The notes under the pieces: model-generated | The model's input: only the letters and a program-made list of their open reading frames with translations | Database searches by the model: none | Told to the model about the DNA's origin: nothing | Shown: positions 1-39,148 of the stretch, one piece after another | How the letters are laid out: the number at the start of each line of letters is the position of its first letter | How positions within the stretch are numbered: the stretch's first letter is position 1 | DNA from: Thermoguttaceae bacterium | GTDB taxonomy: Bacteria > Planctomycetota > Planctomycetia > Pirellulales > Thermoguttaceae | DNA length: 39,148 nt | NCBI GenBank assembly: GCA_049515555.1 | Contig: JBEKTY010000067.1 | Location: 1 to 39,148 of the forward strand | Direction of reading: 5' to 3' | Made by a program: the position numbers and the translations under genes

Positions 1-150
1 TTGTCATAACACAGCGCGCCCCCGCGGGGGGGGGGCGCCCCCGGGCCGTTTCTTTCAAAAACACCCCCCCCCCCGCTCTGTTTTTTTGGGGGGGGGGGGG
101 GGGGGCGCCCCGCCCGGGCCCCCCCCCCCCCCCCGCCACCGGAAGACATA
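1..150. repeat. Low-complexity region with long G and C homopolymer tracts (G10, C12, T7, G19, C17) at the window edge
   Basis: Read directly: runs such as gggggggggg, cccccccccccc, ggggggggggggggggggg and ccccccccccccccccc lie within 150 nt at the contig edge. This is either an assembly/sequencing artefact or a G4/i-motif-prone tract. Confidence 0.6.
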
Positions 151-430
151 AAAGCCGTTCCTTGCGGCGTTGTAGTGAAGAATCAGCGCTCCGTGGGGCA
201 AGCCCCACGGGGGCGTTCACAGTTTGAATCGCCATAGACGTCATTGCCCAGTTCAGACCCCCTTCGGCTCGCGCTTGTAGACACCGAGACCCACGTGACG
301 TATCATCGCGGCAGACATGGGGGTTTGGCCCGTGTTGCGGGAATACCGAGGGCGGCCCGCTGGGGCTTTGGGCCGCAGCAACTGTAAACGCCACCGCCGG
401 CCTTGTGCGGCGGAGCGATGATTGATCACT

Positions 431-540
431 ACAAACGCCGTGATACCGACGGCCGCTTTTTTCCCGTCTCCGCTCGGCCGGTTACGCCGGCCGAGCGGAG
501 ACGGGAAAAAAGCGGAACTCCTTGGAGGGCCGGCGTTTGT
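431..540 (+). promoter_or_regulatory. Long nested hairpin in the leader upstream of the hydrolase gene: a 29-bp perfect inverted repeat (453-481 / 487-515) with 5-nt loop ttacg, closed by an outer 10-bp stem acaaacgccg / cggcgtttgt
   Basis: Inverted repeat read directly: ccgcttttttcccgtctccgctcggccgg ttacg ccggccgagcggagacgggaaaaaagcgg. It sits about 100 nt upstream of ATG 635. Confidence 0.5.
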
Positions 541-634
541 AGCTGTCCAACCATCGCCCCACGGGGATCAACCCCGTGGTGGCGTTTACACTTTGAGTTC
601 ATACCAGGTACGGCTTGCAAAGGGGGACGCGATC

Positions 635-2653
635 ATGTACCGGAACTTGGCGGGGTTGTCGGTTTCTCTGGTGCTGCTGGGCCTGTGCACATGGGCCGCC
701 GGGGCGGAGTCCTACCCGCCCGACCGCGACGCACCCGGCGACGCCATGATCCAAGCCTATCTGGCAAGGGAAACGGAGAAGATCGAGTCCGATTTCCTGG
801 CCGGCGTCACTACCGGTCCGCAGTGGGACGAGCGCAGAGCGGAGTACCGGGCCGAATACTTTTACATGCTGGGCCTGGCGCCACGGCCTGAAAAAACGCC
901 GCTGCGGGCGACCATCACCGGCACGCTGTCCCGCGACGGTTACACGGTCGACATGATCCATTACCAGAGCCGCCCGCGGCTGTATGTGACCGGCAATCTG
1001 TACCGCCCCGCCGACGTGCCGCCGGGCCGGCGGCTGCCGGCCGTGCTCTACGCCTGCGGCCACTGGAACCAGGGCCGCTCCGGCAACAAGACGGCCTGCC
1101 AGTCGCACGGCATCTGGCTGGCCAAACATGGATACATCTGCCTGGTGGTGGATTCGCTGCAGTTGGGCGAGATCGCCGGCATTCACCACGGCACCTACCG
1201 CGAGGGCCGCTGGTGGTGGCAGTCCCGCGGCTACACGCCGGCGGGCGTCGAATGCTGGAACGGCATGCGCGGCATCGACTACCTCGCCGGCCGGACGGAC
1301 GTCGACCCGCAGCGGATCGGCGTAACGGGCATCAGCGGCGGCGGGGCGGCCACCTTCTGGATCGCCGCCGCCGATGAGCGGGTCAAGGTGGCCGTGCCCG
1401 TCAGCGGCATGGCCGATCTCCGCTCCTACGTTTCCAATCGCGTAATCAACGGCCACTGCGACTGCATGTTCCTGTACAACACGTTTCAATGGCCGTGGAC
1501 GCGGATCGCGGCCCTGGTGGCCCCGCGGCCGCTGCTGTTCACCAACAGCGACCAGGACGGCATCTTTCCCATGGACGCGAACCGCCGTGTGATCGAGCGG
1601 CTGCGGCGGCTGTATGCCCTGTGCGGCGCGCCCGAGCGGGTCGACGCCTTCGTCAGCCAGGGTGGTCACGCCTACCGGGCCGACATTCGCCAGGCCGCCT
1701 TCCACTGGCTCAACGCGGCCCTGAAAGACGATCCCCGGCCGGTGGCCGACAGCGAGAGGGACCTCGTCAGCGGCGAGGGAAACAACCAGCATTACCCGAT
1801 CGAGCCCGAGCGGCTGCGGGTCTTTCCGCACGATTCGGACCTTCCTAAGGACGAGCTCAATACGCAGATCGACCGGCAATTCGTGCCCATGGCACGGGTC
1901 GAGCCGCCGGCCCCGGGCGGGCTGGCGGCCTGTCGGGCGGCGCTAAAGGCCGAGCTCCGCCGAGTGACGTTCCGCGCGATGAGCGAGCGGGTGCCGCCCG
2001 CCCGCACAATCGAGCCTGCCCAGGGCGAGCTGCTCCGCCTGGAAAGCGAGCCGGGAATCGAAGTCGGCTTGCAACCGGCGCCCCCCGCCCCGGCCGGCAA
2101 GGCCACCCGGCTGCTCATGGTCGTCCGCAACGCCGACGGCCGGCCACCGCTTTCCGACTGGCTGGGCCGGGTCCGCCTCTCGGGCGACGAGGTCTGGCTG
2201 TGCGCGGGGCGGGGCGTGGATCGCACCCGCTGGACCCGCAAGAACCCGCCCAACTACGTCGAGCGGGCGCACGCCCTGCTAGGGCGTACGGTGGATAGCG
2301 GCCGCGTGTGGGACGTGGCGGCCGCGGCCCGCTTCCTGCATGCCCGGCACGGCGGTCAACTGCCGGTCTACGTGGCCGGCGAGGGCCCGGCCGCCGTGCT
2401 GGCGGCCTACGCCGCGCTGTGGGAGCCCGAGATCGCCGGCGCGGTGCTGGGCCGCCCGCCGCTCAGTCACATGGACCCCGAGGCCCCGCCGCTACTGAAC
2501 GTGCTGCGCGTCTGCGACATTCCCGACGTGCTGGGCATGCTCGCCCCGCGGCCGCTGACGGTCTATGCCGGGCAGGCCGCGGCCTTGGACAAGGTGGCCG
2601 CCATCTACAAGGCCGCCGACGCCGCCGGCAAGTTCGCCCGCCAGGACGAATAG
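635..2653 (+). CDS. Secreted alpha/beta-hydrolase (acetyl-xylan-esterase / dienelactone-hydrolase-like) with a C-terminal extension
   Basis: The ORF frame runs 422-2653. The internal ATG at 635 gives a signal-peptide-like N-terminus MYRNLAGLSVSLVLLGLCTWAAGAE. A GISGGG nucleophile elbow (GxSxG) and downstream D/H residues are typical of esterase/peptidase alpha/beta folds. Confidence 0.85.
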   Translation: MYRNLAGLSVSLVLLGLCTWAAGAESYPPDRDAPGDAMIQAYLARETEKIESDFLAGVTTGPQWDERRAEYRAEYFYMLGLAPRPEKTPLRATITGTLSRDGYTVDMIHYQSRPRLYVTGNLYRPADVPPGRRLPAVLYACGHWNQGRSGNKTACQSHGIWLAKHGYICLVVDSLQLGEIAGIHHGTYREGRWWWQSRGYTPAGVECWNGMRGIDYLAGRTDVDPQRIGVTGISGGGAATFWIAAADERVKVAVPVSGMADLRSYVSNRVINGHCDCMFLYNTFQWPWTRIAALVAPRPLLFTNSDQDGIFPMDANRRVIERLRRLYALCGAPERVDAFVSQGGHAYRADIRQAAFHWLNAALKDDPRPVADSERDLVSGEGNNQHYPIEPERLRVFPHDSDLPKDELNTQIDRQFVPMARVEPPAPGGLAACRAALKAELRRVTFRAMSERVPPARTIEPAQGELLRLESEPGIEVGLQPAPPAPAGKATRLLMVVRNADGRPPLSDWLGRVRLSGDEVWLCAGRGVDRTRWTRKNPPNYVERAHALLGRTVDSGRVWDVAAAARFLHARHGGQLPVYVAGEGPAAVLAAYAALWEPEIAGAVLGRPPLSHMDPEAPPLLNVLRVCDIPDVLGMLAPRPLTVYAGQAAALDKVAAIYKAADAAGKFARQDE

Positions 2654-2666
2654 GCACCATTTAATT

Positions 2667-3671
2667 CTATCGGGGCTGCTGCTGGACCACCTCGATGGCC
2701 GCCAGCATGTTCTCCAGCGGCACGTCGCCTTCGACATCGTGGGCGGGGGCGAAGATATAGCCGCCCTCGCGCCCCAGTGCCACGAGGCGGCGGGCCTCGG
2801 CCCGCACCTCTGCCACCGTGCCGAAGGGCAACGTCCTTTGGGTCGACAGCCCGCCGTGAAAGGCCAGCCGTCCGCGGTAACGTGGCAGCAAGCTGTAAAC
2901 GTCCATCACCTCGGGCTGGAAGGGGTTGAAGCAGCTCAGGCCGATATCGAGCAGGTCGTCGAACAACTCGTCGACGTCGCCGCAGGAATGGATCATTACG
3001 AACTTGCCCGCTTGCCGCACCGCGGCGTACATCCGCTTCAGTTGCGGCAGGATGAATTCCCGCCACAAGCGCGGACCCATTTGCAAACCGTGCTGCTGCC
3101 CCCAGTCGTCGCCGAAGTACACGGCGTCGATGTCGTGCTTCAGGGCCTCGCGGAGCTGGGCGATGTTGTAGTCGGCAATGCGGCCCAACAAATCGTGGAC
3201 GAAGCGGGGCGCGTCGTAGAAATCCATCAGCAACTGTCCCATGCCCCGCAGGGTCCACGCCCGCTCGTACAGCGAGAAGCCGATCTGGAACACCCGGAAG
3301 CGGTCGGGAAAGCGGGCGATCCCGGCCGCTATGCCGGCGAAGATGCGGGGATCGAGCGGATCGGGAAACTCGTAGCCGGCCAAGCTGGGCCGGGCCAGCA
3401 CTTGCCCTTCGACATTGCCGATGTCCTTATCGACGCTCCGGTCCCAGACCACGCCGAACACGTCTTGCACGCGATCATGGCCCAACTCGCTGAAGAAACC
3501 GATGTCGCTGCCGAGCTTCAGCAGGTGATTCTCCAGCGGGACTTCGATGTCCGGGCAGCCGTAGTGCCGCTCGAGCTTCTCCCGGGCTTCCTTGGTAAAA
3601 CCCATCGACCAAGGGACGTACGGCGGCCGCTTCCCTTCCAGAACCAGGTGGATGACGTCGCGTTTCTGCAT
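2667..3671 (-). CDS. Uroporphyrinogen decarboxylase (URO-D) family protein
   Basis: 334-aa ORF. The organisation matches URO-D/MtaA-like TIM barrels: a conserved C-terminal block IHSCGDVDELFDDLLDIGLSCFNPFQP...LAFHGGLSTQ and an N-terminal PYVPW region. Confidence 0.8.
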   Translation of the reverse strand: MQKRDVIHLVLEGKRPPYVPWSMGFTKEAREKLERHYGCPDIEVPLENHLLKLGSDIGFFSELGHDRVQDVFGVVWDRSVDKDIGNVEGQVLARPSLAGYEFPDPLDPRIFAGIAAGIARFPDRFRVFQIGFSLYERAWTLRGMGQLLMDFYDAPRFVHDLLGRIADYNIAQLREALKHDIDAVYFGDDWGQQHGLQMGPRLWREFILPQLKRMYAAVRQAGKFVMIHSCGDVDELFDDLLDIGLSCFNPFQPEVMDVYSLLPRYRGRLAFHGGLSTQRTLPFGTVAEVRAEARRLVALGREGGYIFAPAHDVEGDVPLENMLAAIEVVQQQPR

Positions 3672-3688
3672 GAAAGTCAGCGTGGCGT

Positions 3689-3850
3689 GCGGTTAGGAAC
3701 CGCGAAAGAGTGCCTTGAGCAAGTTCCAGCGACGGTGGCACGTCCCTGAGCGCAGCGAAGGGCGTGGTTCTTCGCACCTCGCCACGCCCTTCGTCCCTCA
3801 GGGCGTGCCACCCCAGTTGGTCGACTTATCTCCTCGCGGTTCCTAACCGC
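3689..3850. repeat. Family-A palindromic MITE/REP-like element, copy 1. Core GGTGGCACGTCCCTGAGCGCAGCGAAGGGCGTG ... CACGCCCTTCGTCCCTCAGGGCGTGCCACC, flanked by 15-bp terminal inverted repeats gcggttaggaaccgc / gcggttcctaaccgc
   Basis: Inverted repeat read directly. The core recurs at 9164-9301, 14686-14798 and 28749-28856, with a 15-bp fragment at 6158-6172. The element is intergenic between the Hsp20 3' end and the URO-D-like start. Confidence 0.8.
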
Positions 3851-3887
3851 AGGGGCGTGAACGATTACAGATCCTCCGAGCCAGGCG

Positions 3888-4358
3888 TTAGCTCGTCTGA
3901 ATCTGGATCTTCCTGACTTCGGGCTTCTTCTCCTCGGGCAGTTGCAGCTTGAAGGTCAGCGTCAGGATGCCGTCCTTAAGCTCCGCCACGGGCTCGCCCT
4001 CGATGTTCTCCGGCAGACGAAGCTGCCGCTTGAACGAGCCGTAGGACAGCTCGCGGATGTGATACTGCTCCGCGCTCTTCTCGCCGTTGGTCTTGCTCGT
4101 GCCCGAGATCTCCAGAACGCCCTCCGGCAAAATCTGGACGTTGATCTGCTCGGGCGGGTAGCCCGCCACGGTGGTCTTCACCACCAGGTGGCCGTCGTTG
4201 GTCGTGTAGGCGTCCAGCGGCGGGAAGTTGGCCTTGCTCTTCACCCCGTCGGTGAAGTCCTGGCCGAACACGTCGTTGAGCATGCGGTCGAGTTGCCGCG
4301 AGAGTGGGCCGAACAGCTCGTCCCGGGAAACAGGGCGCAATCGCAAAGTACCGAACAT
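3888..4358 (-). CDS. Hsp20/alpha-crystallin family small heat-shock protein
   Basis: The ORF frame runs 3888-4472. An internal ATG at 4358 is preceded by a strong SD (aggagg). The protein starts MFGTLRLRP...; the alpha-crystallin domain pattern (GHLVVKTTVAGY ... ILPEGVLEISG ... AELKDGILTLTF) is recognisable. Confidence 0.9.
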   Translation of the reverse strand: MFGTLRLRPVSRDELFGPLSRQLDRMLNDVFGQDFTDGVKSKANFPPLDAYTTNDGHLVVKTTVAGYPPEQINVQILPEGVLEISGTSKTNGEKSAEQYHIRELSYGSFKRQLRLPENIEGEPVAELKDGILTLTFKLQLPEEKKPEVRKIQIQTS

Positions 4359-4446
4359 ACAAACCTCCTCTTGACCCCTTGGGTCGGTTAGGCCGCTCCA
4401 CGTGGGACACGGCCGACTGTCCACCCCGGTTTGGGCATGGACCCTT

Positions 4447-4467
4447 AAGCTGCCAACTTGGCAGCTT
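4447..4467. promoter_or_regulatory. 10-bp perfect palindrome aagctgccaa-c-ttggcagctt in the hsp20 upstream region; candidate operator
   Basis: Read directly. It lies about 90-110 nt upstream of the hsp20 start on the minus strand. It matches neither CIRCE nor the sigma-54 consensus. Confidence 0.3.
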
Positions 4468-4563
4468 TTCAACGAGAATCATAAAGGAGCAACCTCCGTG
4501 CCAAACCCGGCGCCTTTTCCACAGCGGTTCGACACGCTACAATCGCGCCCGCAATCAACAGTC

Positions 4564-6018
4564 ATGTTAACGCTCATCAACAGCAATCGCATGCTGCCGC
4601 CGATCGCCCCGCTCGGGCTCGATTATGTGGGGGCGGCCGTGCGCCAAGCGGGGATCGAGGTCGATTTGCTCGACCTGTGCCTGGCAGACAATCCGGCCGG
4701 CGCGGTGCGGCACTACTTCCACACTCGGCAGCCCGAGTTGATTGGCGTCTCGTTTCGCAACATCGACGATTGTTTCTGGCCCAGCGGGGCGTGGTTCGTC
4801 CCGGACCTCGGGCAACTCGTGGCCCGTGTGCGCGGGCTATCGGGTGCGCCCGTCGTGCTGGGCGGCGTCGGATATTCGATCCTTGCCGCCGACGTGCTCC
4901 GCGCCTCCGGGGCCGATTTCGGCATCCGCGGCGACGGCGAACAGGCCGTCGTGGAATTGCTCGCCGAGTTGCGAGGCCCAAGGCGCTGGGATCGGGTGAG
5001 CGGGCTGCTGTGGCAAGAGGATGGCATAGTGCACGAGAACCGCCCGGCCTGGCCTGGCACACTGGCCGTACCGGCCGCCCGCGACATGGTAGACAACCCG
5101 ACGTATTTCCGCCTGGGCGGGCAGATCGGCGTGGAGAGCAAGCGCGGCTGTAGCCGCCAGTGCAGCTATTGCGTCGATCCGCTGGCCAAGGGCCCGACCG
5201 TCCGCCTGCGGCCGCCTTCCGACGTGGCCGGCGAGATGGAAGGCTTGCTCCGGCAGGGGATCGACGTATTCCACCTCTGCGATGCGGAGTTTAACCTGCC
5301 GCCCGGCCACGCCCGCGACGTCTGCGACGAGCTGATCCGCCGCGGGATTGGTTCCCGTAGCCGGTGGTATGCCTACCTTGCCGTCCTGCCCTTCGACGCG
5401 GACCTGGCAGGGCGGATGGCCCGGGCGGGCTGCGTGGGCATCAACTTCACCAGCGATTCGGCCAGCCCCGCCATGCTCGCCAGCTACGGGCAGCCGCATC
5501 GGCAGGCGGACCTCCGCGCGGCGATCGGGCACTGCCGGCAGCACGGCATTGCCGTCATGTGCGACCTGCTCCTGGGCGGTCCCGGCGAGACCGTCGACAG
5601 CGTTACGCAGTCCATCCGTTTCTTTCAGCAGGCCGGGCCGGATTGCGTGGGGGCGGCCCTGGGGCTTCGGCTCTATCCGTCAACGCGCATCACGGCCACG
5701 GTCGCCCAGGAAGGCCCGTGGGAGAGCAACCCCAGCATCCGCCGCCATTACGAGGGCCCGATCCATCTGCTGCGGCCCACGTTCTATATCTCAAGCCTGC
5801 TGGGCGAGCGGCCGGCCCGGTTGGTACGCGATCTGGTCGCCGGCGACCCGCGCTTCTTCGAGCCGGAAGAGGAAACCCCGGCCGCCGATCGGCCCGGCAT
5901 CGCGGGCGACCACAACTACAACGCCAACCGATCGTTGGCCAATGCAATACGTTCCGGCGCCCGGGGTGCATACTGGGATATTCTGCGAACTGGAAAAGGT
6001 GTCAGGAACCGTTTCTGA
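4564..6018 (+). CDS. B12-binding-domain radical SAM protein
   Basis: The ORF frame runs 4402-6018. The internal ATG at 4564 gives MLTLINSNRMLPPIAPLGLDYVGAA..., an N-terminal B12-binding-like Rossmann segment. The radical SAM motif CSRQCSYC (Cx3Cx2C) is present. Confidence 0.85.
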   Translation: MLTLINSNRMLPPIAPLGLDYVGAAVRQAGIEVDLLDLCLADNPAGAVRHYFHTRQPELIGVSFRNIDDCFWPSGAWFVPDLGQLVARVRGLSGAPVVLGGVGYSILAADVLRASGADFGIRGDGEQAVVELLAELRGPRRWDRVSGLLWQEDGIVHENRPAWPGTLAVPAARDMVDNPTYFRLGGQIGVESKRGCSRQCSYCVDPLAKGPTVRLRPPSDVAGEMEGLLRQGIDVFHLCDAEFNLPPGHARDVCDELIRRGIGSRSRWYAYLAVLPFDADLAGRMARAGCVGINFTSDSASPAMLASYGQPHRQADLRAAIGHCRQHGIAVMCDLLLGGPGETVDSVTQSIRFFQQAGPDCVGAALGLRLYPSTRITATVAQEGPWESNPSIRRHYEGPIHLLRPTFYISSLLGERPARLVRDLVAGDPRFFEPEEETPAADRPGIAGDHNYNANRSLANAIRSGARGAYWDILRTGKGVRNRF

Positions 6019-6114
6019 AGAAGGTGTCAGGTGAAAAAGGTGTCAGGAACCGTTTCGATGCACCTCCGTCGGAACAGGCGTCGGCACCGCGCGGATTACA
6101 TCGTTCCTGACACC
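5994..6114. repeat. Cluster of short repeats: aaaaggtgtcaggaaccgtttc twice (5994-6015, 6035-6056), a shorter gaaggtgtcagg between them, and an inverted copy cgttcctgacacc at 6102-6114
   Basis: Read directly. The first unit overlaps the last 7 codons of the radical SAM CDS (KGVRNRF*). Confidence 0.7.
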
Positions 6115-6333
6115 GGCCTTGATCGTAACCTTGCCCAATGCTAGCTGCGCTGGCATCGGGTGGCACGTCCCTAGAAGAAAGTGCCGATGCCGAACGTGTG
6201 CCTTGTCTTCAGCGTCGATTACGTCAATACGTTTGAAATGCTCGAAGACCTGAACGTTAAGTTCATCTTGAGCACCAAGAATCGCCGAGGAAAATGAATT
6301 GCTAGGGGGTTCTAATCCCGACGCCGGATCGTC

Positions 6334-7323
6334 TTACGACAGTTGCAGGCCCAAATCGAGGCGGCGGGCGTTTTCCAGGGCCCGCGCTGCGGCGCATAAA
6401 TCCTGAATCGCCACGCCGACCGACTTGAACAGCGTAATCTCGTCGGCGCGGCGCCGGCCCGGCGACCGCCCCAGCACGACTTCGCCCAGCTCGGTGCCGA
6501 AGTGCGACTGTTCGATCAGGCCTTGCTGCAAGGGTTGCAGCAAATCGCCCGCTTCAGCCAGTGCCGCGGCCCGATGGTCTACGACCACGCGGGCCCGGCA
6601 GACGACGGCGGCCGGGATCTCCGCCATGTCGCGCCGGTAGGCGCCGACGGCATTGACGTGCGCGCCGGCGGGCAGCTCGCCCTCGGCGAAGACCGGCCGG
6701 CAGGAGGAGGTGGCAGTGCAAACCACGTCGGCACCGGCCAGGTTCCTGGCGGGTGTGTCGGCACGCTCGACCGGCACACCCAGGCAATGGCTCATCTCGG
6801 CGGCAAAGCGATCCGCGGCAGACGGGTCGGCGTCATAAACGGATGCCCGGCGAATGGCCCGCACGCGGCACACTGCTTCCAGTTGCGTGCGTGCCTGCAC
6901 GCCGGCGCCGAAAACGGCCACCGCCGCGGCCTCGGATCGGGCCATTAGATCGGTGGCCAGACCGGACGCGGCGCCGGTGCGGATGGCGGTGAGGCTCGTG
7001 CCGTCCATCACCGCCAGATGCGCCCCGCTGACGCCGTCGATCAGGACCACTAGCGCCTGCACTGTCGGCAGCCCGCGCCGCGGATTGTCTGGAAACACCG
7101 TAACGGTCTTCAAGGAGAACATTTTTAGCGCGAGGGAGTGACAGGGCATAACCAGAAGGTCGCCATGCGCGTCCGGCGCTGGCAGACATTCGCGCTTCGG
7201 CAGCGTCACCTGCCCGCTGGACAACTGTGCGAAGGCTTCGCGCATGGCTGTAATCGCGTCGGTCATCGGCAGCGCGCGGCGCACGTCCGCCGCGGAAAGA
7301 TAGAGCAGTGGCGTGGTGTTCAT
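6334..7323 (-). CDS. Ornithine cyclodeaminase / mu-crystallin family protein (NAD(P)-dependent imine reductase / alanine-dehydrogenase-like)
   Basis: 329-aa ORF. It has the Rossmann motif AVFGAGVQA and OCD-family length and architecture. Its start overlaps the stop of the upstream gene by 4 bp (ATGA). Confidence 0.85.
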   Translation of the reverse strand: MNTTPLLYLSAADVRRALPMTDAITAMREAFAQLSSGQVTLPKRECLPAPDAHGDLLVMPCHSLALKMFSLKTVTVFPDNPRRGLPTVQALVVLIDGVSGAHLAVMDGTSLTAIRTGAASGLATDLMARSEAAAVAVFGAGVQARTQLEAVCRVRAIRRASVYDADPSAADRFAAEMSHCLGVPVERADTPARNLAGADVVCTATSSCRPVFAEGELPAGAHVNAVGAYRRDMAEIPAAVVCRARVVVDHRAAALAEAGDLLQPLQQGLIEQSHFGTELGEVVLGRSPGRRRADEITLFKSVGVAIQDLCAAARALENARRLDLGLQLS

Positions 7324-8903
7324 GGCAATTTACGACTTGCGCATGGGGCGCCGCAGCCGCCGGGTTTCAAAGCCCGGGCCGACGGCGCGACGGCAAGGCC
7401 TCCCTTGGATGTGCAACGCAATTCCGCGGGCATGGCCAGCCCCACGGCGTAAACGGCGTCGATCGTCTCGTCGAGCGGGATGAAGTTCGTGTACCCGCCG
7501 AGCCCAAGGTCGGCATTGACAAAGGCGCCGGCGGCGGCGGCCGCGTTGCGGGTGTGACAGGGAATCTCGACCATGCCCTGCACAAGGTCGCAGACGCTGC
7601 CCATGGTGTTCTGAAAACTGATCGCGGCCGCATCGCAGGCCTGGCGGGCCGTGCCGCCGACGGCGTCCACGACCGCGGCGGCGGCCATGGCGCCGGAGGC
7701 CCCGATCTCCACCTGGCAACCCGCCACCTCCGCGGCAAAGGTTCCGCGGATCGCCAAGATCGTGCCGACGGCGCCGGCCGCCAGCAGGGCCAGCCCGATT
7801 TGCTCGCGGGTCAACGAGCGCTCCTCGGCCAGCGTCACGAGCACGGCCGGAATAACGCCCGCGGAGCCGCCGGTGGGCGCGGCGCACACCACGCCCATCG
7901 CGGCATTCACGTGCATCACGGCCAGGGCCCGTGCCGCCGCCCGCGTGTGCGGGCTCCGCGCGGAAAGGCGCGATTCCGCCTCCGCCTGGAAAATGGCCCC
8001 GGCACAGGCGGGCAGCAGTTGCAGGCCGGTGAAGTTCGGGTCCAGCCCGCTCTGGACCGATCGCGCCATGATGTCGTAGCGCCGCAGCATTTCCGCCATA
8101 ACGTCTGCCGGGCTGATGCCCAGCAACTGTGCCTCGTAGGCCAGCGCCAGTCGGCCCAGCGAAAGGCCCAGTCGTTCGGCGCGCTGCACCATCTCGGCCG
8201 CACTTGAGAACTGGGGCTGGCCCGCTTGCACGAAGTAAACCGGCGTGGATTCCCACACCCGGGCGCTCGGGTCCCTGGCACGCAGCTCGCCGCGGAAGGT
8301 CGCCGGCAACGCGGCCTTGCGTCGGGCCGTCAGTCGCACCCGGCCATTCTCGCCAGAGTCGATTGTGCTTTCCAAGACCTGGCCATCGCCTGCGAGCAGC
8401 CCGCCGGCGGCGCCGGCTGTATCGGCAGAGACTTCCAGCAGCGTCTCGTAAGCCGCACCGTTGAACCGCACCGGGCGGCCGTTCAGGCTGGTAATCTGCA
8501 CTTCCCCGCCGCCGATGGAGCGTGCCGCCAGACGCAATGTAGAACCGTCGGCCGCAGTGAGAGCCATTTCCACCGTGTTCGGATGGTCCGGCTGGGCAAG
8601 CTTCCGGACCTCGAAGCTGATTTCCATCCCGGCCTGCGGCGCGTCGCCCAGCGCAGTAAAAAACGATTCGTCGGTCAACGGCTTGCCCAGCAGTCCCATG
8701 GCAAAGCCGCGGTCGGCCCCCTGCGCGGCGTAGGTGACGGAGTAAGAGCCGGCCGGGTCGAAGGCCAACGCCGCCCGGCGCGGCGCGCCTCCCAGAATCG
8801 AACGGGCCATGCAGGCGATGTGAAACGCGCCCGCCGTGTGCGAGCTGGACGGCCCGCGCATCACCGGACCGAGCACATGATTGAGGATACTGACGGCCCT
8901 CAT
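7320..8903 (-). CDS. sdaA: L-serine dehydratase, iron-sulfur dependent, single-chain (beta+alpha fused)
   Basis: 527-aa ORF. The N-terminal ...GPVMRGPSSSHTAG... motif matches the beta segment and ...PTGGSAGVIPAVL... the alpha segment. It is translationally coupled to the downstream OCD-family gene. Confidence 0.9.
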   Translation of the reverse strand: MRAVSILNHVLGPVMRGPSSSHTAGAFHIACMARSILGGAPRRAALAFDPAGSYSVTYAAQGADRGFAMGLLGKPLTDESFFTALGDAPQAGMEISFEVRKLAQPDHPNTVEMALTAADGSTLRLAARSIGGGEVQITSLNGRPVRFNGAAYETLLEVSADTAGAAGGLLAGDGQVLESTIDSGENGRVRLTARRKAALPATFRGELRARDPSARVWESTPVYFVQAGQPQFSSAAEMVQRAERLGLSLGRLALAYEAQLLGISPADVMAEMLRRYDIMARSVQSGLDPNFTGLQLLPACAGAIFQAEAESRLSARSPHTRAAARALAVMHVNAAMGVVCAAPTGGSAGVIPAVLVTLAEERSLTREQIGLALLAAGAVGTILAIRGTFAAEVAGCQVEIGASGAMAAAAVVDAVGGTARQACDAAAISFQNTMGSVCDLVQGMVEIPCHTRNAAAAAGAFVNADLGLGGYTNFIPLDETIDAVYAVGLAMPAELRCTSKGGLAVAPSARALKPGGCGAPCASRKLP

Positions 8904-9159
8904 GGTTTGTAACCCTTGGGCTCATCCTCTTGCCGTAGGCGACGAATGCACATGTTACCCATTCTATCATATTGGGCAACTGGCTTCGTTCGATAGCGGA
9001 AGCTTTAGGCCGTTGTGCAGGAAATCGTCGAAGTGTTCCCCGAAGCGCCCGTCGCTGCAATAGAGTGCGGCGGCGCGAATGCGGCGCTCATCGAATCGCA
9101 CCGCACTTTCGTAAACTGTAGTGTCATCTCGGGGATTCACGTTCCGATTATACCTCTGC

Positions 9160-9305
9160 GGAGGGTGGCACGTCCCTGAGCGCAGCGAAGGGCGTGCTTT
9201 CCAGGCCCGCCACGCCCTTCGTTCCTCAGGGCGTGCCACCCAAATTGATCAACTTGTTCTTCGTTCCTCAGGGCGTGCCACCCAAACTGATCAACTTATT
9301 CTGTC
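9160..9305. repeat. Family-A element copy 3, whose right arm carries a 41-bp internal tandem duplication (9219-9260 and 9261-9301)
   Basis: The core ggtggcacgtccctgagcgcagcgaagggcgtg ... cacgcccttcgttcctcagggcgtgccaccc was read directly. It is followed by a near-identical second copy of cgttcctcagggcgtgccacccaaa(t/c)tgatcaactt. Confidence 0.8.
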
Positions 9306-9314
9306 GCTTACGGC

Positions 9315-10950
9315 TTAGCCCCGATCTTTTGGCGGCACGTCGCCCACGGGCTGGCCGTCGGTCGTCGGTTTGTGCCGGACGCCCGCCAACGTGGCGAGCG
9401 TTTCGGGGATTTCCACGCCGCCGATGTCGCGCATGACCTGCATCATGGGCGGCAGGGTGCGGGACATATTGTGCAGCCAGTTGGCCGTGGCGCTTTGCCC
9501 GGCGGCCGGGTTGCTCTCCCAGACCACGACCTTGTCGAACTTGATGTTCGAGATGGCCTTGGCCGAGGCTTCCACGAGGTGGTCGAAGTGCTCGAGCATG
9601 AGCAATTGGAAGGCCTGCTGGGCGCCGCCGCAGGCCTCGATGATCTGCTGCAGACCTTGGCCTTTCTTGGACAGGATTTCGAACTGGCCGCGGGCTTCGG
9701 CTTCGAGCTTGGCGAAGATGGCGGCGGCCTCGCCTTCGGCCTCGATCCGCCGCTTGGCGGCCTCGGCGGCGGCCTCGACCTCGATCTTGGCCTTGTCGGC
9801 CTTGGCCGGGGCCTCCAAGGCCGCGCGGCGCTCGGCCTCGATCCGCTGGGCCTCGGCCAGGGCCGCCTTGGCGCGGGCGAAGTGCTCGGCCTCCAACACG
9901 GCGGCCTCGGCCTGCACCTTGCGGGTTTCGCCCGTCTGGTAGGCTTCGGCCTTCTTGACCTGCAAGCCGGCCTGCGAGGCGGCCACGTCGGCCTTGGCCA
10001 GGTTCTCCCCTTCCACCGCCCGGGCCTCGGCATCGGCCAGCTTGACGCGCATCTCGCGCTCGGCGTCCTTCACCTGGGCCTGCTTCTGGAAGGCGGCCGA
10101 CTGCTCGCCCACCTGCTGCTCCTTATCGAGCTCGGCCACGCGGACGGCTTGCTCGCGGGTGGCCTCGCGCGTGCCGATCTCGCGGACCTTGTGGGCGTTG
10201 GCCACCTGCACCGCCTTCTCGCGCTCGGCGTCGGCCACGCGGACCTCGCCCATCTTCTCGTTGTCCGCCACGTCGCCGCGGGCCTTCTGGATCGCCTGCG
10301 AAGCCGCCTTCTGGCCGATGGCCTCGATATAGCCCGATTCATCGGTTATGTCGGTGATGTTCACGTTGATCAGCACCAGCCCGATCTTGCGGAGCTCGCC
10401 CTCCAGCGAGTTCTGGATGGCTTCCAGGAACTTCTCGCGGTCACGGTTGATGTCTTCGATCTGCATCGAGGCGATCACCTGCCGCAACTGCCCGAAAATG
10501 ATGTCTTCCGAGCGCTTGGCGATTTCCGAGCGGGGCATCCCCAGCAGGCGGATGGCCGCGTTCTGCATCAACTCCGGCGTGGTGCCGACCGCCACCGTGA
10601 ACACGCTGGGGACGTTGACGCGGATGTTCTCCATGGATAGCGCGCCGCGGAGCGGGATCTCGATCTGCATCGGCTCGAGGTTCAGCCAGGCGAAGTCCTG
10701 GATCAGCGGAACGATGAACTTCGCCCCGCCGTGGATGCAGGTGGCCGCCTCGTGCCCGCGCCCCGACTTCCCGTAAATCACCAGCACCCGGTTGCTGGGG
10801 CAGCGCTTGTAGCGTTTGGCCAGGAGCATCACCAACGAGAAGGCGACGAAGGTCGCCAGCACGAAGATCGCCCCCAGCCAAACCTCCAAGGGCGCGCTAT
10901 CGGCGAAGCAGGGCGTAATGCGAAACCAGATGCCGGGCGAGCTGAACATG
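9315..10950 (-). CDS. Flotillin / SPFH (band-7) family protein (YqiK/FloT-like)
   Basis: The ORF frame runs 9315-11108. An internal ATG at 10950 follows an aaggag RBS, giving MFSSPGIW... with an N-terminal TM helix. The SPFH domain is followed by a long Ala/Glu/Lys-rich coiled coil, the typical flotillin architecture. Confidence 0.85.
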
Positions 10951-10992
10951 GCCGCTCCTTTGTTATTCAAAGGTCTGTCAAAGGGAGAACTG

Positions 10993-11733
10993 TCAAACGC
11001 CCTCTCCCGTTGGAAGAGGAATGTTGTTCTTCGCCACGGCTTGGACCTGCACGGTATCGGAGCCGAGGACTTTGGTGACCACGACCGTGGCCCCGCTGGG
11101 GATCGCATCGCCGGAGGTAGTCGCCAGGTACTCCATGGTGCGGTTCTGGAGGTTGATCTGGATTTTGCCGGCGCCCTTGTGCTGGGCGGGAATGCGGAGG
11201 TAGACGGTGGCCTGCCGGCCCACGGCGCGATCGATCCGTACGGTGCCGTCCGCCCGCAGCGAGCGCATGCCGCGGAGCATGGCGTAAACAGCGTACATGG
11301 CGCCCAGGCCGGCCGCGGCCGCGATCGAGAGCGTGGTCAGGGGCGGGCACTCGGCGGCCTGGGCGGCCAGGCCCGCCAGGCCGAAGAAGGCCAGCGCCGC
11401 GACGACCGTGCGCAGCGAGAGCACCTGGAACAACCACGTCGAGCCGTGAGCCGCCCGGCTGGCGGCCGAGTGCTGGAACTGGGCCTGGGCTTCGGCGTGC
11501 CCGGCGGCGGCCGAGCCATCGTGAGCCACGTCACCGTGCACCTCGCCCGGCGTGAAATCGTGGTCCCCCTCGCCGGCGCCGAAATCGTGGTCCGCCCCGC
11601 CCAGGTCGTGCCCGAAGTCGTGGGGCGTGTCAACACCCATGGCGTCGCCGCCCAGGCCGACCAGGGCCAAGAGGAACTGCAGGACCAGGACCGTAGCCCC
11701 CACTGCGGCACAGACCACAAAGACGGCGGTCAT
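10993..11733 (-). CDS. NfeD-like (YqiJ-like) membrane protein partner of flotillin, with a His/Asp-rich repeat segment
   Basis: 246 aa with a strong gaggagg RBS. The N-terminal TM segment is followed by a HDFGHDLGGADHDFGAGEGDHDF repeat, a second hydrophobic block, and a C-terminal beta-rich ~70 aa (GTVRIDRAVGRQATVYLRIP...VVVTKVLGSDTVQVQ). This is consistent with an NfeD OB-fold. It lies 42 bp upstream of flotillin. Confidence 0.6.
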   Translation of the reverse strand: MTAVFVVCAAVGATVLVLQFLLALVGLGGDAMGVDTPHDFGHDLGGADHDFGAGEGDHDFTPGEVHGDVAHDGSAAAGHAEAQAQFQHSAASRAAHGSTWLFQVLSLRTVVAALAFFGLAGLAAQAAECPPLTTLSIAAAAGLGAMYAVYAMLRGMRSLRADGTVRIDRAVGRQATVYLRIPAQHKGAGKIQINLQNRTMEYLATTSGDAIPSGATVVVTKVLGSDTVQVQAVAKNNIPLPTGEGV

Positions 11734-11971
11734 CGCTACCTCCTCGCTGAGGAGCTTCGGAACGTACAGGTATTCGCCCGCCGATAAGGAGTATTGGGCG
11801 ATCGACCCGCGGTCAGCGGCCGAAAAGGAATCCGCCTTCTCCGAATCTCAGGGTCCCTTTATTATCATCGAAGGGCCGCCCATTGCAACTACACCCGACA
11901 ATAGAATACACTGAGCCACAAGCGGCGTACATGGCCACAGTTGCCGGTCGTCTTTCCAGGAGAGGAATCGC

Positions 11972-13405
11972 GTGATGCGGACACTCAGGCGGGCTTGCCG
12001 GATAGCCACGACGTGCCGGATCGTGCTGGCGATTGGGGCCGGGCTGTCCGGGGCCCTTGCGGCCGGCGCCGGGACGACTGCCCACAGCGAGCCGCCCGCC
12101 CCCCGCCGCGTGTGCATCGGCCACGGCTCGGGATACTTGCGCTACGCCGACGCACAGGCCACGCTCAAGCTGCAACCAGGCGACACGCTCTACGTCAATC
12201 CCGGCGCCTACAGCGGCCTTTCGCTGGGGAACCTGTCGGGCACCGCCGCGTGCCCCATTACCGTCAAGTGCGACCCGCAGGCCGTCTTCACCACCGTCGT
12301 CCCGCAGGTCAACGAGTTCCCCAACGTCGCCCACGTGCGATTCGAGAACTTCCGCTTCGAGACGTACAAGAGCACCTGCATGAAGATCACCGGCCACAGC
12401 CACGATCTGCTGTTCAGGAACTTCAACGTCAAGGACGCCTCGGGCTACAGTTTCCACGTGTACGACCCGGCCAAGGTCTTCGACGGCAGCCGGGAAAGCA
12501 CCTTCTACAACTTCAAGTGGGAGAACGTCGTGGTAGACGGCAAGACCGACGGCGCCGCCATAAGCAACTCGAACTACAGCCTGTCGAACATGATCTCCGT
12601 GGTGCTGGATTTCGAGGTCTGCCGATGCACCTTCCGGCACTTCGACAATCGCGTCCAGGCCTTCCCGGTCATCGACTTGCTGCGCTGTTTCAACCTGCAC
12701 GTGCACGAGTGCAATTTCAGCGACATGGGCATGGCCGACTCCCCGATCGGTCACAATGTGTGCATCGCACTGGCCGGCTATGTGCGGGCATACGGCAACC
12801 GCTTCACCCGGCAGTGGGCCAACGACGTGCGCGTGTGGCCCATGAAGCTCAACGCCCTGGGCTACAACGGGCCACAGGCCGTCAACCGCTTCTACAACAA
12901 CATCAGTTGGGAAAAGCGGAAGTACCCCATGTACGAGCACAACCACGTCCAGCAGGCCGATATCGACAAGTCTGCGGGCTACCTTTCCCGCACGGCTTCC
13001 GAGATCTGCTTCAACACGCTATACAGGTCGCGGAAGGCGGCCAGCAGCAAAGACCCCTACTGCGCCACCTTGGTCGATGTCTACGGGCCGGACGTCACGA
13101 TCAAGCATAACCTGATCATCGAACCGGAAGCCGACGTGCCGCTGGACCCGAAGCACAACTACGTCTACCACCTGGGCGCAGGCCCGCAAACGGGCCTGAC
13201 CGTGGCCAACAACCTCGTCTTCCGGACCTGGGACGAGGCCGGCCTGGTGGATACCAAGACATTCATGCCGTCAAAGACCAGCCCGGTGCTAGACGCGGCC
13301 ACCGGGCGGATCGACTACATCACCCGCGACTTCTACAACCACGAGCGGTACGTGGGGACCGCGGCCGACGTGGGCGCCGTCGAGCGGCAGAACACCGCGG
13401 AATAG
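11972..13405 (+). CDS. Secreted hypothetical protein, possibly with a right-handed parallel beta-helix fold
   Basis: 477-aa ORF with a signal-peptide-like N-terminus (RIVLAIGAGLSGALAAGAG). It has repeated N/H-rich short beta-strand-like segments. No confident family assignment. Confidence 0.55.
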   Translation: MMRTLRRACRIATTCRIVLAIGAGLSGALAAGAGTTAHSEPPAPRRVCIGHGSGYLRYADAQATLKLQPGDTLYVNPGAYSGLSLGNLSGTAACPITVKCDPQAVFTTVVPQVNEFPNVAHVRFENFRFETYKSTCMKITGHSHDLLFRNFNVKDASGYSFHVYDPAKVFDGSRESTFYNFKWENVVVDGKTDGAAISNSNYSLSNMISVVLDFEVCRCTFRHFDNRVQAFPVIDLLRCFNLHVHECNFSDMGMADSPIGHNVCIALAGYVRAYGNRFTRQWANDVRVWPMKLNALGYNGPQAVNRFYNNISWEKRKYPMYEHNHVQQADIDKSAGYLSRTASEICFNTLYRSRKAASSKDPYCATLVDVYGPDVTIKHNLIIEPEADVPLDPKHNYVYHLGAGPQTGLTVANNLVFRTWDEAGLVDTKTFMPSKTSPVLDAATGRIDYITRDFYNHERYVGTAADVGAVERQNTAE

Positions 13406-13451
13406 GCGGCGGTCACGGCGTTAATAGGCAAACCATGAAGGAGACCGAGGG

Positions 13452-14627
13452 ATGAGACTTGTCTTCAGTTGCTCTCTGGCGATGACGGCCGTGATGGTCT
13501 TGGCCTTTACGGGCCGCACGGCCGGCAGCGAGATCACCGTCAAGGGCATGGTGCTCAACAACGTCCACACGGGGCAGACGGGCAAGAGTGTCTTTGTCTA
13601 CGCCCTGGACGGCACGCCCGAGATCAAGGCCGAAGTGGAACGCATCATGGCCCACTACTATCCGGACAAGGGGCTGGACGGCGACGCGGCCCGCACGCTT
13701 CAGGATCAATTCACCGCCCGGCTGAAATACTTCATCACCGGGCCGCACGTCGACGAGCTGCACGCGAAAGCCACCTACGGCGCGCGGCAGTGCACGGCCC
13801 TAACGGGGACGGTTGAAGAGAAAGACGGCCAGCGGTGGCTGGCGGTGAGCAAGTATGCCGATACCACGCTGCAATATCCGGCCAAGATGTTGACGCCTGA
13901 CAAGCCCCTGGTGATGCCCGATAAGCCGCCGTTGGTCGTCAAGATCGACCACAAGCTGTCGCTGCGGTGCATCTGGGCGCCGCCCGGCAAGTTCTTCATG
14001 GGCGAGCCTTACTACCAGTGCCCGCACTGGCAGGAGGCCCCGCCGCACATGGTGACGCTCACCCGGGGCTTCTACATGGCCGAGCATCCGATTACCCAGG
14101 AGATGTACGAGGCGGTGGTGGGCCGCAATCCCAGCCGAAAGACAGCGGCCCTTGCGCCCGTCAATGTTTCCTGTGCCGACATGTACGCCTTCTGCCGGCG
14201 CTTGTCGCAAACCGCCGGGCGGCCGGTGCGGGTGCCCACGGCCGCCGAATGGGAATACGCGGCCCGCGTGGGCACGTCCAACCCGCCGCTCCTGCAAAGA
14301 TACCAGGATCAGCAGGGCGCTTCCGGGGAGCCGATGCTGGTCAAGGCCAAACCACCCAATGCCTGGGGCTTCTACGATATGCTGACGGGCGGGTGGGAGC
14401 GCGTCAGCGACAGCTCCGCGCAACTCGATCGCCAGGACACGGTGGATCCACGGCACATCCCGCCGGAAGACCAGGCCCAGGCCGATCAGGGCCGCAAACA
14501 CGGGCACATCGCCAAGGGCAACTCGCAATATGCGCCCAGCGAAATCGAGTACATCACCAGCGATCCCGGCCCCGAGACGACATACCCCGGTGTTATCCGC
14601 TTCCGCGTGGTGCTCGAAGAGCCATAG
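13452..14627 (+). CDS. Formylglycine-generating-enzyme (FGE/SUMF1) domain protein, secreted
   Basis: RBS aaggag, then a signal peptide. The C-terminal ~230 aa show the FGE-sulfatase pattern: PPGKFFMGEP...HMVTLTRGFYMAEHPITQEMYEAVVG...RVPTAAEWEYAARVG...NAWGFYDMLTGGWERVSD. Confidence 0.8.
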   Translation: MRLVFSCSLAMTAVMVLAFTGRTAGSEITVKGMVLNNVHTGQTGKSVFVYALDGTPEIKAEVERIMAHYYPDKGLDGDAARTLQDQFTARLKYFITGPHVDELHAKATYGARQCTALTGTVEEKDGQRWLAVSKYADTTLQYPAKMLTPDKPLVMPDKPPLVVKIDHKLSLRCIWAPPGKFFMGEPYYQCPHWQEAPPHMVTLTRGFYMAEHPITQEMYEAVVGRNPSRKTAALAPVNVSCADMYAFCRRLSQTAGRPVRVPTAAEWEYAARVGTSNPPLLQRYQDQQGASGEPMLVKAKPPNAWGFYDMLTGGWERVSDSSAQLDRQDTVDPRHIPPEDQAQADQGRKHGHIAKGNSQYAPSEIEYITSDPGPETTYPGVIRFRVVLEEP

Positions 14628-14633
14628 GAAAAG

Positions 14634-14661
14634 TAGCAGGCACACTCCGTGTGCCTGCTTA
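14634..14661. terminator. Hairpin agcaggcacac-tccg-tgtgcctgct, 7 nt after the FGE-domain gene stop. It is a candidate terminator shared with the convergent gene
   Basis: 11-bp perfect stem read directly. Related copies of the same motif occur at 18201-18278. Confidence 0.45.
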
Positions 14662-14667
14662 CAATAA

Positions 14668-14798
14668 CTTGAGCAAGTTCCAGCGAGGGTGGCACGTCCC
14701 TGAGCGCAGCGAAGGGCGTGCTTCTTCGCACCGCGGCACGCCCTTCGTCCCTCAGGGCGTGCCACCCTAATTGGTCAACTTATTTCCTCGCGGTTCCA
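14668..14798. repeat. Family-A palindromic element copy 4
   Basis: gagcaagttccagcga + gggtggcacgtccctgagcgcagcgaagggcgtg ... cacgcccttcgtccctcagggcgtgccaccctaattggtcaacttatttcctcgcggttcc. It sits between two convergent genes. Confidence 0.8.
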
Positions 14799-14859
14799 AA
14801 GCAGCCCGCACGCCCCGTGTGCGGACATGCGGCACACGGCCGGCGGCCGCTGCAAGGGC

Positions 14860-15810
14860 TCAGTCTTTGGCTTCTGCCTGATCGAGATTATGCTTGTCGA
14901 TGACGACCGGCGTGAGGTACACCTCTTTGGATGGCGGCGTCTTCCCGTCGCGAAGCTTGGCCACGAGGAACCCCAGGGCCTTGCGGGCTTGCTGCCCGGG
15001 AAACTGCTCGATGGAAGCCGTCAGCCGGCCTTGCTTGATGCACGCGGCCGCGTCGGGAATGACGTCGTAGCCCACGCTAACGACTCGCCCGGGCGGCATG
15101 CCATGGGCCGCCATGGCTTCCAGGGCGCCCAGCACCATCTCGTCGTTGGCGGCATACAGCGCCTGGAAATCGCCGTGCACCTGGAGCAGGTTCTCCATCA
15201 CCGACTGACCCTTGGCCCGATAGAATTCGGCGCTCTGGCTGGCCAGGAGCCGGAGCGGGGAGGCGGCCAGCACCTCCTCGAAGCCGCGCTTGCGATCAAT
15301 CGCCGGCGAGGCCCCGGGCGTCCCCTCCAGCTCGATCACCGCGCCCTTGCCGCCGAGTTTCTGGAGGATATATCGGGCCGCGATCCGGCCGCCTTCGACA
15401 TTGTCGCCCCCCACGTGAACCAGCACGTCGCCGCCTTCCACTTTGCGATCGACGGTGGCCAGGGGGATGCCGGCGCGGTTGAGGGCCTCCACCGCGGGCA
15501 CCAAGGCCGCGGACCCGATCGGCGCCATCACGACGCCGTCCACCCCCTGGGCAATGAAGTCCTCAACGATCGCCATCTGCTTGGCTGCGACGTCTTCAGC
15601 ATCGGCGGCGATCAGCCTCACGCCAAGCTTCGCCGCCTCGTCCGCAACGTGCTTCTTAATGCAGATGAAGAAGGGGTGCGAGAGCGAGGGGACCGTCAGA
15701 CCGATGACGATCTGCCGTTTCTCGGTCGGACTCCGCCGACAGCCGGCAAGCCCAAAGCCAACGGCCAGCGCCAGAGCTGCCAAGCCCAGAAGCATCGCAC
15801 GTCTTTTCAT
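14860..15810 (-). CDS. Sugar ABC transporter substrate-binding lipoprotein (RbsB/LacI-type periplasmic binding fold); orphan, with no adjacent permease or ATPase
   Basis: The ORF frame runs 14860-15948. The internal ATG at 15810 gives MKRRAMLLGLAALALAVGFGLAGC, a lipobox. The periplasmic-binding-protein type-I pattern follows. The upstream extension of the frame reads through a repeat element and is not counted. Confidence 0.8.
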   Translation of the reverse strand: MKRRAMLLGLAALALAVGFGLAGCRRSPTEKRQIVIGLTVPSLSHPFFICIKKHVADEAAKLGVRLIAADAEDVAAKQMAIVEDFIAQGVDGVVMAPIGSAALVPAVEALNRAGIPLATVDRKVEGGDVLVHVGGDNVEGGRIAARYILQKLGGKGAVIELEGTPGASPAIDRKRGFEEVLAASPLRLLASQSAEFYRAKGQSVMENLLQVHGDFQALYAANDEMVLGALEAMAAHGMPPGRVVSVGYDVIPDAAACIKQGRLTASIEQFPGQQARKALGFLVAKLRDGKTPPSKEVYLTPVVIDKHNLDQAEAKD

Positions 15811-15847
15811 GGCATCTACCTTCTTACCGGAGTTTTGCAAGTTGGGG

Positions 15848-16007
15848 TGAGGACGATACAAGTGGTCCCCCTCTCCCTCCGGGAGAGGGCCGGGGTGAGG
15901 GGAACCTGTGTTGGTCACGAAAAATGGGAAAACAGTATCCTCACCCATTCCCCCTCACCCTAACCCTCTCCCGGAGGGAGAGGGGACCGACCAATCCGCA
16001 ATTTGCA
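15848..16007. repeat. Family-B palindromic MITE-like element copy 1 (tgaggac ... caatttgca), with ~38-bp inverted arms containing the ccctctccc-N3-gggagaggg palindrome and ggggtgagggg
   Basis: Arms read directly: ggtccccctctccctccgggagagggccggggtgagggg / cccctcaccctaaccctctcccggagggagaggggacc. A second, roughly 85% similar copy by eye lies at 35811-35966. Confidence 0.8.
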
Positions 16008-16019
16008 TTAGTCCAGTTC

Positions 16020-18194
16020 TTACTCGAACGCCTTCGGCACGGTCGGCAGGTCGCGGGTCAGCAGGGGCGGAGCGGTCCGGCCCGCCTTCGAGTAATCAAA
16101 CGGCTTGAAGCCCAGCTTCAAGGCCGGCGAGTTCTCCTTCAGGCGGAAGTCGTCCTTCTCCGCAGCCACGAACAGGGGGTCGGCCACGATCGAGTGCTGG
16201 TCCTGGCCGAACTTCTTTTGCCATTGCTCGAAATTGAAGTCGGCGAAGAAGCGGATCGGCTTGCCCTGGTTCCAATACACGTTGTAGTCGAGCTTGTAGT
16301 GGTTGTCCCACCAGTTGTTGCCCAGCACGAGATTGGCGTTGTCCCAGTACACGATGTTTCGCTCGAGGAAGAACGACGTATGCGGCTCCGGCCTGGTCCG
16401 CTGCCACTGGGCCTCGTCGCCGAAGGCGAAGATGTTGTTCTGGATGTGGTTCTCCTTGCCGTAATGCTGGTGGAAGCCGCCCGAGTGGGCGCGGTACACC
16501 AGGTTGTTCTCCATCAGGATGCCGCTGGAACCCTCGTCGGTGTACAGCCCGTAACCGCCGTAATCGTGCGACTTGACGTCGTGGCAAAGGTTGTCGTGCA
16601 CCCGCGTGCCGGGCGAGACGCCCAAGGTGTAAACGGCGCCCATGTCCGAGAGCACGTTCTGGCCGAGCGTATGGATGTGATTGAAGCCGATGTCGTTGTG
16701 ATGCGTATGGCTGGGACCGTAGCCCCAGGTCCAGCCCACGGAGATCCCCGTGTAGTAGAAATCGTAGATGTCGTTGTGCTCGATAACGTTATGGGGCGAA
16801 TGAGCGATCCACACGCCGACGGCCGCCGGGTGCATGCGGCCGCCGTGGGCGATCAGGCACCCGCGGACCGTGTGCCGCGCGGGGATCTTCTGTTCATCGT
16901 TCTCCGTGACCCAGCCGTACATGGGGCCGCTGCCCGCGTGCCCGATCTTCACCCCGCCGGCCGCCATGTCGACCATCTCGCAGTTCTGGACGAGGTTGTC
17001 GCGGCATCCGGCGCCGAAGGCCATGGCATAACCGCCCACGTGCCGCACGGCACAAGCGTCGAAGACCAGGTTTCGGGCCCCGATCGCCGAAACGGCCCCG
17101 TCCAGGTTCACCTCCGCCTGGCCGCAAGCCTGGCCCCGCCCGGGCATGGCCCAATTGGCATGCGCCAGTGTCAGGCCCCGAAAACGAACATGCTCGACCC
17201 AGCGGCGGGCGGCCGGGTCGCCCTCCACAACCACCAGCCGTTCCAACCGCGGGGCGATGATCGCGCAGCTTTCCGGCTTCTCGCCCGGCAGGGGCACATA
17301 GGTCAGCTCGCCGCTTGTCCGGTCCAGGTACCACTGGCCCGGCTCGCCGAGCGCTTCCCGCACGTTGTCCACCAGGAATCGCTCCCCTTTGGGGAAGGCG
17401 CCCAATTCGTCCGGCCCCTCGGCGGCCCCCGCCAGCGTGACCACGCGCTGGGCCACATCCAGCGAACCGACGTGCAGCCGCATGGCAGTCCAGCCGCGAA
17501 AGACCTGGACTTCCAGGTCGCCGCGATTGGCCCAGTCGGCCCGCAGGTCGTCGCCCGAGTACCCGAACCGGTCGTGCCACTTGCGTCCGGCCTTTTCAAT
17601 GGGCGGGAAGTCCTGGGCAATCTTGTAATAGCCGTGCTTGGGCAGGCGCGGGCGGAACCGCCGCCCGTCGTTCACGAAGAGTTGCGCGAACGACCATTTC
17701 CCGGCCTTCACGTCGTCCAGAACCTTATGCCAGCGGCCGTCGCCGCCGGTCTGCCAGCCCTCCAGCCGCACTCCGCCGCTGAGGATCGGTCGTTCCTGGC
17801 CATAGGCCGCGTAGACGATGGGAATCTGCGCCGTGCCGGAATCCTCCGGGCCGAAATGGATGGGCTTGGAAAGAAAGTACGTCCCGCCGCGGATGGCCAC
17901 GACGATCGGACCGCTGCGGCCCGGCTGTCCCTTCCACGTACGAACGACCTGTTGGGCACGCTCGACGGTCGCCAGCGGACCGTCCGTTTTGGCGGCGTTG
18001 GGTCCGGAAAGCCGGCCCGACCAGGCGTCGTTGCCTTGCGGCGAGACGAAAAGGTCGGCCTCGCCCTGTGCCACGGGTTCCACAATCGCCCCCGCGCTTT
18101 GCTCGCCGGCCCGGCTCGGACCGGCCGTTGCCGCCAGCAGAATCCCCGCGGCCATCGCCATCGCAAGTCTCGTTTTCACAGTGGCGCCTCCCAT
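16020..18194 (-). CDS. Secreted right-handed parallel beta-helix repeat protein (pectin-lyase-fold; glycan-active enzyme candidate)
   Basis: 724-aa ORF with a signal peptide (MAMAAGILLAATAGPSRA). There are many Asn/His-rich repeat turns (NNLVYRAHSGGFHQHYGKENHIQNNIF...), characteristic of beta-helix carbohydrate-active proteins. The exact start (18194, 18161 or 18155) is uncertain. Confidence 0.7.
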   Translation of the reverse strand: MGGATVKTRLAMAMAAGILLAATAGPSRAGEQSAGAIVEPVAQGEADLFVSPQGNDAWSGRLSGPNAAKTDGPLATVERAQQVVRTWKGQPGRSGPIVVAIRGGTYFLSKPIHFGPEDSGTAQIPIVYAAYGQERPILSGGVRLEGWQTGGDGRWHKVLDDVKAGKWSFAQLFVNDGRRFRPRLPKHGYYKIAQDFPPIEKAGRKWHDRFGYSGDDLRADWANRGDLEVQVFRGWTAMRLHVGSLDVAQRVVTLAGAAEGPDELGAFPKGERFLVDNVREALGEPGQWYLDRTSGELTYVPLPGEKPESCAIIAPRLERLVVVEGDPAARRWVEHVRFRGLTLAHANWAMPGRGQACGQAEVNLDGAVSAIGARNLVFDACAVRHVGGYAMAFGAGCRDNLVQNCEMVDMAAGGVKIGHAGSGPMYGWVTENDEQKIPARHTVRGCLIAHGGRMHPAAVGVWIAHSPHNVIEHNDIYDFYYTGISVGWTWGYGPSHTHHNDIGFNHIHTLGQNVLSDMGAVYTLGVSPGTRVHDNLCHDVKSHDYGGYGLYTDEGSSGILMENNLVYRAHSGGFHQHYGKENHIQNNIFAFGDEAQWQRTRPEPHTSFFLERNIVYWDNANLVLGNNWWDNHYKLDYNVYWNQGKPIRFFADFNFEQWQKKFGQDQHSIVADPLFVAAEKDDFRLKENSPALKLGFKPFDYSKAGRTAPPLLTRDLPTVPKAFE

Positions 18195-18200
18195 GCGAAG

Positions 18201-18278
18201 GTAACAGGCACACTCCGTGTGCCGTCCGCCATGCCTTTGTCCGCTTCAGCGGACGGCACACGGAGTGTGCCTGCTACC
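18201..18278. promoter_or_regulatory. Nested palindrome in a divergent intergenic region: two inverted copies of (a)ggcacac-tccg-tgtgcc flanking an inner hairpin gtccgc...gcggac
   Basis: Read directly: gtaacaggcacactccgtgtgccgtccgc catgcctttgtcc gcttca gcggacggcacacggagtgtgcctgctacc. Confidence 0.5.
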
Positions 18279-18406
18279 TTCATGCCGTAAACGGTTACCG
18301 TAAAGACAATACCCCCACGATTACGAACTGTTCATCCTAACCTCGCGCCCTTACGGCTGCAACGCAGGAGAGAGTGCGAAGGAAAGGACTCGCGGCGCGG
18401 AGACGA

Positions 18407-18436
18407 TTGCCCGATCCCGCACGCTCGCGGTATACT
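18407..18436 (+). promoter_or_regulatory. Candidate sigma-70-like promoter (TTGCCC - 18 nt - TATACT) for the fucosidase gene
   Basis: Hexamers read directly, about 30 nt upstream of ATG 18467. RBS aaagga. Confidence 0.35.
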
Positions 18437-18466
18437 GACGGCCTCACAAGAGAAAGGAAACCTGCC

Positions 18467-20479
18467 ATGACTGGCCAGACCATCGGACATGTCGTCATGA
18501 GCTGTATCGCCTGCGTACTGGCGGCCGCGCCGGCCTGCGCAGCAGACTGCCCGCCGCCGGCCCAATCGCCGCCGGGGAAAACAGCGGTCGCCCACGGGCC
18601 GTTCCAACCGACCTGGGAGTCGCTGAAACAGTACAAGTGCCCCGAATGGTTCCGCGACGCCAAGTTGGGCATCTGGGCCGTGTGGGGGCCGGAGTGTGTG
18701 CCCGAGCAGGGCGACTGGTACGCCCACAGGCTCTACGACCCGAACGACGCCGCCTACAAGTACCACCTTGCGCATTACGGGCATCCCTCGAAGTTCGGGT
18801 TCAAGGACATCATTCCGCTCTGGAAGGCCGAGCGCTGGGACCCCGACCGCCTGATGGGGCTCTACAAGAAGGCCGGGGCGAAATACTTCTGCATGATCGC
18901 CGAGCACCACGACAACTTCGACTGTTGGAACTCGAAACACCAGAAATGGAACTCCGTCAACATGGGCCCGAAGCGCGACATCGCGGGCGGATGGCGGGAG
19001 GCGGCCCGGAAACTCGGTCTGCGGTTCGGCATGACCGAGCACCTGGCGGCCAGTTGGTGGTTCTATAGCCTGGCCAAAGGGGCCGACAAGAAGGGCCCCC
19101 TGGCCGGCGTGCCCTACGATGGCGCAGACCCGCGCTATGCCGATCTGTATTGGGTCGGCAATGAGCGGCCCCAGGAGAATTACTACTGTCCGCACGGCCC
19201 GGCCTATATCAAGCAGGCCTGGTTCGACCGCATCCAGGACATGATCGACCGCTATCATCCCGACCTGCTCTACAGCGACAGTCCCCTGCCGTATCCCGAC
19301 GAGTTCGGCCGCAAGCTTCTGGCCCACTATTACAACCAGAGCGCGCGGCGGCACGCCGGCCGGGCAGAGGCCGTCTATACTTGCAAGCAAGACTCGCGCG
19401 GCATGTGGGTCCAGGATCTCGAACGGGGTGTGATGGACAAGATTTGCCCGGTGCCTTGGCAGACCGACACGTGCGTGGGCGGCTGGTACTACGACGTGAA
19501 CCTGGCCAAGGCCCACGGCTACAAGTCGACCGCCACGGTGATCCAGATGCTATGCGATATCGTGAGCAAAAACGGCAATTTGCTGCTGAACTTTCCGCCG
19601 CGTCCCGACGGTACGCTCGACGACGACGAGCTGAAGATTCTCGACGGGATGGCCGCCTGGACGGCGATCAACGGCGCGGCGATCTACGGCACGCGGCCGT
19701 GGAAGATCTTCGGCGAAACCTCGCGCAAGCTGCAGGGCGGCATGTTCAACGAGGGCGCTTTGCACTACACGGCCAAAGACATTCGCTTTACGACCAAGGG
19801 CGACGCGCTTTACGCCATTGCCCTGGGTTGGCCGGAGGACCGCCGGCTGACGGTTCGCTCGTTGGCCGCCGCGGCGGGAAAGATCACCGCCGTTACGCTG
19901 CTCGGTCATTCGGGCGATCTGCCCTGGTCGCAGACGGCCGAGGGCCTGATCGTAACGCTGCCGGAAAAAAAGCCGTGCGAGCATGCCTACGCCTTGAAGG
20001 TCCTTGGCGACAGCCTGAAACCTGTGCCTCTGCCGAAGAACGAAACGGCCATTCACCCAGGGGCCGACGGCAAGATCGTGCTGCCCGCAAACGAAGCCGA
20101 AATTCACGGCGATACGCCCCAATACGAGCACGACGCCCAGAAGGATCAGATCGGCTTCTGGGCCGATGCCAATGACTTTGTCTCATGGAATTTCCAGGTC
20201 GCCAAGGCCGGGTCCTTTGACGTTTCTATCACCTACTCCTGCCAGCCGGGCGCCGAGGGGAGCCAATTCGCCGTCCAGGCCGGCGGCCAGACGCTGGTCG
20301 GCCGCTCTAAGCCCACGCAGTCGTGGTCCACCTACCGGACTGAACCGCTCGGCAGGTTCCGCTTCGTCCAGACCGGCAATTACACGCTGGCCGTCAAGCC
20401 CAAGGCCGACCCGGCGTGGAAGGTCATCGGACTCAATTGCATCACCCTCCAGCCCGTGCCCGCTGGTGCAAACAATTAG
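18467..20479 (+). CDS. Alpha-L-fucosidase, glycoside hydrolase family 29, with a C-terminal beta-sandwich (carbohydrate-binding-like) domain
   Basis: The ORF frame runs 18374-20479. The internal ATG at 18467 gives a signal peptide. The GH29 hallmarks CPEWFRDAKLGIWAVWGP and MIAEHHDNFDCWNS are present. Confidence 0.85.
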   Translation: MTGQTIGHVVMSCIACVLAAAPACAADCPPPAQSPPGKTAVAHGPFQPTWESLKQYKCPEWFRDAKLGIWAVWGPECVPEQGDWYAHRLYDPNDAAYKYHLAHYGHPSKFGFKDIIPLWKAERWDPDRLMGLYKKAGAKYFCMIAEHHDNFDCWNSKHQKWNSVNMGPKRDIAGGWREAARKLGLRFGMTEHLAASWWFYSLAKGADKKGPLAGVPYDGADPRYADLYWVGNERPQENYYCPHGPAYIKQAWFDRIQDMIDRYHPDLLYSDSPLPYPDEFGRKLLAHYYNQSARRHAGRAEAVYTCKQDSRGMWVQDLERGVMDKICPVPWQTDTCVGGWYYDVNLAKAHGYKSTATVIQMLCDIVSKNGNLLLNFPPRPDGTLDDDELKILDGMAAWTAINGAAIYGTRPWKIFGETSRKLQGGMFNEGALHYTAKDIRFTTKGDALYAIALGWPEDRRLTVRSLAAAAGKITAVTLLGHSGDLPWSQTAEGLIVTLPEKKPCEHAYALKVLGDSLKPVPLPKNETAIHPGADGKIVLPANEAEIHGDTPQYEHDAQKDQIGFWADANDFVSWNFQVAKAGSFDVSITYSCQPGAEGSQFAVQAGGQTLVGRSKPTQSWSTYRTEPLGRFRFVQTGNYTLAVKPKADPAWKVIGLNCITLQPVPAGANN

Positions 20480-20499
20480 CCGAGGAGCAGAGTGGCCCC

Positions 20500-21801
20500 A
20501 TGCTTCACGACCCCAGTCATTATGAGCCGCCGCCGATTGCGGAGGAGATCGAGCTCGGCGATCGCGACACGGACGTGCTGCGCCGGCTGGCGGGCGAGGT
20601 GGCCGAGATCGCCGCTTTGCCCGTCCACCAGGAGAAGGCCCGGTTGTGGCAGCGGCTCAACGATCTGGAGTCCGTGCGTCCGATGGTCTGGATCAATGAA
20701 ATTCCCTGGCACGAGATGGACGTCGCCGGGGAATTGACCCTGACGACGGAGCACGCCTGGGCCCGGGACCAGGAGCGCGAGCTGCGGCGGACGCTGTACC
20801 AGTGGCGGCACATGCCGGGCGACATGATCGTCAGCCCGTACCTGGCCTGTCCGTTGGCTGTCCACAGCACCGATTTCGGGATTATCGAGGACGTGGACGT
20901 TGCGCGGACCGACGCGGCCAGCGACGTCGTCTCGCGGCATTTCAAGATCCAAATCCGCGACTGGCCCGACCTGGAAAAGATCAAGATGCCCGTGGTCACG
21001 CACCACGAAGCGGCCACGCACTTTCGCTACGAGGCGATGTGCCGTGTGTACGATCGTATACTGCCGGTCCGCAAGGTGGGCCAGACGCACATCTGGTTCA
21101 CGCCCTGGGACTACCTCATCCGCTGGTGGGGCGTCGAGGAGGCCATGATCGATCTGGTCGAGCGGCCGGACCTGGTGCATGCCGCCGTCGAGCGGATGGT
21201 CGACGCCTGGCTGGCCGAGCTCGAGCAGTTCGAGGCCATGAACCTGCTGTCGCTGGACTGCGACAACACGCGAATCGGTTCCGGCGGCTACGGCTACACC
21301 CGATGCCTGCCGGGCGAGAACTACGACCCGTCCCGCGCGAGGCCGCACAACATGTGGGGCTGCTCCAACGCGCAGATATTCTCCGAGGTCTCCCCGCAAA
21401 TGCACTGGGATTTCGCGATTCAGCACGACCTGCGCTGGCTGTCGCGCTGGGGCCTGACGTACTACGGTTGCTGTGAGCCCTTGGACCGCAAGATCGAGAT
21501 CCTGCGGCGGATCCCGAATCTCCGCAAGATTTCGGTGAGCCCTTGGTGCAGCACCGAGCGGGTGGTGCGGCAGGTCGGCCGCGATTACGTGATGAGCCGA
21601 AAGCCCAGCCCGGCGATCTTCGCCGAGGACCGTTGGCGGCCGGAGCCGGCGAAGCAGGCTTTGCGCGAGTTCCTGGACCAGGCCCGCGGCTGCCACGTGG
21701 AGCTGATCATGAAGGACATCTCGACCGTGCGTTACCAGCCGCAGCGCCTGTGGCAGTGGGCCCGCATGGCCGCTGAGGTGGCGGAAGAATATTGTGCCTG
21801 A
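20500..21801 (+). CDS. Hypothetical protein, possibly URO-D-like TIM-barrel fold
   Basis: The ORF frame runs 20416-21801. The internal ATG at 20500 follows gaggag. The C-terminal half (YYGCCEPLDRKIEILRRIPNLRKISVSPWCS...SRKPSPAIF) loosely resembles URO-D family blocks. Low confidence on family. Confidence 0.55.
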   Translation: MLHDPSHYEPPPIAEEIELGDRDTDVLRRLAGEVAEIAALPVHQEKARLWQRLNDLESVRPMVWINEIPWHEMDVAGELTLTTEHAWARDQERELRRTLYQWRHMPGDMIVSPYLACPLAVHSTDFGIIEDVDVARTDAASDVVSRHFKIQIRDWPDLEKIKMPVVTHHEAATHFRYEAMCRVYDRILPVRKVGQTHIWFTPWDYLIRWWGVEEAMIDLVERPDLVHAAVERMVDAWLAELEQFEAMNLLSLDCDNTRIGSGGYGYTRCLPGENYDPSRARPHNMWGCSNAQIFSEVSPQMHWDFAIQHDLRWLSRWGLTYYGCCEPLDRKIEILRRIPNLRKISVSPWCSTERVVRQVGRDYVMSRKPSPAIFAEDRWRPEPAKQALREFLDQARGCHVELIMKDISTVRYQPQRLWQWARMAAEVAEEYCA

Positions 21802-21809
21802 AAGGTTGT

Positions 21810-21887
21810 GGTGGGGCTCGCTAGCGCTCGACCCACCCTACATCTTCGCCTCCTCGTAGGGTGGGTCGAGCGCTAGCGAGCCCCACC
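21810..21887. terminator. Perfect 32-bp inverted repeat with 14-nt loop between convergent genes (candidate bidirectional terminator)
   Basis: ggtggggctcgctagcgctcgacccaccctac atcttcgcctcctc gtagggtgggtcgagcgctagcgagccccacc, read directly. Confidence 0.7.
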
Positions 21888-21895
21888 AGAACCCG

Positions 21896-23992
21896 TTATA
21901 TCTTTGCCTTCTCGTAGGCAATTACCGCCGCGCCGGGTTTGGCCTTGATCTCGACCGGCAGGCCCTGCGACATCAACTCTTTGCCCGTCACTCTCTTGGG
22001 CGCCTTGGCATCGAGATCGAGCACGTCGTACGCGGCGTCCGGGTCGAGGCCGCTCAGTCGCAGCAGGCTGACAGGCTCCTCGGTCTTGGCCCGCCGAAAG
22101 GCCTGCACGACCCCGTCGCCTTGCTCGGGGCGGTTGAACTGCCAGGCGATCCACTTGTCTTCCGCCACGCTGTAGGGCGTCAAAGGGTAATAGTCGCCGT
22201 AGAAGCAGGGGACGATCCGCCGCCACTCCTCGGCCAGCTTGCGCAGCAGGTCGTAATTCAGGTCCTTGTTCCGCAGGTCGTACCCCAGCACCGTGCTCAT
22301 GCCGTAACCGCTGCGAATGGCGTATGGGTCGACCGTGCCCACCGGAACCGTATTGGAGCCGAAGTAGGGAATCCACTGGCAAAGGCTGGAGTGGTAGGCC
22401 TGCTTGACGGCCAAATCGGCGTAGTTGTAGTCGGTGGGGTGCAGCGGGACGGCGCGGCGCATGGTTTCCAGGTCGTTTCGGCGGCCGCCGGAGGCGCAAC
22501 TGTCGACGATCAGGCCCGGATGCCGCCGGCGGAGCTCGTCCCAATAGGCCAGGTAGCCTTGCACGTGCAGGTTCTCGGTCATGCCCAGACGATCGGGCGG
22601 ATCGTTGTTTCGCCAACAGCCCAGCGGATCCATGTTGAAATCCTGGCGGTACAGCCCGATGCCCTGCTCGCTGATGACACGGTCCACGTGATCGGTGAGC
22701 CACTCTCGGGCCCGGGCGTCGCCCAGGTTCAACAGGGGGCCCAGCAGCCATTCCGGATGGTGCTTCGAGAGCCACGTGCCGCCGGCCACGCGCTCCGGCT
22801 CGAACCAGACCAGGGTTTTCACGCCGTGCTGGCGGGCATGATCTGAAATCGCCCGCAGCCCGTGCGGGAAACGGACCACGTCGGGTTCCCAGGTCCCCGT
22901 GTTCCACCATTGCCCGTTGCAGGGATACCAGCCGGCATCCATCCACCAGAAGTCGATCTTGACCCGTTCTTCCCGATAGCGATCGATGAAGTGCTTCTGG
23001 TTCTCTTCGTTGGCGTTGCACATCTCGTTGAACTCCAGCGAGGTGTTGCCGAACAGGTTGGGCGGCGGCAGGCCGGCGTCGGCGGTGCGGGGCAGATTGT
23101 GGGCGATCATCCACCGCCGCCAAAGATTCTGTGCCGCCGCGGTGTCGCTGCCTTGCCAGAAGAGCATGGCCACCAGCGGCGTGCGGATCTCCTCCCCGGG
23201 ATTCAGCGTCAGGTGCGTGAACTCCTGCCCCGCGGCGATCCGCAGGCCGCGCTGGGCATCGCGAAGGAATGTCGTCGCCCACTGGCCGGGCCAGCCGACG
23301 GCCAGCATCACGCCGCCGCCGGGCATCTGCACGTTGTAATAGGGAAATGCACCGTTCGATGACCTCCCGCCGGCGGGGGCAAAATGCACCTCGGCCCGCG
23401 GACCAAGGACTTGCGTCAACGGCTCGTACAGATTCGGGCCGCTCGTGTCGCCCCGCCAGTGCCACAACACGAACTCGCCCGCCTCCGGCCGCTGGATCTT
23501 CGCGTCCAGCCCCCGGACGTTCTCCAGGATGGGCGACTTCTGCCGGCCCGTGTTCTTGAAGTACACCGTCCACTCACAGGCTGGGAAGTCGGCATACTCG
23601 ACCGCCACGCAACGGGCCGCCAGGCCGGTCTGGGGATCGGTCCACACCAGCGTGTGCCGCGTGCGGGCGTCGTCGAGCTTCCGGCTGTCGGTCTGCTTCG
23701 GCCAGCCCGCCAGAAGATCGTCCGAGGTTCGGCCCGCATACTGAAAAGCGAACGGCAGACGGCTCGTGCGCCGTATCGATTCGATAGACTGCGACGCCGG
23801 GCGGTGATCTTGCACGGGTGGTTGTGCTTCAGCCGTGCCGGGCGGCAGCGGATTCAATCGACACTGCAACAGGCGGTCCCGCAGCCATTCATCTCTGTTC
23901 TGCATCGCCTGGACAGCCGGGCTTCCGGCAACGGCCTGAAGAGCACAGGCCACGGCCACGATTATCCCCGCCACGAACGTATCCACTCGCAT
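21896..23992 (-). CDS. Glycoside hydrolase family 36-like alpha-galactosidase, secreted
   Basis: 698 aa with a signal peptide. The motifs DFWWMDAGWY, YRQDFNMDP and DSCASGGRRNDLE resemble the GH36 catalytic region (CSSGGGR-type). Confidence 0.75.
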   Translation of the reverse strand: MRVDTFVAGIIVAVACALQAVAGSPAVQAMQNRDEWLRDRLLQCRLNPLPPGTAEAQPPVQDHRPASQSIESIRRTSRLPFAFQYAGRTSDDLLAGWPKQTDSRKLDDARTRHTLVWTDPQTGLAARCVAVEYADFPACEWTVYFKNTGRQKSPILENVRGLDAKIQRPEAGEFVLWHWRGDTSGPNLYEPLTQVLGPRAEVHFAPAGGRSSNGAFPYYNVQMPGGGVMLAVGWPGQWATTFLRDAQRGLRIAAGQEFTHLTLNPGEEIRTPLVAMLFWQGSDTAAAQNLWRRWMIAHNLPRTADAGLPPPNLFGNTSLEFNEMCNANEENQKHFIDRYREERVKIDFWWMDAGWYPCNGQWWNTGTWEPDVVRFPHGLRAISDHARQHGVKTLVWFEPERVAGGTWLSKHHPEWLLGPLLNLGDARAREWLTDHVDRVISEQGIGLYRQDFNMDPLGCWRNNDPPDRLGMTENLHVQGYLAYWDELRRRHPGLIVDSCASGGRRNDLETMRRAVPLHPTDYNYADLAVKQAYHSSLCQWIPYFGSNTVPVGTVDPYAIRSGYGMSTVLGYDLRNKDLNYDLLRKLAEEWRRIVPCFYGDYYPLTPYSVAEDKWIAWQFNRPEQGDGVVQAFRRAKTEEPVSLLRLSGLDPDAAYDVLDLDAKAPKRVTGKELMSQGLPVEIKAKPGAAVIAYEKAKI

Positions 23993-24039
23993 GGCCTGTC
24001 TCCTCGATCAGCTTGGATTGATTTGGGCCAATAAGGGCC

Positions 24040-24123
24040 GGCCGAAGAATTAGTTCGGCATCTTCCGTACTCCTCTCGCTCCGCGAGAGGAATGGCATCA
24101 CGCGGAGCGTGATGCGTACGGAA
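24040..24123. promoter_or_regulatory. Cluster of three hairpins in a divergent promoter region: gccgaa-gaattag-ttcggc, then an outer stem cttccgtac/gtacggaag enclosing two tetraloop hairpins (cctctcgc-tccg-cgagagg and catcacgc-ggag-cgtgatg)
   Basis: Read directly, between GH36 start (23992, minus strand) and the esterase start (24376, plus strand). Confidence 0.45.
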
Positions 24124-24375
24124 GTAATTTGTCGGCCCATGCCACGCCACAGTCGGTTTGGCTGCCGCCGGGGCACGCTGCGCGCCGCAACCGCCTCCTA
24201 TGGTAACCAAGAGCTACGTGGAATTCCAGTTGGTCCGCCGATTTTCCCGCCGGCCATCTGGTCCCACCAGAAGCGGTGCCCTTGCCCCGCGACGCAAGTC
24301 CGTGCAAAATAGCCGGAACCGGGTTGTTGCCCAGGAGTAACCGTTCACGGCATGAAAATTAGAAAGAGTTGTACG

Positions 24376-25875
24376 ATGCACATCCAAAGAGTTTTGGCCT
24401 TAGCGACCATGGCAACCGCCATTTTGATTCCCACGGCGGCCACCGACGCCATGAACCACAACCTGGTTTGGCCGTGGAACGACAAGTGCTCGCCGCCGCA
24501 AACCGCCTACCTGGCATTCCACAGTCCGCAGTCGGCCGACATGCTTTTCGATCGGGCCTCGTTGGGGTCCGGGCAATCGTCGCTGGAGTTCGTCTGCCAG
24601 GCGGGATTGCGCAGCGTGGGCCTGACTTGGACCCTGCACCGGAACATGGTTGCCAAGCCCTTCCGCAGCGGCCAGGCGCAGCCGCTGCCGGCCAACCGGT
24701 TTTGCATGCGCATCGTGCCCGAGGGGCTGCCGCCCGGTTTTTACGACCTGAAGGTGGTTCTCGATACGGGAATGCAAACGATCGATCCCAAGGACGAACG
24801 ACCGGTCAGGGGTGTCTGCGTCTTCGGCTGGCGCGCGGCGGAAATGGCCGTGCAGGATTCTCGTCCCGCCGATTTCAAGGCCTTTTGGGAGCGGGCGAAG
24901 GCACGGCTGGCGGCGATTCCCCTGGACGTTCGCAACGAGACGCCGATGCAGTCGTTCAATCGCGCGGGGATCAACGCCTATAACCTGAAGAGCGCCTGTC
25001 TGCCGGCCGACTATGACCCCCAGGGGCACAAGGTCGAGGAAGTCGAGAGCTGCAAGATCAGCTTCGCCGGGCCGGATGGCGGCCGGGTTTACGCCTGGCT
25101 GGCCAAGCCCAAGGGAGCGGGGCCCTTCCCGGCGATGCTGGTATTGCCCGGCGCCGGCTTTACGGCCCGGCCGCGGCCACTGGAACACGCCCGCCACGGT
25201 TATCTGGCGATCGACGTCCAGATCCACGGCCAGGACGTGGATCTGCCCAAGTACCCGACGTTGCCGGGTTATTACGACGGTTTCCAGTTCGAGCCGCCCG
25301 AGGCATACTACTACTATAATGTCCATCTGCGGGTCGTGCAGGTGGTCAATTACCTGGCTTCTCGCCCGGATGTCGATGCCCGGCGGATCGTGGCGGTGGG
25401 CGGGAGCCAGGGCGGCCGGCTGAGCATCGTCGTTGCGGGCCTCGACCGCCGAATTGCCGCCGCCGTGGCCGCTATTGCCAACTCGCCCAACTATCCGCAC
25501 CTGCATTGGGTTGCCCGCTGCAACGGGCTGGACAAGCCCTGGGATTACCCGTTGGATCCAAAGCTCAAGGACCGGATCAAGTCTGACGGGATGGACCTGG
25601 CCGGCCAGCCGCCCGCGGTAACCGATCCCGACGGCCGCTGCTTCGCCTACTACGACCCGATGAACTTCGCGCCGGACATCCGCTGTCCGGTTCTGATGAA
25701 TGCCGGGATGATCGACCCGGCGTCGCCTCCCTTCAGCGTGTGGGCGGTCTACAACCGCTTGGCGTCGAGGCACAAGGCGCTCATTCCGCAGCCGGGCCTC
25801 GCCCACGACTGGTCCGCCGAGTTCGACCGCCGGGCCTGGCATTGGCTGGAGAAGCTCTGGCTGGAGAAGCCCTAG
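24376..25875 (+). CDS. Acetyl xylan esterase / cephalosporin-C deacetylase family (AXE1-like) alpha/beta hydrolase, secreted
   Basis: The ORF frame runs 24352-25875. The ATG at 24376 follows agaaagag. A signal peptide is present. The GGSQGG nucleophile elbow and AXE1-like length and architecture are recognisable. Confidence 0.8.
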   Translation: MHIQRVLALATMATAILIPTAATDAMNHNLVWPWNDKCSPPQTAYLAFHSPQSADMLFDRASLGSGQSSLEFVCQAGLRSVGLTWTLHRNMVAKPFRSGQAQPLPANRFCMRIVPEGLPPGFYDLKVVLDTGMQTIDPKDERPVRGVCVFGWRAAEMAVQDSRPADFKAFWERAKARLAAIPLDVRNETPMQSFNRAGINAYNLKSACLPADYDPQGHKVEEVESCKISFAGPDGGRVYAWLAKPKGAGPFPAMLVLPGAGFTARPRPLEHARHGYLAIDVQIHGQDVDLPKYPTLPGYYDGFQFEPPEAYYYYNVHLRVVQVVNYLASRPDVDARRIVAVGGSQGGRLSIVVAGLDRRIAAAVAAIANSPNYPHLHWVARCNGLDKPWDYPLDPKLKDRIKSDGMDLAGQPPAVTDPDGRCFAYYDPMNFAPDIRCPVLMNAGMIDPASPPFSVWAVYNRLASRHKALIPQPGLAHDWSAEFDRRAWHWLEKLWLEKP

Positions 25876-25925
25876 ACAGAAAGCCGCGCCCGTGTTATCA
25901 AGGGAGCCTGCAAGACGGCGGATGA

Positions 25926-26846
25926 ATGGTCACGAACATCGACATCCTGGGACTGGGCTGTACGGCGATCGATGAATTGCTGTACGTCGACGCCTATCCG
26001 CCGCCCGACGGCAAGGTGCAGGTCCGCCACCGCCAACGGCAGTGCGGCGGCCTGACGGCGACGGCCCTGGTCGCGGCGGCACGTATGGGCTGCCGCTGCG
26101 CCTATGCGGGAACCCTGGGCAACACCGAGCTTTCGCAGTTCGTGATCGACCGGCTCCGCGACGAGGGCATCGACACGGCCTGCGTCTGCCGGCGGGCAGA
26201 CGCCCAGCCCGTCCGCTCGGTGGTCATCGTCGACGAGAGCCGCCAGACGCGGGCCATCCTGTTCGATACTGAAGGCGCGCTGGGTGCAGATCCCCTTTGG
26301 CCGCCGGAGGAGATCATCCGCTCGGCCAAGGTGCTGTTCATCGACCATTTCGGCATAGCGGGGATGATCCGCGCCGCCCAGATCGGGCACGGCGCCGGGA
26401 TCCCCGTCGTAGCCGACCTGGAAAGTGCCGACAGCCCGCGGTTCGCAGAGCTGCTGAGCCTCGTCGACCACCTGATCCTCTCGCGCGATTTCGCGCAGGC
26501 GATCACCGGCCAGGCCGACCCGGCAGCCGCTGCGCAGTCGCTGTGGGGGCCGCCGCGCCGCGCAGCCGTGGTTACCTGCGGCAGCGCCGGCTGCTGGTAC
26601 GTAAGCCCCTTGGCGCCCGGCAAGGCGGTGCATCAGCCCGCGCCGGCCGTCGAGGCCGTAGATACCACCGGTTGCGGCGACGTATTCCACGGGGCCTACG
26701 CCGCGGCACTGGTCTTTGGGCTGGAGATCCCGGCCGCGGTACGCTTCGCCTCCGCGGCCGCCGCCTTGAAGGCCACGCGGCATGGCGGCCAGGCGGGCAT
26801 TCCCAACCGGGCGGCCGTGGAAGCCCTCTTCGGCGCCGGCCACTGA
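25926..26846 (+). CDS. PfkB family carbohydrate kinase (ribokinase/KdgK-like)
   Basis: 306 aa with the DTTGCGD anion-hole motif near the C-terminus and the N-terminal GxGxxG-like ILGLGCTAID. Confidence 0.85.
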   Translation: MVTNIDILGLGCTAIDELLYVDAYPPPDGKVQVRHRQRQCGGLTATALVAAARMGCRCAYAGTLGNTELSQFVIDRLRDEGIDTACVCRRADAQPVRSVVIVDESRQTRAILFDTEGALGADPLWPPEEIIRSAKVLFIDHFGIAGMIRAAQIGHGAGIPVVADLESADSPRFAELLSLVDHLILSRDFAQAITGQADPAAAAQSLWGPPRRAAVVTCGSAGCWYVSPLAPGKAVHQPAPAVEAVDTTGCGDVFHGAYAAALVFGLEIPAAVRFASAAAALKATRHGGQAGIPNRAAVEALFGAGH

Positions 26847-26886
26847 CCGATATGAAAAGAAAACCACCCAAGGACATCGAGGACCA

Positions 26887-27690
26887 ATGAACGTTGGAAA
26901 ACAGGTGCGGATGAATCGGATTTTCGCCCATCCTTCCGGGCATCTGTGCTCGGTGGCGGTGGATCATTTCATCAACTACGGCTATGAGATGCCCGAGGGC
27001 CTCCGCCACTTCCGGCAGACCCTGGCGGAAGTCGTGGCCGCCAGGCCCGACGCGGTGACGATTCACAAGGGGCTTGCGGCCGCGGTGTGGGCGGCCCACG
27101 CGGGCCGGGTGCCCTTGATCCTGCAAAGCTCGCTGGGCCGCCCCGGCGAGCCCGCTTGCGAGCAGATTGCCCAGCCCGAGGATGCGGTCCGACTGGGCGC
27201 CGACGGCTTTGCCGTGGCGGCCTTCGTGCGCGGGGCCGGCGAGGCGGCCCATCTGCGGCGGGTGGCCGATTGCGTGCGCCAGGCGGTGGCCTTCGAGATG
27301 CCCGTCATCTGCCACATCTATCCGCGCGACAAGGCGAGCAACATCTCCTTCGCCCCGGACGACATCGCCTGGGCGGTGCGCTGTGCGGTCGAGGTGGGCG
27401 TGGACGTGGTCAAGACGCCCTTCTGCGGCGACGTGGCGGCCCACGCCCAGATCGTCGCCGATTGCCCGCTGCCGCTCGTGGCGGCCGGCGGCCCCAAGGC
27501 CGACTCGCTGCCCGCGGCCCTGGAAATGATCCGCCAGGTGATGCAGAGCGGGGCCCTGGGGGCCACCATCGGACGCAATATCTGGGGCTTCGACCAGATC
27601 CGCGCGGCCGTGCATGCCTTCAAGGCGGTGATCCACGACGGCAAGGAACCCCGCGAGGCACTTCGGCTCGCCGGGCTAGCGGCTTCGTAA
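26887..27690 (+). CDS. Class I aldolase of the DhnA/FbaB (archaeal-type) family
   Basis: The ORF frame runs 26782-27690. The ATG at 26887 gives [28 protein letters not shown]... Length and pattern are typical of DhnA-type class I fructose-bisphosphate / sugar-phosphate aldolases. Confidence 0.75.
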
Positions 27691-27727
27691 TCCCCAAATC
27701 CCTATACCGTTTCAGGAGGATTCCCAA

Positions 27728-28729
27728 ATGGCAAGACCGATCACGCTGTGCACCGGCCAATGGGCCGACTTGCCCGTGGAGACGCTGGCAGTCAAGGCCA
27801 AGGCCTTCGGCTTCGACGGCCTGGAGCTGGCTTGCGCCGGCGACCACTTCGAGGTCGCCAAGGCGGCCGGCGATCCGCACTACGGCCAGAACAAGCGGAA
27901 AACGCTGGAGAAACTGGGCATGCAGGTGTTTGCCATCAGCAATCACCTGGCCGGGCAGGCGGTGCTGGACCACGTCGACGCGCGGCACAAGGCCATCTTG
28001 CCGGCCTATATCTGGGGCGACGGCGACCCGGCGGGCGTCAGCGCCCGGGCGGCCGAGGACATGAAGAACGCCGCCCGCGCGGCCCGGCAACTGGGCATCG
28101 GCGTCGTCAACGGCTTCACCGGCTCGAGCGTCTGGCACCTGCTGTACTCGTTTCCGCCGGTGCCGCCGGCGATGATCGACGACGGCTTCAAACTCCTGGC
28201 CCAGCGTTGGAACCCGATCCTCGACGTGTTCGGCGAGTGCGGCGTGAAGTTCGCCCTGGAGGTGCATCCCACCGAGATCGCCTTCGATCTGTACACGGCC
28301 CAGCGGGCCCTGGAGGCGCTGGACCATCGTCCGGAGTTCGGGTTCAACTTCGACCCCAGCCACTTGATCTGGCAGGGGGTCAATCCGGCCCGCTTCATTC
28401 GCAAGTTCCCCGGTCGGATCTTCCACGTGCACATGAAGGACGCCATCGTGCGGCTGGACGGCGACAGCGGAATTCTGGCCAGCCACCTGAACTTCGGCGA
28501 TCCGCGGCGGGGGTGGGATTTCCGCTCGCTGGGTCACGGCAGCGTAAATTTTGAAGAGATCATCCGCGCGTTGAACGACGCGGGCTACGGCGGCCCGCTA
28601 TCGGTCGAGTGGGAAGACAACGGCATGGACCGCGAGCACGGCGCCCGGGAGGCCTGCCAGTACGTCAGGAAGCTCGACTTCGCTCCCAGCCGGGTGGCCT
28701 TCGACGCGGTGTTCGACAAGCCCAGTTAG
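27728..28729 (+). CDS. Sugar phosphate isomerase/epimerase (xylose-isomerase-like TIM barrel)
   Basis: 333 aa. Conserved His/Glu/Asp blocks ([20 protein letters not shown]) are typical of AP-endonuclease-2 / xylose-isomerase-like TIM barrels. Confidence 0.8.
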
Positions 28730-28745
28730 CATTTAACCACACTCC

Positions 28746-28856
28746 CGCGGGGTGGCACGTCCCTGAGCGCAGCGAAGGGCGTGGTTTGCGGGCCTGCCAC
28801 GCCCTTCGTCCCTCAGGGCGTGCCACCCAATTGTCAAACTTGTTCTTTCGTGGGCC
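28746..28856. repeat. Family-A palindromic element copy 5, inserted in a short operon spacer and flanked by a perfect 20-bp direct repeat ttagcatttaaccacactcc (28725-28744 and 28857-28876; +/-1 nt)
   Basis: Core and flanking direct repeats read directly. The left direct repeat contains the stop codon of the upstream gene. The right one sits immediately 5' of the ggagg RBS of the next gene. Confidence 0.8.
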
Positions 28857-28890
28857 CTTAGCATTTAACCACACTCCGGAGGCACGGATC

Positions 28891-30231
28891 ATGAGCGCCA
28901 GTCACAGGGCCCTCGTCGAGGACCTGGAACAAGCCTTGGCCCAACTGCCGATGTTCGACGTACACACGCACCTGGTGGGCGGGCGGCTCGGCGCCCGCGG
29001 CCTGCACGACATCATCTTGTACCACATGGTCGTCAGCGACCTGTACGCGGCCGGCTGTCCCAGCGGGGCGCGGCTCACGCAGTATCCCGGCTGGCCCGAG
29101 AAGGCCGAGGCCCACGCGCGGATCGAGGAGGCCCTGCCCTACCTGCCGCGGATCCGCAACACGAGCTGCGCCTGGATGGTGCGGATCATTCTGCGGGACC
29201 TGTACGATTGGCACGAGCCGATCACCGAGGGCAACTGGCGCCGCCTGGACGAAATCATTCGCCGCCGGGCCGACGACCGCGCCTGGCAGCATTCGATCTT
29301 CGACCGCCTGAACATTCGCCGCACGTGCGCGGAGTACGCCCGCCGGGGCCCGGGCGAAGACGACGCCCGGCTGCAATACTCGCTGGAGTGGGCCTTCTTC
29401 ACGCGCTGTCAATGGGGCGAGTTCGACACCGCGCTGTACGAGCTGGAACACTGCTGGGGGCGGCAGCCCGAGCCCCCCTCGCCGATCGGCGGGCAGCGGC
29501 CGCCCAGCCAGCGCGTCGTTCGCAGCCTGGAAGACGTGCACGCGGCGATCGAGTATTACGTCAACACGATCCCCTACGAGCAGCTTATAACCACGGCCAC
29601 CACCGTATCGACCGACATCGACTATCGCCCGGTGGGCGACGGCGAGATGGCCGCCGCCCTCCGGCGGCGGGAGCAGGCCGGCCCCGCCGAGCGCGACATT
29701 TATTCATCCTACATCAACGAAGCCTTCCTGACGGCCCTGGAGAAACACGCCGACAGGATCGTCTTCCAGTTCAGCGTGGGCGCCGAGCCCATGCCCTATG
29801 AGACCGCCTGTATCCTCTACCAGCGGACGATCAGGCAATTGGCCGAGATGATCGGGCGGCATCCGCGGCTGCACTTCCAGTGCTTCCTGGCCGCGCGGCA
29901 CGCCAACCAGGCCTTCTGCACGCTCGCCCGCGAGTTGCCCAACCTGAGCCTGGCTGGCTATTGGTGGCACAACTTCTTTCCCCACAGCATCCGGCAAGTC
30001 ATCGCCGAACGGCTCGACATGCTGCCGCTCAACAAGCAGATCGGGTTCTTCTCCGACGCCTATTGCGTGGAGTGGGTCTACGGCAAGGCGCGGATGGCGC
30101 AGAAGCAGTTGGCCCGCGTGCTGGCGGAAAAGATCGAACAAGGCCAGTACACGCGCGACGAGGCCCTGGCGATCGCGGCCACCATCCTCTACGACACGCC
30201 CCGCGAGCTGCTGCACATGGCTCCCGGTTGA
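28891..30231 (+). CDS. Glucuronate isomerase (UxaC)-like / amidohydrolase-superfamily protein (distant)
   Basis: The ORF frame runs 28609-30231. The ATG at 28891 follows ccggagg. The N-terminal FDVHTHL metal-binding motif is present. The C-terminal block GYWWHNFF...IGFFSDAYCVEWVYGKARMAQKQLARVLAEKIEQGQ aligns by eye with the E. coli UxaC C-terminus (GSGWWFNDQ...[20 protein letters not shown]...). Confidence 0.55.
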   Translation: MSASHRALVEDLEQALAQLPMFDVHTHLVGGRLGARGLHDIILYHMVVSDLYAAGCPSGARLTQYPGWPEKAEAHARIEEALPYLPRIRNTSCAWMVRIILRDLYDWHEPITEGNWRRLDEIIRRRADDRAWQHSIFDRLNIRRTCAEYARRGPGEDDARLQYSLEWAFFTRCQWGEFDTALYELEHCWGRQPEPPSPIGGQRPPSQRVVRSLEDVHAAIEYYVNTIPYEQLITTATTVSTDIDYRPVGDGEMAAALRRREQAGPAERDIYSSYINEAFLTALEKHADRIVFQFSVGAEPMPYETACILYQRTIRQLAEMIGRHPRLHFQCFLAARHANQAFCTLARELPNLSLAGYWWHNFFPHSIRQVIAERLDMLPLNKQIGFFSDAYCVEWVYGKARMAQKQLARVLAEKIEQGQYTRDEALAIAATILYDTPRELLHMAPG

Positions 30232-30300
30232 GCCCAGGCGAATGTCATACTTGACGAACCAAAAGAGAAGCCCTCGGCGACGCTGGAAGACGACGGCATT

Positions 30301-30441
30301 CTAGCCGCCGGCCTTCTTCAGCTTCCTAGCCTTCTTCTTTGGCTTAGCCTGGAGCAGCCGTTTGACGGCCTCTTCAAAGGGCAGGTCGATTTTGTTGCTG
30401 TGCGGCCCGTTCCTGGCGCTCACAGCAGTGTGCTTCTTCAT
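30301..30441 (-). CDS. Small lysine-rich ORF (46 aa, MKKHTAVSARNGPHSNKIDLPFEEAVKRLLQAKPKKKARKLKKAGG). It overlaps the 3' end of the upstream gene in another frame. It is either a separate small protein or the true C-terminus after a frameshift
   Basis: Translated by hand from the minus strand. It starts inside the final 67 nt of the 166-aa ORF and has a basic C-terminal tail. Confidence 0.25.
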   Translation of the reverse strand: MKKHTAVSARNGPHSNKIDLPFEEAVKRLLQAKPKKKARKLKKAGG

Positions 30442-30874
30442 GGCCGGATCGCCGTCGCCTCATGATTGTGACAACCTCTCCATACGCACCGTCCGCCAAC
30501 ACTTCCGGTGTGGCGTGGTTTATATCGTCCTCCGGACCAAGCTTGCTTGTCCACGTACCGTCCGCAATTAGTTGACGGGCCGCGTGTGTATACATGCCCT
30601 CACGACCATAGACAGCGATCCTTTCGTATTCCGGTTCGCACGCGGCGGAATCGCAGGCAACATATCCGTACCGCTCAAAGACGCGAACGAGCGATTGAAC
30701 TTTGTAGTTGCAGTAAGGCGGACCGACGGGCCAAAAGCGGCCTGTTACGGGCTCCCACCATTCCCCCCGCGCACCGCAGGCATGCGCGATACAGTTTTCA
30801 TCGGGTACCGGATCGCTGGTCAGGCGATAGTTACCCGTTCGCATGTTGGGGAAGTCTGCAAGGTTAATCGTCAC
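30374..30874 (-). CDS. Hypothetical 166-aa protein with conserved Cys/His positions (possible papain-like Cys-His hydrolase fold; unassigned)
   Basis: GTG start overlapping the upstream stop (GTGA), so it is translationally coupled. The motifs DENCIAHACG, GMYTHAARQL and GTWTSKLG...DDINH suggest a Cys/His catalytic arrangement. The C-terminal 20 aa may be a frame artefact. Confidence 0.5.
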   Translation of the reverse strand: MTINLADFPNMRTGNYRLTSDPVPDENCIAHACGARGEWWEPVTGRFWPVGPPYCNYKVQSLVRVFERYGYVACDSAACEPEYERIAVYGREGMYTHAARQLIADGTWTSKLGPEDDINHATPEVLADGAYGEVVTIMRRRRSGHEEAHCCERQERAAQQQNRPAL

Positions 30875-31614
30875 TTAGCGTACCCGTTTCCTTTACCCCA
30901 GGCTAGCCAGGCGTTGGCAATTTCTCGGAGCTTTCCCCAAGACTCCCGAGGAACTGGATCGCTGCCCGTGATGGCACGCAGCGCCCAGTCCCAGTGATCG
31001 GGTCGTTCTCGCATTTCTTCGAGCAGCAACGGAATCGCGCGGTCTCCCATGCCGATTATCTGCTGGTACGCGGGATGTATCACCAGGTCTGTCAGCTTGG
31101 AGCTGTGGCCGCGATCGGATTTCCAGACAGCGACCAGATTGCTGAAACGTTGCCGCACCGCCTCATGCACCGGCTCTGGCAAACACCCCTCACTCCCACG
31201 CATGGCCTCTCGGATTCGCAGCGCCAGGGACCAGGCCGACTTCGGTGTCACTCCTAGCTCGCGGGCGATCTGGCGGCTGCTGACGCCCTTGCTGCTGCTG
31301 GTCATCAGGTCGAGGGCCCTAAGCCATTTGGACAGCGGCAGCTTGCTTTCCTCGAAGATCGTACCGACCCTTACCGTGAATTGTCGGCGGCAATCCTTGC
31401 ACTTCTTCAGCCCTAGCCGACCAGGACTCTTGCTTCCCGGCTTAGCGACAAGTGGGTAGCCTTTCCCGCCACAATAAGGGCAAACCGGAACACCATTTGG
31501 CCAGCGTTGAGTCTCCAGGAAGCACCGTGCCCGGCCCTCGTCTGTAAAAAGCGCCGAAAGGTTGGTAGGATACGCCTTGGCGGCAGTTCCGGTAAGGGGA
31601 TTCTTCGCGGTCAT
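30871..31614 (-). CDS. Zinc-ribbon + HTH protein whose N-terminus resembles an IS1595-type transposase N-terminal DNA-binding module, fused to a non-DDE ~105-aa C-terminal domain (domesticated transposase-derived regulator candidate)
   Basis: The ORF frame runs 30871-31710. The ATG at 31614 follows gaggaag. The pattern ETQRWPNGVPVCPYCGG...KCKDCRRQFTVRVGTIFEESKLPLSKWLRALDLMTSSSKGVSSRQIARELGVTPKSAW matches, by memory, the Zn_Tnp_IS1595 + HTH pattern (LRWPNG..CP.CG....C..C...FS...GTIF...KLPL.KW...YLM...KGISA.QL...LGV..KTAW). There is no EVDETY/DDE block afterwards. Confidence 0.6.
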   Translation of the reverse strand: MTAKNPLTGTAAKAYPTNLSALFTDEGRARCFLETQRWPNGVPVCPYCGGKGYPLVAKPGSKSPGRLGLKKCKDCRRQFTVRVGTIFEESKLPLSKWLRALDLMTSSSKGVSSRQIARELGVTPKSAWSLALRIREAMRGSEGCLPEPVHEAVRQRFSNLVAVWKSDRGHSSKLTDLVIHPAYQQIIGMGDRAIPLLLEEMRERPDHWDWALRAITGSDPVPRESWGKLREIANAWLAWGKGNGYAK

Positions 31615-31678
31615 AGCTTCCTCGCCTACCCACAATTGTACCCTGATGATCGGGTTTGCCAAGTATAACATTCCACAG

Positions 31679-34600
31679 ATGATACTTGCCCCCCTCTTGC
31701 TCTTGTTCACCGGTGCACTGCTGCCATCGGCCGTTCCGCTGTCCGCGGCGACGCCAGAGCCGGTCGCTATTGCGGCCTTGCCTAAACTGCACAGCGGCGT
31801 GCCAGCCTATCCGGTTCCGTTCATGGCCGTCGCCCGCACGCCGCATACAATCGCCCCCTTGCCCGGCAGGGCCATCGACATCCAAACCGACTTCGGCTAT
31901 CCGGCCGGTTTTTCCGGACTGGTGGACGCGGCGATCGGATCGGTGGGCTACCCCGGCTATCGCAATTTCTCGAACCTGGACATCGCCTACGACGCCGAGA
32001 AGCTTTGCCTGCTGGTTTGCGTGCCCTATCCTTACGGGCGGAAGACGCGGGCCCAGGCCACCGAGCCCTCGCCCGAGCTGCTCGCCGACGACGTCTTCGA
32101 GGTGCTCATCGATCCGCGCGACGAGCAGGGCCGCTCGAAGGGCCCGCTGTATCGCGTCGTGGGCAACGCCGCCGGCGTGTGCCGGATCGACCGCGACCTG
32201 CCGCAAATCGGCCAGCCGCACCAGGCGTGGCAGGCGGCGGTAAAATACGGCAGCATGATGTGGGACCCCATGGGAAGCTGGATGGCCGCCGTGCAGATTC
32301 CCTTCCACGATCTGGGCGGGGCGCCCAAAGACGGCCAGGTGTGGGGCATCCAGGCCGCCCTCCGCTACGTCGATCCGAAGATCACCGCCGTGCTGTCGCC
32401 GGCCGACGATTTTACCGATCGCGCGCGCTTCGCCCGGCTGCGCTTCGACGCCGGGCGGAGGGCCAATTACCGCTGCCATTGGCTCTCGGCCGACGAGATC
32501 AAGCAGGGGACCTTCTGCGTGGGCGGCATCTTCAGCAACGGCGCCCATGAGCCGGCATGGTTCGACGGCCGCGTGACGCTGCAGAAGGGCGATCGGCCGC
32601 TGGGCGGCGGAACCTTCGCCCACGCCGCCCAGCCGCTCTCGAAATACGACGGCGACATGGAGCCCTGTCGATTCCCGTCGCAAGCCTCCGGTCCCACCCA
32701 GCGCGACACTGTCGCCCGGTTGGTAGTGACCGACCGCCAGGCCGCAACGATCGTGTACGACCAGTTCCTGCCGTACTGGCAAATGGCCCCCGGCGAGCGC
32801 GACTGGCTGAAGCGGCATTTCGCCAGGGAATTCACCTTCCACGCCGGCCCTTATCCGTCCCGCGGCGCGATCGACTACCGCATCGACTGCCAGACGTTGA
32901 TGGAGGCCCTGCCCCAGGCGGCCCGGGCCGTGGTGACGGTCACTAGCGGCGGCCGGCAGTTGGCCCGGCAGGAACAGCCGCTGCCCAAGGACGGCAAGAT
33001 CGCCGAGACGATCAACGTCGGCGCCATGACCGACGGGGCGACGTATGAGATCGCCGCGGCCATCGTCCGCAGCGACTCTCAGCCCCTCAGTACGCAGCGC
33101 GAAACCTTCACGCGGAAGGTCATGCCGTTCGAGACCGCCCCGCCGGCCGGTGTGGCGGACCTGGTGTCGCCGCCCTTCACGCCGCCCAAGATCGGCCAGG
33201 ACAGTATCGCCTGCATCGGGCGGACCTATACGCACGGCCGGCAAGGCCTCTTGGAAAGCCTCGTCGCCGCCGGCCGGGAGCTGCTCGCCGCTCCGGCCAC
33301 TCTGAAGGTGAAGGTCGGCGATCAGGCCGCCGTGGCCCTGGCCGGCGACGCGCCCACGCTGGCCGCCCACGGAAAAGGGCAGGCTGCCTGCCGGCAGACG
33401 TTCGCCGGAGCGGGGCTGAAAATGACGGTCGACGGCCGTTTCGACTACGACGGTTTCTACCGCTTCTCGGTGCTACTCGCGCCCGGCGCGGCGGCGGTGG
33501 ACCTCAAGCAGTGCTACTTGGAGCTGCCCATCCGGGAGTCGCACGCCACGCTCATGGACGCGCCCGTGGAGTGGATGTCGAAGGACTGGCGCCGCTCGAC
33601 CGGCTTTCTTCCCGCGGCGCAAGGCCGCCTATGGGACTCCAAGCGATTCCCCTTCGCCGTGCGGGAGCGCAAGGGCAACATGCCGCCCTACTGCTGGATC
33701 GGCGACGACGACCGCGGCATTGGCTACTCCTGCGCCTCGGACCAGGGCATGCACAACGACGACGCCCTGCCCGCCGTAACCATCGATCGCGAAGGCCGGG
33801 CGGTGGTCTTGCGGGCCTGGTTCGTCAACAAGCCCCTCACGCTCGGTGCGCCGCGGACTTTCCAATTCGCCTTGCAGGCCAGCCCCTATAAACCCCTCGA
33901 TCCTCAACACCGCCTGTGGCGCTGCGGCGTGGCCCGGCCCGAGTGCTGCTACGGACCGTCTGGCCGCTACTTTCACTCGGGCTGGGGAATCGGCTGCTAT
34001 TATCCGACGTACGGGCGATTCCTGGACCTCGACCGGAACGCCGAGGCCATCCGCCGCGTCCGCCGCTCGGGCTACGACTTCATCGCCGCCTCCGCCTCCG
34101 CCTGCTCCGAGTGCGGCGGCACACCCGAGTACCAGCAGTTCTGGCGCGAGTGGGGTAGCGCCCTGGGCTGGGACAAAATGCCCCTGGGTCCCTTGCCGGA
34201 ATGGATGCAGAAACTTATGAAAGACTCGGGCCGGCCCTACACCGGCTACGTGGCCGTGGAAAGCGCCTCCAATAGCGCCCCCAGCAACTTGGACTATCGT
34301 GCCTGGTGGTTCCAGCAGGTGGCCGCCAATTGCGACACGAGCATGATCTACCAGGACAATCCGCCCTACGGCTACTTCGATCAGCCGGCCGTGGGCTACG
34401 GCTACACCCGCGACGACGGCCTGCGCGAGCCGACCTCGGCCACCTGGAACGCGCGGACCTTTATGCGACGGGCCCTGCACATAGCCGTCGAGAGCGGCAC
34501 CCGCAACCCGGCCCCGGGTGTCTATCCCAACATCTGCGGCTCGGCCCAAGCGGGCCGCAGCTTCTGCTTCCGCGGCCTCATAGGCGAAGACCTCGAGTCC

Positions 34601-35800
34601 GACCAGATCCCGCTGGGCGCCATGCGGGTCTGGTTCTCCCCGCAGTGGGGCATGAACATCGACTGGCTCATGCAAGAGCCCAACGCCGGCGCCAGCCTCA
34701 AGTATTGGCGGGCCCTTTGCAGCCGCCTCTTCCTGCTGGACGTGACCTCCTTCGCCCGCTGGGATTCGGCCGACCAGGCCGCCTGCTGGCTGGCGGCCCT
34801 GGATCTGTTCTGGCTGGATGATCCGACGCTCGTCTGGCACCCTTATTTCCGCAATCCCACAATCAATTCTACGGTGCGGCCCTCTACGCTCGTTTCCAGC
34901 TACACCGCGCGGGGCCGCGCGCTCGTGGTCGTCTCCAACCAGGCGGCCGACGACGTGGTGGAAAACGTGACCCTGGCCGATCTGGCCCCCTTCGGCGCCG
35001 GCGGACTGAGCCACTACTATGATGCGGAGACGGGCGAGGAAATCGAGCAGACCGGGGACTGTCCCAATTTTCGTCCGCCTGGGGACTGTCCCAATTTTCG
35101 TCCGACGAAAATGGGACTGTCCCCCTCGGCCGCCACACCCGCCGCCCTCCGCCTGCATGTGGCCGCCAACGATTTCCGCCTGGTGCTGGGGCTGGTGCGC
35201 CCGTGGCCCTTCGCCGCGAAGAATGCCCTGGCCATGCCGGACCTGCCCGCGCAATCATCGCTCGACGCCCGCCGCACCGTCACGGCCCTGTGCCGGCAAC
35301 TGCTGATCGCACCCAAGGTGACGGCCGTCGATGGCGGGCACCGCCTGACCGAAGCCTGGGTGCAAGGAATGCTCGCCCACTTCCACGCCCAGCCCGAGAA
35401 TTTCGTCTACCTCGACCACGCGGCTTGCGCCGCGATCGATTTGGGCGACAAGAGCATTCAGACGGCCCTGCTGTACGACAAGAAGCGCCAAGCGCTGCTG
35501 GCCGTTTATTTCAATCCCACGACGACCGACCGTTTATTGCGGGGCAACGTGCGCTCAGCACTCGACCGGCAGGTAAACCGCACCGCCTTCGGCTACGTGC
35601 TGGACCCGGTCCGCGGTACCTCGCAATGGAATGTGATCGACGTTCCGGCCGGCAGCGGAAGGCTGGAACTGCTGTACCCCGACTCCGACGACTATGGCCA
35701 TCTGCGGCGCGGCCCCTTCGCCCAAGGCACACTGTGGACCAACCTCCGCCAGGCGCTCGCGGCCAGGAAGAAGGAAATGCAATCTTCGTCCGGCAAGTAA
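31679..35800 (+). CDS. Large secreted protein of unknown function (~1370 aa)
   Basis: The ORF frame runs 31562-35800. ATGs at 31646 or 31679 are both possible. A signal peptide MILAPLLLLFTGALLPSAVPLSAA follows. No recognisable catalytic motif. It contains an in-frame repeat insertion at 35054-35125. Confidence 0.7.
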   Translation: MILAPLLLLFTGALLPSAVPLSAATPEPVAIAALPKLHSGVPAYPVPFMAVARTPHTIAPLPGRAIDIQTDFGYPAGFSGLVDAAIGSVGYPGYRNFSNLDIAYDAEKLCLLVCVPYPYGRKTRAQATEPSPELLADDVFEVLIDPRDEQGRSKGPLYRVVGNAAGVCRIDRDLPQIGQPHQAWQAAVKYGSMMWDPMGSWMAAVQIPFHDLGGAPKDGQVWGIQAALRYVDPKITAVLSPADDFTDRARFARLRFDAGRRANYRCHWLSADEIKQGTFCVGGIFSNGAHEPAWFDGRVTLQKGDRPLGGGTFAHAAQPLSKYDGDMEPCRFPSQASGPTQRDTVARLVVTDRQAATIVYDQFLPYWQMAPGERDWLKRHFAREFTFHAGPYPSRGAIDYRIDCQTLMEALPQAARAVVTVTSGGRQLARQEQPLPKDGKIAETINVGAMTDGATYEIAAAIVRSDSQPLSTQRETFTRKVMPFETAPPAGVADLVSPPFTPPKIGQDSIACIGRTYTHGRQGLLESLVAAGRELLAAPATLKVKVGDQAAVALAGDAPTLAAHGKGQAACRQTFAGAGLKMTVDGRFDYDGFYRFSVLLAPGAAAVDLKQCYLELPIRESHATLMDAPVEWMSKDWRRSTGFLPAAQGRLWDSKRFPFAVRERKGNMPPYCWIGDDDRGIGYSCASDQGMHNDDALPAVTIDREGRAVVLRAWFVNKPLTLGAPRTFQFALQASPYKPLDPQHRLWRCGVARPECCYGPSGRYFHSGWGIGCYYPTYGRFLDLDRNAEAIRRVRRSGYDFIAASASACSECGGTPEYQQFWREWGSALGWDKMPLGPLPEWMQKLMKDSGRPYTGYVAVESASNSAPSNLDYRAWWFQQVAANCDTSMIYQDNPPYGYFDQPAVGYGYTRDDGLREPTSATWNARTFMRRALHIAVESGTRNPAPGVYPNICGSAQAGRSFCFRGLIGEDLESDQIPLGAMRVWFSPQWGMNIDWLMQEPNAGASLKYWRALCSRLFLLDVTSFARWDSADQAACWLAALDLFWLDDPTLVWHPYFRNPTINSTVRPSTLVSSYTARGRALVVVSNQAADDVVENVTLADLAPFGAGGLSHYYDAETGEEIEQTGDCPNFRPPGDCPNFRPTKMGLSPSAATPAALRLHVAANDFRLVLGLVRPWPFAAKNALAMPDLPAQSSLDARRTVTALCRQLLIAPKVTAVDGGHRLTEAWVQGMLAHFHAQPENFVYLDHAACAAIDLGDKSIQTALLYDKKRQALLAVYFNPTTTDRLLRGNVRSALDRQVNRTAFGYVLDPVRGTSQWNVIDVPAGSGRLELLYPDSDDYGHLRRGPFAQGTLWTNLRQALAARKKEMQSSSGK
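35054..35125. repeat. Intragenic repeat: 24-bp unit ggggactgtcccaattttcgtccg twice in tandem plus an inverted partial copy (cgacgaaaatgggactgtcccc). The core gggactgtccc is itself palindromic
   Basis: Read directly. The in-frame translation is TGDCPNFRPPGDCPNFRPTKMGLSP. The local base composition differs from the surrounding CDS. Confidence 0.7.
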
Positions 35801-35810
35801 CTGTGTTTCA

Positions 35811-35966
35811 TGAGGACCGCACAGACTCTCCCGCTCCCTCCGGGAGAGGGTCGGGGTGAGGGGAACCTGCGTCGGCCACGAAAACTCGAAAGGCCGGGTC
35901 ATCACGTATTGCCCCTCACCCTAGCCCTCTCCCGGAGGGAGAGGGGACCGGGCACCCCAATTTGCA
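35811..35966. repeat. Family-B palindromic MITE-like element copy 2
   Basis: tgaggaccg...ctccctccgggagagggtcggggtgaggggaacctgcgtcggccacgaaaa...cccctcaccctagccctctcccggagggagaggggacc...ccaatttgca. It has the same termini and arms as the copy at 15848-16007. Confidence 0.8.
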
Positions 35967-35998
35967 AAACGCCAGCCACAACGACGGAGAACTTCCCA

Positions 35999-38900
35999 AT
36001 GACAAAAACCATCGCACACATGCTGACAGTATTTGCCATGGCCTTGCTCCTGGCCCCGCCGGTGCGGTCGGGCGCTACCCAGGAGCAACCCGCTGGGGCT
36101 GCGGCCAAGTACCGGGGCTGTCAACATTCAGGTTCCCTCTACATCTTGACCACGCCCGAGGGCGCGGATTTGCCGGCCACGGCCTCGGAAGAGGGCTTCC
36201 CGCTGCTGGTGCGGCTGACGAGCGACTTCTTCAATTTCAGCCAGGCCCAGGCCAACGGCGAGGACATTCGTTTCACCGGCGGCGGCGCGCCGCTGGCCTA
36301 TCAGATCGACGACTGGGATGCGGCCAGCGGAACCGCCAGCATCTGGGTCCGCGTGCCGAAGATCAAGGGCAACGCCCGGCAGGAGATAAGAATGTACTGG
36401 GGCCAGCCCGATGCGGTCAGTCGGTCCAGCGGAACCGCGGTGTTCAATGCGTCCAACGGATATCTCGGCGTCTGGCACATGAGCCAGCCGGTGAAGGATG
36501 AGGTTGGCAAGCTCGAATCGCACGATACGGGCACCACGTCTTCTGCCGGCATTATCGGCCAGAGTCGGCGCTTCGGCCCAGGCAAGGGGATCAACTGCGG
36601 CGAAGACATCACCACCCTTCCGCGCGGCTCCAGTCCTCATTCTTCCGAAGCCTGGTTCCGGGCCGAGAAGCCCAACGCCACCGTCCTGGCCTGGGGCAAC
36701 GAGCAGGGCCAGGGTAAAGTGGTGATGCAACTGGCCAGTCCGCCGCATATCAACATGGATTGCTATTTTTCAGGCGGAAACGTTGCCAGCACCAACAGGC
36801 TCCCCATTGCCCAATGGATTCATGTGGCCCACACCTACAAGCACGGCGATTCACGGATCTACGTGAATGGGGTTCTGGACGGCGTCCGCACGACCAAAGG
36901 CGCCCCGCTGGCCATCAAGAGCCCGGCCAGGATGTATATCGGCGGCTGGTACAACAACTACGGCTTCGTCGGCGACATCGACGAGGTGCGCATCTCAGAT
37001 GTCGCTCGCTCGCCCGACTGGGTGCGGCTGGAATACGAGAACCAGAAACCCCTGCAAACGCTGGCCGGGCCGCTGGTGCCCGCCGGCGCCGACTTCTCGG
37101 TCTCAGAGAAGAAAATGAACTTACTGGAAGGCGCCAGCACCAGCGTAACGGCCAAGGCCGGCGGTGCGCAGAAGGTCTATTGGATCCTGAAAAGAGGCTC
37201 GCGGGAACAAATCGCCGCCGTGGACCGGTTAAGTTTCACCTTTGACGCCGGCCGGGTGGCGGAAGACGAGTCGCTCACGATTCAACTCAAGGCGATTTGC
37301 GCCAACGAAATCAAGATTCGGAACATACCCGTCACCATCAAGAAGTCGATTCCTGATCCGGCGTTCACACTGCAAGCGCCTGCCAAGTGGGACGGACGGG
37401 AGTCGATCGAGCTTGTGCCGCAAATCGCCAATTTTAGGGAAATGCAGGCCAAGGGCGTCGGTGCGCTGAAGTATAACTGGACCGTTTCCGGCATGGCCGT
37501 GATAAAGGAAATTGCGCCCGGCAAGCTCCTGCTCAAGCGTGCGCAGAACAGCGGCACGCTCGTCGTGAAGCTGGGCCTCAGCAACGGCGGCACGGAGATT
37601 TCGCGCGCGGCCACGATAACGGTCAAGGAGCCTGCCAAGGATGCGTGGGTCGAGCGCACGCCGGACAAGGACGAGAAACCGGTCGACCATCAGTTCTACG
37701 CCCGCGACGACGGCAATGAAGGCACGCTGTACTACAACGGCTCGTTGTCCAACGCCGCCGACGCCGTCTTTCTGAAGGTCTATGCCGGCGACAAGCTTTT
37801 CAAGACCGAAAGCCGGAAACTCGCGGCGGACAAGACTTATGCGTTCTCGATCAAGCTCAAGCCGGGACTCATCAAGTACAAAGTGGAGTTCGGGACCACC
37901 ACGGGCGGCCGCGAGACGGTTCTGCATACGGTTGCCGACCTGGTGTGCGGGGATGCCTACCTGATTGACGGTCAATCCAACGCGCTGGCCGTGGATTGGG
38001 GGCCGGGCGAGCACCCCGACACAAGCCCGTGGATCCGAACTTTCGGTTCCCCGGGCGGGGATGCCGGCAAGGGCTGGGCCAATGCGGTCCGTCGCCATGG
38101 CCCATGCGAGATCGGCTATTGGGGCATGGACCTCGCCCGCCGCCTGCTGGAAAGCCGGAAGATGCCGATCTGCATCATCAACGGCGCGGTCGGAGGCACC
38201 TTGATCGAGATGCACCAGCGAAATCCCGCCAATCATACCGATCCGCAGACGATCTACGGACGCTTGTTGCGGCGGGTGGAACTGGCCCGGCTGACCCACG
38301 GCATTCGCGGCGCCTTCTGGCACCAGGGCGAGAACGACCAGGAAGCCCAGGGCGCCACCGGCGGCTACGGCTGGGAGAAGTACCAGCAGTATTTCGTAGA
38401 CATGTCGGCCGCCTGGAAAGAGGATTATCCCAATCTTCAGCGATACTACATCTTCCAGATCTGGCCCAACTCGTGCTCCATGGGCGGCCGCCCGTCCAGC
38501 GACAAGCTGCGCGACGAGCAGCGAACCTTGCCGCGCCTCTACTCCAATATGAGCATCATGTCCACGTTGGGCATCAAGCCTCCCGGGCCCTGCCATTTTC
38601 CTCCCGCCGGCTACGCCGAGATGGCCCGGTTGATAACCCCGCTCGTGGAGCGCGACAACTACGGAAAGGTCTTCCAGAACCCCATTACGCCTCCCGACCT
38701 GAAGAAGGCATACTATACCAGCGGCACGCGGAATGAGATTGCGCTGGAGTTCGACCAGCCCATGGCCTGGAACGACGCCCTGACCACTCAGTTCTACCTG
38801 GACGGCAAAGAGGGCCGGGTGGCCTCGGGCGCCGTCTCCGCAAACGTGGTCACGCTCAAGCTGCCCTCGTCGGCCGACGCGAAAACGATCACCTACCTTG

Positions 38901-39037
38901 TCGACAAGAAGTGGGACGATAAGAACCTGCTGTACGGCCGGAACGGCATCGCCGCGCTCACCTTCTGCGAGGCGGCAATCTCGCCCGCACAATCGGTTTC
39001 CCCTCTCCTTCCGGGAGAGGGGCAGGGGGTGGTCTGA
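35999..39037 (+). CDS. Secreted multidomain protein: N-terminal LamG/concanavalin-A-like (DUF2341-like) domain, Ig-like repeats, C-terminal sialate O-acetylesterase (SASA/DUF303, GQSN motif) domain
   Basis: The ORF frame runs 35810-39037. The ATG at 35999 gives a signal peptide MTKTIAHMLTVFAMALLLAPPVRSGA. The LamG-like block (IRMYWGQPDA...VWHMSQ) is present. The C-terminal YLIDGQSNALAV ... FWHQGEND pattern is typical of SASA-type carbohydrate esterases. Confidence 0.75.
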   Translation: MTKTIAHMLTVFAMALLLAPPVRSGATQEQPAGAAAKYRGCQHSGSLYILTTPEGADLPATASEEGFPLLVRLTSDFFNFSQAQANGEDIRFTGGGAPLAYQIDDWDAASGTASIWVRVPKIKGNARQEIRMYWGQPDAVSRSSGTAVFNASNGYLGVWHMSQPVKDEVGKLESHDTGTTSSAGIIGQSRRFGPGKGINCGEDITTLPRGSSPHSSEAWFRAEKPNATVLAWGNEQGQGKVVMQLASPPHINMDCYFSGGNVASTNRLPIAQWIHVAHTYKHGDSRIYVNGVLDGVRTTKGAPLAIKSPARMYIGGWYNNYGFVGDIDEVRISDVARSPDWVRLEYENQKPLQTLAGPLVPAGADFSVSEKKMNLLEGASTSVTAKAGGAQKVYWILKRGSREQIAAVDRLSFTFDAGRVAEDESLTIQLKAICANEIKIRNIPVTIKKSIPDPAFTLQAPAKWDGRESIELVPQIANFREMQAKGVGALKYNWTVSGMAVIKEIAPGKLLLKRAQNSGTLVVKLGLSNGGTEISRAATITVKEPAKDAWVERTPDKDEKPVDHQFYARDDGNEGTLYYNGSLSNAADAVFLKVYAGDKLFKTESRKLAADKTYAFSIKLKPGLIKYKVEFGTTTGGRETVLHTVADLVCGDAYLIDGQSNALAVDWGPGEHPDTSPWIRTFGSPGGDAGKGWANAVRRHGPCEIGYWGMDLARRLLESRKMPICIINGAVGGTLIEMHQRNPANHTDPQTIYGRLLRRVELARLTHGIRGAFWHQGENDQEAQGATGGYGWEKYQQYFVDMSAAWKEDYPNLQRYYIFQIWPNSCSMGGRPSSDKLRDEQRTLPRLYSNMSIMSTLGIKPPGPCHFPPAGYAEMARLITPLVERDNYGKVFQNPITPPDLKKAYYTSGTRNEIALEFDQPMAWNDALTTQFYLDGKEGRVASGAVSANVVTLKLPSSADAKTITYLVDKKWDDKNLLYGRNGIAALTFCEAAISPAQSVSPLLPGEGQGVV
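39003..39035. repeat. Partial family-B palindrome (cccctctccttccgggagaggggcagggggtgg) embedded in the last 11 codons of the CDS (…SPLLPGEGQGVV*)
   Basis: Read directly. It shares the ccctctcc-N-ggagaggg palindrome plus the gggg(g)tg motif with family B. Confidence 0.5.
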
Positions 39038-39094
39038 ATAAAACCCAATAATTTTGGCAAACTGGGCTTGTTAGGTTCTTTGAAATCTGTTGCG

Positions 39095-39148
39095 CTCCCT
39101 CGTGCATACGAACTGGAAACAAGTTCCAAAGCGAAGGAGCGCAACAGT
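39095..39148. other. AT-richer 3' flank with a 12-bp inverted repeat ctgttgcgctcc ... ggagcgcaacag enclosing an inner hairpin (gaact...agttc)
   Basis: Read directly. GC content drops sharply after the stop at 39037. This is a possible terminator or the edge of another element, truncated by the window end. Confidence 0.4.

Follow-up and report, generated by a model that had tools for sequence, protein, structure and literature searches.

REP/REPIN-RAYT systems, such as the BIMEs of Escherichia coli with TnpA-REP and the REPINs of Pseudomonas fluorescens, belong to the selfish DNA of bacteria and are built of short palindromic units, located outside genes and bearing an unpaired GT[AG]G foot. 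The units are arranged as singlets, in clusters or as inverted doublets, the latter giving rise to long hairpins with a less conserved spacer, and some of them are heterodimers with different loops. A REPtron is a Y1 (HUH) transposase gene with the same units on its flanks. Such systems are the subject of Bertels & Rainey 2011, Nunvar 2010 and Ton-Hoang 2012. Two surveys (PMC3733652, PMC6006769) cover REPs, REPINs, REPtrons, GTGG feet and double-foot REPs; in them, GTGG feet are reported for marginal groups only and planctomycete REPs are mentioned only in passing. In such systems the REP stems co-vary with the divergence of the RAYT (PMC6006769).

The repeat family analyzed here (family A) was found in a 39-kb stretch of DNA (39,148 nt, G+C content 65%) from a Thermoguttaceae bacterium, hereafter referred to as the window. 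It resembles REP/REPIN-RAYT systems in all of the features listed above and differs from them in (i) its hosts, which are Planctomycetota (Pirellulales/Thermoguttaceae), (ii) the foot, which is GTGG and not GTAG, and (iii) the extra outer palindromic arms, 30-45 nt long, carried by some of its subfamilies. Family A is very probably a REPIN family, whose units are the recognition hairpins of a RAYT clade of Pirellulales/Thermoguttaceae.

As stated in the original prediction, the window contains four full copies of family A and one 15-nt fragment (Table 1). A pattern search of the window located the 33-nt left arm (GGTGGCACGTCCCTGAGCGCAGCGAAGGGCGTG) without mismatches at positions 3734, 9164, 14688 and 28751, in each case on the plus strand, and the 30-nt right arm at positions 3783, 9211 (1 mismatch), 14737 and 28798; no arm matches were obtained in 100 shuffles of the window. 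For the 15-nt fragment (GGGTGGCACGTCCCT), approximately 7e-5 chance matches are expected by our own arithmetic, and truncated heads resembling it are stacked beside the RAYT genes of loci L098, L100, L104 and L142. The 15-bp terminal inverted repeats noticed earlier in copy 1 were located at 3689-3703 and 3836-3850, where they form the outermost part of a much longer palindrome. The outer arms of this copy are shared with copy 3 (3714-3846 vs 14668-14800, 93% identity over 133 nt). In copy 2 the right half is duplicated in tandem (42 nt; 9217-9265 / 9259-9307), the duplicate half-unit and tail occupying positions 9259-9301, and copy 4 is flanked by a 20-bp direct repeat, TTAGCATTTAACCACACTCC (28727-28746 and 28859-28878). 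DNA folding revealed that all four copies can form long hairpins (-37 to -43 kcal/mol, z = -6 to -7.8). The amino acid motif TPFAALRDVPPSLELAQ, previously linked to spurious ORFs, corresponds to the minus-strand translation of the left arm and outer arm (copies 1 and 3), and was also present in spurious ORFs of L098 and L054.

Table 1. Family A elements identified in the window, their DNA folding and their flanking genes.
Feature	Position	Strand	Description	ΔG (kcal/mol)	z	Flanking genes	Basis of gene assignment
Copy 1	3689-3850	+	most complete copy; 162-bp palindrome	-42.7 (positions 3701-3848)	-6.1	URO-D-like gene 2667-3671 (-) / hsp20 3888-4472 (-)	GC3 calls and Pfam
Copy 1, outer left arm	3689-3733						
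Copy 1, left REP unit	3734-3766						
Copy 1, spacer	3767-3782						
Copy 1, inverted right REP unit	3783-3812						
Copy 1, outer right arm	3813-3850						
Truncated REP head	6158-6172	+	GGGTGGCACGTCCCT; foot and 5' half of stem, nothing more				
Copy 2	9163-9301	+	REP doublet 9163-9243; short right tail, no left outer arm	-38.6	-6.5	serine dehydratase 7320-8903 (-) / Band_7 gene 9315-11108 (-)	GC3 calls and Pfam
Copy 3	14664-14800	+	REP doublet 14687-14767; outer arms homologous to those of copy 1, left outer arm truncated	-43.4	-7.8	convergent: FGE-sulfatase 13452-14627 (+) / periplasmic binding protein 14860-15948 (-)	
Copy 4	28750-28858	+	REP doublet 28750-28830; right outer arm alone (AATTGTCAAACTTGTTCTTTCGTGGGCCC)	-36.9	-6.0	AP_endonuc_2 gene 27728-28729 (+) / isomerase-like gene 28891-30231 (+)	

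Each arm is itself a small hairpin, in which the unpaired GTGG foot is followed by an 8-bp stem, CACG(N)CCCT / AGGGCGTG; the unit hairpin of the family reads GTGG-CACGNCCCT. Indeed, when single units were subjected to folding, the arms folded alone and left the GGGTGG foot unpaired. The unit loop is 9-11 nt long, or 3 nt in the short-loop type. The complete element is an inverted doublet of such units, with the feet directed outwards and a spacer of 12-16 nt, which is the arrangement that defines a REPIN, and all four window copies are doublets of this kind that form long hairpins. Among the matches listed, 99 of 125 strand-specific core matches are accompanied by an inverted partner arm (symmetric elements being counted on both strands), and the foot and stem are conserved across 22 MAGs.

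The arm variants, whose 1-nt bulge is mis-registered by MAFFT, were compared by direct tabulation. The loop of the left unit is GAGCGCAGCGA, and that of the right unit is GAGGGACGA in three of the window copies and GAGGAACGA in copy 2. In other genomes the commonest right unit is fully symmetric, and the type with the GAGGAACGA loop is also found; in a third type the stem is altered on both sides (CACGCCCA...TGGGCGTG). Further two-sided changes (CACACCCA...TGGGTGTG and CACACCCT...AGGGTGTG) were identified in other genomes. All such changes preserve the pairing of the unit stem but would break the long hairpin, which favors the small unit hairpin over the long one. Some subfamilies additionally carry outer palindromic arms, e.g. 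CCCGCGCAnAAATAACyTG... in other MAGs. This outer-arm motif is almost never found alone and adjoins a doublet in 26 of its 29 occurrences, while many copies in other MAGs are bare REP doublets devoid of outer arms.

A scan of species-representative genomes detected the 23-nt core in at least 99 stretches, belonging, among the matches listed, to 22 assemblies, all of them from Planctomycetota (Pirellulales, Thermoguttaceae and 'Planctomycetaceae'). Three MAGs contain at least 19-21 exact-core stretches each, and singlets and stacked partial heads occur alongside doublets in other genomes. Confinement of the core to the window, which would have spoken against the original prediction, was thus not observed, and the family is interspersed and does not result from local duplication. 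The genes flanking the window copies are unrelated housekeeping genes, which likewise rules out a segmental duplication. A search of the whole window against Rfam gave no matches at the gathering thresholds; the weak matches were to generic eukaryotic miRNA-hairpin models alone (21-31 bits vs thresholds of 60-137). The unit sequence of family A, absent from Rfam and not printed in any of the papers searched, is new. The window sequence itself was also found in JGI, ENA and Logan assemblies.

According to GC3-based gene calls, combined with Pfam assignments for the neighbors of all four copies, the window copies are all intergenic, as had been proposed, and so is the 15-nt fragment. Each of the four copies adjoins at least one gene 3' end, at a distance of 14-61 nt from a stop codon. 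The further proposal that the elements lie at gene 3' ends holds only in this sense: copies 1, 2 and 4 are also located upstream of the next co-directional gene (the gap between the end of copy 1 and a start codon is 17 nt), and 9 of 55 classifiable copies elsewhere are situated between divergent genes (crude gene calls), so that the 3'-end position is a tendency at most. The tandem, convergent and divergent contexts account for 58, 25 and 16% of these 55 copies, compared to 68, 18 and 15% in the background, a weak contrast obtained with a crude GC3 gene caller. Convergent pairs are mildly over-represented (14/55 copies vs 64/365 in the background; other genomes, crude GC3 calls).

The four copies share the plus orientation in window coordinates, as originally observed, but this pattern has a probability of 1 in 8 by chance and does not generalize. 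Relative to transcription the orientation is mixed: antisense in copies 1 and 2 and sense in copy 4, with copy 3 lying between convergent genes, and 14 asymmetric copies from co-directional contexts in other genomes comprise 6 sense and 8 antisense insertions. Orientation was associated neither with gene strand nor with the GC skew of the surroundings (Fisher p = 0.31, n = 43). An orientation bias indicative of single-strand, lagging-strand targeting was rejected on these two results.

In a motif scan of 3,812 ORFs (the window plus 99 loci), the candidate partner of the elements emerged as a single HUH...Y protein, encoded at positions 1580-2179 (-) of L098 and containing the motifs HVHLLI, WQ and YIHANPV. 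This protein scored 88.9 bits against the NCBIfam model NF047646 REP_Tyr_transpos (REP-associated tyrosine transposase; cut-off 80) and 26.2 bits against Pfam Y1_Tnp (cut-off 23), and was below the threshold of the IS200 model (20 bits vs a cut-off of 55). The only PDB match of the RAYT-clade profile was E. coli TnpA-REP (4ER8), across the HUH and WQ...YIxxNPV regions. The stop codon of the L098 RAYT gene abuts a complete family A doublet plus an extra right unit, and three partial heads are present upstream. Four independent homologs (L100-L104; 63-80% identity) have units on both sides, and one of these loci, L100, also contains the exact 33-mer of the window. The RAYT genes of L200 and L201 are flanked by units in the same manner.

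A survey of 80 metagenome RAYT loci extended this association. Units with the family A stem were identified at 14 of the 16 loci whose RAYT shows at least 56% identity, and the unit pattern was found at 0 of the 25 loci of at most 54% identity. In three of the latter (L133, L135 and L140), inspection by eye showed that a GGGTG(G/C)CA-type foot is kept beside stems that are different yet paired; two loci of 57-58% identity (L132 and L134) keep the same type of foot with entirely different paired stems. Such retention of the foot and replacement of the stems in distant homologs is, at the level of sequence, the REP-RAYT co-variation expected of these systems. REPtrons are thus present in related genomes, namely at L098, L100-L104, L114-L119, L200, L201 and the 14 of 16 metagenome loci. 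The motif scan found no RAYT-like ORF in the 39-kb window. As for a RAYT in the window's own genome, the proteins P0006, P0019 and P0032 come from other samples, and 0 of the 80 metagenome loci derive from the sample of the window. No recurrent transposase was found beside the elements by clustering of the 3,812 ORFs (the window plus 99 loci), which yielded common paralogous families.

One of these transposases, RAYT P0006, is encoded by 14 contigs with an identical protein sequence. Alignment of L114-L119 showed that its gene lies within a unit of 833-837 bp, 99.3-100% identical and present in at least four contexts, which starts with GGGTGGCACG and ends with CGTGCCACCC, so that its boundaries coincide exactly with a single left unit on one side and a single inverted right unit on the other. 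The occurrence of a near-identical unit in at least four contexts suggests that it is mobile as a whole, and from its sequence the P0006 unit looks like one that moves as an insertion sequence. The doublets of the window, in turn, look like both ends of this REP-RAYT-REP unit joined by a short spacer. It is tentatively proposed that a RAYT linked to the family still transposes as a full IS-like unit (REP foot, RAYT, inverted REP foot; 833-837 bp), a prospect that we rate at somewhat below an even chance. Two copies of the P0006 unit bracket a single 604-aa gene, and others are located beside IS66 and IS4 transposases.

The mechanism probably resembles that of E. coli TnpA-REP and IS200/IS605, the established HUH-Y1 examples. 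A RAYT encoded once, elsewhere in the genome, would bind the folded single-stranded hairpin together with its GTGG foot, and would cut and rejoin single-stranded DNA. Doublets would thereby reach further intergenic sites, where no regular target duplication would arise, and the window copies would be non-autonomous products of this activity. The sequences themselves establish how the elements are built, how widely they occur and that their units accompany RAYT genes. On the analogy with these models, we infer that a RAYT mobilized the copies of the window; an effect of the copies on neighboring genes may likewise be surmised.

Several observations speak against the REPIN reading, among them the lack of a RAYT gene in the window. 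In some subfamilies, the outer arms beyond the GTGG feet travel with the doublet, a behavior that cutting at the foot alone would not account for, and the 20-bp direct repeat at copy 4 is not expected from a Y1 transposase. The 161-nt spacer containing copy 4 is identical in four further contigs from other samples; no empty site or insertion polymorphism was found among the six contigs that encode the identical downstream protein, four of which have this 161-nt spacer and two of which start inside or just after the element. The closest relatives (L111-L113, 81-84% identity) are rearranged, and the junction is not comparable. The gene order is PfkB, DeoC, AP_endonuc_2, copy 4, isomerase in the window (25926-30231) and PfkB, isomerase, AP_endonuc_2, DeoC in L111-L113, with DeoC on the opposite side in L113. 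The rearranged junction is thus the place where copy 4 and its direct repeat lie, and a rearrangement or repair event is as likely an origin of the repeat as target duplication. A degenerate remnant of family A lies directly after the AP_endonuc_2 gene of L113. In L111 and L112, which represent two related MAGs, approximately four tandem repeats of about 100 nt (…CTGCGTGATTCGTG…GATAGCCGCGTGGGC…) occupy positions 4898-5335, between AP_endonuc_2 and DeoC.

The high stability of the hairpins, the proximity of all four window copies to a stop codon (14-61 nt) and the mild enrichment of convergent pairs would also suit RNA elements selected by the host, acting as terminators or as mRNA-stabilizing barriers at 3' ends, with repetition being secondary; in E. 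coli, REPs do stabilize upstream mRNA. However, T-tracts are absent, and a terminator scan of positions 3000-15500 did not flag any of the three copies located there (copy 4 was assessed by eye). The copies do not keep to one orientation with respect to transcription, apparently divergent genes surround 9 of 55 of them, the two-sided stem changes favor the small unit hairpin, and a transposase gene is flanked, and even delimited, by these very units. An origin as host-selected RNA elements is accordingly considered improbable, although an mRNA-stabilizing role, secondary or co-opted, is possible and compatible with the REPIN reading. An intrinsic terminator was rejected specifically, as there is no T run after the stem on either strand. 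Of the earlier description of the elements as REP-like terminator hairpins, the REP-like part is upheld by the doublets and by the units that bound a transposase gene, while the terminator part fails for want of a T-tract.

The inverted repeats of copy 1 recall a different class of element, the classical MITE, i.e. a deletion derivative of a DDE insertion sequence that is moved via its terminal inverted repeats and leaves target-site duplications. Such an origin would agree with the ends of many full-length copies elsewhere (...GCGCGGG(C/T)CCTAA or TTAG), with the direct repeat around copy 4 and with the IS1595-type zinc-ribbon protein encoded at 30871-31710. Yet copies 1-3 have no flanking duplication, and the 20-bp repeat of copy 4 is unique, being absent from its subfamily relatives L037 and L042. 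Moreover, many copies are bare REP doublets without outer arms, no recurrent DDE gene was found beside the element among the 99 loci listed, and the transposase of the sole autonomous element detected with such ends is a Y1 and not a DDE enzyme. A DDE-type MITE was rejected on the absence of a fixed-length duplication and on the Y1 transposase of the parent-like element, and this derivation is regarded as very unlikely. The term MITE-like remains apt for a non-autonomous palindromic doublet whose arms are the units bounding a transposase gene, but the partner is of the Y1 (HUH) and not the DDE type. The imperfect palindrome with its conserved bulge, internal loop and variable center, together with the single orientation of the four window copies, is also reminiscent of the attC recombination sites of integrons. 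This resemblance ends at the absence of the GTTRRRY / RYYYAAC core sites: the copies are flanked by housekeeping genes of 1-2 kb on both strands, lie about 5-14 kb apart without forming a cassette array and have mixed orientation elsewhere, and ORF clustering (the window plus the 99 loci listed) revealed no recurrent integrase nearby. Identity with attC sites is effectively refuted by the missing core sites and cassette architecture and can be given almost no credence.

The REPIN reading can be refined by comparison with individual described systems. With the 'double-foot' REPs of TnpA-Y1 subclass 2.4 (PMC6006769), family A shares a 5' GT[AG]G and a 3' complement C[TC]AC on a long hairpin, a RAYT of about 194-199 aa, and the WQ and YIxxNP motifs; the double-foot form is interpretable as two REPs in inverted orientation whose central part has been deleted (PMC6006769). 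The two differ in the HUH context (EHVH in the family A RAYT vs the published NH[IFV]H) and in the lack of REP insertions inside the family A RAYT gene. A doublet inside a longer palindrome, the latter not found alone, is also known for GTAG-15 of Anabaena variabilis and CGTC-1 of Halothiobacillus neapolitanus (PMC3733652). In contrast to these, family A has other sequences and belongs to another phylum, both outer arms are present in some of its subfamilies only, and window copies 2 and 4 carry the right outer arm alone.

The Y1 HUH transposase and the hairpins at the ends are common to family A and IS200/IS605 elements, the 833-837-bp unit of L114-L119 behaves similarly to the latter, and the window copies resemble internal-deletion derivatives of the REP-RAYT-REP unit. 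The differences are that the L098 protein passes the RAYT model with 88.9 bits but reaches only 20 of the 55 bits required by the IS200 model, and that both ends of the family A unit are inverted copies of one unit, whereas the left and right ends of IS200/IS605 elements are typically dissimilar.

Several other repeats were noticed in the window. A second REPIN-like palindrome (21804-21893) has 38-nt arms that are 97% complementary, and its GTAG feet face each other over a 14-nt spacer (...CCCACCCTAC / GTAGGGTGGGTCGAGCGCTAGCGAGCCCCACC...); its unit resembles the REPs flanking the more distant RAYT of L134 (GGGTGGCTGGGGTCGACCGTAGGGAGCCCCCAG). Judging from these sequences, the window's genome probably hosts more than one REP family. 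A third palindromic family, CCCCTCTCCCTCCGGGAGAGGG(C/T)CGGGGTGAGGGG, is represented at 15868-15985, 35830-35946 and 39000-39032 by two full inverted doublets about 20 kb apart and one half copy. A fourth, around GGCACACTCCGTGTGCC, is present at 18197-18281, with half copies at 14630-14655 and 14798-14823 that bracket family A copy 3; a T-rich tail lies behind the half copy at 14635-14659 (-), which was scored as terminator-like. At 453-515 there is an inverted repeat of 29 bp whose arms match perfectly around a loop of 5 nt, and a 41-bp tandem duplication of TGGAAAAGGTGTCAGGAACCGTTTC (5991-6056) is located just upstream of the family A fragment at 6158. Near the contig start (79-148), a run of about 18 G is followed by a run of about 16 C, which may be an assembly artefact. 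The periodicity of about 87-93 nt at 9762-10246, within the Band_7/SPFH gene, probably reflects a repetitive coiled-coil region. The product of the gene at 30871-31710 (-), 279 aa in length, contains the zinc-ribbon domain of IS1595-type transposases (30.7 bits, cut-off 25.4) and shows no link to family A.

The finding opens no new category. Its practical bearing is on annotation and assembly, since the elements create spurious ORFs (TPFAALRDVPP motif) and break short-read assemblies, several contigs starting or ending inside a copy; a family model would tidy the annotation of Pirellulales/Thermoguttaceae MAGs. REPIN-RAYT work has been devoted almost entirely to Proteobacteria, and family A is a well-populated family of Planctomycetota. 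The GTGG foot kept across the RAYT clade, the co-varying stems and the apparently mobile unit together provide a series for studying the evolution of RAYT specificity and the origin of REPINs from IS ends. The most interesting lead is the apparently mobile REP-RAYT-REP unit. If this unit does transpose as a whole, the system would be a living intermediate between insertion sequences of the IS200/IS605 type and the single-copy, domesticated RAYT/REPIN systems of Proteobacteria, and the hairpins of the window would be internal-deletion (MITE-like) offspring of a mobile RAYT unit.

Follow-up and report, generated by a model that had tools for sequence, protein, structure and literature searches.

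Within the window (the whole 39,148-nt stretch of Thermoguttaceae DNA analysed here), a palindromic repeat occurs at three places. The first copy separates a gene for a right-handed beta-helix protein (16020-18194, minus strand) from a gene for a periplasmic sugar-binding lipoprotein (Peripla_BP_4; 14860-15810, minus strand). The second copy lies upstream of a DUF2341/Laminin_G_3/SASA gene (35999-39037, plus strand), and a single palindromic unit forms the 3' end of that same gene. The initial annotation had described these as two full copies and one partial copy of a MITE-like element with inverted arms. Both of the longer copies are located where they had been placed, and are 85% identical across 124 nt (15866-15989 versus 35827-35950). 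The inverted arms are real, measuring 34-35 nt per copy, with 88-91% complementarity and 48 nt between them, and the third, single unit was found at 38999/39000-39032, where it falls within the final 12 codons of the DUF2341/Laminin_G_3/SASA gene. Four occurrences of the arm core, GGGAGAGGGNNNGGGTGAGGGG, were counted in the window, where 0.05 would be expected. Folded as RNA, one copy reaches -94 kcal/mol (z = -8.2 versus shuffles) and the other -94.7 kcal/mol (z = -6.9); the computed fold of copy 1 as single-stranded DNA is -59 kcal/mol (z = -8.0).

The element has no coding capacity of its own. Two mechanically called ORFs cross the repeat, at 14860-15948 (minus strand) and 35810-39037 (plus strand), and encode PLPEGEG and PLPPGEGRGEG, respectively. 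These are artefactual extensions of the adjacent genes, as had been suspected for the binding-protein gene: both ORFs extend upstream of the true signal-peptide starts, which are at 15810 and 35999.

Each arm is made up of a small hairpin and, after it, a G-rich tail, with the layout CCCTCTCCC-TCC-GGGAGAGGG-NNN-GGGTGAGGG. Holder et al. 2015 described a motif with the sequence 5'-CCCTCNCCC N3-6 GGGNGAGGG N3 GGGNGAGGG-3', which was called BoxC in the 1990s, PIT (potential intrastrand triplex) in 2000, and TM_ECO in 2015 (PMC4666352). Their census of 262 proteobacterial genomes counted 3610 copies of the motif, and 23 for E. coli MG1655, always in intergenic DNA; five inverted pairs were described, always combining a type A unit (TTA as the second loop) with a type B unit (CCG) (PMC4666352). 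The same study reported no promoter or terminator activity of PIT/BoxC in E. coli and no association of the motif with mobile elements, but did report an association with local genomic instability in E. coli (PMC4666352). The same sequences were later described as a G-quadruplex/hairpin switch (Kaplan et al. 2016, PMC5100583).

The TM_ECO pattern is matched exactly by three arms in the window, at 15869-15901 (plus strand), 15952-15984 (minus strand), and 35913-35945 (minus strand), with zero matches expected, and the fourth arm has a single mismatch. The second loops are paired as CCG with TTA in copy 1, and as TCG with CTA in copy 2. The arm sequence also includes the G-tracts G3-N3-G3-N3-G3-N3-G3, although folding was computed for hairpins only. 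The arms had been read in the initial annotation as 38-bp transposon ends. They are instead an internal inverted pair of the described BoxC/PIT/TM_ECO motif, and because this pair, type B plus type A, surrounds the 48-nt spacer, the whole element is a long hairpin.

Evidence for the true ends of the element came from a search with a probe spanning the junction of arm and spacer, which was used to query 185,579 species genomes and JGI metagenome samples (Ga01878xx). The probe had no match among the 185,579 species genomes, indicating that the source lineage is absent from the species representatives, and it matched 10 JGI metagenome contigs. Two of these contigs represent the window's own locus, and the other eight have unrelated flanks. 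Copy 1 aligns end to end with these eight peat-metagenome loci at 85-92% identity. The alignment directly exposes an outer 18-bp terminal inverted repeat (TIR), CTGGACTTTTGCAAATTG ... CAATTTGCAAAAGTCCAG, as well as short direct repeats that flank the element and vary in sequence between loci. The true ends are therefore not "tgaggac" and "caatttgca", as initially annotated; on each side the TIR lies about 20 nt outside those ends, with a 6-bp duplication beyond it.

Copy 1 is thus a complete element of 190 bp (15827-16016, plus strand), in which a TIR, a linker, a type B BoxC arm, the spacer, an inverted type A BoxC arm, a second linker and a second TIR follow one another. The left TIR, CCGGAGTTTTGCAAGTTG (15827-15844, plus strand), has three mismatches to the consensus CTGGACTTTTGCAAATTG, and the right TIR, CTGGACTAATGCAAATTG (15999-16016, minus strand), has two; the window as a whole contains three matches to the TIR consensus, compared with 0.01 expected. 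The type B unit occupies 15868-15902 (plus strand) and reads CCCTCTCCC-TCC-GGGAGAGGG-CCG-GGGTGAGGG, an exact TM_ECO pattern. It is followed by the 48-nt spacer (15903-15950; AACCTGYGTYGGYCACGAAAA...), which served as the family-specific probe, and by the inverted type A unit (15951-15985, minus strand), with TTA as its second loop, which also matches the published pattern exactly. The element is flanked by identical target-site duplications, TTCTTA, at 15821-15826 and 16017-16022. In 43 of 76 related elements, the same register yields perfect 6-mers.

Those related elements were found by searching with the TIR alone, which occurs at no fewer than 116 loci in species genomes; about 85 of the loci listed are in Planctomycetota metagenome-assembled genomes (MAGs). 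Among the matches listed, about 50 contigs belong to Thermogutta sp. AS27yjCOA_190 and about 22 to one 'Blastopirellula marina' MAG, a copy number and range that are directly observed. Other hosts among the matches listed include Thermoguttaceae from SPRUCE peat and Pirellulales, and the remaining listed matches are single chance matches within genes of unrelated phyla. The TIR-bounded planctomycete elements have a modal length of 166 bp and range from about 125 to 190 bp, with derivatives that are shorter. In elements with two TIRs, the flanking 6-mers are identical in 43/76 cases and differ at one position in another 11/76, where the chance of identity is 1/4096 per element. The profile of 48 perfect duplications is T-T-A-T-A-A, with 23% GC; the idea that insertion points share a target motif is thereby upheld, since the sites are AT-rich and TTATAA-like. 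The family is accordingly defined by its 18-bp TIRs, CTGGACTTTTGCAAATTG, together with a 6-bp AT-rich target duplication, and the original description of the repeat as "MITE-like" is borne out: it is a dispersed, multi-copy element with terminal inverted repeats and target-site duplications.

Several subfamilies can be told apart by their interiors, while the TIRs and the 6-bp duplication are common to them. The type found in the window has two good BoxC arms. The Thermogutta/Blastopirellula type is homologous over its full length but has a decayed left arm, and in the SPRUCE/Pirellulales type the TIR abuts the BoxC unit. There are also 73-bp derivatives with a single hairpin, and types of 123-134 bp that have no BoxC, such as those at L210 (127 nt) and L237 (123 nt). 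Since some subfamilies without BoxC have the same TIRs and duplications, the TIR-plus-duplication system is independent of BoxC. As judged from the sequences of the subfamilies, the BoxC pair may act as body or cargo in some of them.

Two further observations concern rearrangement within the family. The 73-bp derivatives (L183 4459-4531, L218 366-438, and L208 10-82) keep both TIRs and hold only one CCCCTCGCCC-TTT-GGGAGAGGGG hairpin, which is the outcome expected of a deletion between the two palindromic arm cores; the L183 derivative has a perfect TTAAAT duplication. Two other elements, L123 1006-1194 and L130 335-520, have the left flank and the MITE in common and differ in their right flanks, and the duplication is intact in L123 only. 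This pattern points to recombination between MITE copies or to chimeric assembly at the repeat.

The insertion site of copy 1 falls at the junction of its two flanking genes. On the minus strand, the beta-helix gene ends in a TAA stop codon that coincides with the last three positions of the right duplication (16020-16022), and orthologues of the beta-helix protein likewise stop directly after ...FE. The ribosome-binding region of the Peripla_BP gene consists of the left duplication, which reads TAAGAA on the minus strand, and the GG that follows it; the start codon of this gene is 11 nt from the duplication and 17 nt from the end of the MITE. The reconstructed empty site is ...TTCGAGTAAGAAGGTAGATGCCATG..., or, on the minus strand, ...TTC GAG TAA GAA GGTAGATGCC ATG. 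Before insertion, the stop codon of the beta-helix gene would have been followed directly by the ribosome-binding region and start of the binding-protein gene. Copy 1 would have entered at TAAGAA, that is, at the stop codon of one gene and the beginning of the ribosome-binding site of the next, with both signals surviving: the duplication of TAAGAA left a stop codon to the upstream gene and GAAGG to the downstream gene. The two genes are now parted by a hairpin of -94 kcal/mol. An empty site was looked for at four orthologue loci of the beta-helix gene and at three of the LamG/SASA gene; none was recognisable there, as the neighbouring genes differ and there is no synteny. All three strain contigs examined carry the copy 1 insertion.

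The second copy in the window (35811-35975, plus strand) retains both arms (35830-35863, with one mismatch to the pattern, and 35912-35946), the spacer, and the right TIR (35958-35975), and is 81-87% identical to other copies. Its left TIR and target-site duplication are not recognisable, either by alignment to other copies or in the TIR scan, which makes copy 2 an immobile fossil, probably an older copy that has lost one end. The count of two full copies thus stands for copy 1, which is complete, and fails for copy 2, which has no left end.

The solo unit, copy 3 (38999-39032, plus strand), reads TCCCCTCTCC-TTCC-GGGAGAGGGG-CAG-GGGGTGG and gives the DUF2341/LamG/SASA protein its ...SPLLPGEGQGV tail, after which comes the stop codon at 39035-39037. 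It is a BoxC-like unit, as its assignment to the same type of repeat had implied, but its best match is found in another subfamily, the Pirellulales/SPRUCE-type MITE, where it resembles the left arm (30/33 matches with L152). All 119 of 119 orthologues of the LamG/SASA protein end shortly after ...ALTFCEVPI, typically with ...SPAxPxP. An alignment of these C-termini contradicts the notion that the PLLPGEG tail is ancestral: it is present in 0/119 orthologues, and elsewhere was found only in a 100%-identical fragment from the same organism. The DNA of the LamG/SASA gene is colinear with that of the orthologue at L253 up to tcgcccgcacaa, and then departs into the repeat. This break in colinearity indicates that copy 3 replaced the last three codons and the stop codon; it now contributes 14 codons and a new stop. 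Copy 3 may therefore be pictured as a solo arm that overwrote the end of the gene. A candidate for a decayed right TIR 3' of copy 3 (39050-39070) was rejected, since 15-134 of 500 shuffles scored equally well. Copies 2 and 3 lack the diagnostic ends, and their presumed derivation from the MITE draws on interior homology.

The window contains other repeats. A palindromic family, GGGTGGCACGTCCCTGAGCGCAGCGAAGGGCGTG...CACGCCCTTCGTCCCTCAGGGCGTGCCACCC, has four intergenic copies of 81-133 nt (3714-3846, 9163-9307, 14668-14800, and 28750-28852), one of which is a 1.5-copy tandem. A third hairpin repeat is built on GGCACACGGAGTGTGCC and occurs at 14630-14655, 14798-14823, and 18197-18281; one of its copies has 33-nt arms that are 97% complementary, and on a metagenome contig that is related (L255, about 4790-4840) a similar hairpin is situated 3' of an orthologous gene. 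Isolated palindromes are located at 21804-21893, 453-515, and 79-148. The isolated palindromes include one with 38-nt arms of 97% complementarity (I1), a perfect 29-nt hairpin with A/T runs at its sides that resembles a terminator (I7), and a G18...C16 homopolymer near the start of the window (I12).

The element at copy 1 is very probably a non-autonomous DNA transposon (MITE), one of a family spread through the Planctomycetota (Pirellulales/Thermoguttaceae). The best named protein matches and the distribution of the TIR family suggest as host a planctomycete from peat that is Pirellulales/Thermoguttaceae-like. Under this model, a transposase encoded elsewhere would bind both TIRs, cut AT-rich hexamers with a 6-bp stagger, and insert the element. 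In a GC-rich genome, AT-rich hexamers would fall mostly at gene ends and in intergenic DNA. We infer that mobilisation occurs in trans, by a DDE-type transposase, and that the BoxC pair would be a passenger rather than part of the machinery. A search for an autonomous element in about 130 loci found no pair of TIRs 0.6-4 kb apart with a duplication. The ORFs beside unpaired TIRs are ordinary genes, one of them TrpD-like as judged by eye, and other TIR-adjacent ORFs are FabZ-like chance matches in Bacteroidota. A scan of viral contigs with the TIR gave only chance matches inside phage genes, and a search for the TIR sequence in the full-text collection found nothing relevant.

The only transposase-like gene in the window, at 30871-31710 (minus strand), is followed by a DUF7689 gene (30374-30874, minus strand). 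It encodes an IS1595-type Zn-ribbon (PF12760, 30.7 bits), its match to the IS1595 transposase model is confined to the first ~50 positions, and its product is a Zn-ribbon/HTH protein with no catalytic domain. Domestication or truncation of a transposase may account for this gene. The duplications made by IS1595 elements are 8 bp long, and for this reason, together with its lack of a DDE domain, the gene is not proposed as the mobiliser. Duplications of 5-6 bp are typical of IS1634 and IS481.

An alternative model, which is compatible with the MITE explanation, is that the G-rich BoxC pair is a functional core kept by selection or gene conversion, with the MITE as a mere vehicle. The role of such a core would be at the DNA level, for example as a hotspot of recombination or instability, or as a protein-binding site. 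Evidence in support of this model comes from the pattern of conservation in the window's subfamily, where the TIRs are 75-87% identical and the BoxC arms 97-99% identical. Variable columns number 4/66 in the arms, compared with 33/67 in the TIRs and linkers (p = 1.5e-8) and 16/33 in the part of the spacer outside the probe (p = 2e-6). Arms that change several-fold more slowly than the ends are not expected under a simple MITE model in which the ends matter and the inside is junk, and this is a point against the explanation favoured here. Moreover, the same motif with the same A + B pairing occurs in E. coli with a common 3' extension, GGGGACYGAYC; the arm core is present in at least 120 IMG/VR contigs, often as inverted pairs among the matches listed; the elements at L123 and L130 are alike in one flank and not the other; and the motif has been tied to genomic instability in E. 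coli (PMC4666352). On the other side, the conservation of the arms is derived from just eight metagenomic copies, which may be related to each other. In addition, every copy in the Thermogutta-type subfamily has a decayed left arm, and conservation there is highest in the TIRs, so the conservation of arms is not general; subfamilies without BoxC transpose too; and no function has ever been demonstrated for BoxC. That the pair is a functional core is thus an improbable but serious alternative, and there is a similarly modest chance that the BoxC/triplex-G4 pair is a unit actively maintained and shared across phyla rather than inert cargo. If it were, a conserved process specific for the sequence or structure of BoxC would be implied, such as a binding protein, gene conversion, or a function in recombination or replication, and the MITE would be the first identified vehicle spreading the motif.

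The MITE model also has to be weighed against a role in RNA, in which the repeat would be a cis-regulatory hairpin, a terminator, an attenuator, an mRNA stabiliser, or a small RNA, conserved for its function in transcripts. This possibility is raised by the high stability of the hairpins (-94 kcal/mol, z about -7 to -8) and by the location of both longer copies between co-directional genes, where any read-through would transcribe them. However, no Rfam match was found at the gathering score, and relaxed thresholds gave only generic noise from miRNA hairpins; scans for a U-tract terminator and a sigma-70-like promoter found neither; copies 1 and 2 are oriented oppositely relative to their co-directional flanking genes; and PIT/BoxC had neither promoter nor terminator activity in E. 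coli (PMC4666352). Nor does a role in transcripts account well for TIRs and duplications. A function in RNA is therefore very unlikely to explain the repeat, although the insertion could have a side effect on operon expression, as we infer that read-through transcripts would carry a very stable hairpin.

A third alternative is that the element is a set of inverted REP-like palindromes, copied as a hairpin by a RAYT (IS200/IS605-like) rather than moved by a cut-and-paste transposase. There are clear parallels with REPINs and BIMEs, in that two inverted palindromic units of ~35 nt, each a hairpin, are separated by a short spacer outside genes, and in that copy 3 is a solo unit, as solo REPs are. 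Nevertheless, exact 6-bp target-site duplications flank the elements, and IS200/IS605-type and RAYT enzymes are not known to make duplications of this kind. A separate 18-bp TIR, which is common to subfamilies that have no BoxC units, forms the termini, and no Y1 transposase domain was detected in the 23 window ORFs scanned. A passage in Di Nocera et al. 2013 describes REP palindromes as having a conserved tag, GTAG or CGTC, at one of their ends (PMC3733652), and as read from the window sequence, no such tetranucleotide abuts the units here. A RAYT-type origin is consequently even harder to credit than a function in RNA. Chance similarity or an assembly artefact can be dismissed, as it has nothing in its favour beyond the low copy number inside the window itself, shuffle controls gave 0/100, and 5 metagenome samples, as well as >10 MAGs of separate projects, contain independent copies.

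The MITE as a kind of element and the BoxC/PIT/TM_ECO motif, including its A + B inverted pairs, are both already known. The searchable literature yielded no MITE family with these termini, no BoxC motif in Planctomycetota, and no BoxC pairs within an element bearing the footprints of transposition. In planctomycete annotations, the family accounts for "PLPxGEG" peptides and for ORFs that are spuriously extended at the N-terminus. Its copies in the window also provide two cases of contact with genes: a MITE inserted exactly at an operon junction, with the stop codon and ribosome-binding site spared, and a repeat-derived C-terminal tail on a carbohydrate-active enzyme.

Well-known bacterial MITEs include Correia/NEMIS of Neisseria, RUP of Streptococcus pneumoniae, and Nezha of cyanobacteria. 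Like these, the planctomycete elements are small and non-coding, have TIRs and duplications of fixed length, reach dozens of copies per genome, are mostly intergenic, can form a long hairpin, and are occasionally fused to the ends of genes. They differ from the named MITEs in their TIR sequence, which is new (a search of the full-text collection did not turn it up), in their family-specific 6-bp AT-rich target, and in having a body built of a motif that also exists alone in other phyla. Rickettsia palindromic elements (RPE) are palindromic repeats that can enter coding sequences and add residues. Copy 3 likewise adds residues to a coding sequence, but it replaces the C-terminus rather than lying in frame inside a domain, and the sequences are unrelated. 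REPINs and BIMEs resemble the element in that two inverted palindromic units make a larger hairpin and solo units occur beside doublets; the duplications and separate TIRs described here set it apart, as does the absence of a GTAG/CGTC tag and of a RAYT in the window.

The closest parallels are with BoxC of E. coli, which is likewise intergenic and forms A + B inverted pairs, with a pattern that 3/4 of the window arms match exactly. The window arms also share the 3' extension GGGGACYGAYC with the four BoxC pairs of MG1655 that were aligned (L247-L250); this likeness, GGGGAC(C/T)GA(C/T)C at 15985-15995 of the window, lies outside the published motif on the type A side. Moreover, single-hairpin deletion derivatives occur in the planctomycete family as they do for E. 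coli BoxC. An inverted BoxC-like pair was also observed at L259 6379-6467, on a contig that carries an orthologue of the beta-helix protein (78% identity); no TIR match was found anywhere at that locus with up to 4 mismatches. There are three differences from published BoxC. The host belongs to the Planctomycetota, whereas the census covered 262 proteobacterial genomes; the spacer is 48 nt long, compared with 16-27 nt in MG1655; and the pair lies inside a shell of 18-bp TIRs and 6-bp duplications, whereas no link to mobile elements was found in E. coli, and no TIRs or duplications of this type were found around the MG1655 pairs. BoxC entered the literature in the 1990s as a strongly conserved intergenic repeat, and was explicitly reported as unlinked to mobile elements. 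The presence of a BoxC pair inside an element marked by transposition extends the range of the motif to the Planctomycetota, and provides at least one concrete, testable route for its multiplication.

Follow-up and report, generated by a model that had tools for sequence, protein, structure and literature searches.

A clean pair of filled and empty sites shows that an undescribed palindromic repeat family (hereinafter family A) of uncultured Planctomycetota (Thermoguttaceae, Pirellulales) has been mobile. The filled site lies in a 39,148-nucleotide stretch of Thermoguttaceae DNA (hereinafter the window), in the spacer between two genes of an operon, where a one-armed family-A copy is bracketed by a perfect 20-nt direct repeat; the empty site is the orthologous spacer of a close relative. 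A long direct repeat flanking a truncated element is not necessarily the footprint of a transposase, and we argue that the one described here would resolve into a canonical 3-nt part and a 17-nt templated part. The locus comprises the following features:

27728-28729, + strand: xylose-isomerase-like (XI-like) TIM-barrel gene (sugar phosphate isomerase/epimerase), 333 aa; AP_endonuc_2, Pfam PF01261, E=2e-40
28726-28745, + strand: left direct-repeat copy TTAGCATTTAACCACACTCC; native junction, made up of TTA 28726-28728 (the canonical target) and 17 nt
28746-28749, + strand: CGCG breakpoint region, as compared with window copies 1 and 3 and with MAG copies
28750-28828, unstranded: family-A core (repeat family D1); two inverted arms of ~31-34 nt, loop of ~10 nt
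28829-28857, + strand: right outer arm AATTGTCAAACTTGTTCTTTCGTGGGCCC, terminating in the GGGCCC of the family
28858-28877, + strand: right direct-repeat copy, the first 3 nt of which (TTA) adjoin the element terminus, as in canonical insertions
28878-28893, + strand: ribosome-binding site (RBS) GGAGG 28878-28882, 8-nt spacer and ATG 28891-28893, read from the sequence
28891-30231, + strand: downstream gene, 446 aa, distantly glucuronate-isomerase-like; NCBIfam NF002794, E=3e-5, at the C-terminus and far below cutoff

The 20-mer TTAGCATTTAACCACACTCC is present in exactly two copies in the window, at 28726-28745 and 28858-28877, with no third copy there even when up to 3 mismatches are allowed, and 0 of 100 dinucleotide-preserving shuffles produced a 20-mer match. 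Between the two repeats lies a family-A copy of 112 nt (28746-28857), composed of CGCG, the 79-nt core and the 29-nt right arm. These observations bear out an earlier sequence-only reading of this DNA, which had described a perfect 20-bp direct repeat bracketing a family-A element, with coordinates 1 base too low, and had rightly placed the stop codon of the upstream gene within the left repeat copy (TAG, 28727-28729) and the downstream RBS next to the right one (GGAGG, 28878-28882, directly after it). Both the stop codon and the RBS are intact around the element. The same reading had the two genes separated by ~35 bp once the element and one repeat are taken out; the short spacing stands, the value from stop to ATG being 29 nt. 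The homologues of the XI-like protein carry the name sugar phosphate isomerase/epimerase. The product of the downstream gene had been called UxaC-like, a label that is weakly supported by the sub-cutoff NCBIfam glucuronate isomerase match (E=3e-5), with a Pfam search of the 446-aa protein giving no match; its start at ATG 28891 is supported by alignment with the orthologue in locus L106 (84% identical).

The whole structure of element and repeat recurs identically in L004, a contig assembled independently from another sample, and the left junction is likewise identical in three contigs that end inside the element (L002, L003 and L005). Since the same structure is found in independently assembled contigs, an assembly artefact is excluded. 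No intrinsic terminator or promoter consensus was found at the element, and its hairpin is presumably part of the operon mRNA.

The empty site is that of L186, a 172-kb contig with 90–95% nucleotide identity to the window and an XI-like protein that is 95% identical. The two share a gene order of melibiase-like, AXE1, PfkB, DeoC, XI-like and 446-aa genes. In L186 the junction between the last two is present as a single copy without the element (cccacTTAGCACGTTCAACCACATTCCGGAGGCACGCATCAT) and reads ...gacaagcccacTTAGCACGTTCAACCACATTCCGGAGGCACGCATCAT..., with the RBS directly after it; it is an ordinary native operon spacer, in which the 20-mer of the window appears in diverged form. The left repeat copy of the window, in turn, runs on from native upstream sequence matching this empty site. 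As L186 shows a single junction lacking the element, the insertion in the lineage of the window is real, which upholds the proposal that family A is, or was, mobile, along with the expectation that an orthologous site with a single junction would be found empty. The accompanying suggestion that the insertion is recent fares less well: from the ~7% flank divergence between the window and L186, we estimate that two identical 20-mers would be met with p ~0.25 even had the insertion taken place just after the split from L186. The empty site was reached solely via a search for relatives at the protein level, and the exact empty-site pattern GTTAGCATTTAACCACACTCCGG had no match in metagenome contigs.

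Among 80 loci related to the XI-like protein, L106 alone is syntenic (88% protein identity). It carries no element, and an ATGA overlap of its two genes bears out the operon; L106 was rejected as an empty site on account of its divergence and the overlapping genes. In L187 and L188 (89% identity), the corresponding spacer contains two or five ~61-nt tandem units of another hairpin repeat, and the set L187–L192 (89% identity) was set aside as a test of the 20-mer, a different tandem repeat being present at the junction. At this junction and its neighbours, different palindromic or tandem repeats were seen in every relative examined. Thus, intergenic hairpin repeats turn over fast in this group, a turnover that breaks short-read assemblies at exactly these points. 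The XI-like/446-aa junction itself is a recurrent landing or expansion site.

When copies are aligned with their flanks, full-length family-A elements are seen to have a conserved core with a double hairpin, framed by a pair of outer arms of ~35–40 nt (for example, GGGCCCGCGCAAAAATAACCTGTACAAGTTTGAGCGA on the left and AATTGATCAAGTTATTTCTGCGCGGGCCC on the right), together amounting to ~148 nt of non-coding sequence. The core at 28750-28828 folds as a hairpin with 31 base pairs (DNA fold of -36.9 kcal/mol, z=-6.3), backed by an RNA fold. It is a doublet of two inverted REP-like stem-loops, in which every core arm also folds by itself into a small stem-loop (CACG(T)CCCT...AGGGCGTG) with an 8-bp stem (CACGCCCT/AGGGCGTG); in a right-arm variant found in L034, L037 and L081, this pair is changed to CACGCCCA/TGGGCGTG, a compensatory change by which the stem is kept. 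The outer arms of the full-length copies are terminal inverted repeats, e.g., GGGCCCGCGCA..AATAACTTG / CAAGTTATT..TGCGCGGGCCC, with GGGCCC-type ends and an arm sequence that varies between subfamilies. An exact match to the 30-mer of the left core arm is present in at least 100 stretches from MAGs of Planctomycetota, among them those of Pirellulales, Thermoguttaceae and Planctomycetaceae.

A search of Rfam gave no match above the gathering score, the generic microRNA-precursor hairpin matches reaching 26.8 bits against a threshold of 86; a literature search with the core sequence found no match, and one for MITEs with the IS5 family and TAA had no relevant result. Neither a transposase nor a recurring ORF family was found near the copies in 8-kb windows around 100 loci, and the arm sequences without the core, sought in all fetched loci as a pointer to an autonomous IS, gave one weak match only. 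An IS1595-like ORF at 30871-31710 was rejected as a transposase partner: the ORF is a fragment, and the IS1595 family makes 8-bp duplications. Family A is best explained as a palindromic, non-coding mobile element of MITE-like type in Planctomycetota, with a REPIN-like core set in a MITE-like frame. As such, it is a previously undescribed repeat family within the known MITE/REPIN-like class.

The 39-kb window holds four family-A copies, namely the one at 28746-28857 and the following three:

3696-3843, + strand: copy 1, full length (148 nt), with both arms (GGAACCGCGA... / ...TCGCGGTTCC); TTA at 3693-3695 and TAA at 3844-3846
9163-9307, + strand: copy 2, without the left arm, followed by TTA 9308-9310; repeat family D2
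14663-14797, + strand: copy 3, with the outer part of the left arm gone and the right arm intact; repeat families D4 and D9

Copy 2 has a 42-nt tandem duplication of the right half-arm and right arm (9217-9258 and 9259-9300, 40/42 identical), and copy 3 is located between two family-B hairpins. A damaged left arm combined with an intact right arm is seen in three of the four window copies; right-arm truncations also exist in the MAG set, where pattern matching recovered 14. Additional filled/empty pairs were sought. L024/L062 was rejected since the site sequences differ and offer no clean empty site, and L045/L099 since both are filled, inside a gene. For the empty sites of the other window copies, the serine dehydratase homologues included no relative closer than 84%, and among the HSP20 homologues synteny stops at the gene itself.

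Nearly all full-length copies are flanked by TTA or TAA at each terminus. The two flank trinucleotides are identical in 6 copies (L007, L008, L012, L031, L075 and L079), complementary (TTA...TAA) in 3 (window copy 1, L063 and L025), and ambiguous or one mismatch apart in 6 full-length copies. The simplest reading is that family A makes a 3-bp TWA target duplication, which we consider likely, short of proven. This duplication gains independent support from a different element in the same lineage pair: in L186, a palindrome of 171 nt, whose 15-nt terminal inverted repeats are perfect (GGAGTCAGGAGTCAG), is bounded by TAA on each side, while the corresponding site in the window has a single TAA, which is the stop codon of DeoC. 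Thus, a 3-nt duplication at a stop codon is seen directly. As the genome is GC-rich, TTA/TAA sites are concentrated at stop codons, and a terminus starting with G, placed after TTA/TAA, forms TAG or TAA(G) anew, which makes an insertion at a stop codon neutral for the gene upstream. This suggests that the elements target the rare TTA/TAA sites of a GC-rich genome, i.e., stop codons and operon junctions, with the stop codon regenerated on insertion.

Given that full-length copies are flanked by TTA/TAA only, a 20-bp target-site duplication is not characteristic of the family, and the claim that the 20-nt repeat is an unusually long one has to be modified. Across 76 copies, the longest exact match between upstream and downstream flanks measures 20 nt in the copy at 28746-28857, 18 in L105 and no more than 10 in the remaining 74, randomly paired flanks giving a null maximum of 11; the expectation of ~20-bp repeats on other copies is accordingly answered by a long repeat in 1 of the 75 others, L105, which is a complex multi-layer mosaic with 18-nt and 16-nt flanking repeats. 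L041, L055 and window copy 2, from which the left arm is also gone while the right end is intact, showed no flanking repeat, and inspection by eye of L077, L084 and L089, which are built in the same way, likewise found none.

The truncation of the copy at 28746-28857 had been overlooked in the sequence-only reading. Its left outer arm is wholly absent, and only the right terminal inverted repeat is present. The right end is canonical, with GGGCCC directly followed by TTA, as at the termini of full-length copies in many MAGs; the empty site of L186 likewise has TTA there. Moreover, the right arm (28829-28857) matches those of L041 and L036, in keeping with a general pattern of ...GTTATTT/GTTCTTT...GGGCCC followed by TWA. 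On the other side, 21 nt lie between the left TTA and the core, unlike any arm: 17 of these equal the right flank (GCATTTAACCACACTCC) and the last 4 are CGCG. Other copies have ...CCAGCGA or ...GAGCGA immediately 5′ of GGGTGG, and by comparison with these the CGCG at 28746-28749 is probably what is left of the missing arm at its inner end. The 20-nt repeat would so consist of the usual 3-nt TTA plus 17 templated bases standing in place of the lost arm. The templated-copy mechanism that had been mentioned as an alternative to a long target-site duplication comes closer to this anatomy than does a long staggered cut, in that 17 nt are copied from the right flank.

We lean, if only somewhat, toward a canonical insertion at TTA followed by a one-off template-switch rearrangement, a reading in which we infer both the order of the events and the switch points. 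The element would have inserted canonically at the TTA overlapping the TAG stop of the XI-like gene, in a short operon spacer. A template switch would then have occurred once, in the course of replication or repair of the strong hairpin: the nascent strand may have slipped from the left TTA to the right TTA across the foot of the hairpin, copied 17 nt and returned to the left arm at its inner end. A backward slip giving rise to a tandem copy, with the subsequent loss of the intact copy, would be equivalent. Either route would leave a copy with a single arm, no longer capable of excision, and the copy at 28746-28857 is probably immobile. That slippage does occur in family A in this genome is indicated by the 42-nt tandem duplication in copy 2, and REP-dimer hairpins and cruciforms are known to stall replication and destabilise genomes (PMC3733652). 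On the other side of the balance, this is a single event, and a one-step aberrant integration yields the same end product. An allele with a full-length element at the 28726 TTA, the predicted intermediate, was not found among the metagenome contigs, 5/5 of which carry the truncated form.

Such a one-step integration, with a true 20-bp target duplication, strikes us as possible, if appreciably less probable. Here, the transposase would join only the right end at the TTA, and the other junction would be placed ~20 nt further downstream, on the opposite strand, through repair by the host or through strand-displacement synthesis, leaving the left end truncated and 20 nt duplicated, in form much as LINE insertions are 5′-truncated and carry long duplications of variable length. 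It would account for a canonical right end, a left end truncated at a non-terminal position and a repeat that begins exactly at the TTA, arriving at the same end product as the rearrangement, and it agrees with the left-arm damage and right-arm integrity of three of the four window copies. However, the other left-armless, right-intact copies have no flanking repeat above chance. Furthermore, DDE transpososomes have a fixed stagger, which here is apparently 3 nt. Finally, truncation is predicted at one end, while the MAG set also includes the 14 right-arm truncations recovered by pattern match.

We regard it as unlikely that family A is not a DDE-type MITE but a REPIN moved by a RAYT (an HUH tyrosine transposase) via single-stranded intermediates, with the repeat arising as a by-product when a single strand inserts at a replication fork. 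The core does have the REPIN architecture of a doublet of ~30-nt inverted stem-loops (PMC3116915, PMC3337134), each arm has an 8-bp stem that is maintained by compensatory change in the L034, L037 and L081 variant, REP dimers inside longer palindromes have been described (PMC3733652), and the core 30-mer is conserved across several Planctomycetota families. Against this, the full-length copies end in terminal inverted repeats with TWA next to each, features absent from REPINs and IS200/IS605-type elements; no unpaired GTAG/CGTC tag is found at the end of the stem, CGTC being inside the stem or loop only; and a Y1 transposase gene does not recur beside the copies in 100 loci.

A different proposition, which we hold to be distinctly doubtful, is that family A, and perhaps related palindromic families of these Thermoguttaceae, sometimes moves by one-ended, target-primed copying. 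One terminus would be joined at TWA, and the remainder would be copied by strand-displacement synthesis with template switching. If true, such copying would produce far-end truncations and long, variable target duplications, and would constitute a DNA-level bacterial analogue of LINE-style insertion, with the window copy and the L105 mosaic as its first two examples. Regular one-ended insertion is disfavoured because the other left-armless copies are devoid of the long repeats expected of it, and a regular copy-in mechanism of this kind has little support at present.

Integrase-mediated insertion typically leaves perfect direct repeats of 15–60 nt, and a 20-mer of this kind could be viewed as the core of an attachment site, at which a small circular element integrated site-specifically to leave attL and attR. 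This we consider very improbable, for ~1.3 Mb of fetched loci contain the 20-mer only here, none of the other family-A copies has it or, L105 apart, any long repeat beside it, the repeat is the native operon spacer that is seen in diverged form in L186, and the 132-nt element is too small for a recombinase gene. Lastly, a coincidence, an earlier slippage duplication independent of the element, or a misassembly, for which the general frequency of slippage in these intergenic regions speaks and nothing more, is effectively refuted, as a chance match is not expected (0/100 shuffles), the element lies exactly between the repeat copies with its terminus adjoining one, L186 has a single junction with no element, and the structure is identical in independent assemblies.

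IS5 and PIF elements give 3-bp TTA/TAA target duplications. Like the IS5-derived bacterial MITEs and their eukaryotic counterparts of the PIF/Harbinger ('Tourist') type, family A is ~150 nt in length, non-coding, multi-copy and largely palindromic, has terminal inverted repeats with TTA/TAA on both sides of the full-length copies, and is presence/absence polymorphic between close relatives. Unlike these, it has no autonomous partner or transposase in the fetched loci; it is most conserved in the central double stem-loop while its termini differ by subfamily, a pattern that may partly reflect retrieval; and its copy at 28746-28857 is without one terminal repeat and has a 20-nt flank duplication instead of one of 3 nt.

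REPINs are hairpin-forming REP doublets that are moved by RAYTs (Bertels and Rainey 2011, PMC3116915; PMC3337134); longer palindromes that contain tagged REP dimers have also been described (Di Nocera et al. 2013, PMC3733652). As in REPINs, the family-A core has two inverted REP-like stem-loops that form one long hairpin across a short spacer, its arms differ such that it is a heterodimer, and the copies are intergenic and occasionally within genes. As in the REP dimers of Di Nocera et al. (PMC3733652), the doublet sits in a longer palindromic carrier. In contrast to REPINs, family A has terminal inverted repeats and TWA flanks, and has no terminal GTAG/CGTC tag by the criteria of PMC3733652. 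Further, no association with RAYTs was found in 8-kb windows around 100 copies. The REPIN literature barely covers the host phylum of family A.

In terms of genomic setting, the element is comparable to the Correia elements (NEMIS) of Neisseria, MITEs of ~100–150 nt with inverted repeats that are inserted between co-transcribed genes and form a hairpin in the mRNA. Their target duplication is TA, and promoter and RNase III effects have been defined for them. The family-A element, too, is small and MITE-like, with inverted repeats, a position between operon genes and a presumed mRNA hairpin; unlike the Correia elements, the window copy has no promoter or terminator consensus. With regard to the shape of the insertion, 5′-truncated LINE insertions carry 7–20-bp target duplications that result from target-primed insertion. 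By analogy only, the element shares with them a canonical end opposite a truncated one and a long duplication that begins at the canonical target. It differs in that family A has no reverse transcriptase, poly(A) tail or RNA intermediate and that its other truncated copies are without such duplications.

Slipped mispairing and template switches at long palindromes underlie the precise and nearly precise excision of Tn10 and Tn5 and quasipalindrome-templated mutation. The locus described here has the same ingredients, namely a strong hairpin between short direct repeats, a rearrangement that breaks at the hairpin base, and a duplicated stretch of neighbouring sequence. However, while the classical events either remove the palindrome or render it more perfect, here one arm would have been replaced by a direct copy of the opposite flank, an outcome that needs two switches or two successive events.

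The spacer between the DeoC gene and the xylose isomerase-like (XI-like) gene distinguishes the window from its close syntenic relative, the 172-kb contig L186, by the presence of a palindrome in the latter:

L186 5793-5973, DeoC/XI-like spacer: 171-nt palindrome, against window 27688-27700

This palindrome is built of runs of GGAGTC/GGAGTT hexamers and is closed by perfect 15-nt terminal inverted repeats. It has a TAA on each side, as against a single TAA, the DeoC stop, at the equivalent position of the window; this is a clean 3-nt duplication at a stop codon. The next junction of the operon, between the XI-like and 446-aa genes, holds a hairpin repeat other than family A in the relatives at 89% identity, its copy number differing from sample to sample:

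L187 3985-4143 and L188 4002-4356, XI-like/446-aa gene spacer: 2 or 5 tandem units of ~61 nt, containing ...CCGCCGGCCCCGTGCCGGTGGAGCGAAGGTTTGACCACTAC...

Several further hairpin and palindrome types are present in the window and in L186:

Window 18197-18281, 14630-14655 and 14798-14823, and L186 2218-2303: family B, a second hairpin family, GGTA[A/G]CAGGCACACTCCGTGTGCC...
Window 24033-24115: palindromic element with GGGCC-type termini after TAA (TAA, then GGGCCGGCCGAAGAATTAGTTCGGC ... GTAATTTGTCGGCCC)
Window 15866-15989, 35827-35950 and 39000-39032: third repeat family, CCCCTCTCCCTCCGGGAGAGGG...GGGGTGAGGGG, as inverted doublets
Window 21804-21893 and 453-515: one long, almost perfect palindrome each, both isolated

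Two family-B copies lie on either side of family-A copy 3, and the differences between their stems are compensatory. The melibiase/AXE1 spacer carries a family-B copy in L186 and a different element in the window. As the element at 24033-24115 has GGGCC-type termini after TAA but a core made of a pair of small hairpins other than those of family A, the two suggest a superfamily with a common frame and differing cores. The isolated palindromes have arms of 38 nt with 97% complementarity and 29 nt with 100%, respectively.

The anatomy of the other family-A copies is varied:

Window 3689-3851: full-length copy 1 with its flanks, TTA at left and TAA at right
Window 9217-9300: 42-nt tandem duplication in copy 2 (right half-arm plus right arm), 40/42 identical
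L105 5880-6180: copy flanked by an 18-nt direct repeat, GGTTGTCACCAGCAACGT

In copy 1 the next 4 nt outside TTA/TAA are also complementary (GCGG...CCGC), so that the palindrome runs on into the flanks, as it does in another MAG locus, L063 (CTG TAA ... TTA CAG). Either a palindromic target or hairpin-templated correction could be the cause of these extended palindromes. Copy 2 lacks the left arm, and its 3′ end reads ...GTCGC followed by TTA. Apart from the studied copy, no family-A copy but that in the MAG locus L105 is flanked by a long direct repeat. The L105 region is a mosaic: an adjoining 59-nt segment is bracketed by a second, 16-nt repeat, GCCGCTATCCGAACAG, and the hairpins GTTATGCT..AGCATAAC are also found there.

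Two other segments concern a transposase and the contig end:

Window 30871-31710, minus strand: 279-aa ORF carrying the zinc ribbon of IS1595 transposases (PF12760, E=3e-7)
Window 79-148, near the window start: G run (~18) then C run (~16)

As only the first ~50 residues of the transposase domain are present, the ORF is probably an IS remnant. Throughout a ~1.5-kb segment (window 30229-31698 versus L186 8378-10090), the window cannot be aligned with the relative. The G/C runs are possibly a contig-end artefact; in the JGI assembly of this contig, 39,032 nt long against 39,148 nt here, the first ~120 nt of the window are missing.

Family-A sequence also occurs within ORFs and in one viral-classified contig:

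L045 ~7100-7210 (ORF 5146-7605, minus strand) and L099 ~630-700: family-A sequence inside an ORF
L201 1084-1113 (IMG/VR UViG_3300031565_014234): exact family-A left arm

In L045 the core lies in frame within an 819-aa DEAD-box-like helicase ORF (translation ...GGTSLSAAKGV...TPFAALRDVPP...), an orthologue of which in another MAG retains the left arm alone. This in-frame core recalls the Rickettsia palindromic elements, which likewise reside inside genes.

Follow-up and report, generated by a model that had tools for sequence, protein, structure and literature searches.

The 39,148-nt stretch of Thermoguttaceae DNA that we analyzed (hereafter, the window) contains a compact island of three genes that we lean toward reading as the fossil, non-autonomous remnant of an IS1595-family insertion sequence (IS) with passenger genes, in which a C-terminal domain that we call C-dom and a DUF7689 protein make up a toxin–antitoxin-like pair. 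The three minus-strand ORFs, which an earlier note on this DNA had picked out, lie where it placed them (Table 1) and are conserved in relatives rather than open by chance, and the flanks are also as it described: genes for a xylose-isomerase-like TIM barrel, a DeoC aldolase and a PfkB kinase on the sugar-catabolic side, and one for a large secreted protein (1,384 aa, with GH123_N) on the other. Where the note saw a three-gene cassette organized around a transposase-derived protein, we find a two-gene core inside an internally deleted IS1595-family element.

Ends and composition of the island

The island is bounded by 21-nt terminal inverted repeats, IRL and IRR, that are identical at 18 of 21 positions. 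The IRL motif matches twice in the window, against a by-chance expectation of 0. It also precedes the gene for an intact transposase, P0005, by 40–60 nt in L018–L021 and in L028, a complete relative described below; both window repeats are homologous to the inverted repeats of L028. The promoter predicted to drive gene 1 overlaps IRL, and the homologous site in L028 and L018 reads TTGACA...TATAAT. The outer tips of both window repeats are mutated, and the flanks (GCCCAGGC vs CACAGATG, with shifted variants) lack an 8-bp target-site duplication; none was found with any plausible repeat boundary. There is one copy of the element in the window, its genomic context is identical in 7/7 recovered contigs, and every sample has it at a single locus; neither the window nor those 7 contigs yielded evidence of mobilization in the form of multiple copies or a target duplication.

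Table 1. Features of the IS1595-derived element and the basis for each
Feature	Position	Strand	Basis
Whole IS1595-derived element without transposase, 1,434 bp	30240..31673	-	Inverted repeats; collinearity with L028 ends
IRL, GAATGTTATACTTGGCAAACC; holds -35 box of gene-1 promoter	31653..31673	-	Repeat search
Sigma-70-like promoter into gene 1 (predicted), overlapping IRL	31635..31662	-	TTGGCA, 16-nt spacer, TACAAT; 10/12 matches
Gene 1, chimera of transposase N-terminal DNA-binding module and C-dom, 247 aa, ATG start	30871..31614	-	Profiles and homologues
Gene 1 aa 25–78, IS1595 zinc ribbon; CPYC and CKDC Cys pairs intact	31381..31542	-	PF12760
Gene 1 aa 90–140, transposase HTH region	31195..31347	-	NCBIfam NF033547, positions 2–53 of 215
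Gene 1 aa ~153–247, C-dom, ~95 aa, all-helical, HEAT-like	30874..31158	-	Predicted structure and profiles
Gene 2, DUF7689, candidate Cys-His enzyme, 166 aa, GTG start	30374..30874	-	Pfam and predicted structure
Gene 3, basic small protein, 46 aa	30301..30441	-	Conserved homologues
IRR, GAATGTCATACTTGACGAACC; outer tip mutated	30240..30260	+	Repeat search; counterpart is L028 IRR 7328–7351

By its composition the island is foreign to the window: its GC content is 58%, vs 65% for the window and neighboring genes, and GC3 is 0.58–0.67 in genes 1 and 2 and 0.81 in gene 3, vs 0.85–0.90 in neighboring genes. The earlier note had missed both the inverted repeats and the foreign composition.

Gene 1 is transcribed divergently from the gene for the large secreted protein, at a distance of 31–64 nt, and IRL overlaps the latter's 5′ end. 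This arrangement would suit a domesticated transposase turned host transcription factor, regulating either the GH123-like gene or the sugar operon while DUF7689 served as an accessory, but we regard that explanation as very unlikely: elsewhere the gene pair is found in unrelated neighborhoods, the island's composition is foreign, and an element of the L028 type accounts for the architecture. Synteny with L003, where a UxaC gene lies ahead of the pair, was also considered and dropped; the 444-aa ORF found in the window is not similar to UxaC.

A complete relative and the origin of gene 1

The first part of gene 1 is clearly transposase-derived: the zinc-ribbon model (Zn_ribbon_IS1595, PF12760) scores 29.6 bits vs a cut-off of 25.4, residues 1–145 are 76% identical to the intact transposase P0005, and the homology then ends at about residue 149. 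No Pfam or NCBIfam match to the DDE_Tnp_IS1595 catalytic domain extends past profile position 53 in gene 1, and when all six reading frames of the island were searched with a profile built from 59 intact relatives, no trace of a DDE domain came up. The earlier note's description of gene 1 as keeping only the IS1595 zinc ribbon and HTH thus holds, as no full-length DDE domain emerged. The same result refutes the idea that gene 1 is a plain IS1595 transposase with indels, to which we assign next to no probability in spite of the high N-terminal identity: its homology to transposases stops, and its C-terminal 95 residues belong to a different and very large family.

L028, from another metagenome, is a complete 4.66-kb IS1595-family passenger-carrying IS, with 24-nt inverted repeats and a perfect 8-bp target duplication (ATTCGCGA). 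Its cargo consists of P0005, a 991-aa N6_Mtase/Eco57I-like protein (a type IIG restriction–modification (R-M)-like enzyme) that ends in a C-dom and is encoded directly upstream of DUF7689, DUF7689 itself, and a 47-aa homologue of gene 3. The order in complete relatives is IRL, transposase, a gene for a protein of the form [X]-C-dom, DUF7689, gene 3 and IRR. The window element matches both ends of L028 with the middle missing: window 31674–31199 aligns to L028 2692–3168 (72.5% identity) and window 31101–30337 to L028 6489–7249 (64% identity). An internal deletion of ~3.3 kb has taken out the transposase's DDE domain and the body of the following gene, and it left the zinc-ribbon/HTH module in frame with C-dom. 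The transposase-derived N-terminus of gene 1 is thus best explained as a deletion fusion within the element. Because the window copy lacks a duplication, has mutated tips and occupies one locus only, it is from L028 that we infer its arrival by transposition.

The fusion architecture is not confined to the window. Gene 1 has full-length homologues in P0003 (50% identity) and P0004 (46%), and the fusion breakpoints are not the same in gene 1, in P0003/P0004 and in P0025; moreover, the fused N-terminal domains are 76–79% identical to intact transposases vs only 62–64% to the other fusion lineage. This recurrence bears on the possibility that the island is a neutral relic whose ORFs are open by chance and whose gene-1 fusion is a functionless deletion accident. 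The mutated tips, the absent duplication, the single copy in one genomic context, and the L002 element, whose repeats are also degraded, are all compatible with that explanation, but it appears unlikely to us: the three ORFs are intact despite the decayed ends, the zinc-ligand cysteines and all of the conserved C-dom and DUF7689 residues are kept, the promoter is preserved, and the fusion architecture recurs with different breakpoints. Pairwise dN/dS against relatives, 0.09–0.22 where estimable, also argues against it, with selection before and after the deletion being inseparable in these values. For two further IS1595-adjacent copies, L035 and L038, a search for the inverted-repeat consensus found no match.

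The start of gene 3 overlaps the tail of gene 2 by 68 nt, and that tail is conserved in gene 2's own reading frame, which by itself would tell against gene 3. The gene-3 family consists of six called proteins of 44–47 aa (P0322–P0327), 5 of them besides gene 3 itself, plus a 58-aa ORF in L002; the shared core is NKIDLPFDEAVRRLLQAKPK. Gene 3 shares 70% identity over 40 aa with the L028 ORF of 47 aa and 37% with the ORF at the equivalent position in L002. It was found only in the IS1595-associated copies (window, L002 and L028) and on one short contig, and is absent from the remaining C-dom/DUF7689 loci examined. The homologues in L028 and L002, together with the P0322–P0327 family, show that the gene-2 tail and gene 3 are both real; the earlier note's concern that they might be spurious is answered by these conserved homologues, which likewise rule out gene 3 as a spurious overlapping ORF. 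A second candidate identity for gene 3, a remnant of the transposase's C-terminal tail, was also rejected: the BLAST match to the P0108 tail was short, with an E value of 0.02 in a tiny database, and the gene-3 ORFs scored below 0 bits with the transposase profile.

The C-dom/DUF7689 pair across loci

The core of the system is two genes, encoding a C-dom protein and DUF7689, and it is widespread without any transposase part. In 12/12 DUF7689-seeded loci a C-dom gene abuts or overlaps the DUF7689 gene, and the pair is also adjacent in loci seeded with C-dom or the transposase (L002, L028, and the contigs of P0025 and P0190). In the window the GTG start of gene 2 overlaps the stop of gene 1 as GTGA, and overlaps of 1–7 nt or short gaps are seen in L001–L006, L013, L015, L016, L028 and the P0190 contig; both the translational coupling and the co-occurrence anticipated from the window are therefore seen in homologues paired at other loci. 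The converse association fails: DUF7689 was never found without an upstream C-dom in the 12 seeded loci, a small sample, but C-dom does occur without an intact DUF7689, for example beside DUF7689 remnants in L007 and L035. The scans seeded with DUF7689 yielded 3 genome and 5 metagenome loci, so few because the back-translated patterns were narrow. An alignment of all 52 DUF7689 members was too divergent to serve as a scan seed.

C-dom is predicted to be a HEAT-like helical domain (pLDDT 92.9). The earlier note could not assign this part of gene 1, and no Pfam or NCBIfam model covers it; nevertheless our profile matches 9,912 cluster representatives (clustered at 50% identity) with E<=1e-3. Elsewhere it occurs as a stand-alone gene of ~100 aa or is fused to RHH, AF2212-like, HTH, coiled-coil or R-M-enzyme modules, and tandem copies occur within single proteins. 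The N-termini matched by models include FitA-like RHH, AF2212-like, HTH_3 and RHH_5; a HicB-like N-terminus was recognized by eye only, and in the majority of C-dom proteins the N-terminus is short with no recognizable DNA-binding domain. Solitary C-dom genes also occur on phage-like viral contigs, which are T4-like: the one in L037 has a DnaB helicase on one side and a primase on the other, and the one in L031 lies beside an Rnl1-like ligase. A scan of viral contigs found no close relatives of DUF7689.

Residues 21–139 of gene 2 match Pfam DUF7689 (PF24738) with 102.2 bits vs a gathering threshold of 22.6, and the protein has homologues in 59 clusters. Its predicted structure (pLDDT 90.3) suggests a papain-like fold, making gene 2 a candidate Cys-His hydrolase-like protein, as its spaced Cys and His residues had led the earlier note to propose. 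Cys28, which starts helix 28–32, and His97, in strand 94–101, are each conserved in at least 90% of sequences, and S110, D117 and H120 are candidates for a third catalytic residue. Its closest known counterparts are cysteine hydrolases of the papain-like, NlpC-P60, CHAP and AvrPphB types, among them the type VI amidase effector Tae3, which is paired with an immunity protein. At the sequence level, Pfam and NCBIfam models for NLPC_P60, CHAP and peptidases did not match gene 2, nor did the PDB sequence profiles include a relative. The earlier note did not recognize the combination of genes as a described system, which stands insofar as we found no paper naming DUF7689, and fails insofar as gene 2 belongs to a named Pfam family. 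Searches of wider collections were negative: PADLOC-DB v2.0 had no match for genes 1–3 at E up to 1, PHROGs none for genes 2 and 3, and PLSDB plasmids none in tblastn with C-dom and DUF7689.

Proposed function and comparison with known systems

From the protein families and their arrangement we infer a toxin–antitoxin or abortive-infection role for the pair; of the possibilities considered, the toxin–antitoxin or defense reading, already raised in the earlier note, is the one that we judge to fit best. DUF7689 would be a cytoplasmic papain-like Cys-His enzyme that damages the cell when unbound, and the HEAT-like C-dom would bind and neutralize it, giving a type II toxin–antitoxin-like pair that may act in abortive infection. 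In gene 1, the transposase-derived N-terminus may bind the terminal repeat overlapping its own promoter, which would make the protein an autoregulating antitoxin. Dependence on C-dom might also explain why only in-frame, C-dom-expressing fusions outlast the decay of the element.

The main alternative is a non-toxic enzyme–adaptor pair, in which C-dom docks a DUF7689 hydrolase or transferase to whatever the N-terminus targets, with no killing. Such a pair would act on a protein or nucleic-acid-bound target by modifying or processing it, for instance in the control of restriction or transposition. HEAT-like repeats are generic protein-binding scaffolds, the fusions of C-dom are very varied (the 991-aa type IIG R-M-like enzyme, tandem copies, coiled coils), and no defense-system model matches, all of which would fit an adaptor. 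However, we find this alternative rather improbable, since four features are more typical of a neutralizer and toxin: the antitoxin-like gene order with its stop/start overlap, the N-termini that in some cases are RHH, AF2212-like, HTH or, by eye, HicB-like, the persistence of C-dom alone but never of DUF7689, and the solitary C-dom genes on phage-like contigs.

Returning to the toxin–antitoxin-like reading, the island resembles type II modules in having two small co-directional genes with a stop/start overlap, in an upstream protein whose conserved C-terminal partner domain is preceded by a variable N-terminus, predicted to bind DNA in some members, and in lying within a transposable element beside transposition functions. 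Type II toxin–antitoxin modules embedded in Tn3-family transposons have been described (Lima-Mendez et al. 2020, PMC7157771). The window module differs in that both of its protein families are uncharacterized and in that the antitoxin-like protein borrows a transposase's DNA-binding domain. To our knowledge, no type II toxin with a papain-like fold and no HEAT-like antitoxin has been described.

A precedent for the proposed autoregulation is IS1 InsA, a transposase-gene product with an N-terminal zinc finger and HTH; by binding to the ends of the IS, it acts as a repressor of both transcription and transposition. Residues 1 to ~149 of gene 1 constitute an equivalent module without a catalytic domain, and the predicted gene-1 promoter overlaps a terminal repeat. 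Active IS copies make InsA as a matter of course, however, whereas gene 1 is a deletion chimera with an extra C-terminal domain. For the arrangement in L028, where a type IIG R-M-like enzyme ends in C-dom and its gene lies just upstream of that for DUF7689, PrrC–EcoprrI offers a pure analogy, with no sequence relationship: an R-M enzyme keeps the latent toxin PrrC in check until phage inhibition of restriction frees it. In the window copy the R-M part is missing.

As an element, the island is most like the transporter ISs (tIS) of the IS1595 family, IS copies with passenger genes (Siguier, Gagnevin & Chandler 2009, as cited in PMC3129680 and PMC8101967), a family for which a DDE domain and an 8-bp duplication are typical (PMC8101967). 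The window element shares with them a zinc-ribbon transposase N-terminus, terminal inverted repeats and passenger genes in between, and L028 additionally shows both of those typical traits; the window copy differs in its lost DDE domain, mutated tips, missing duplication, and the fusion of the transposase N-terminus to a passenger protein. Mobile insertion cassettes (MICs), which are among the transposase-less IS derivatives (PMC3129680), offer a second comparison: as in a MIC, genes other than a transposase lie between the inverted repeats of a known IS and the transposase is absent, but the window copy is single, with mutated tips, no duplication and no sign of continued mobilization. We found no published report of the passenger set itself (an R-M-like enzyme ending in C-dom, DUF7689 and gene 3). 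With its restriction-like enzyme plus the pair, L028 thus gives the IS1595 family a new passenger set, and is further evidence of insertion sequences ferrying defense or addiction cargo.

A more ambitious reading, which we offer only tentatively, is that C-dom and DUF7689 constitute an unrecognized and very widespread anti-phage abortive-infection or toxin–antitoxin family, in which a HEAT-like inhibitor restrains a papain-like cysteine enzyme. If so, the inhibitor would come in several formats, as a stand-alone protein or mounted on antitoxin-type DNA binders, on a type IIG restriction enzyme (as a guard), or on a transposase's DNA-binding domain; the module would be spread by IS1595-family elements, whose own decay would be channeled by dependence on it, such that only in-frame C-dom fusions survive. 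The link between a large unannotated family and a DUF with a predicted papain-like fold does at least provide a concrete toxin/neutralizer hypothesis. Internal deletion of an IS would also be a route to chimeric regulators that join an end-binding domain to a passenger protein, and addiction would account for the persistence of such fusions after the death of the element. Finally, the solitary C-dom genes beside phage replication genes provide a lead on phage counter-defense: under this tentative proposal, those of T4-like phages would be decoy antitoxins.

An IS1595-derived element in the window

The three minus-strand ORFs of the island lie exactly where the earlier note had placed them, and the flanks it described, sugar genes on one side and a large protein gene on the other, are both present: upstream are plus-strand genes for a PfkB kinase, a DeoC aldolase and xylose-isomerase-like TIM barrels together with a 444-aa ORF, and opposite is a gene for a 1,384-aa protein with a GH123_N domain. 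The island is bounded by 21-nt inverted repeats (18/21 matching; none expected by chance), and the repeat motif also occurs 40-60 nt upstream of the gene for P0005, an intact 318-aa IS1595 transposase. The left repeat (IRL) of the window element includes the -35 box of a predicted sigma-70-like promoter (TTGGCA, 16-nt spacer, TACAAT), the relative's promoter at that site reading TTGACA...TATAAT.

Extending the P0005 contig yielded L028, which holds a complete IS1595-family element with cargo that looks defence-like. Published hallmarks of the family are 8-bp target duplications and an N-terminal zinc finger (PMC8101967), and a passage of PMC3129680 citing Siguier et al. (2009) has the "transporter IS" concept founded on IS1595 members with passenger genes. 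A passenger-carrying IS1595 element with a transposase-less derivative is an already known kind of element.

The window copy is a fossil of such an IS1595-derived element. Window positions 31674-31199 align to L028 2692-3168 (72.5%) and 31101-30337 to 6489-7249 (64%), the ~3.3-kb middle of the L028 element being missing. The window element has no target duplication, and its repeat tips are mutated. Seven contigs from several samples carry it, each time once and with identical surroundings. Its GC content is 58% vs 65% for the window, and GC3 of genes 1 and 2 is 0.58-0.67 vs 0.85-0.90 for the neighbours.

Coordinates and properties of features in the window and related loci
Locus	Feature	Coordinates	Strand	Remarks
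Window	gene 1	31614->30871	-	247 aa, ATG start
Window	gene 2	30874->30374	-	166 aa, GTG start; GTGA overlap with gene 1 stop
Window	gene 3	30441->30301	-	46 aa; 68-nt overlap with gene 2 tail
Window	inverted repeats	30240-30260, 31653-31673
Window	444-aa ORF	28897-30231	+	end of sugar-gene cluster
Window	overlap of IRL with 5' end of GH123_N gene	31646-31682		divergent gene
Window	promoter-like site	31656-31683	+	weak, facing outward
L028	complete element	2691-7351		4,661 bp
L028	terminal repeats			24 nt, CGGAATGTTATACTTGACAAACCC; 22/24 matching
L028	target duplication			perfect 8 bp, ATTCGCGA
L028	transposase			P0005; Zn-ribbon + DDE domain
L028	passenger 1			991 aa, type IIG R-M-like: weak HSDR_N, N6_Mtase/Eco57I-like, C-terminal C-dom (146 bits)
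L028	passenger 2			DUF7689, 141 aa
L028	passenger 3			47-aa ORF, 70% identity to gene 3
L003	XisI-family gene	4492-4698	-	convergent, directly downstream of C-dom/DUF7689 pair
L007	DUF7689 remnant	2905-3090		33 aa
L035	DUF7689 fragment	4122-4469		C-terminal
L037	solitary C-dom	3968-4276		between DnaB-like helicase (phrog_19) and DNA primase (phrog_47)
L031	solitary C-dom	3992-4288		139-kb contig; near Rnl1-like RNA ligase (phrog_562)
L034	solitary C-dom	3860-4384		HicB-like N-terminus, identified by eye
L039	solitary C-dom	about 3990-4273

Gene 1 and its C-terminal domain

That gene 1 keeps only the zinc-ribbon/HTH module of an IS1595 transposase, with no DDE domain, was borne out by Pfam, NCBIfam and a profile built from 59 intact relatives. 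Residues 25-78 match Zn_ribbon_IS1595, residues 90-140 align to no more than the opening 53 positions of the NCBIfam IS1595 transposase model (length 215), and residues 1-145 are 76% identical to P0005, the similarity ending at about residue 149, where the DDE domain would be expected to start. Because the 59-relative profile was negative for DDE in all six frames of the island, the alternative that gene 1 is simply an IS1595 transposase with indels is refuted. The last ~95 residues (from about residue 153) form a helical, HEAT-like domain, C-dom, that is 52-77% identical to small proteins and 41-46% identical to the C-doms of the transposase-fusion proteins P0003 and P0004. The best interpretation of gene 1, given that the window matches the L028 element at both ends but lacks its middle, is that a deletion joined the transposase gene in frame to the portion of the next gene that encodes C-dom.

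C-dom has no Pfam or NCBIfam model. Searching 1.84 billion cluster representatives with a profile of the domain gave 9,912 proteins at E<=1e-3, of which 2,093 reach E<=1e-30; invariant positions include five tryptophans, and HPAYQQIIGMG, PDHWxWALRAITG and AWLxWG recur. Proteins with one copy have it at the C-terminus or no more than ~25 residues away. It occurs as stand-alone proteins of ~100-110 aa, or behind FitA-like RHH, AF2212-like, HTH_3, RHH_5, HicB-like and ParD-like domains (the last two identified by eye only), coiled coils, R-M enzymes (P0090, L028) and the IS1595 zinc ribbon/HTH (gene 1, P0003, P0004, P0025), and also in tandem duplications. P0010, P0018, P0180 and P0182-P0184 consist of two tandem copies and no other domain.

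P0003 (locus L002), P0004 and P0025 share the architecture of gene 1 with different breakpoints. In P0003 and P0004 the N-terminal domain shares 77-79% identity with other intact transposases vs 62-64% with gene 1, and non-fused proteins match the gene 1 C-dom at 77% identity vs the lower values for P0003 and P0004; these comparisons are most simply read as two or more independent deletion fusions, though recombination with resident IS copies may be responsible instead. L002 retains a recognisable inner IRL, a degenerate right repeat (IRR) and a gene 3-like ORF overlapping the end of DUF7689. If DUF7689, the family of gene 2, were toxic without C-dom, recurrent in-frame joining to the first expressed ORF would follow, since only deletions leaving C-dom expressed would survive. 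Genes for IS1595 transposases are also found close to C-dom/DUF7689 in L035 and L038.

DUF7689 and a putative toxin-antitoxin pairing

Gene 2 matches DUF7689 (PF24738) at 102 bits (cut-off 22.6). Its GTG start is supported because homologues begin MTIN... at the same position, and its odd C-terminal tail (CCE...AQQ) is kept in close relatives. It has no sequence relative in the PDB, and our literature search found DUF7689 mentioned in no paper. The structure model is confident (pLDDT 90.3) but gave no significant Foldseek match, the top-ranked entries being USP deubiquitinases and AvrPphB. In the model, which may represent a papain-like fold, Cys28 (motif NC[IV]A) starts a helix and His97 (THAARQ) is part of a beta-strand, the canonical arrangement. 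W108, S110, K111, G113, D117 and H120 are also conserved.

In every locus fetched through DUF7689 (L001, L003, L005, L006, L009-L013, L015, L016 and the window), a C-dom gene lies directly upstream, usually overlapping by 1-4 nt. DUF7689 also lies downstream in loci fetched through C-dom or gene 1 homologues (L002 and the contigs of P0025 and P0190). On L003, another planctomycete contig, the pair is followed by an XisI-family gene. In L007 the RHH-C-dom gene is intact and the adjoining DUF7689 a remnant, and in L035 an intact C-dom gene adjoins a DUF7689 fragment, suggesting that the putative toxin, DUF7689, decays first. Solitary C-dom genes without DUF7689 are present on four distinct IMG/VR viral contigs. 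In this small sample, DUF7689 is never alone whereas C-dom often is, which we infer to be the classical toxin/antitoxin signature; the phage-borne solitary genes, likewise a small sample, would fit antitoxin mimicry and could possibly be decoy antitoxins.

We propose a mechanism in which DUF7689 would be a cytoplasmic Cys-His hydrolase or transferase, harmful when free, that C-dom would bind and inhibit. The N-terminal domain of gene 1 might bind the inverted repeat/operator and autoregulate, as InsA of IS1 does, and the module might stabilise its carrier element, give abortive-infection defence, or both. As an analogy only, the joining of C-dom to an R-M-like enzyme in L028 recalls the guard logic of PrrC-EcoprrI. 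The module class, type II TA-like, is an already known kind; new, as variants, are the protein families, the chimera of a transposase domain with an antitoxin-like protein, and the solitary copies carried by phages. The finding goes well beyond ordinary annotation, its functional claim being based on genomic inference.

Gene 3 and the surroundings of the island

Gene 3 represents a real small-protein family: six called proteins of 44-47 aa have a nearly invariant core (NKIDLPFDEAVRRLLQAKPK) in common, together with a basic tail, and dN/dS against the L028 copy is 0.22. The three contexts inspected for it (window, L028, L002) are all IS1595-associated copies, and none was found downstream of the other C-dom/DUF7689 loci. 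The family member P0325 and the DUF7689 protein P0143 are both on 2.9-kb contigs. Another homologue, P0327, is recorded on 12 different contigs (the longest 15.7 kb), which may point to a version of the element that is multicopy and could still be mobile.

Annotation of the locus varies between pipelines, some calling gene 3 and skipping gene 2 on identical DNA: public calls for L022-L026 (identical to window 30101-31800) give the 46-aa gene 3 and omit the 166-aa GTG-start DUF7689 gene, and those for L027 do the reverse. The 444-aa ORF is included in public gene calls; it has no Pfam match at E<=1e-3, nor does it resemble the UxaC gene located ahead of the C-dom/DUF7689 pair in L003. The GH123_N gene is called from an ATG at 31646, inside the element, giving a partly repeat-encoded N-terminus (MIGFAKYNIPQ...); an alternative ATG, at 31679, is 5 nt beyond the repeat and directly before a hydrophobic signal-like segment. 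Insertion of the element may have changed both the promoter and the N-terminus of this gene.

Follow-up and report, generated by a model that had tools for sequence, protein, structure and literature searches.

A small hairpin repeat, probably inserted in frame, in a GH123-like protein gene of a Thermoguttaceae bacterium

The stretch of DNA which we have analyzed, called here the window, is 39,148 nt long and comes from a contig of a Thermoguttaceae bacterium. It contains a gene for a GH123_N (DUF6067)-like protein (Table 1), which matches PF19543 with E = 9.5e-10 and has a codon log-likelihood score of 460 in its frame. The reading frame is open from 31562 to 35800 on the forward strand, with 1412 codons from the first possible start; the protein is called with 1365 amino acids by JGI and with 1373 by NCBI. 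P0001 and P0038 are identical to this protein, the latter named 'glycoside hydrolase domain-containing protein [Thermoguttaceae bacterium]' by NCBI. Judged by eye only, the N-terminus, MILAPLLLLFTGALLPSAVPLSAA, resembles a signal peptide, and the protein is probably exported.

A short segment of this gene is repetitive. The sequence GGGGACTGTCCCAATTTTCGTCCG is found at 35054–35077 and, as an exact copy, at 35081–35104, and the inverted arm CGAAAATGGGACTGTCCCC lies on the 3' side of both, at 35106–35124. The original prediction had described here an in-frame palindromic repeat, with a 24 nt unit twice in tandem followed by an inverted partial copy. The repeat is real: With up to three mismatches, the 24-mer is only found at these two sites in the window, with no match in 100 shuffles, and a repeat search of the window returns the matching direct and inverted repeats. 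The two direct copies are exact, but they are not strictly head-to-tail, as CCT lies between them and the period is 27 nt. The palindromic core had also been correctly recognized: GGGACWGTCCC appears three times in the window, always in this segment (shuffle mean 0.03). It is an odd-length palindrome with T at its center, and each arm contains the 13 nt palindrome GGGGACTGTCCCC. The segment is richer in AT than its surroundings, as had been noticed, with a GC content of 0.55–0.60 over 35040–35129 versus about 0.68–0.75 in the flanks. In the frame of the gene it reads GDCPNFRPPGDCPNFRPTKMGLSP, the peptide originally given. The residues encoded by the whole insert are GDCPNFRPPGDCPNFRPTKMGLSPSAA, which contribute two Cys to the protein, 9 residues apart.

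Table 1. Features of the host gene and of the repeat segment in the window.
Feature	Position	Strand	Basis
Host gene, GH123_N (DUF6067)-like	31679..35800	+	ORF list, translation, Pfam, codon score
Insert, 81 nt (27 codons), without counterpart in orthologues	35054..35134	+	Nucleotide and protein alignments
Extra left arm GGGGACTGTCCCAATTTTCG and first 4 loop nt (TCCG)	35054..35077	+	Exact repeat
Spacer CCT	35078..35080	+	
Canonical short-loop element	35081..35126	+	Exact 44-mer elsewhere, family consensus, sharp ends, hairpin
Left arm of canonical element (bulged A at 35093)	35081..35100	+	Part of 35081..35126
Loop TCCGA of canonical element	35101..35105	+	
Right arm CGAAAATGGGACTGTCCCC of canonical element	35106..35124	+	
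3' tail CT of canonical element		+	
Codons predicted as disordered loop (pLDDT < 50)	35060..35128	+	AlphaFold2 model

The insert is absent from 35 of the 36 homologues in our protein alignment, which have 44–82% identity, and is only present in the identical P0001. Nucleotide alignment with three orthologues (L117, L118 and L119) gives one single gap of 81 nt. Since 81 is a multiple of three, the host gene stays in frame. The ends of the insert are uncertain by a few nucleotides because the flanking loop codons are variable; the homologous loop differs in length in P0008, and an adjacent loop in P0025 bears a different insert. We have shown that the inserted DNA consists of a complete 46 nt element plus a 27 nt partial duplicate, made of the left arm with a portion of the loop. 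Three other loci (L030, L132 and L134) show this left-left-right order as well. As far as the aligned sequences go, the insert is thus shown to be restricted to one lineage, as an inserted copy of a dispersed repeat. The original prediction had proposed an alignment of orthologues to see whether the insert is lineage-specific, and this is the outcome; the opposite situation, with the segment in all orthologues and no other genomic copies, is clearly not what we find.

Five sequences of this allele are available as assembled sequences: two JGI contigs from two samples, one NCBI MAG contig and two JGI fragments. All of them share the identical two-plus-one arrangement. A metagenome scan with the 21-mer of the left flank, GGCGAGGAAATCGAGCAGACC, gave eight unrelated chance matches and missed the known JGI contigs, and is uninformative on empty or variant alleles. 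Among the orthologues, L118 has a copy of the element 20 nt past its stop codon, and L119 has a solo core where L118 has the full element.

An AlphaFold2 model of the C-terminal 362 residues (window positions 34712–35797, mean pLDDT 87) places the insert between two confident beta-strands, model residues 112–114 (35045–35053) and 145–150 (35144–35161). Residues 117–139 of the model have pLDDT < 50. According to this model, the 27 inserted residues are a floppy surface loop in a beta-hairpin turn, tolerated by the fold. The host protein is most likely not affected by the insertion, neutrality being assumed here.

The repeat is not confined to this gene. Its right arm is found in at least 132 copies, at no fewer than 116 loci in at least 39 assemblies, all of them Planctomycetota MAGs among the matches listed. 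The exact 44-mer of the window (35081–35124) appears at 11 or more other loci in at least five assemblies. The left arm is conserved in 104 of the listed copies, though it was outside the search pattern. With a profile HMM of 45 family copies, the site in the window is detected at E = 1.4e-18, the runner-up has E = 0.38, and there is no second copy in the 39 kb. As a rough figure, each Mb of sequence examined has some 19 additional copies. These matches show, at the level of sequence comparison, a repeat dispersed through Pirellulales and Thermoguttaceae genomes. The family appears to be undescribed so far: A literature search with the core sequence only gave unrelated eukaryotic papers. The suggestion that a miniature repeat had landed in frame in this gene agrees well with a lineage-specific insert whose copies are scattered in unrelated Planctomycetota contexts.

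The copies follow a common plan: GGGGACTGTCCC[A/G]ATTTTCG, a loop of 3–49 nt, and then CGAAAATGGGACTGTCCCC(TT). The arms pair as terminal inverted repeats with one mismatch and one bulge. The T.T mismatch is nearly invariant, with the central T on the same strand in 102 of 104 left arms and 103 of 104 right arms, and it is invariably the left arm which has the bulged purine (A in 65 copies, G in 39). Both arms carry the same-strand core GGGGACTGTCCC. Conservation ends abruptly at −1 on the 5' side and at +3 on the 3' side, and the flanks of different copies are unrelated. The 44 nt hairpin is stable on either strand, with −18.6 kcal/mol as DNA (z = −8.25) and −28.5 kcal/mol as RNA (z = −6.94). 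None of the six frames of the element has a stop codon, which is also the case in only 1.3% of composition-matched shuffles.

The loops are less uniform. Copies of one MAG have a common loop sequence, for example about eight JADLEL01 copies at different loci, whereas between MAGs the loops differ and the arms are identical. The loops shared inside MAGs suggest that the element has proliferated within genomes; the 39 kb window has one copy, and the evidence for proliferation comes from other MAGs. Loops of 22–27 nt are nested hairpins. For the interiors of 41–45 nt loops, folding is not better than for shuffled sequences; the median z is −0.56 when all 50 loops of at least 10 nt are taken.

Complete copies are found both inside and outside genes. 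Of 104 copies, 35 lie inside stop-to-stop open reading frames, about 15 of them with coding signal on both sides, and 69 lie outside called frames. Besides the window copy, at least eight copies are in genes confirmed by Pfam, with domains which lie on both sides of the element or extend across it: ThiE, a Ser/Thr kinase, phosphoglucomutase (PGM), a BioB-like enzyme, a PurQ-like GATase_5, a MiaB-like enzyme, GH95 and SPL. Radical-SAM enzymes are among these intragenic carriers, which together use each of the six frames of the element. Extragenic copies cluster just past stop codons (median distance 58 nt): 49 of the 83 copies which are not deep in a called frame lie within 400 nt of the 3' end of a gene. 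With respect to the upstream gene, 31 copies are on the same strand and 18 on the opposite one, a weak bias. We have considered this bias as an arbiter between a role at the RNA or at the DNA level, and it is too weak for that purpose.

We have looked for an enzyme which might move the element, and for its target. A regular-expression search of six-frame translations detected two Y1_Tnp genes in the 832 kb of element loci, 2–3 kb from an element. None of the Y1_Tnp genes examined there is flanked by the element, no enzyme is linked to it in these loci, and no parent insertion sequence with matching ends was seen in the 832 kb of flanking sequence. A homologue search for one of these two genes, with analysis of context, gave five loci of its family which are flanked by a different terminal repeat, GGGGGACACGAACCGAT. 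Inspection by eye of the borders of 50 short-loop copies, and of the window site against empty orthologous sites, revealed no target-site duplication, and the flanks of the copies show no conserved sequence which might be a target. A GTAG/GTGG or CGTC tetranucleotide on the 5' side was not found either: Every position upstream of the first G has 0.1–0.4 bit. The copy in the window is preceded by GACC.

Two known kinds of hairpin may be discarded. An intrinsic terminator does not fit, as there is no T run on the 3' side of the hairpin, only CTT or CCT and then unrelated sequence, and the window copy is inside an open reading frame. We considered an integron attC site because the hairpin is bulged and its loop variable, and rejected it: The copies are single and dispersed, not in cassette arrays, and the arms seem to lack the core motifs of attC. 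Rfam gives one match in 34900–35300 of the window, with E = 6.6 and far under the gathering score of that family, and only a tRNA in eight element-bearing loci.

We consider it quite probable that a small non-coding hairpin repeat was inserted, in one lineage only, in a beta-hairpin turn of the GH123-like protein. The element would spread as a non-autonomous unit, recognized as a single-stranded, nearly invariant and asymmetric hairpin by an enzyme supplied in trans. The asymmetry consists of the T.T mismatch, the bulged purine and the same-strand core GGGGACTGTCCC of both arms. Copies which fall in frame in tolerant loops would survive, while the rest would be purged. The extra left arm may be due to slippage at the hairpin or to template switching there.

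Slippage might also be the whole story, as in the original prediction of a phase- or length-variable loop: The two 24 nt copies, or the three direct GGGACTGTCCC cores, would expand and contract in a surface loop. The exact direct repeats with a 27 nt period and the three direct cores invite this reading. The left-left-right arrangement recurs elsewhere, so left-arm duplication does happen, and the solo core of L119 at the site of the full element of L118 suggests a deletion between cores. Nevertheless, the five allele sequences show no length variation, so the idea of a variable loop is unsupported. The 27 nt period keeps the frame, and therefore slippage with this period could not switch the gene off and on; the loss of 31 nt between cores 2 and 3, or of 58 nt between cores 1 and 3, would ruin the gene and not switch it. 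Known contingency loci have repeat numbers far above two copies of a 27 nt unit. We regard this explanation as improbable. An adaptive loop, that is, a new binding or stabilizing feature of the exported enzyme, seems similarly improbable. Two samples or more share the identical allele, and the two added Cys, with their spacing of 9 residues in GDCPNFRPPGDCPNFRP, could form a disulfide or a metal site. Against it, unrelated proteins contain translations of this DNA in each of the six frames, which means that the peptide is a by-product of the DNA. Moreover, the loop is predicted to be disordered, and the orthologues have nothing similar at this position.

A role at the RNA level, similar to that of REP sequences in E. 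coli, whose hairpins protect or process mRNA 3' ends, is unlikely as the main explanation; here the hairpin would act as a ribosome pause or a processing site. The stable RNA hairpin, the gathering of extragenic copies past stop codons (as in the L118 orthologue) and the same-strand central T of both arms, which fits strand-specific reading, speak in its favor, while the weak orientation bias and the lack of both a T run and an Rfam family match speak against it. Such a role would explain the retention of copies, not their arrival at new sites, so it is compatible with the insertion of a mobile hairpin and does not exclude it. Hairpins and short repeats are a possible cause of assembly errors. 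An artefact of assembly or sequencing is nevertheless hardly credible, as the identical sequence is found in several contigs with separate records, which come from two samples or more, the reading frame is intact and the element matches a family present in 39 or more other assemblies. The idea that the protein simply has an ordinary ancestral repeat is equally improbable: Every aligned orthologue lacks the insert, which is therefore not ancestral.

The event is an in-frame insertion similar to those of REP, RPE or MITE sequences, a kind already known from other bacteria. Rickettsia palindromic elements (RPE; Ogata et al. 2000, as cited in PMC3733652) are described there as palindromic selfish repeats, both intergenic and in frame in functional genes. 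The same source mentions housekeeping genes among their hosts, copies in different frames, and an encoded peptide on the outside of the protein. The window insert is likewise in frame, absent from orthologues and at a predicted surface, and eight further Pfam genes carry the element. RPE are reported to be longer, about 100–150 bp, whereas our element has 46 nt and variable loops. Their hosts are Rickettsia, obligate intracellular alphaproteobacteria, while ours are free-living Planctomycetota. The likeness is one of behavior, and a sequence relationship is not expected.

REP, REPIN and BIME sequences are mobilized by RAYT transposases (Nunvar 2010 and Bertels & Rainey 2011, cited in PMC3733652; PMC6006769), and REPs are occasionally found inside open reading frames, as stated in PMC3733652. 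Our element resembles them in several features: It is a short GC-rich imperfect palindrome of 44 nt which forms a stem-loop, dispersed and, among the copies listed, often placed just downstream of genes, with inverted pairs and mosaics (left-left-right, left-right-right), and conserved across species. On the other hand, it lacks a GTAG/GTGG or CGTC foot, and the Y1 transposase genes we have examined bear their own terminal repeat and are not flanked by the element. In contrast to REPs, its arms are not truly inverted copies of each other, since the core of both is on the same strand. MITEs of Coxiella burnetii (PMC5896051, whose title names implications for protein evolution) are non-autonomous and dispersed, with inverted ends. 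Terminal inverted repeats and dispersal are shared by our element, which differs in having no detected target-site duplication and no known parent insertion sequence with the same ends. It is also much shorter than the 70–300 bp given for MITEs in PMC3733652. We have found no literature which links RPE-type elements, or MITEs of such kind, to Planctomycetes.

TIRYT genes have TIR repeats with the motif GGGGWSAS (PMC3733652). The bottom strand of our element starts with GGGGACAG, which fits this motif, and Y1_Tnp genes with GGGGGACAC... terminal repeats are found in the same genomes as the element. The sequences diverge past the first 7 nt, and we have found no Y1_Tnp gene flanked by the element: The resemblance is only a lead. 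Class 3 HuH proteins, found mainly in Planctomycetes according to PMC6006769, have associated hairpins, such as CCGAGCCGCGACTGTCAAGGAGCGGTTG in Solibacter, which differ from the element. A broader reading is possible, though we hold it as tentative. The GGGGACTGTCCC hairpin family might be an undescribed Pirellulales-wide element, a strictly polar hairpin, recognized on one of its strands by a machinery which is not the classical REPtron-RAYT, and routinely built into essential enzymes. It might then be a counterpart of RPE in free-living bacteria and might steadily supply proteins with new surface loops. Polarity refers here to the same-strand core of both arms, the fixed T.T mismatch and the fixed purine bulge.

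The insertion, probably harmless for its host gene, accounts for the odd low-complexity peptide. For the biology of mobile elements, we have a conserved asymmetric element, with no transposase found, and a phylum in which hardly any studies have dealt with such repeats. For protein evolution, the family is a natural experiment on loops which tolerate 15–27 extra residues, in ThiE, kinases, PGM, radical-SAM enzymes and glycoside hydrolases. Dispersed identical hairpins may also break contigs during assembly. In genome annotation, the element creates spurious small open reading frames, and it adds motifs such as GTVPIF, ENGTVP, KMGLSP and KSGQSP to real planctomycete proteins.

The window carries two identical 24-mers in direct order, followed by an inverted partner of the second copy (see the table), which is the arrangement given in the original prediction. 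The locally AT-richer composition noted there is also found: the segment has a GC content of 0.55–0.60, against about 0.7 around it. It lies in the frame of ORF 31562–35800 (+) and codes for the peptide GDCPNFRPPGDCPNFRPTKMGLSP. Elsewhere in the 39-kb window there is no further match to the 24-mer, even with three mismatches allowed, and the core GGGACWGTCCC is absent outside the segment; shuffled sequences give essentially no matches for either. A profile based on 45 members of the family matches a single site in the window (E = 1.4e-18), the runner-up having E = 0.38.

The host ORF matches Pfam GH123_N (PF19543), and its codon-usage score is far above that of all overlapping ORFs. The long antisense ORFs over the gene are a customary by-product of 68% GC. 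The identical protein is named by NCBI as a glycoside hydrolase domain-containing protein from a Thermoguttaceae MAG. We have found 37 homologues and aligned 36 of them, omitting the distant P0037. The segment is present in the identical protein P0001 alone: The other 35 (44–82% identity) read ...YYDAETGEEIE-xT, then a turn of 3–4 residues, then ALRLHV. At the DNA level, comparison with the orthologous genes of three loci (L117, L118, L119) gives a single clean gain of 81 nt, or 27 codons, so the insert is lineage-specific. The 90%-identity protein cluster contains five sequences, and the site is covered in four of them (P0001, P0038, P0039, P0040). As P0001 is recorded on two contigs, five contigs are available: two JGI contigs from two samples, the NCBI MAG contig and two JGI fragments. 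The repeat arrangement is identical on all five and the direct-repeat period keeps the reading frame, so this contig-level evidence lends no support to the phase- or length-variable loop which had been suggested.

We modelled the last 362 residues of the host protein in AlphaFold2, with 28 homologues as input (mean pLDDT 87). The insert (model residues 117–139, pLDDT <50) lies between confident beta-strands (residues 112–114 and 145–150), so on this model the DNA landed in the turn of a beta-hairpin. The length of this turn also differs in the homologue P0008. For the host gene the insertion was an ordinary event, and probably a neutral one. A different lineage-specific in-frame insert, GNGRLVPRSPSLPVSRSPSLPVPLSS, is found in the orthologue P0025 (locus L137, codons ~1122–1147). 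It consists of GTCTCC-rich tandem DNA, in the loop that directly precedes the one with the window insert, so the same domain has accepted repeat DNA twice. The gene just upstream of the host gene on the opposite strand, 30871–31707 (-), encodes a zinc ribbon of the transposase type (Zn_ribbon_IS1595, E = 3e-7) and matches sigma-70 region 4 weakly; we have seen no connection between this gene and the hairpin element.

Features of the hairpin element, the Y1_Tnp genes of the 223-aa family and genes with intragenic copies
Feature	Locus	Position	Sequence or evidence
24-mer, first copy	Window	35054–35077	GGGGACTGTCCCAATTTTCGTCCG
24-mer, second identical copy, after CCT	Window	35081–35104	GGGGACTGTCCCAATTTTCGTCCG
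Arm, inverted partner of second 24-mer	Window	35106–35124	CGAAAATGGGACTGTCCCC
Left arm			GGGGACTGTCCC[A/G]ATTTTCG (family consensus)
Right arm			CGAAAATGGGACTGTCCCC (family consensus)
Loop, among the matches listed			3–7 nt in 50 copies, 41–45 nt in 38, other lengths in 16
Y1_Tnp gene	L001	3224–3901 (+)	
Y1_Tnp gene	L138	1962–2633	
Y1_Tnp gene	L139	2001–2666	
Y1_Tnp gene	L140	115–780	
Y1_Tnp gene	L141	2001–2672	
Thiamine-phosphate synthase	L021		Pfam
Ser/Thr kinase	L065		Pfam
Phosphoglucomutase	L082		Pfam
BioB-like radical-SAM enzyme	L088		Pfam
PurQ-like amidotransferase	L038		Pfam
MiaB-like enzyme	L011		Pfam
GH95	L043		Pfam
Spore-photoproduct-lyase-like enzyme	L074		Pfam
TPR protein, copy upstream of TPR repeats	L115		Pfam

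A scan with the query CGAAAATGGGACWGTCCC, one genome per species, returned at least 116 loci, all those among the matches listed being from Planctomycetota MAGs (Pirellulales, Thermoguttaceae, Pirellulaceae and others), with at least 39 assembly prefixes. The matches listed, at least 132 in number, share a common plan: left arm, loop, right arm. As the left arm lies outside the query, independent evidence comes from the 104 copies in which it is conserved. The conserved stretch has sharp ends, one base ahead of the left arm and, after CTT or CCT, three bases past the right arm; flanking sequences are unrelated from one copy to another: Judging from these borders, the element has the appearance of a discrete inserted unit. 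Among the matches listed, no short-loop form is as common as the 44-mer at 35081–35124 (loop TCCGA), which is found exactly at 11 or more other loci in 5 assemblies. Copies of one MAG tend to have a common loop sequence; between MAGs the loops differ and the arms are the same, which fits multiplication within genomes plus constraint on the arms. A miniature mobile repeat which landed in frame, as originally predicted, is well supported by the lineage-specific insert and by this discrete unit at 116 loci or more. The family is moderately interesting and deserves its own census. Six IMG/VR contigs classed as viral (L131–L136) also carry the element.

The arms are not plain inverted copies. The central T of the quasi-palindromic core is on the same strand in both (102/104 and 103/104), and an extra purine is always found in the left arm (A in 65 and G in 39 of the 104 copies). 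When the element folds, it forms a stem of 19 bp in which a T.T mismatch and a bulge are both fixed; by its sequence, either arm could also fold on itself. Because this polarity is kept across 39 assemblies and unrelated loops, it suggests strand-specific reading of the element, either as RNA or in single-stranded DNA form. Mosaic forms are left-left-right (the window, L030, L132, L134) or left-right-right (L080). In the former, the extra left arm includes the first few loop bases, and a template switch or slippage at the hairpin may have produced it. Because the cores repeat in direct order, the DNA between them may be lost by deletion. A full long-loop element lies just downstream of the orthologous gene in L118 (14151–14240); in L119 and L120 (~14108) its place is taken by a solo GGGGACTGTCCCC, with the same GTTCACA before it. 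It looks as if the interior had been deleted between the two direct cores.

Other forms are more elaborate. In the assembly CAVTCJ01 (two copies in L015, others in L034, L049 and L082) the short hairpin forms the tip of a larger, ~110-nt repeat, with outer inverted repeats GGCCGGCGAATCAATAAGTG ... CTTCTGAAATGCGACAGTTATTAATTTGCCGATCC. Loops of 22–27 nt (L003, L027, L032, L095 and others) are themselves hairpins, often with a GCGAAGC cap, a very stable DNA mini-hairpin; the medium loop of L024 is capped by its complement, GCTTCGC. Copies with 41–45-nt loops (for example L009, L010, L020, L064, L066, L093, L104) belong to a longer unit, with a conserved 5' CGTTCACA and a 3' tail ...CGCGCCGCGGGAAGGGGACAGGTCCATGTTTTCGGCC which holds a degenerate third arm. 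Their loop length is near constant, and the loop sequence varies by genome.

All six frames of the canonical element are free of stop codons, which is true of just 1.3% of composition-matched shuffles; for the 81-mer of the window the figure is 0.4%. Among the matches listed, 35 of 104 complete elements lie within stop-to-stop ORFs, about 15 of them with coding signal on both sides according to a simple codon-model gene caller, for which the genes called in L118, L119 and L121 were the training set. In eight genes, according to Pfam, elements sit within a domain or between domains. Every one of the six frames is in use, with peptides such as GTVPIF...KMGLSP, GDSPIF...KIGTVP and RGLSQFS...ENGTVP. 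In-frame copies are therefore regular for the family, not peculiar to the window gene. In L098, ~1–1925 (-), two tandem long-loop elements would be translated within a 640-codon ORF, with RGLSQFSRQEEVALPKDLSAAKMGLSP repeated.

Among the matches listed, 49 of the 83 copies not deep in a called ORF are found up to 400 nt from the 3' end of a gene (median distance 58 nt), a placement similar to that of REP elements. Orientation relative to that gene shows a weak bias (31 to 18), and no T run follows the hairpin in family copies. Such copies may have a secondary function in the stability of mRNA 3' ends.

In its behaviour, the insertion resembles Rickettsia palindromic elements, the MITEs that alter proteins (PMC5896051), and the minority of REP elements located inside ORFs (PMC3733652). 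On the other hand, the element lacks the 5' tetranucleotide foot which defines RAYT-associated REPs, and their REPtron arrangement, a RAYT gene flanked by its REPs, is absent from the loci examined. It also lacks the target duplication of MITEs: None is visible at the window site compared with its orthologues, or at the borders of family copies. This would be in keeping with an HUH-type mechanism, of which it is no proof. The family is neither described in the literature we have found on such repeats nor matched in Rfam. We would file it, as newly recognised, among the small palindromic dispersed repeats able to insert in frame, where its strictly polar hairpin and the lack of a mobilising enzyme in the loci examined are unusual.

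Two genes with Y1_Tnp, the domain of IS200-like, RAYT-type transposases, are found in element-bearing loci, 2–3 kb from the element. One is a member of a very conserved 223-aa family (RAYT/TIRYT-like), common in these bacteria; the best 120 matches listed are 78–96% identical to the query, many on ~1-kb contigs. In five loci the repeat on both sides of this gene is a terminal inverted repeat of its own (GGGGGACAC(G/A/T)AACCGAT(ATTGACA) upstream, TCGGTTCGTGTCCCCCG downstream), not the element. The bottom strand of the element begins GGGGACAG, compatible with GGGGWSAS, the motif reported for terminal repeats of TIRYT genes (PMC3733652); this likeness is only a lead. In L141, seven tandem GGGGAAGGGAATC copies (~1840–1925) lie directly upstream of the Y1_Tnp gene.
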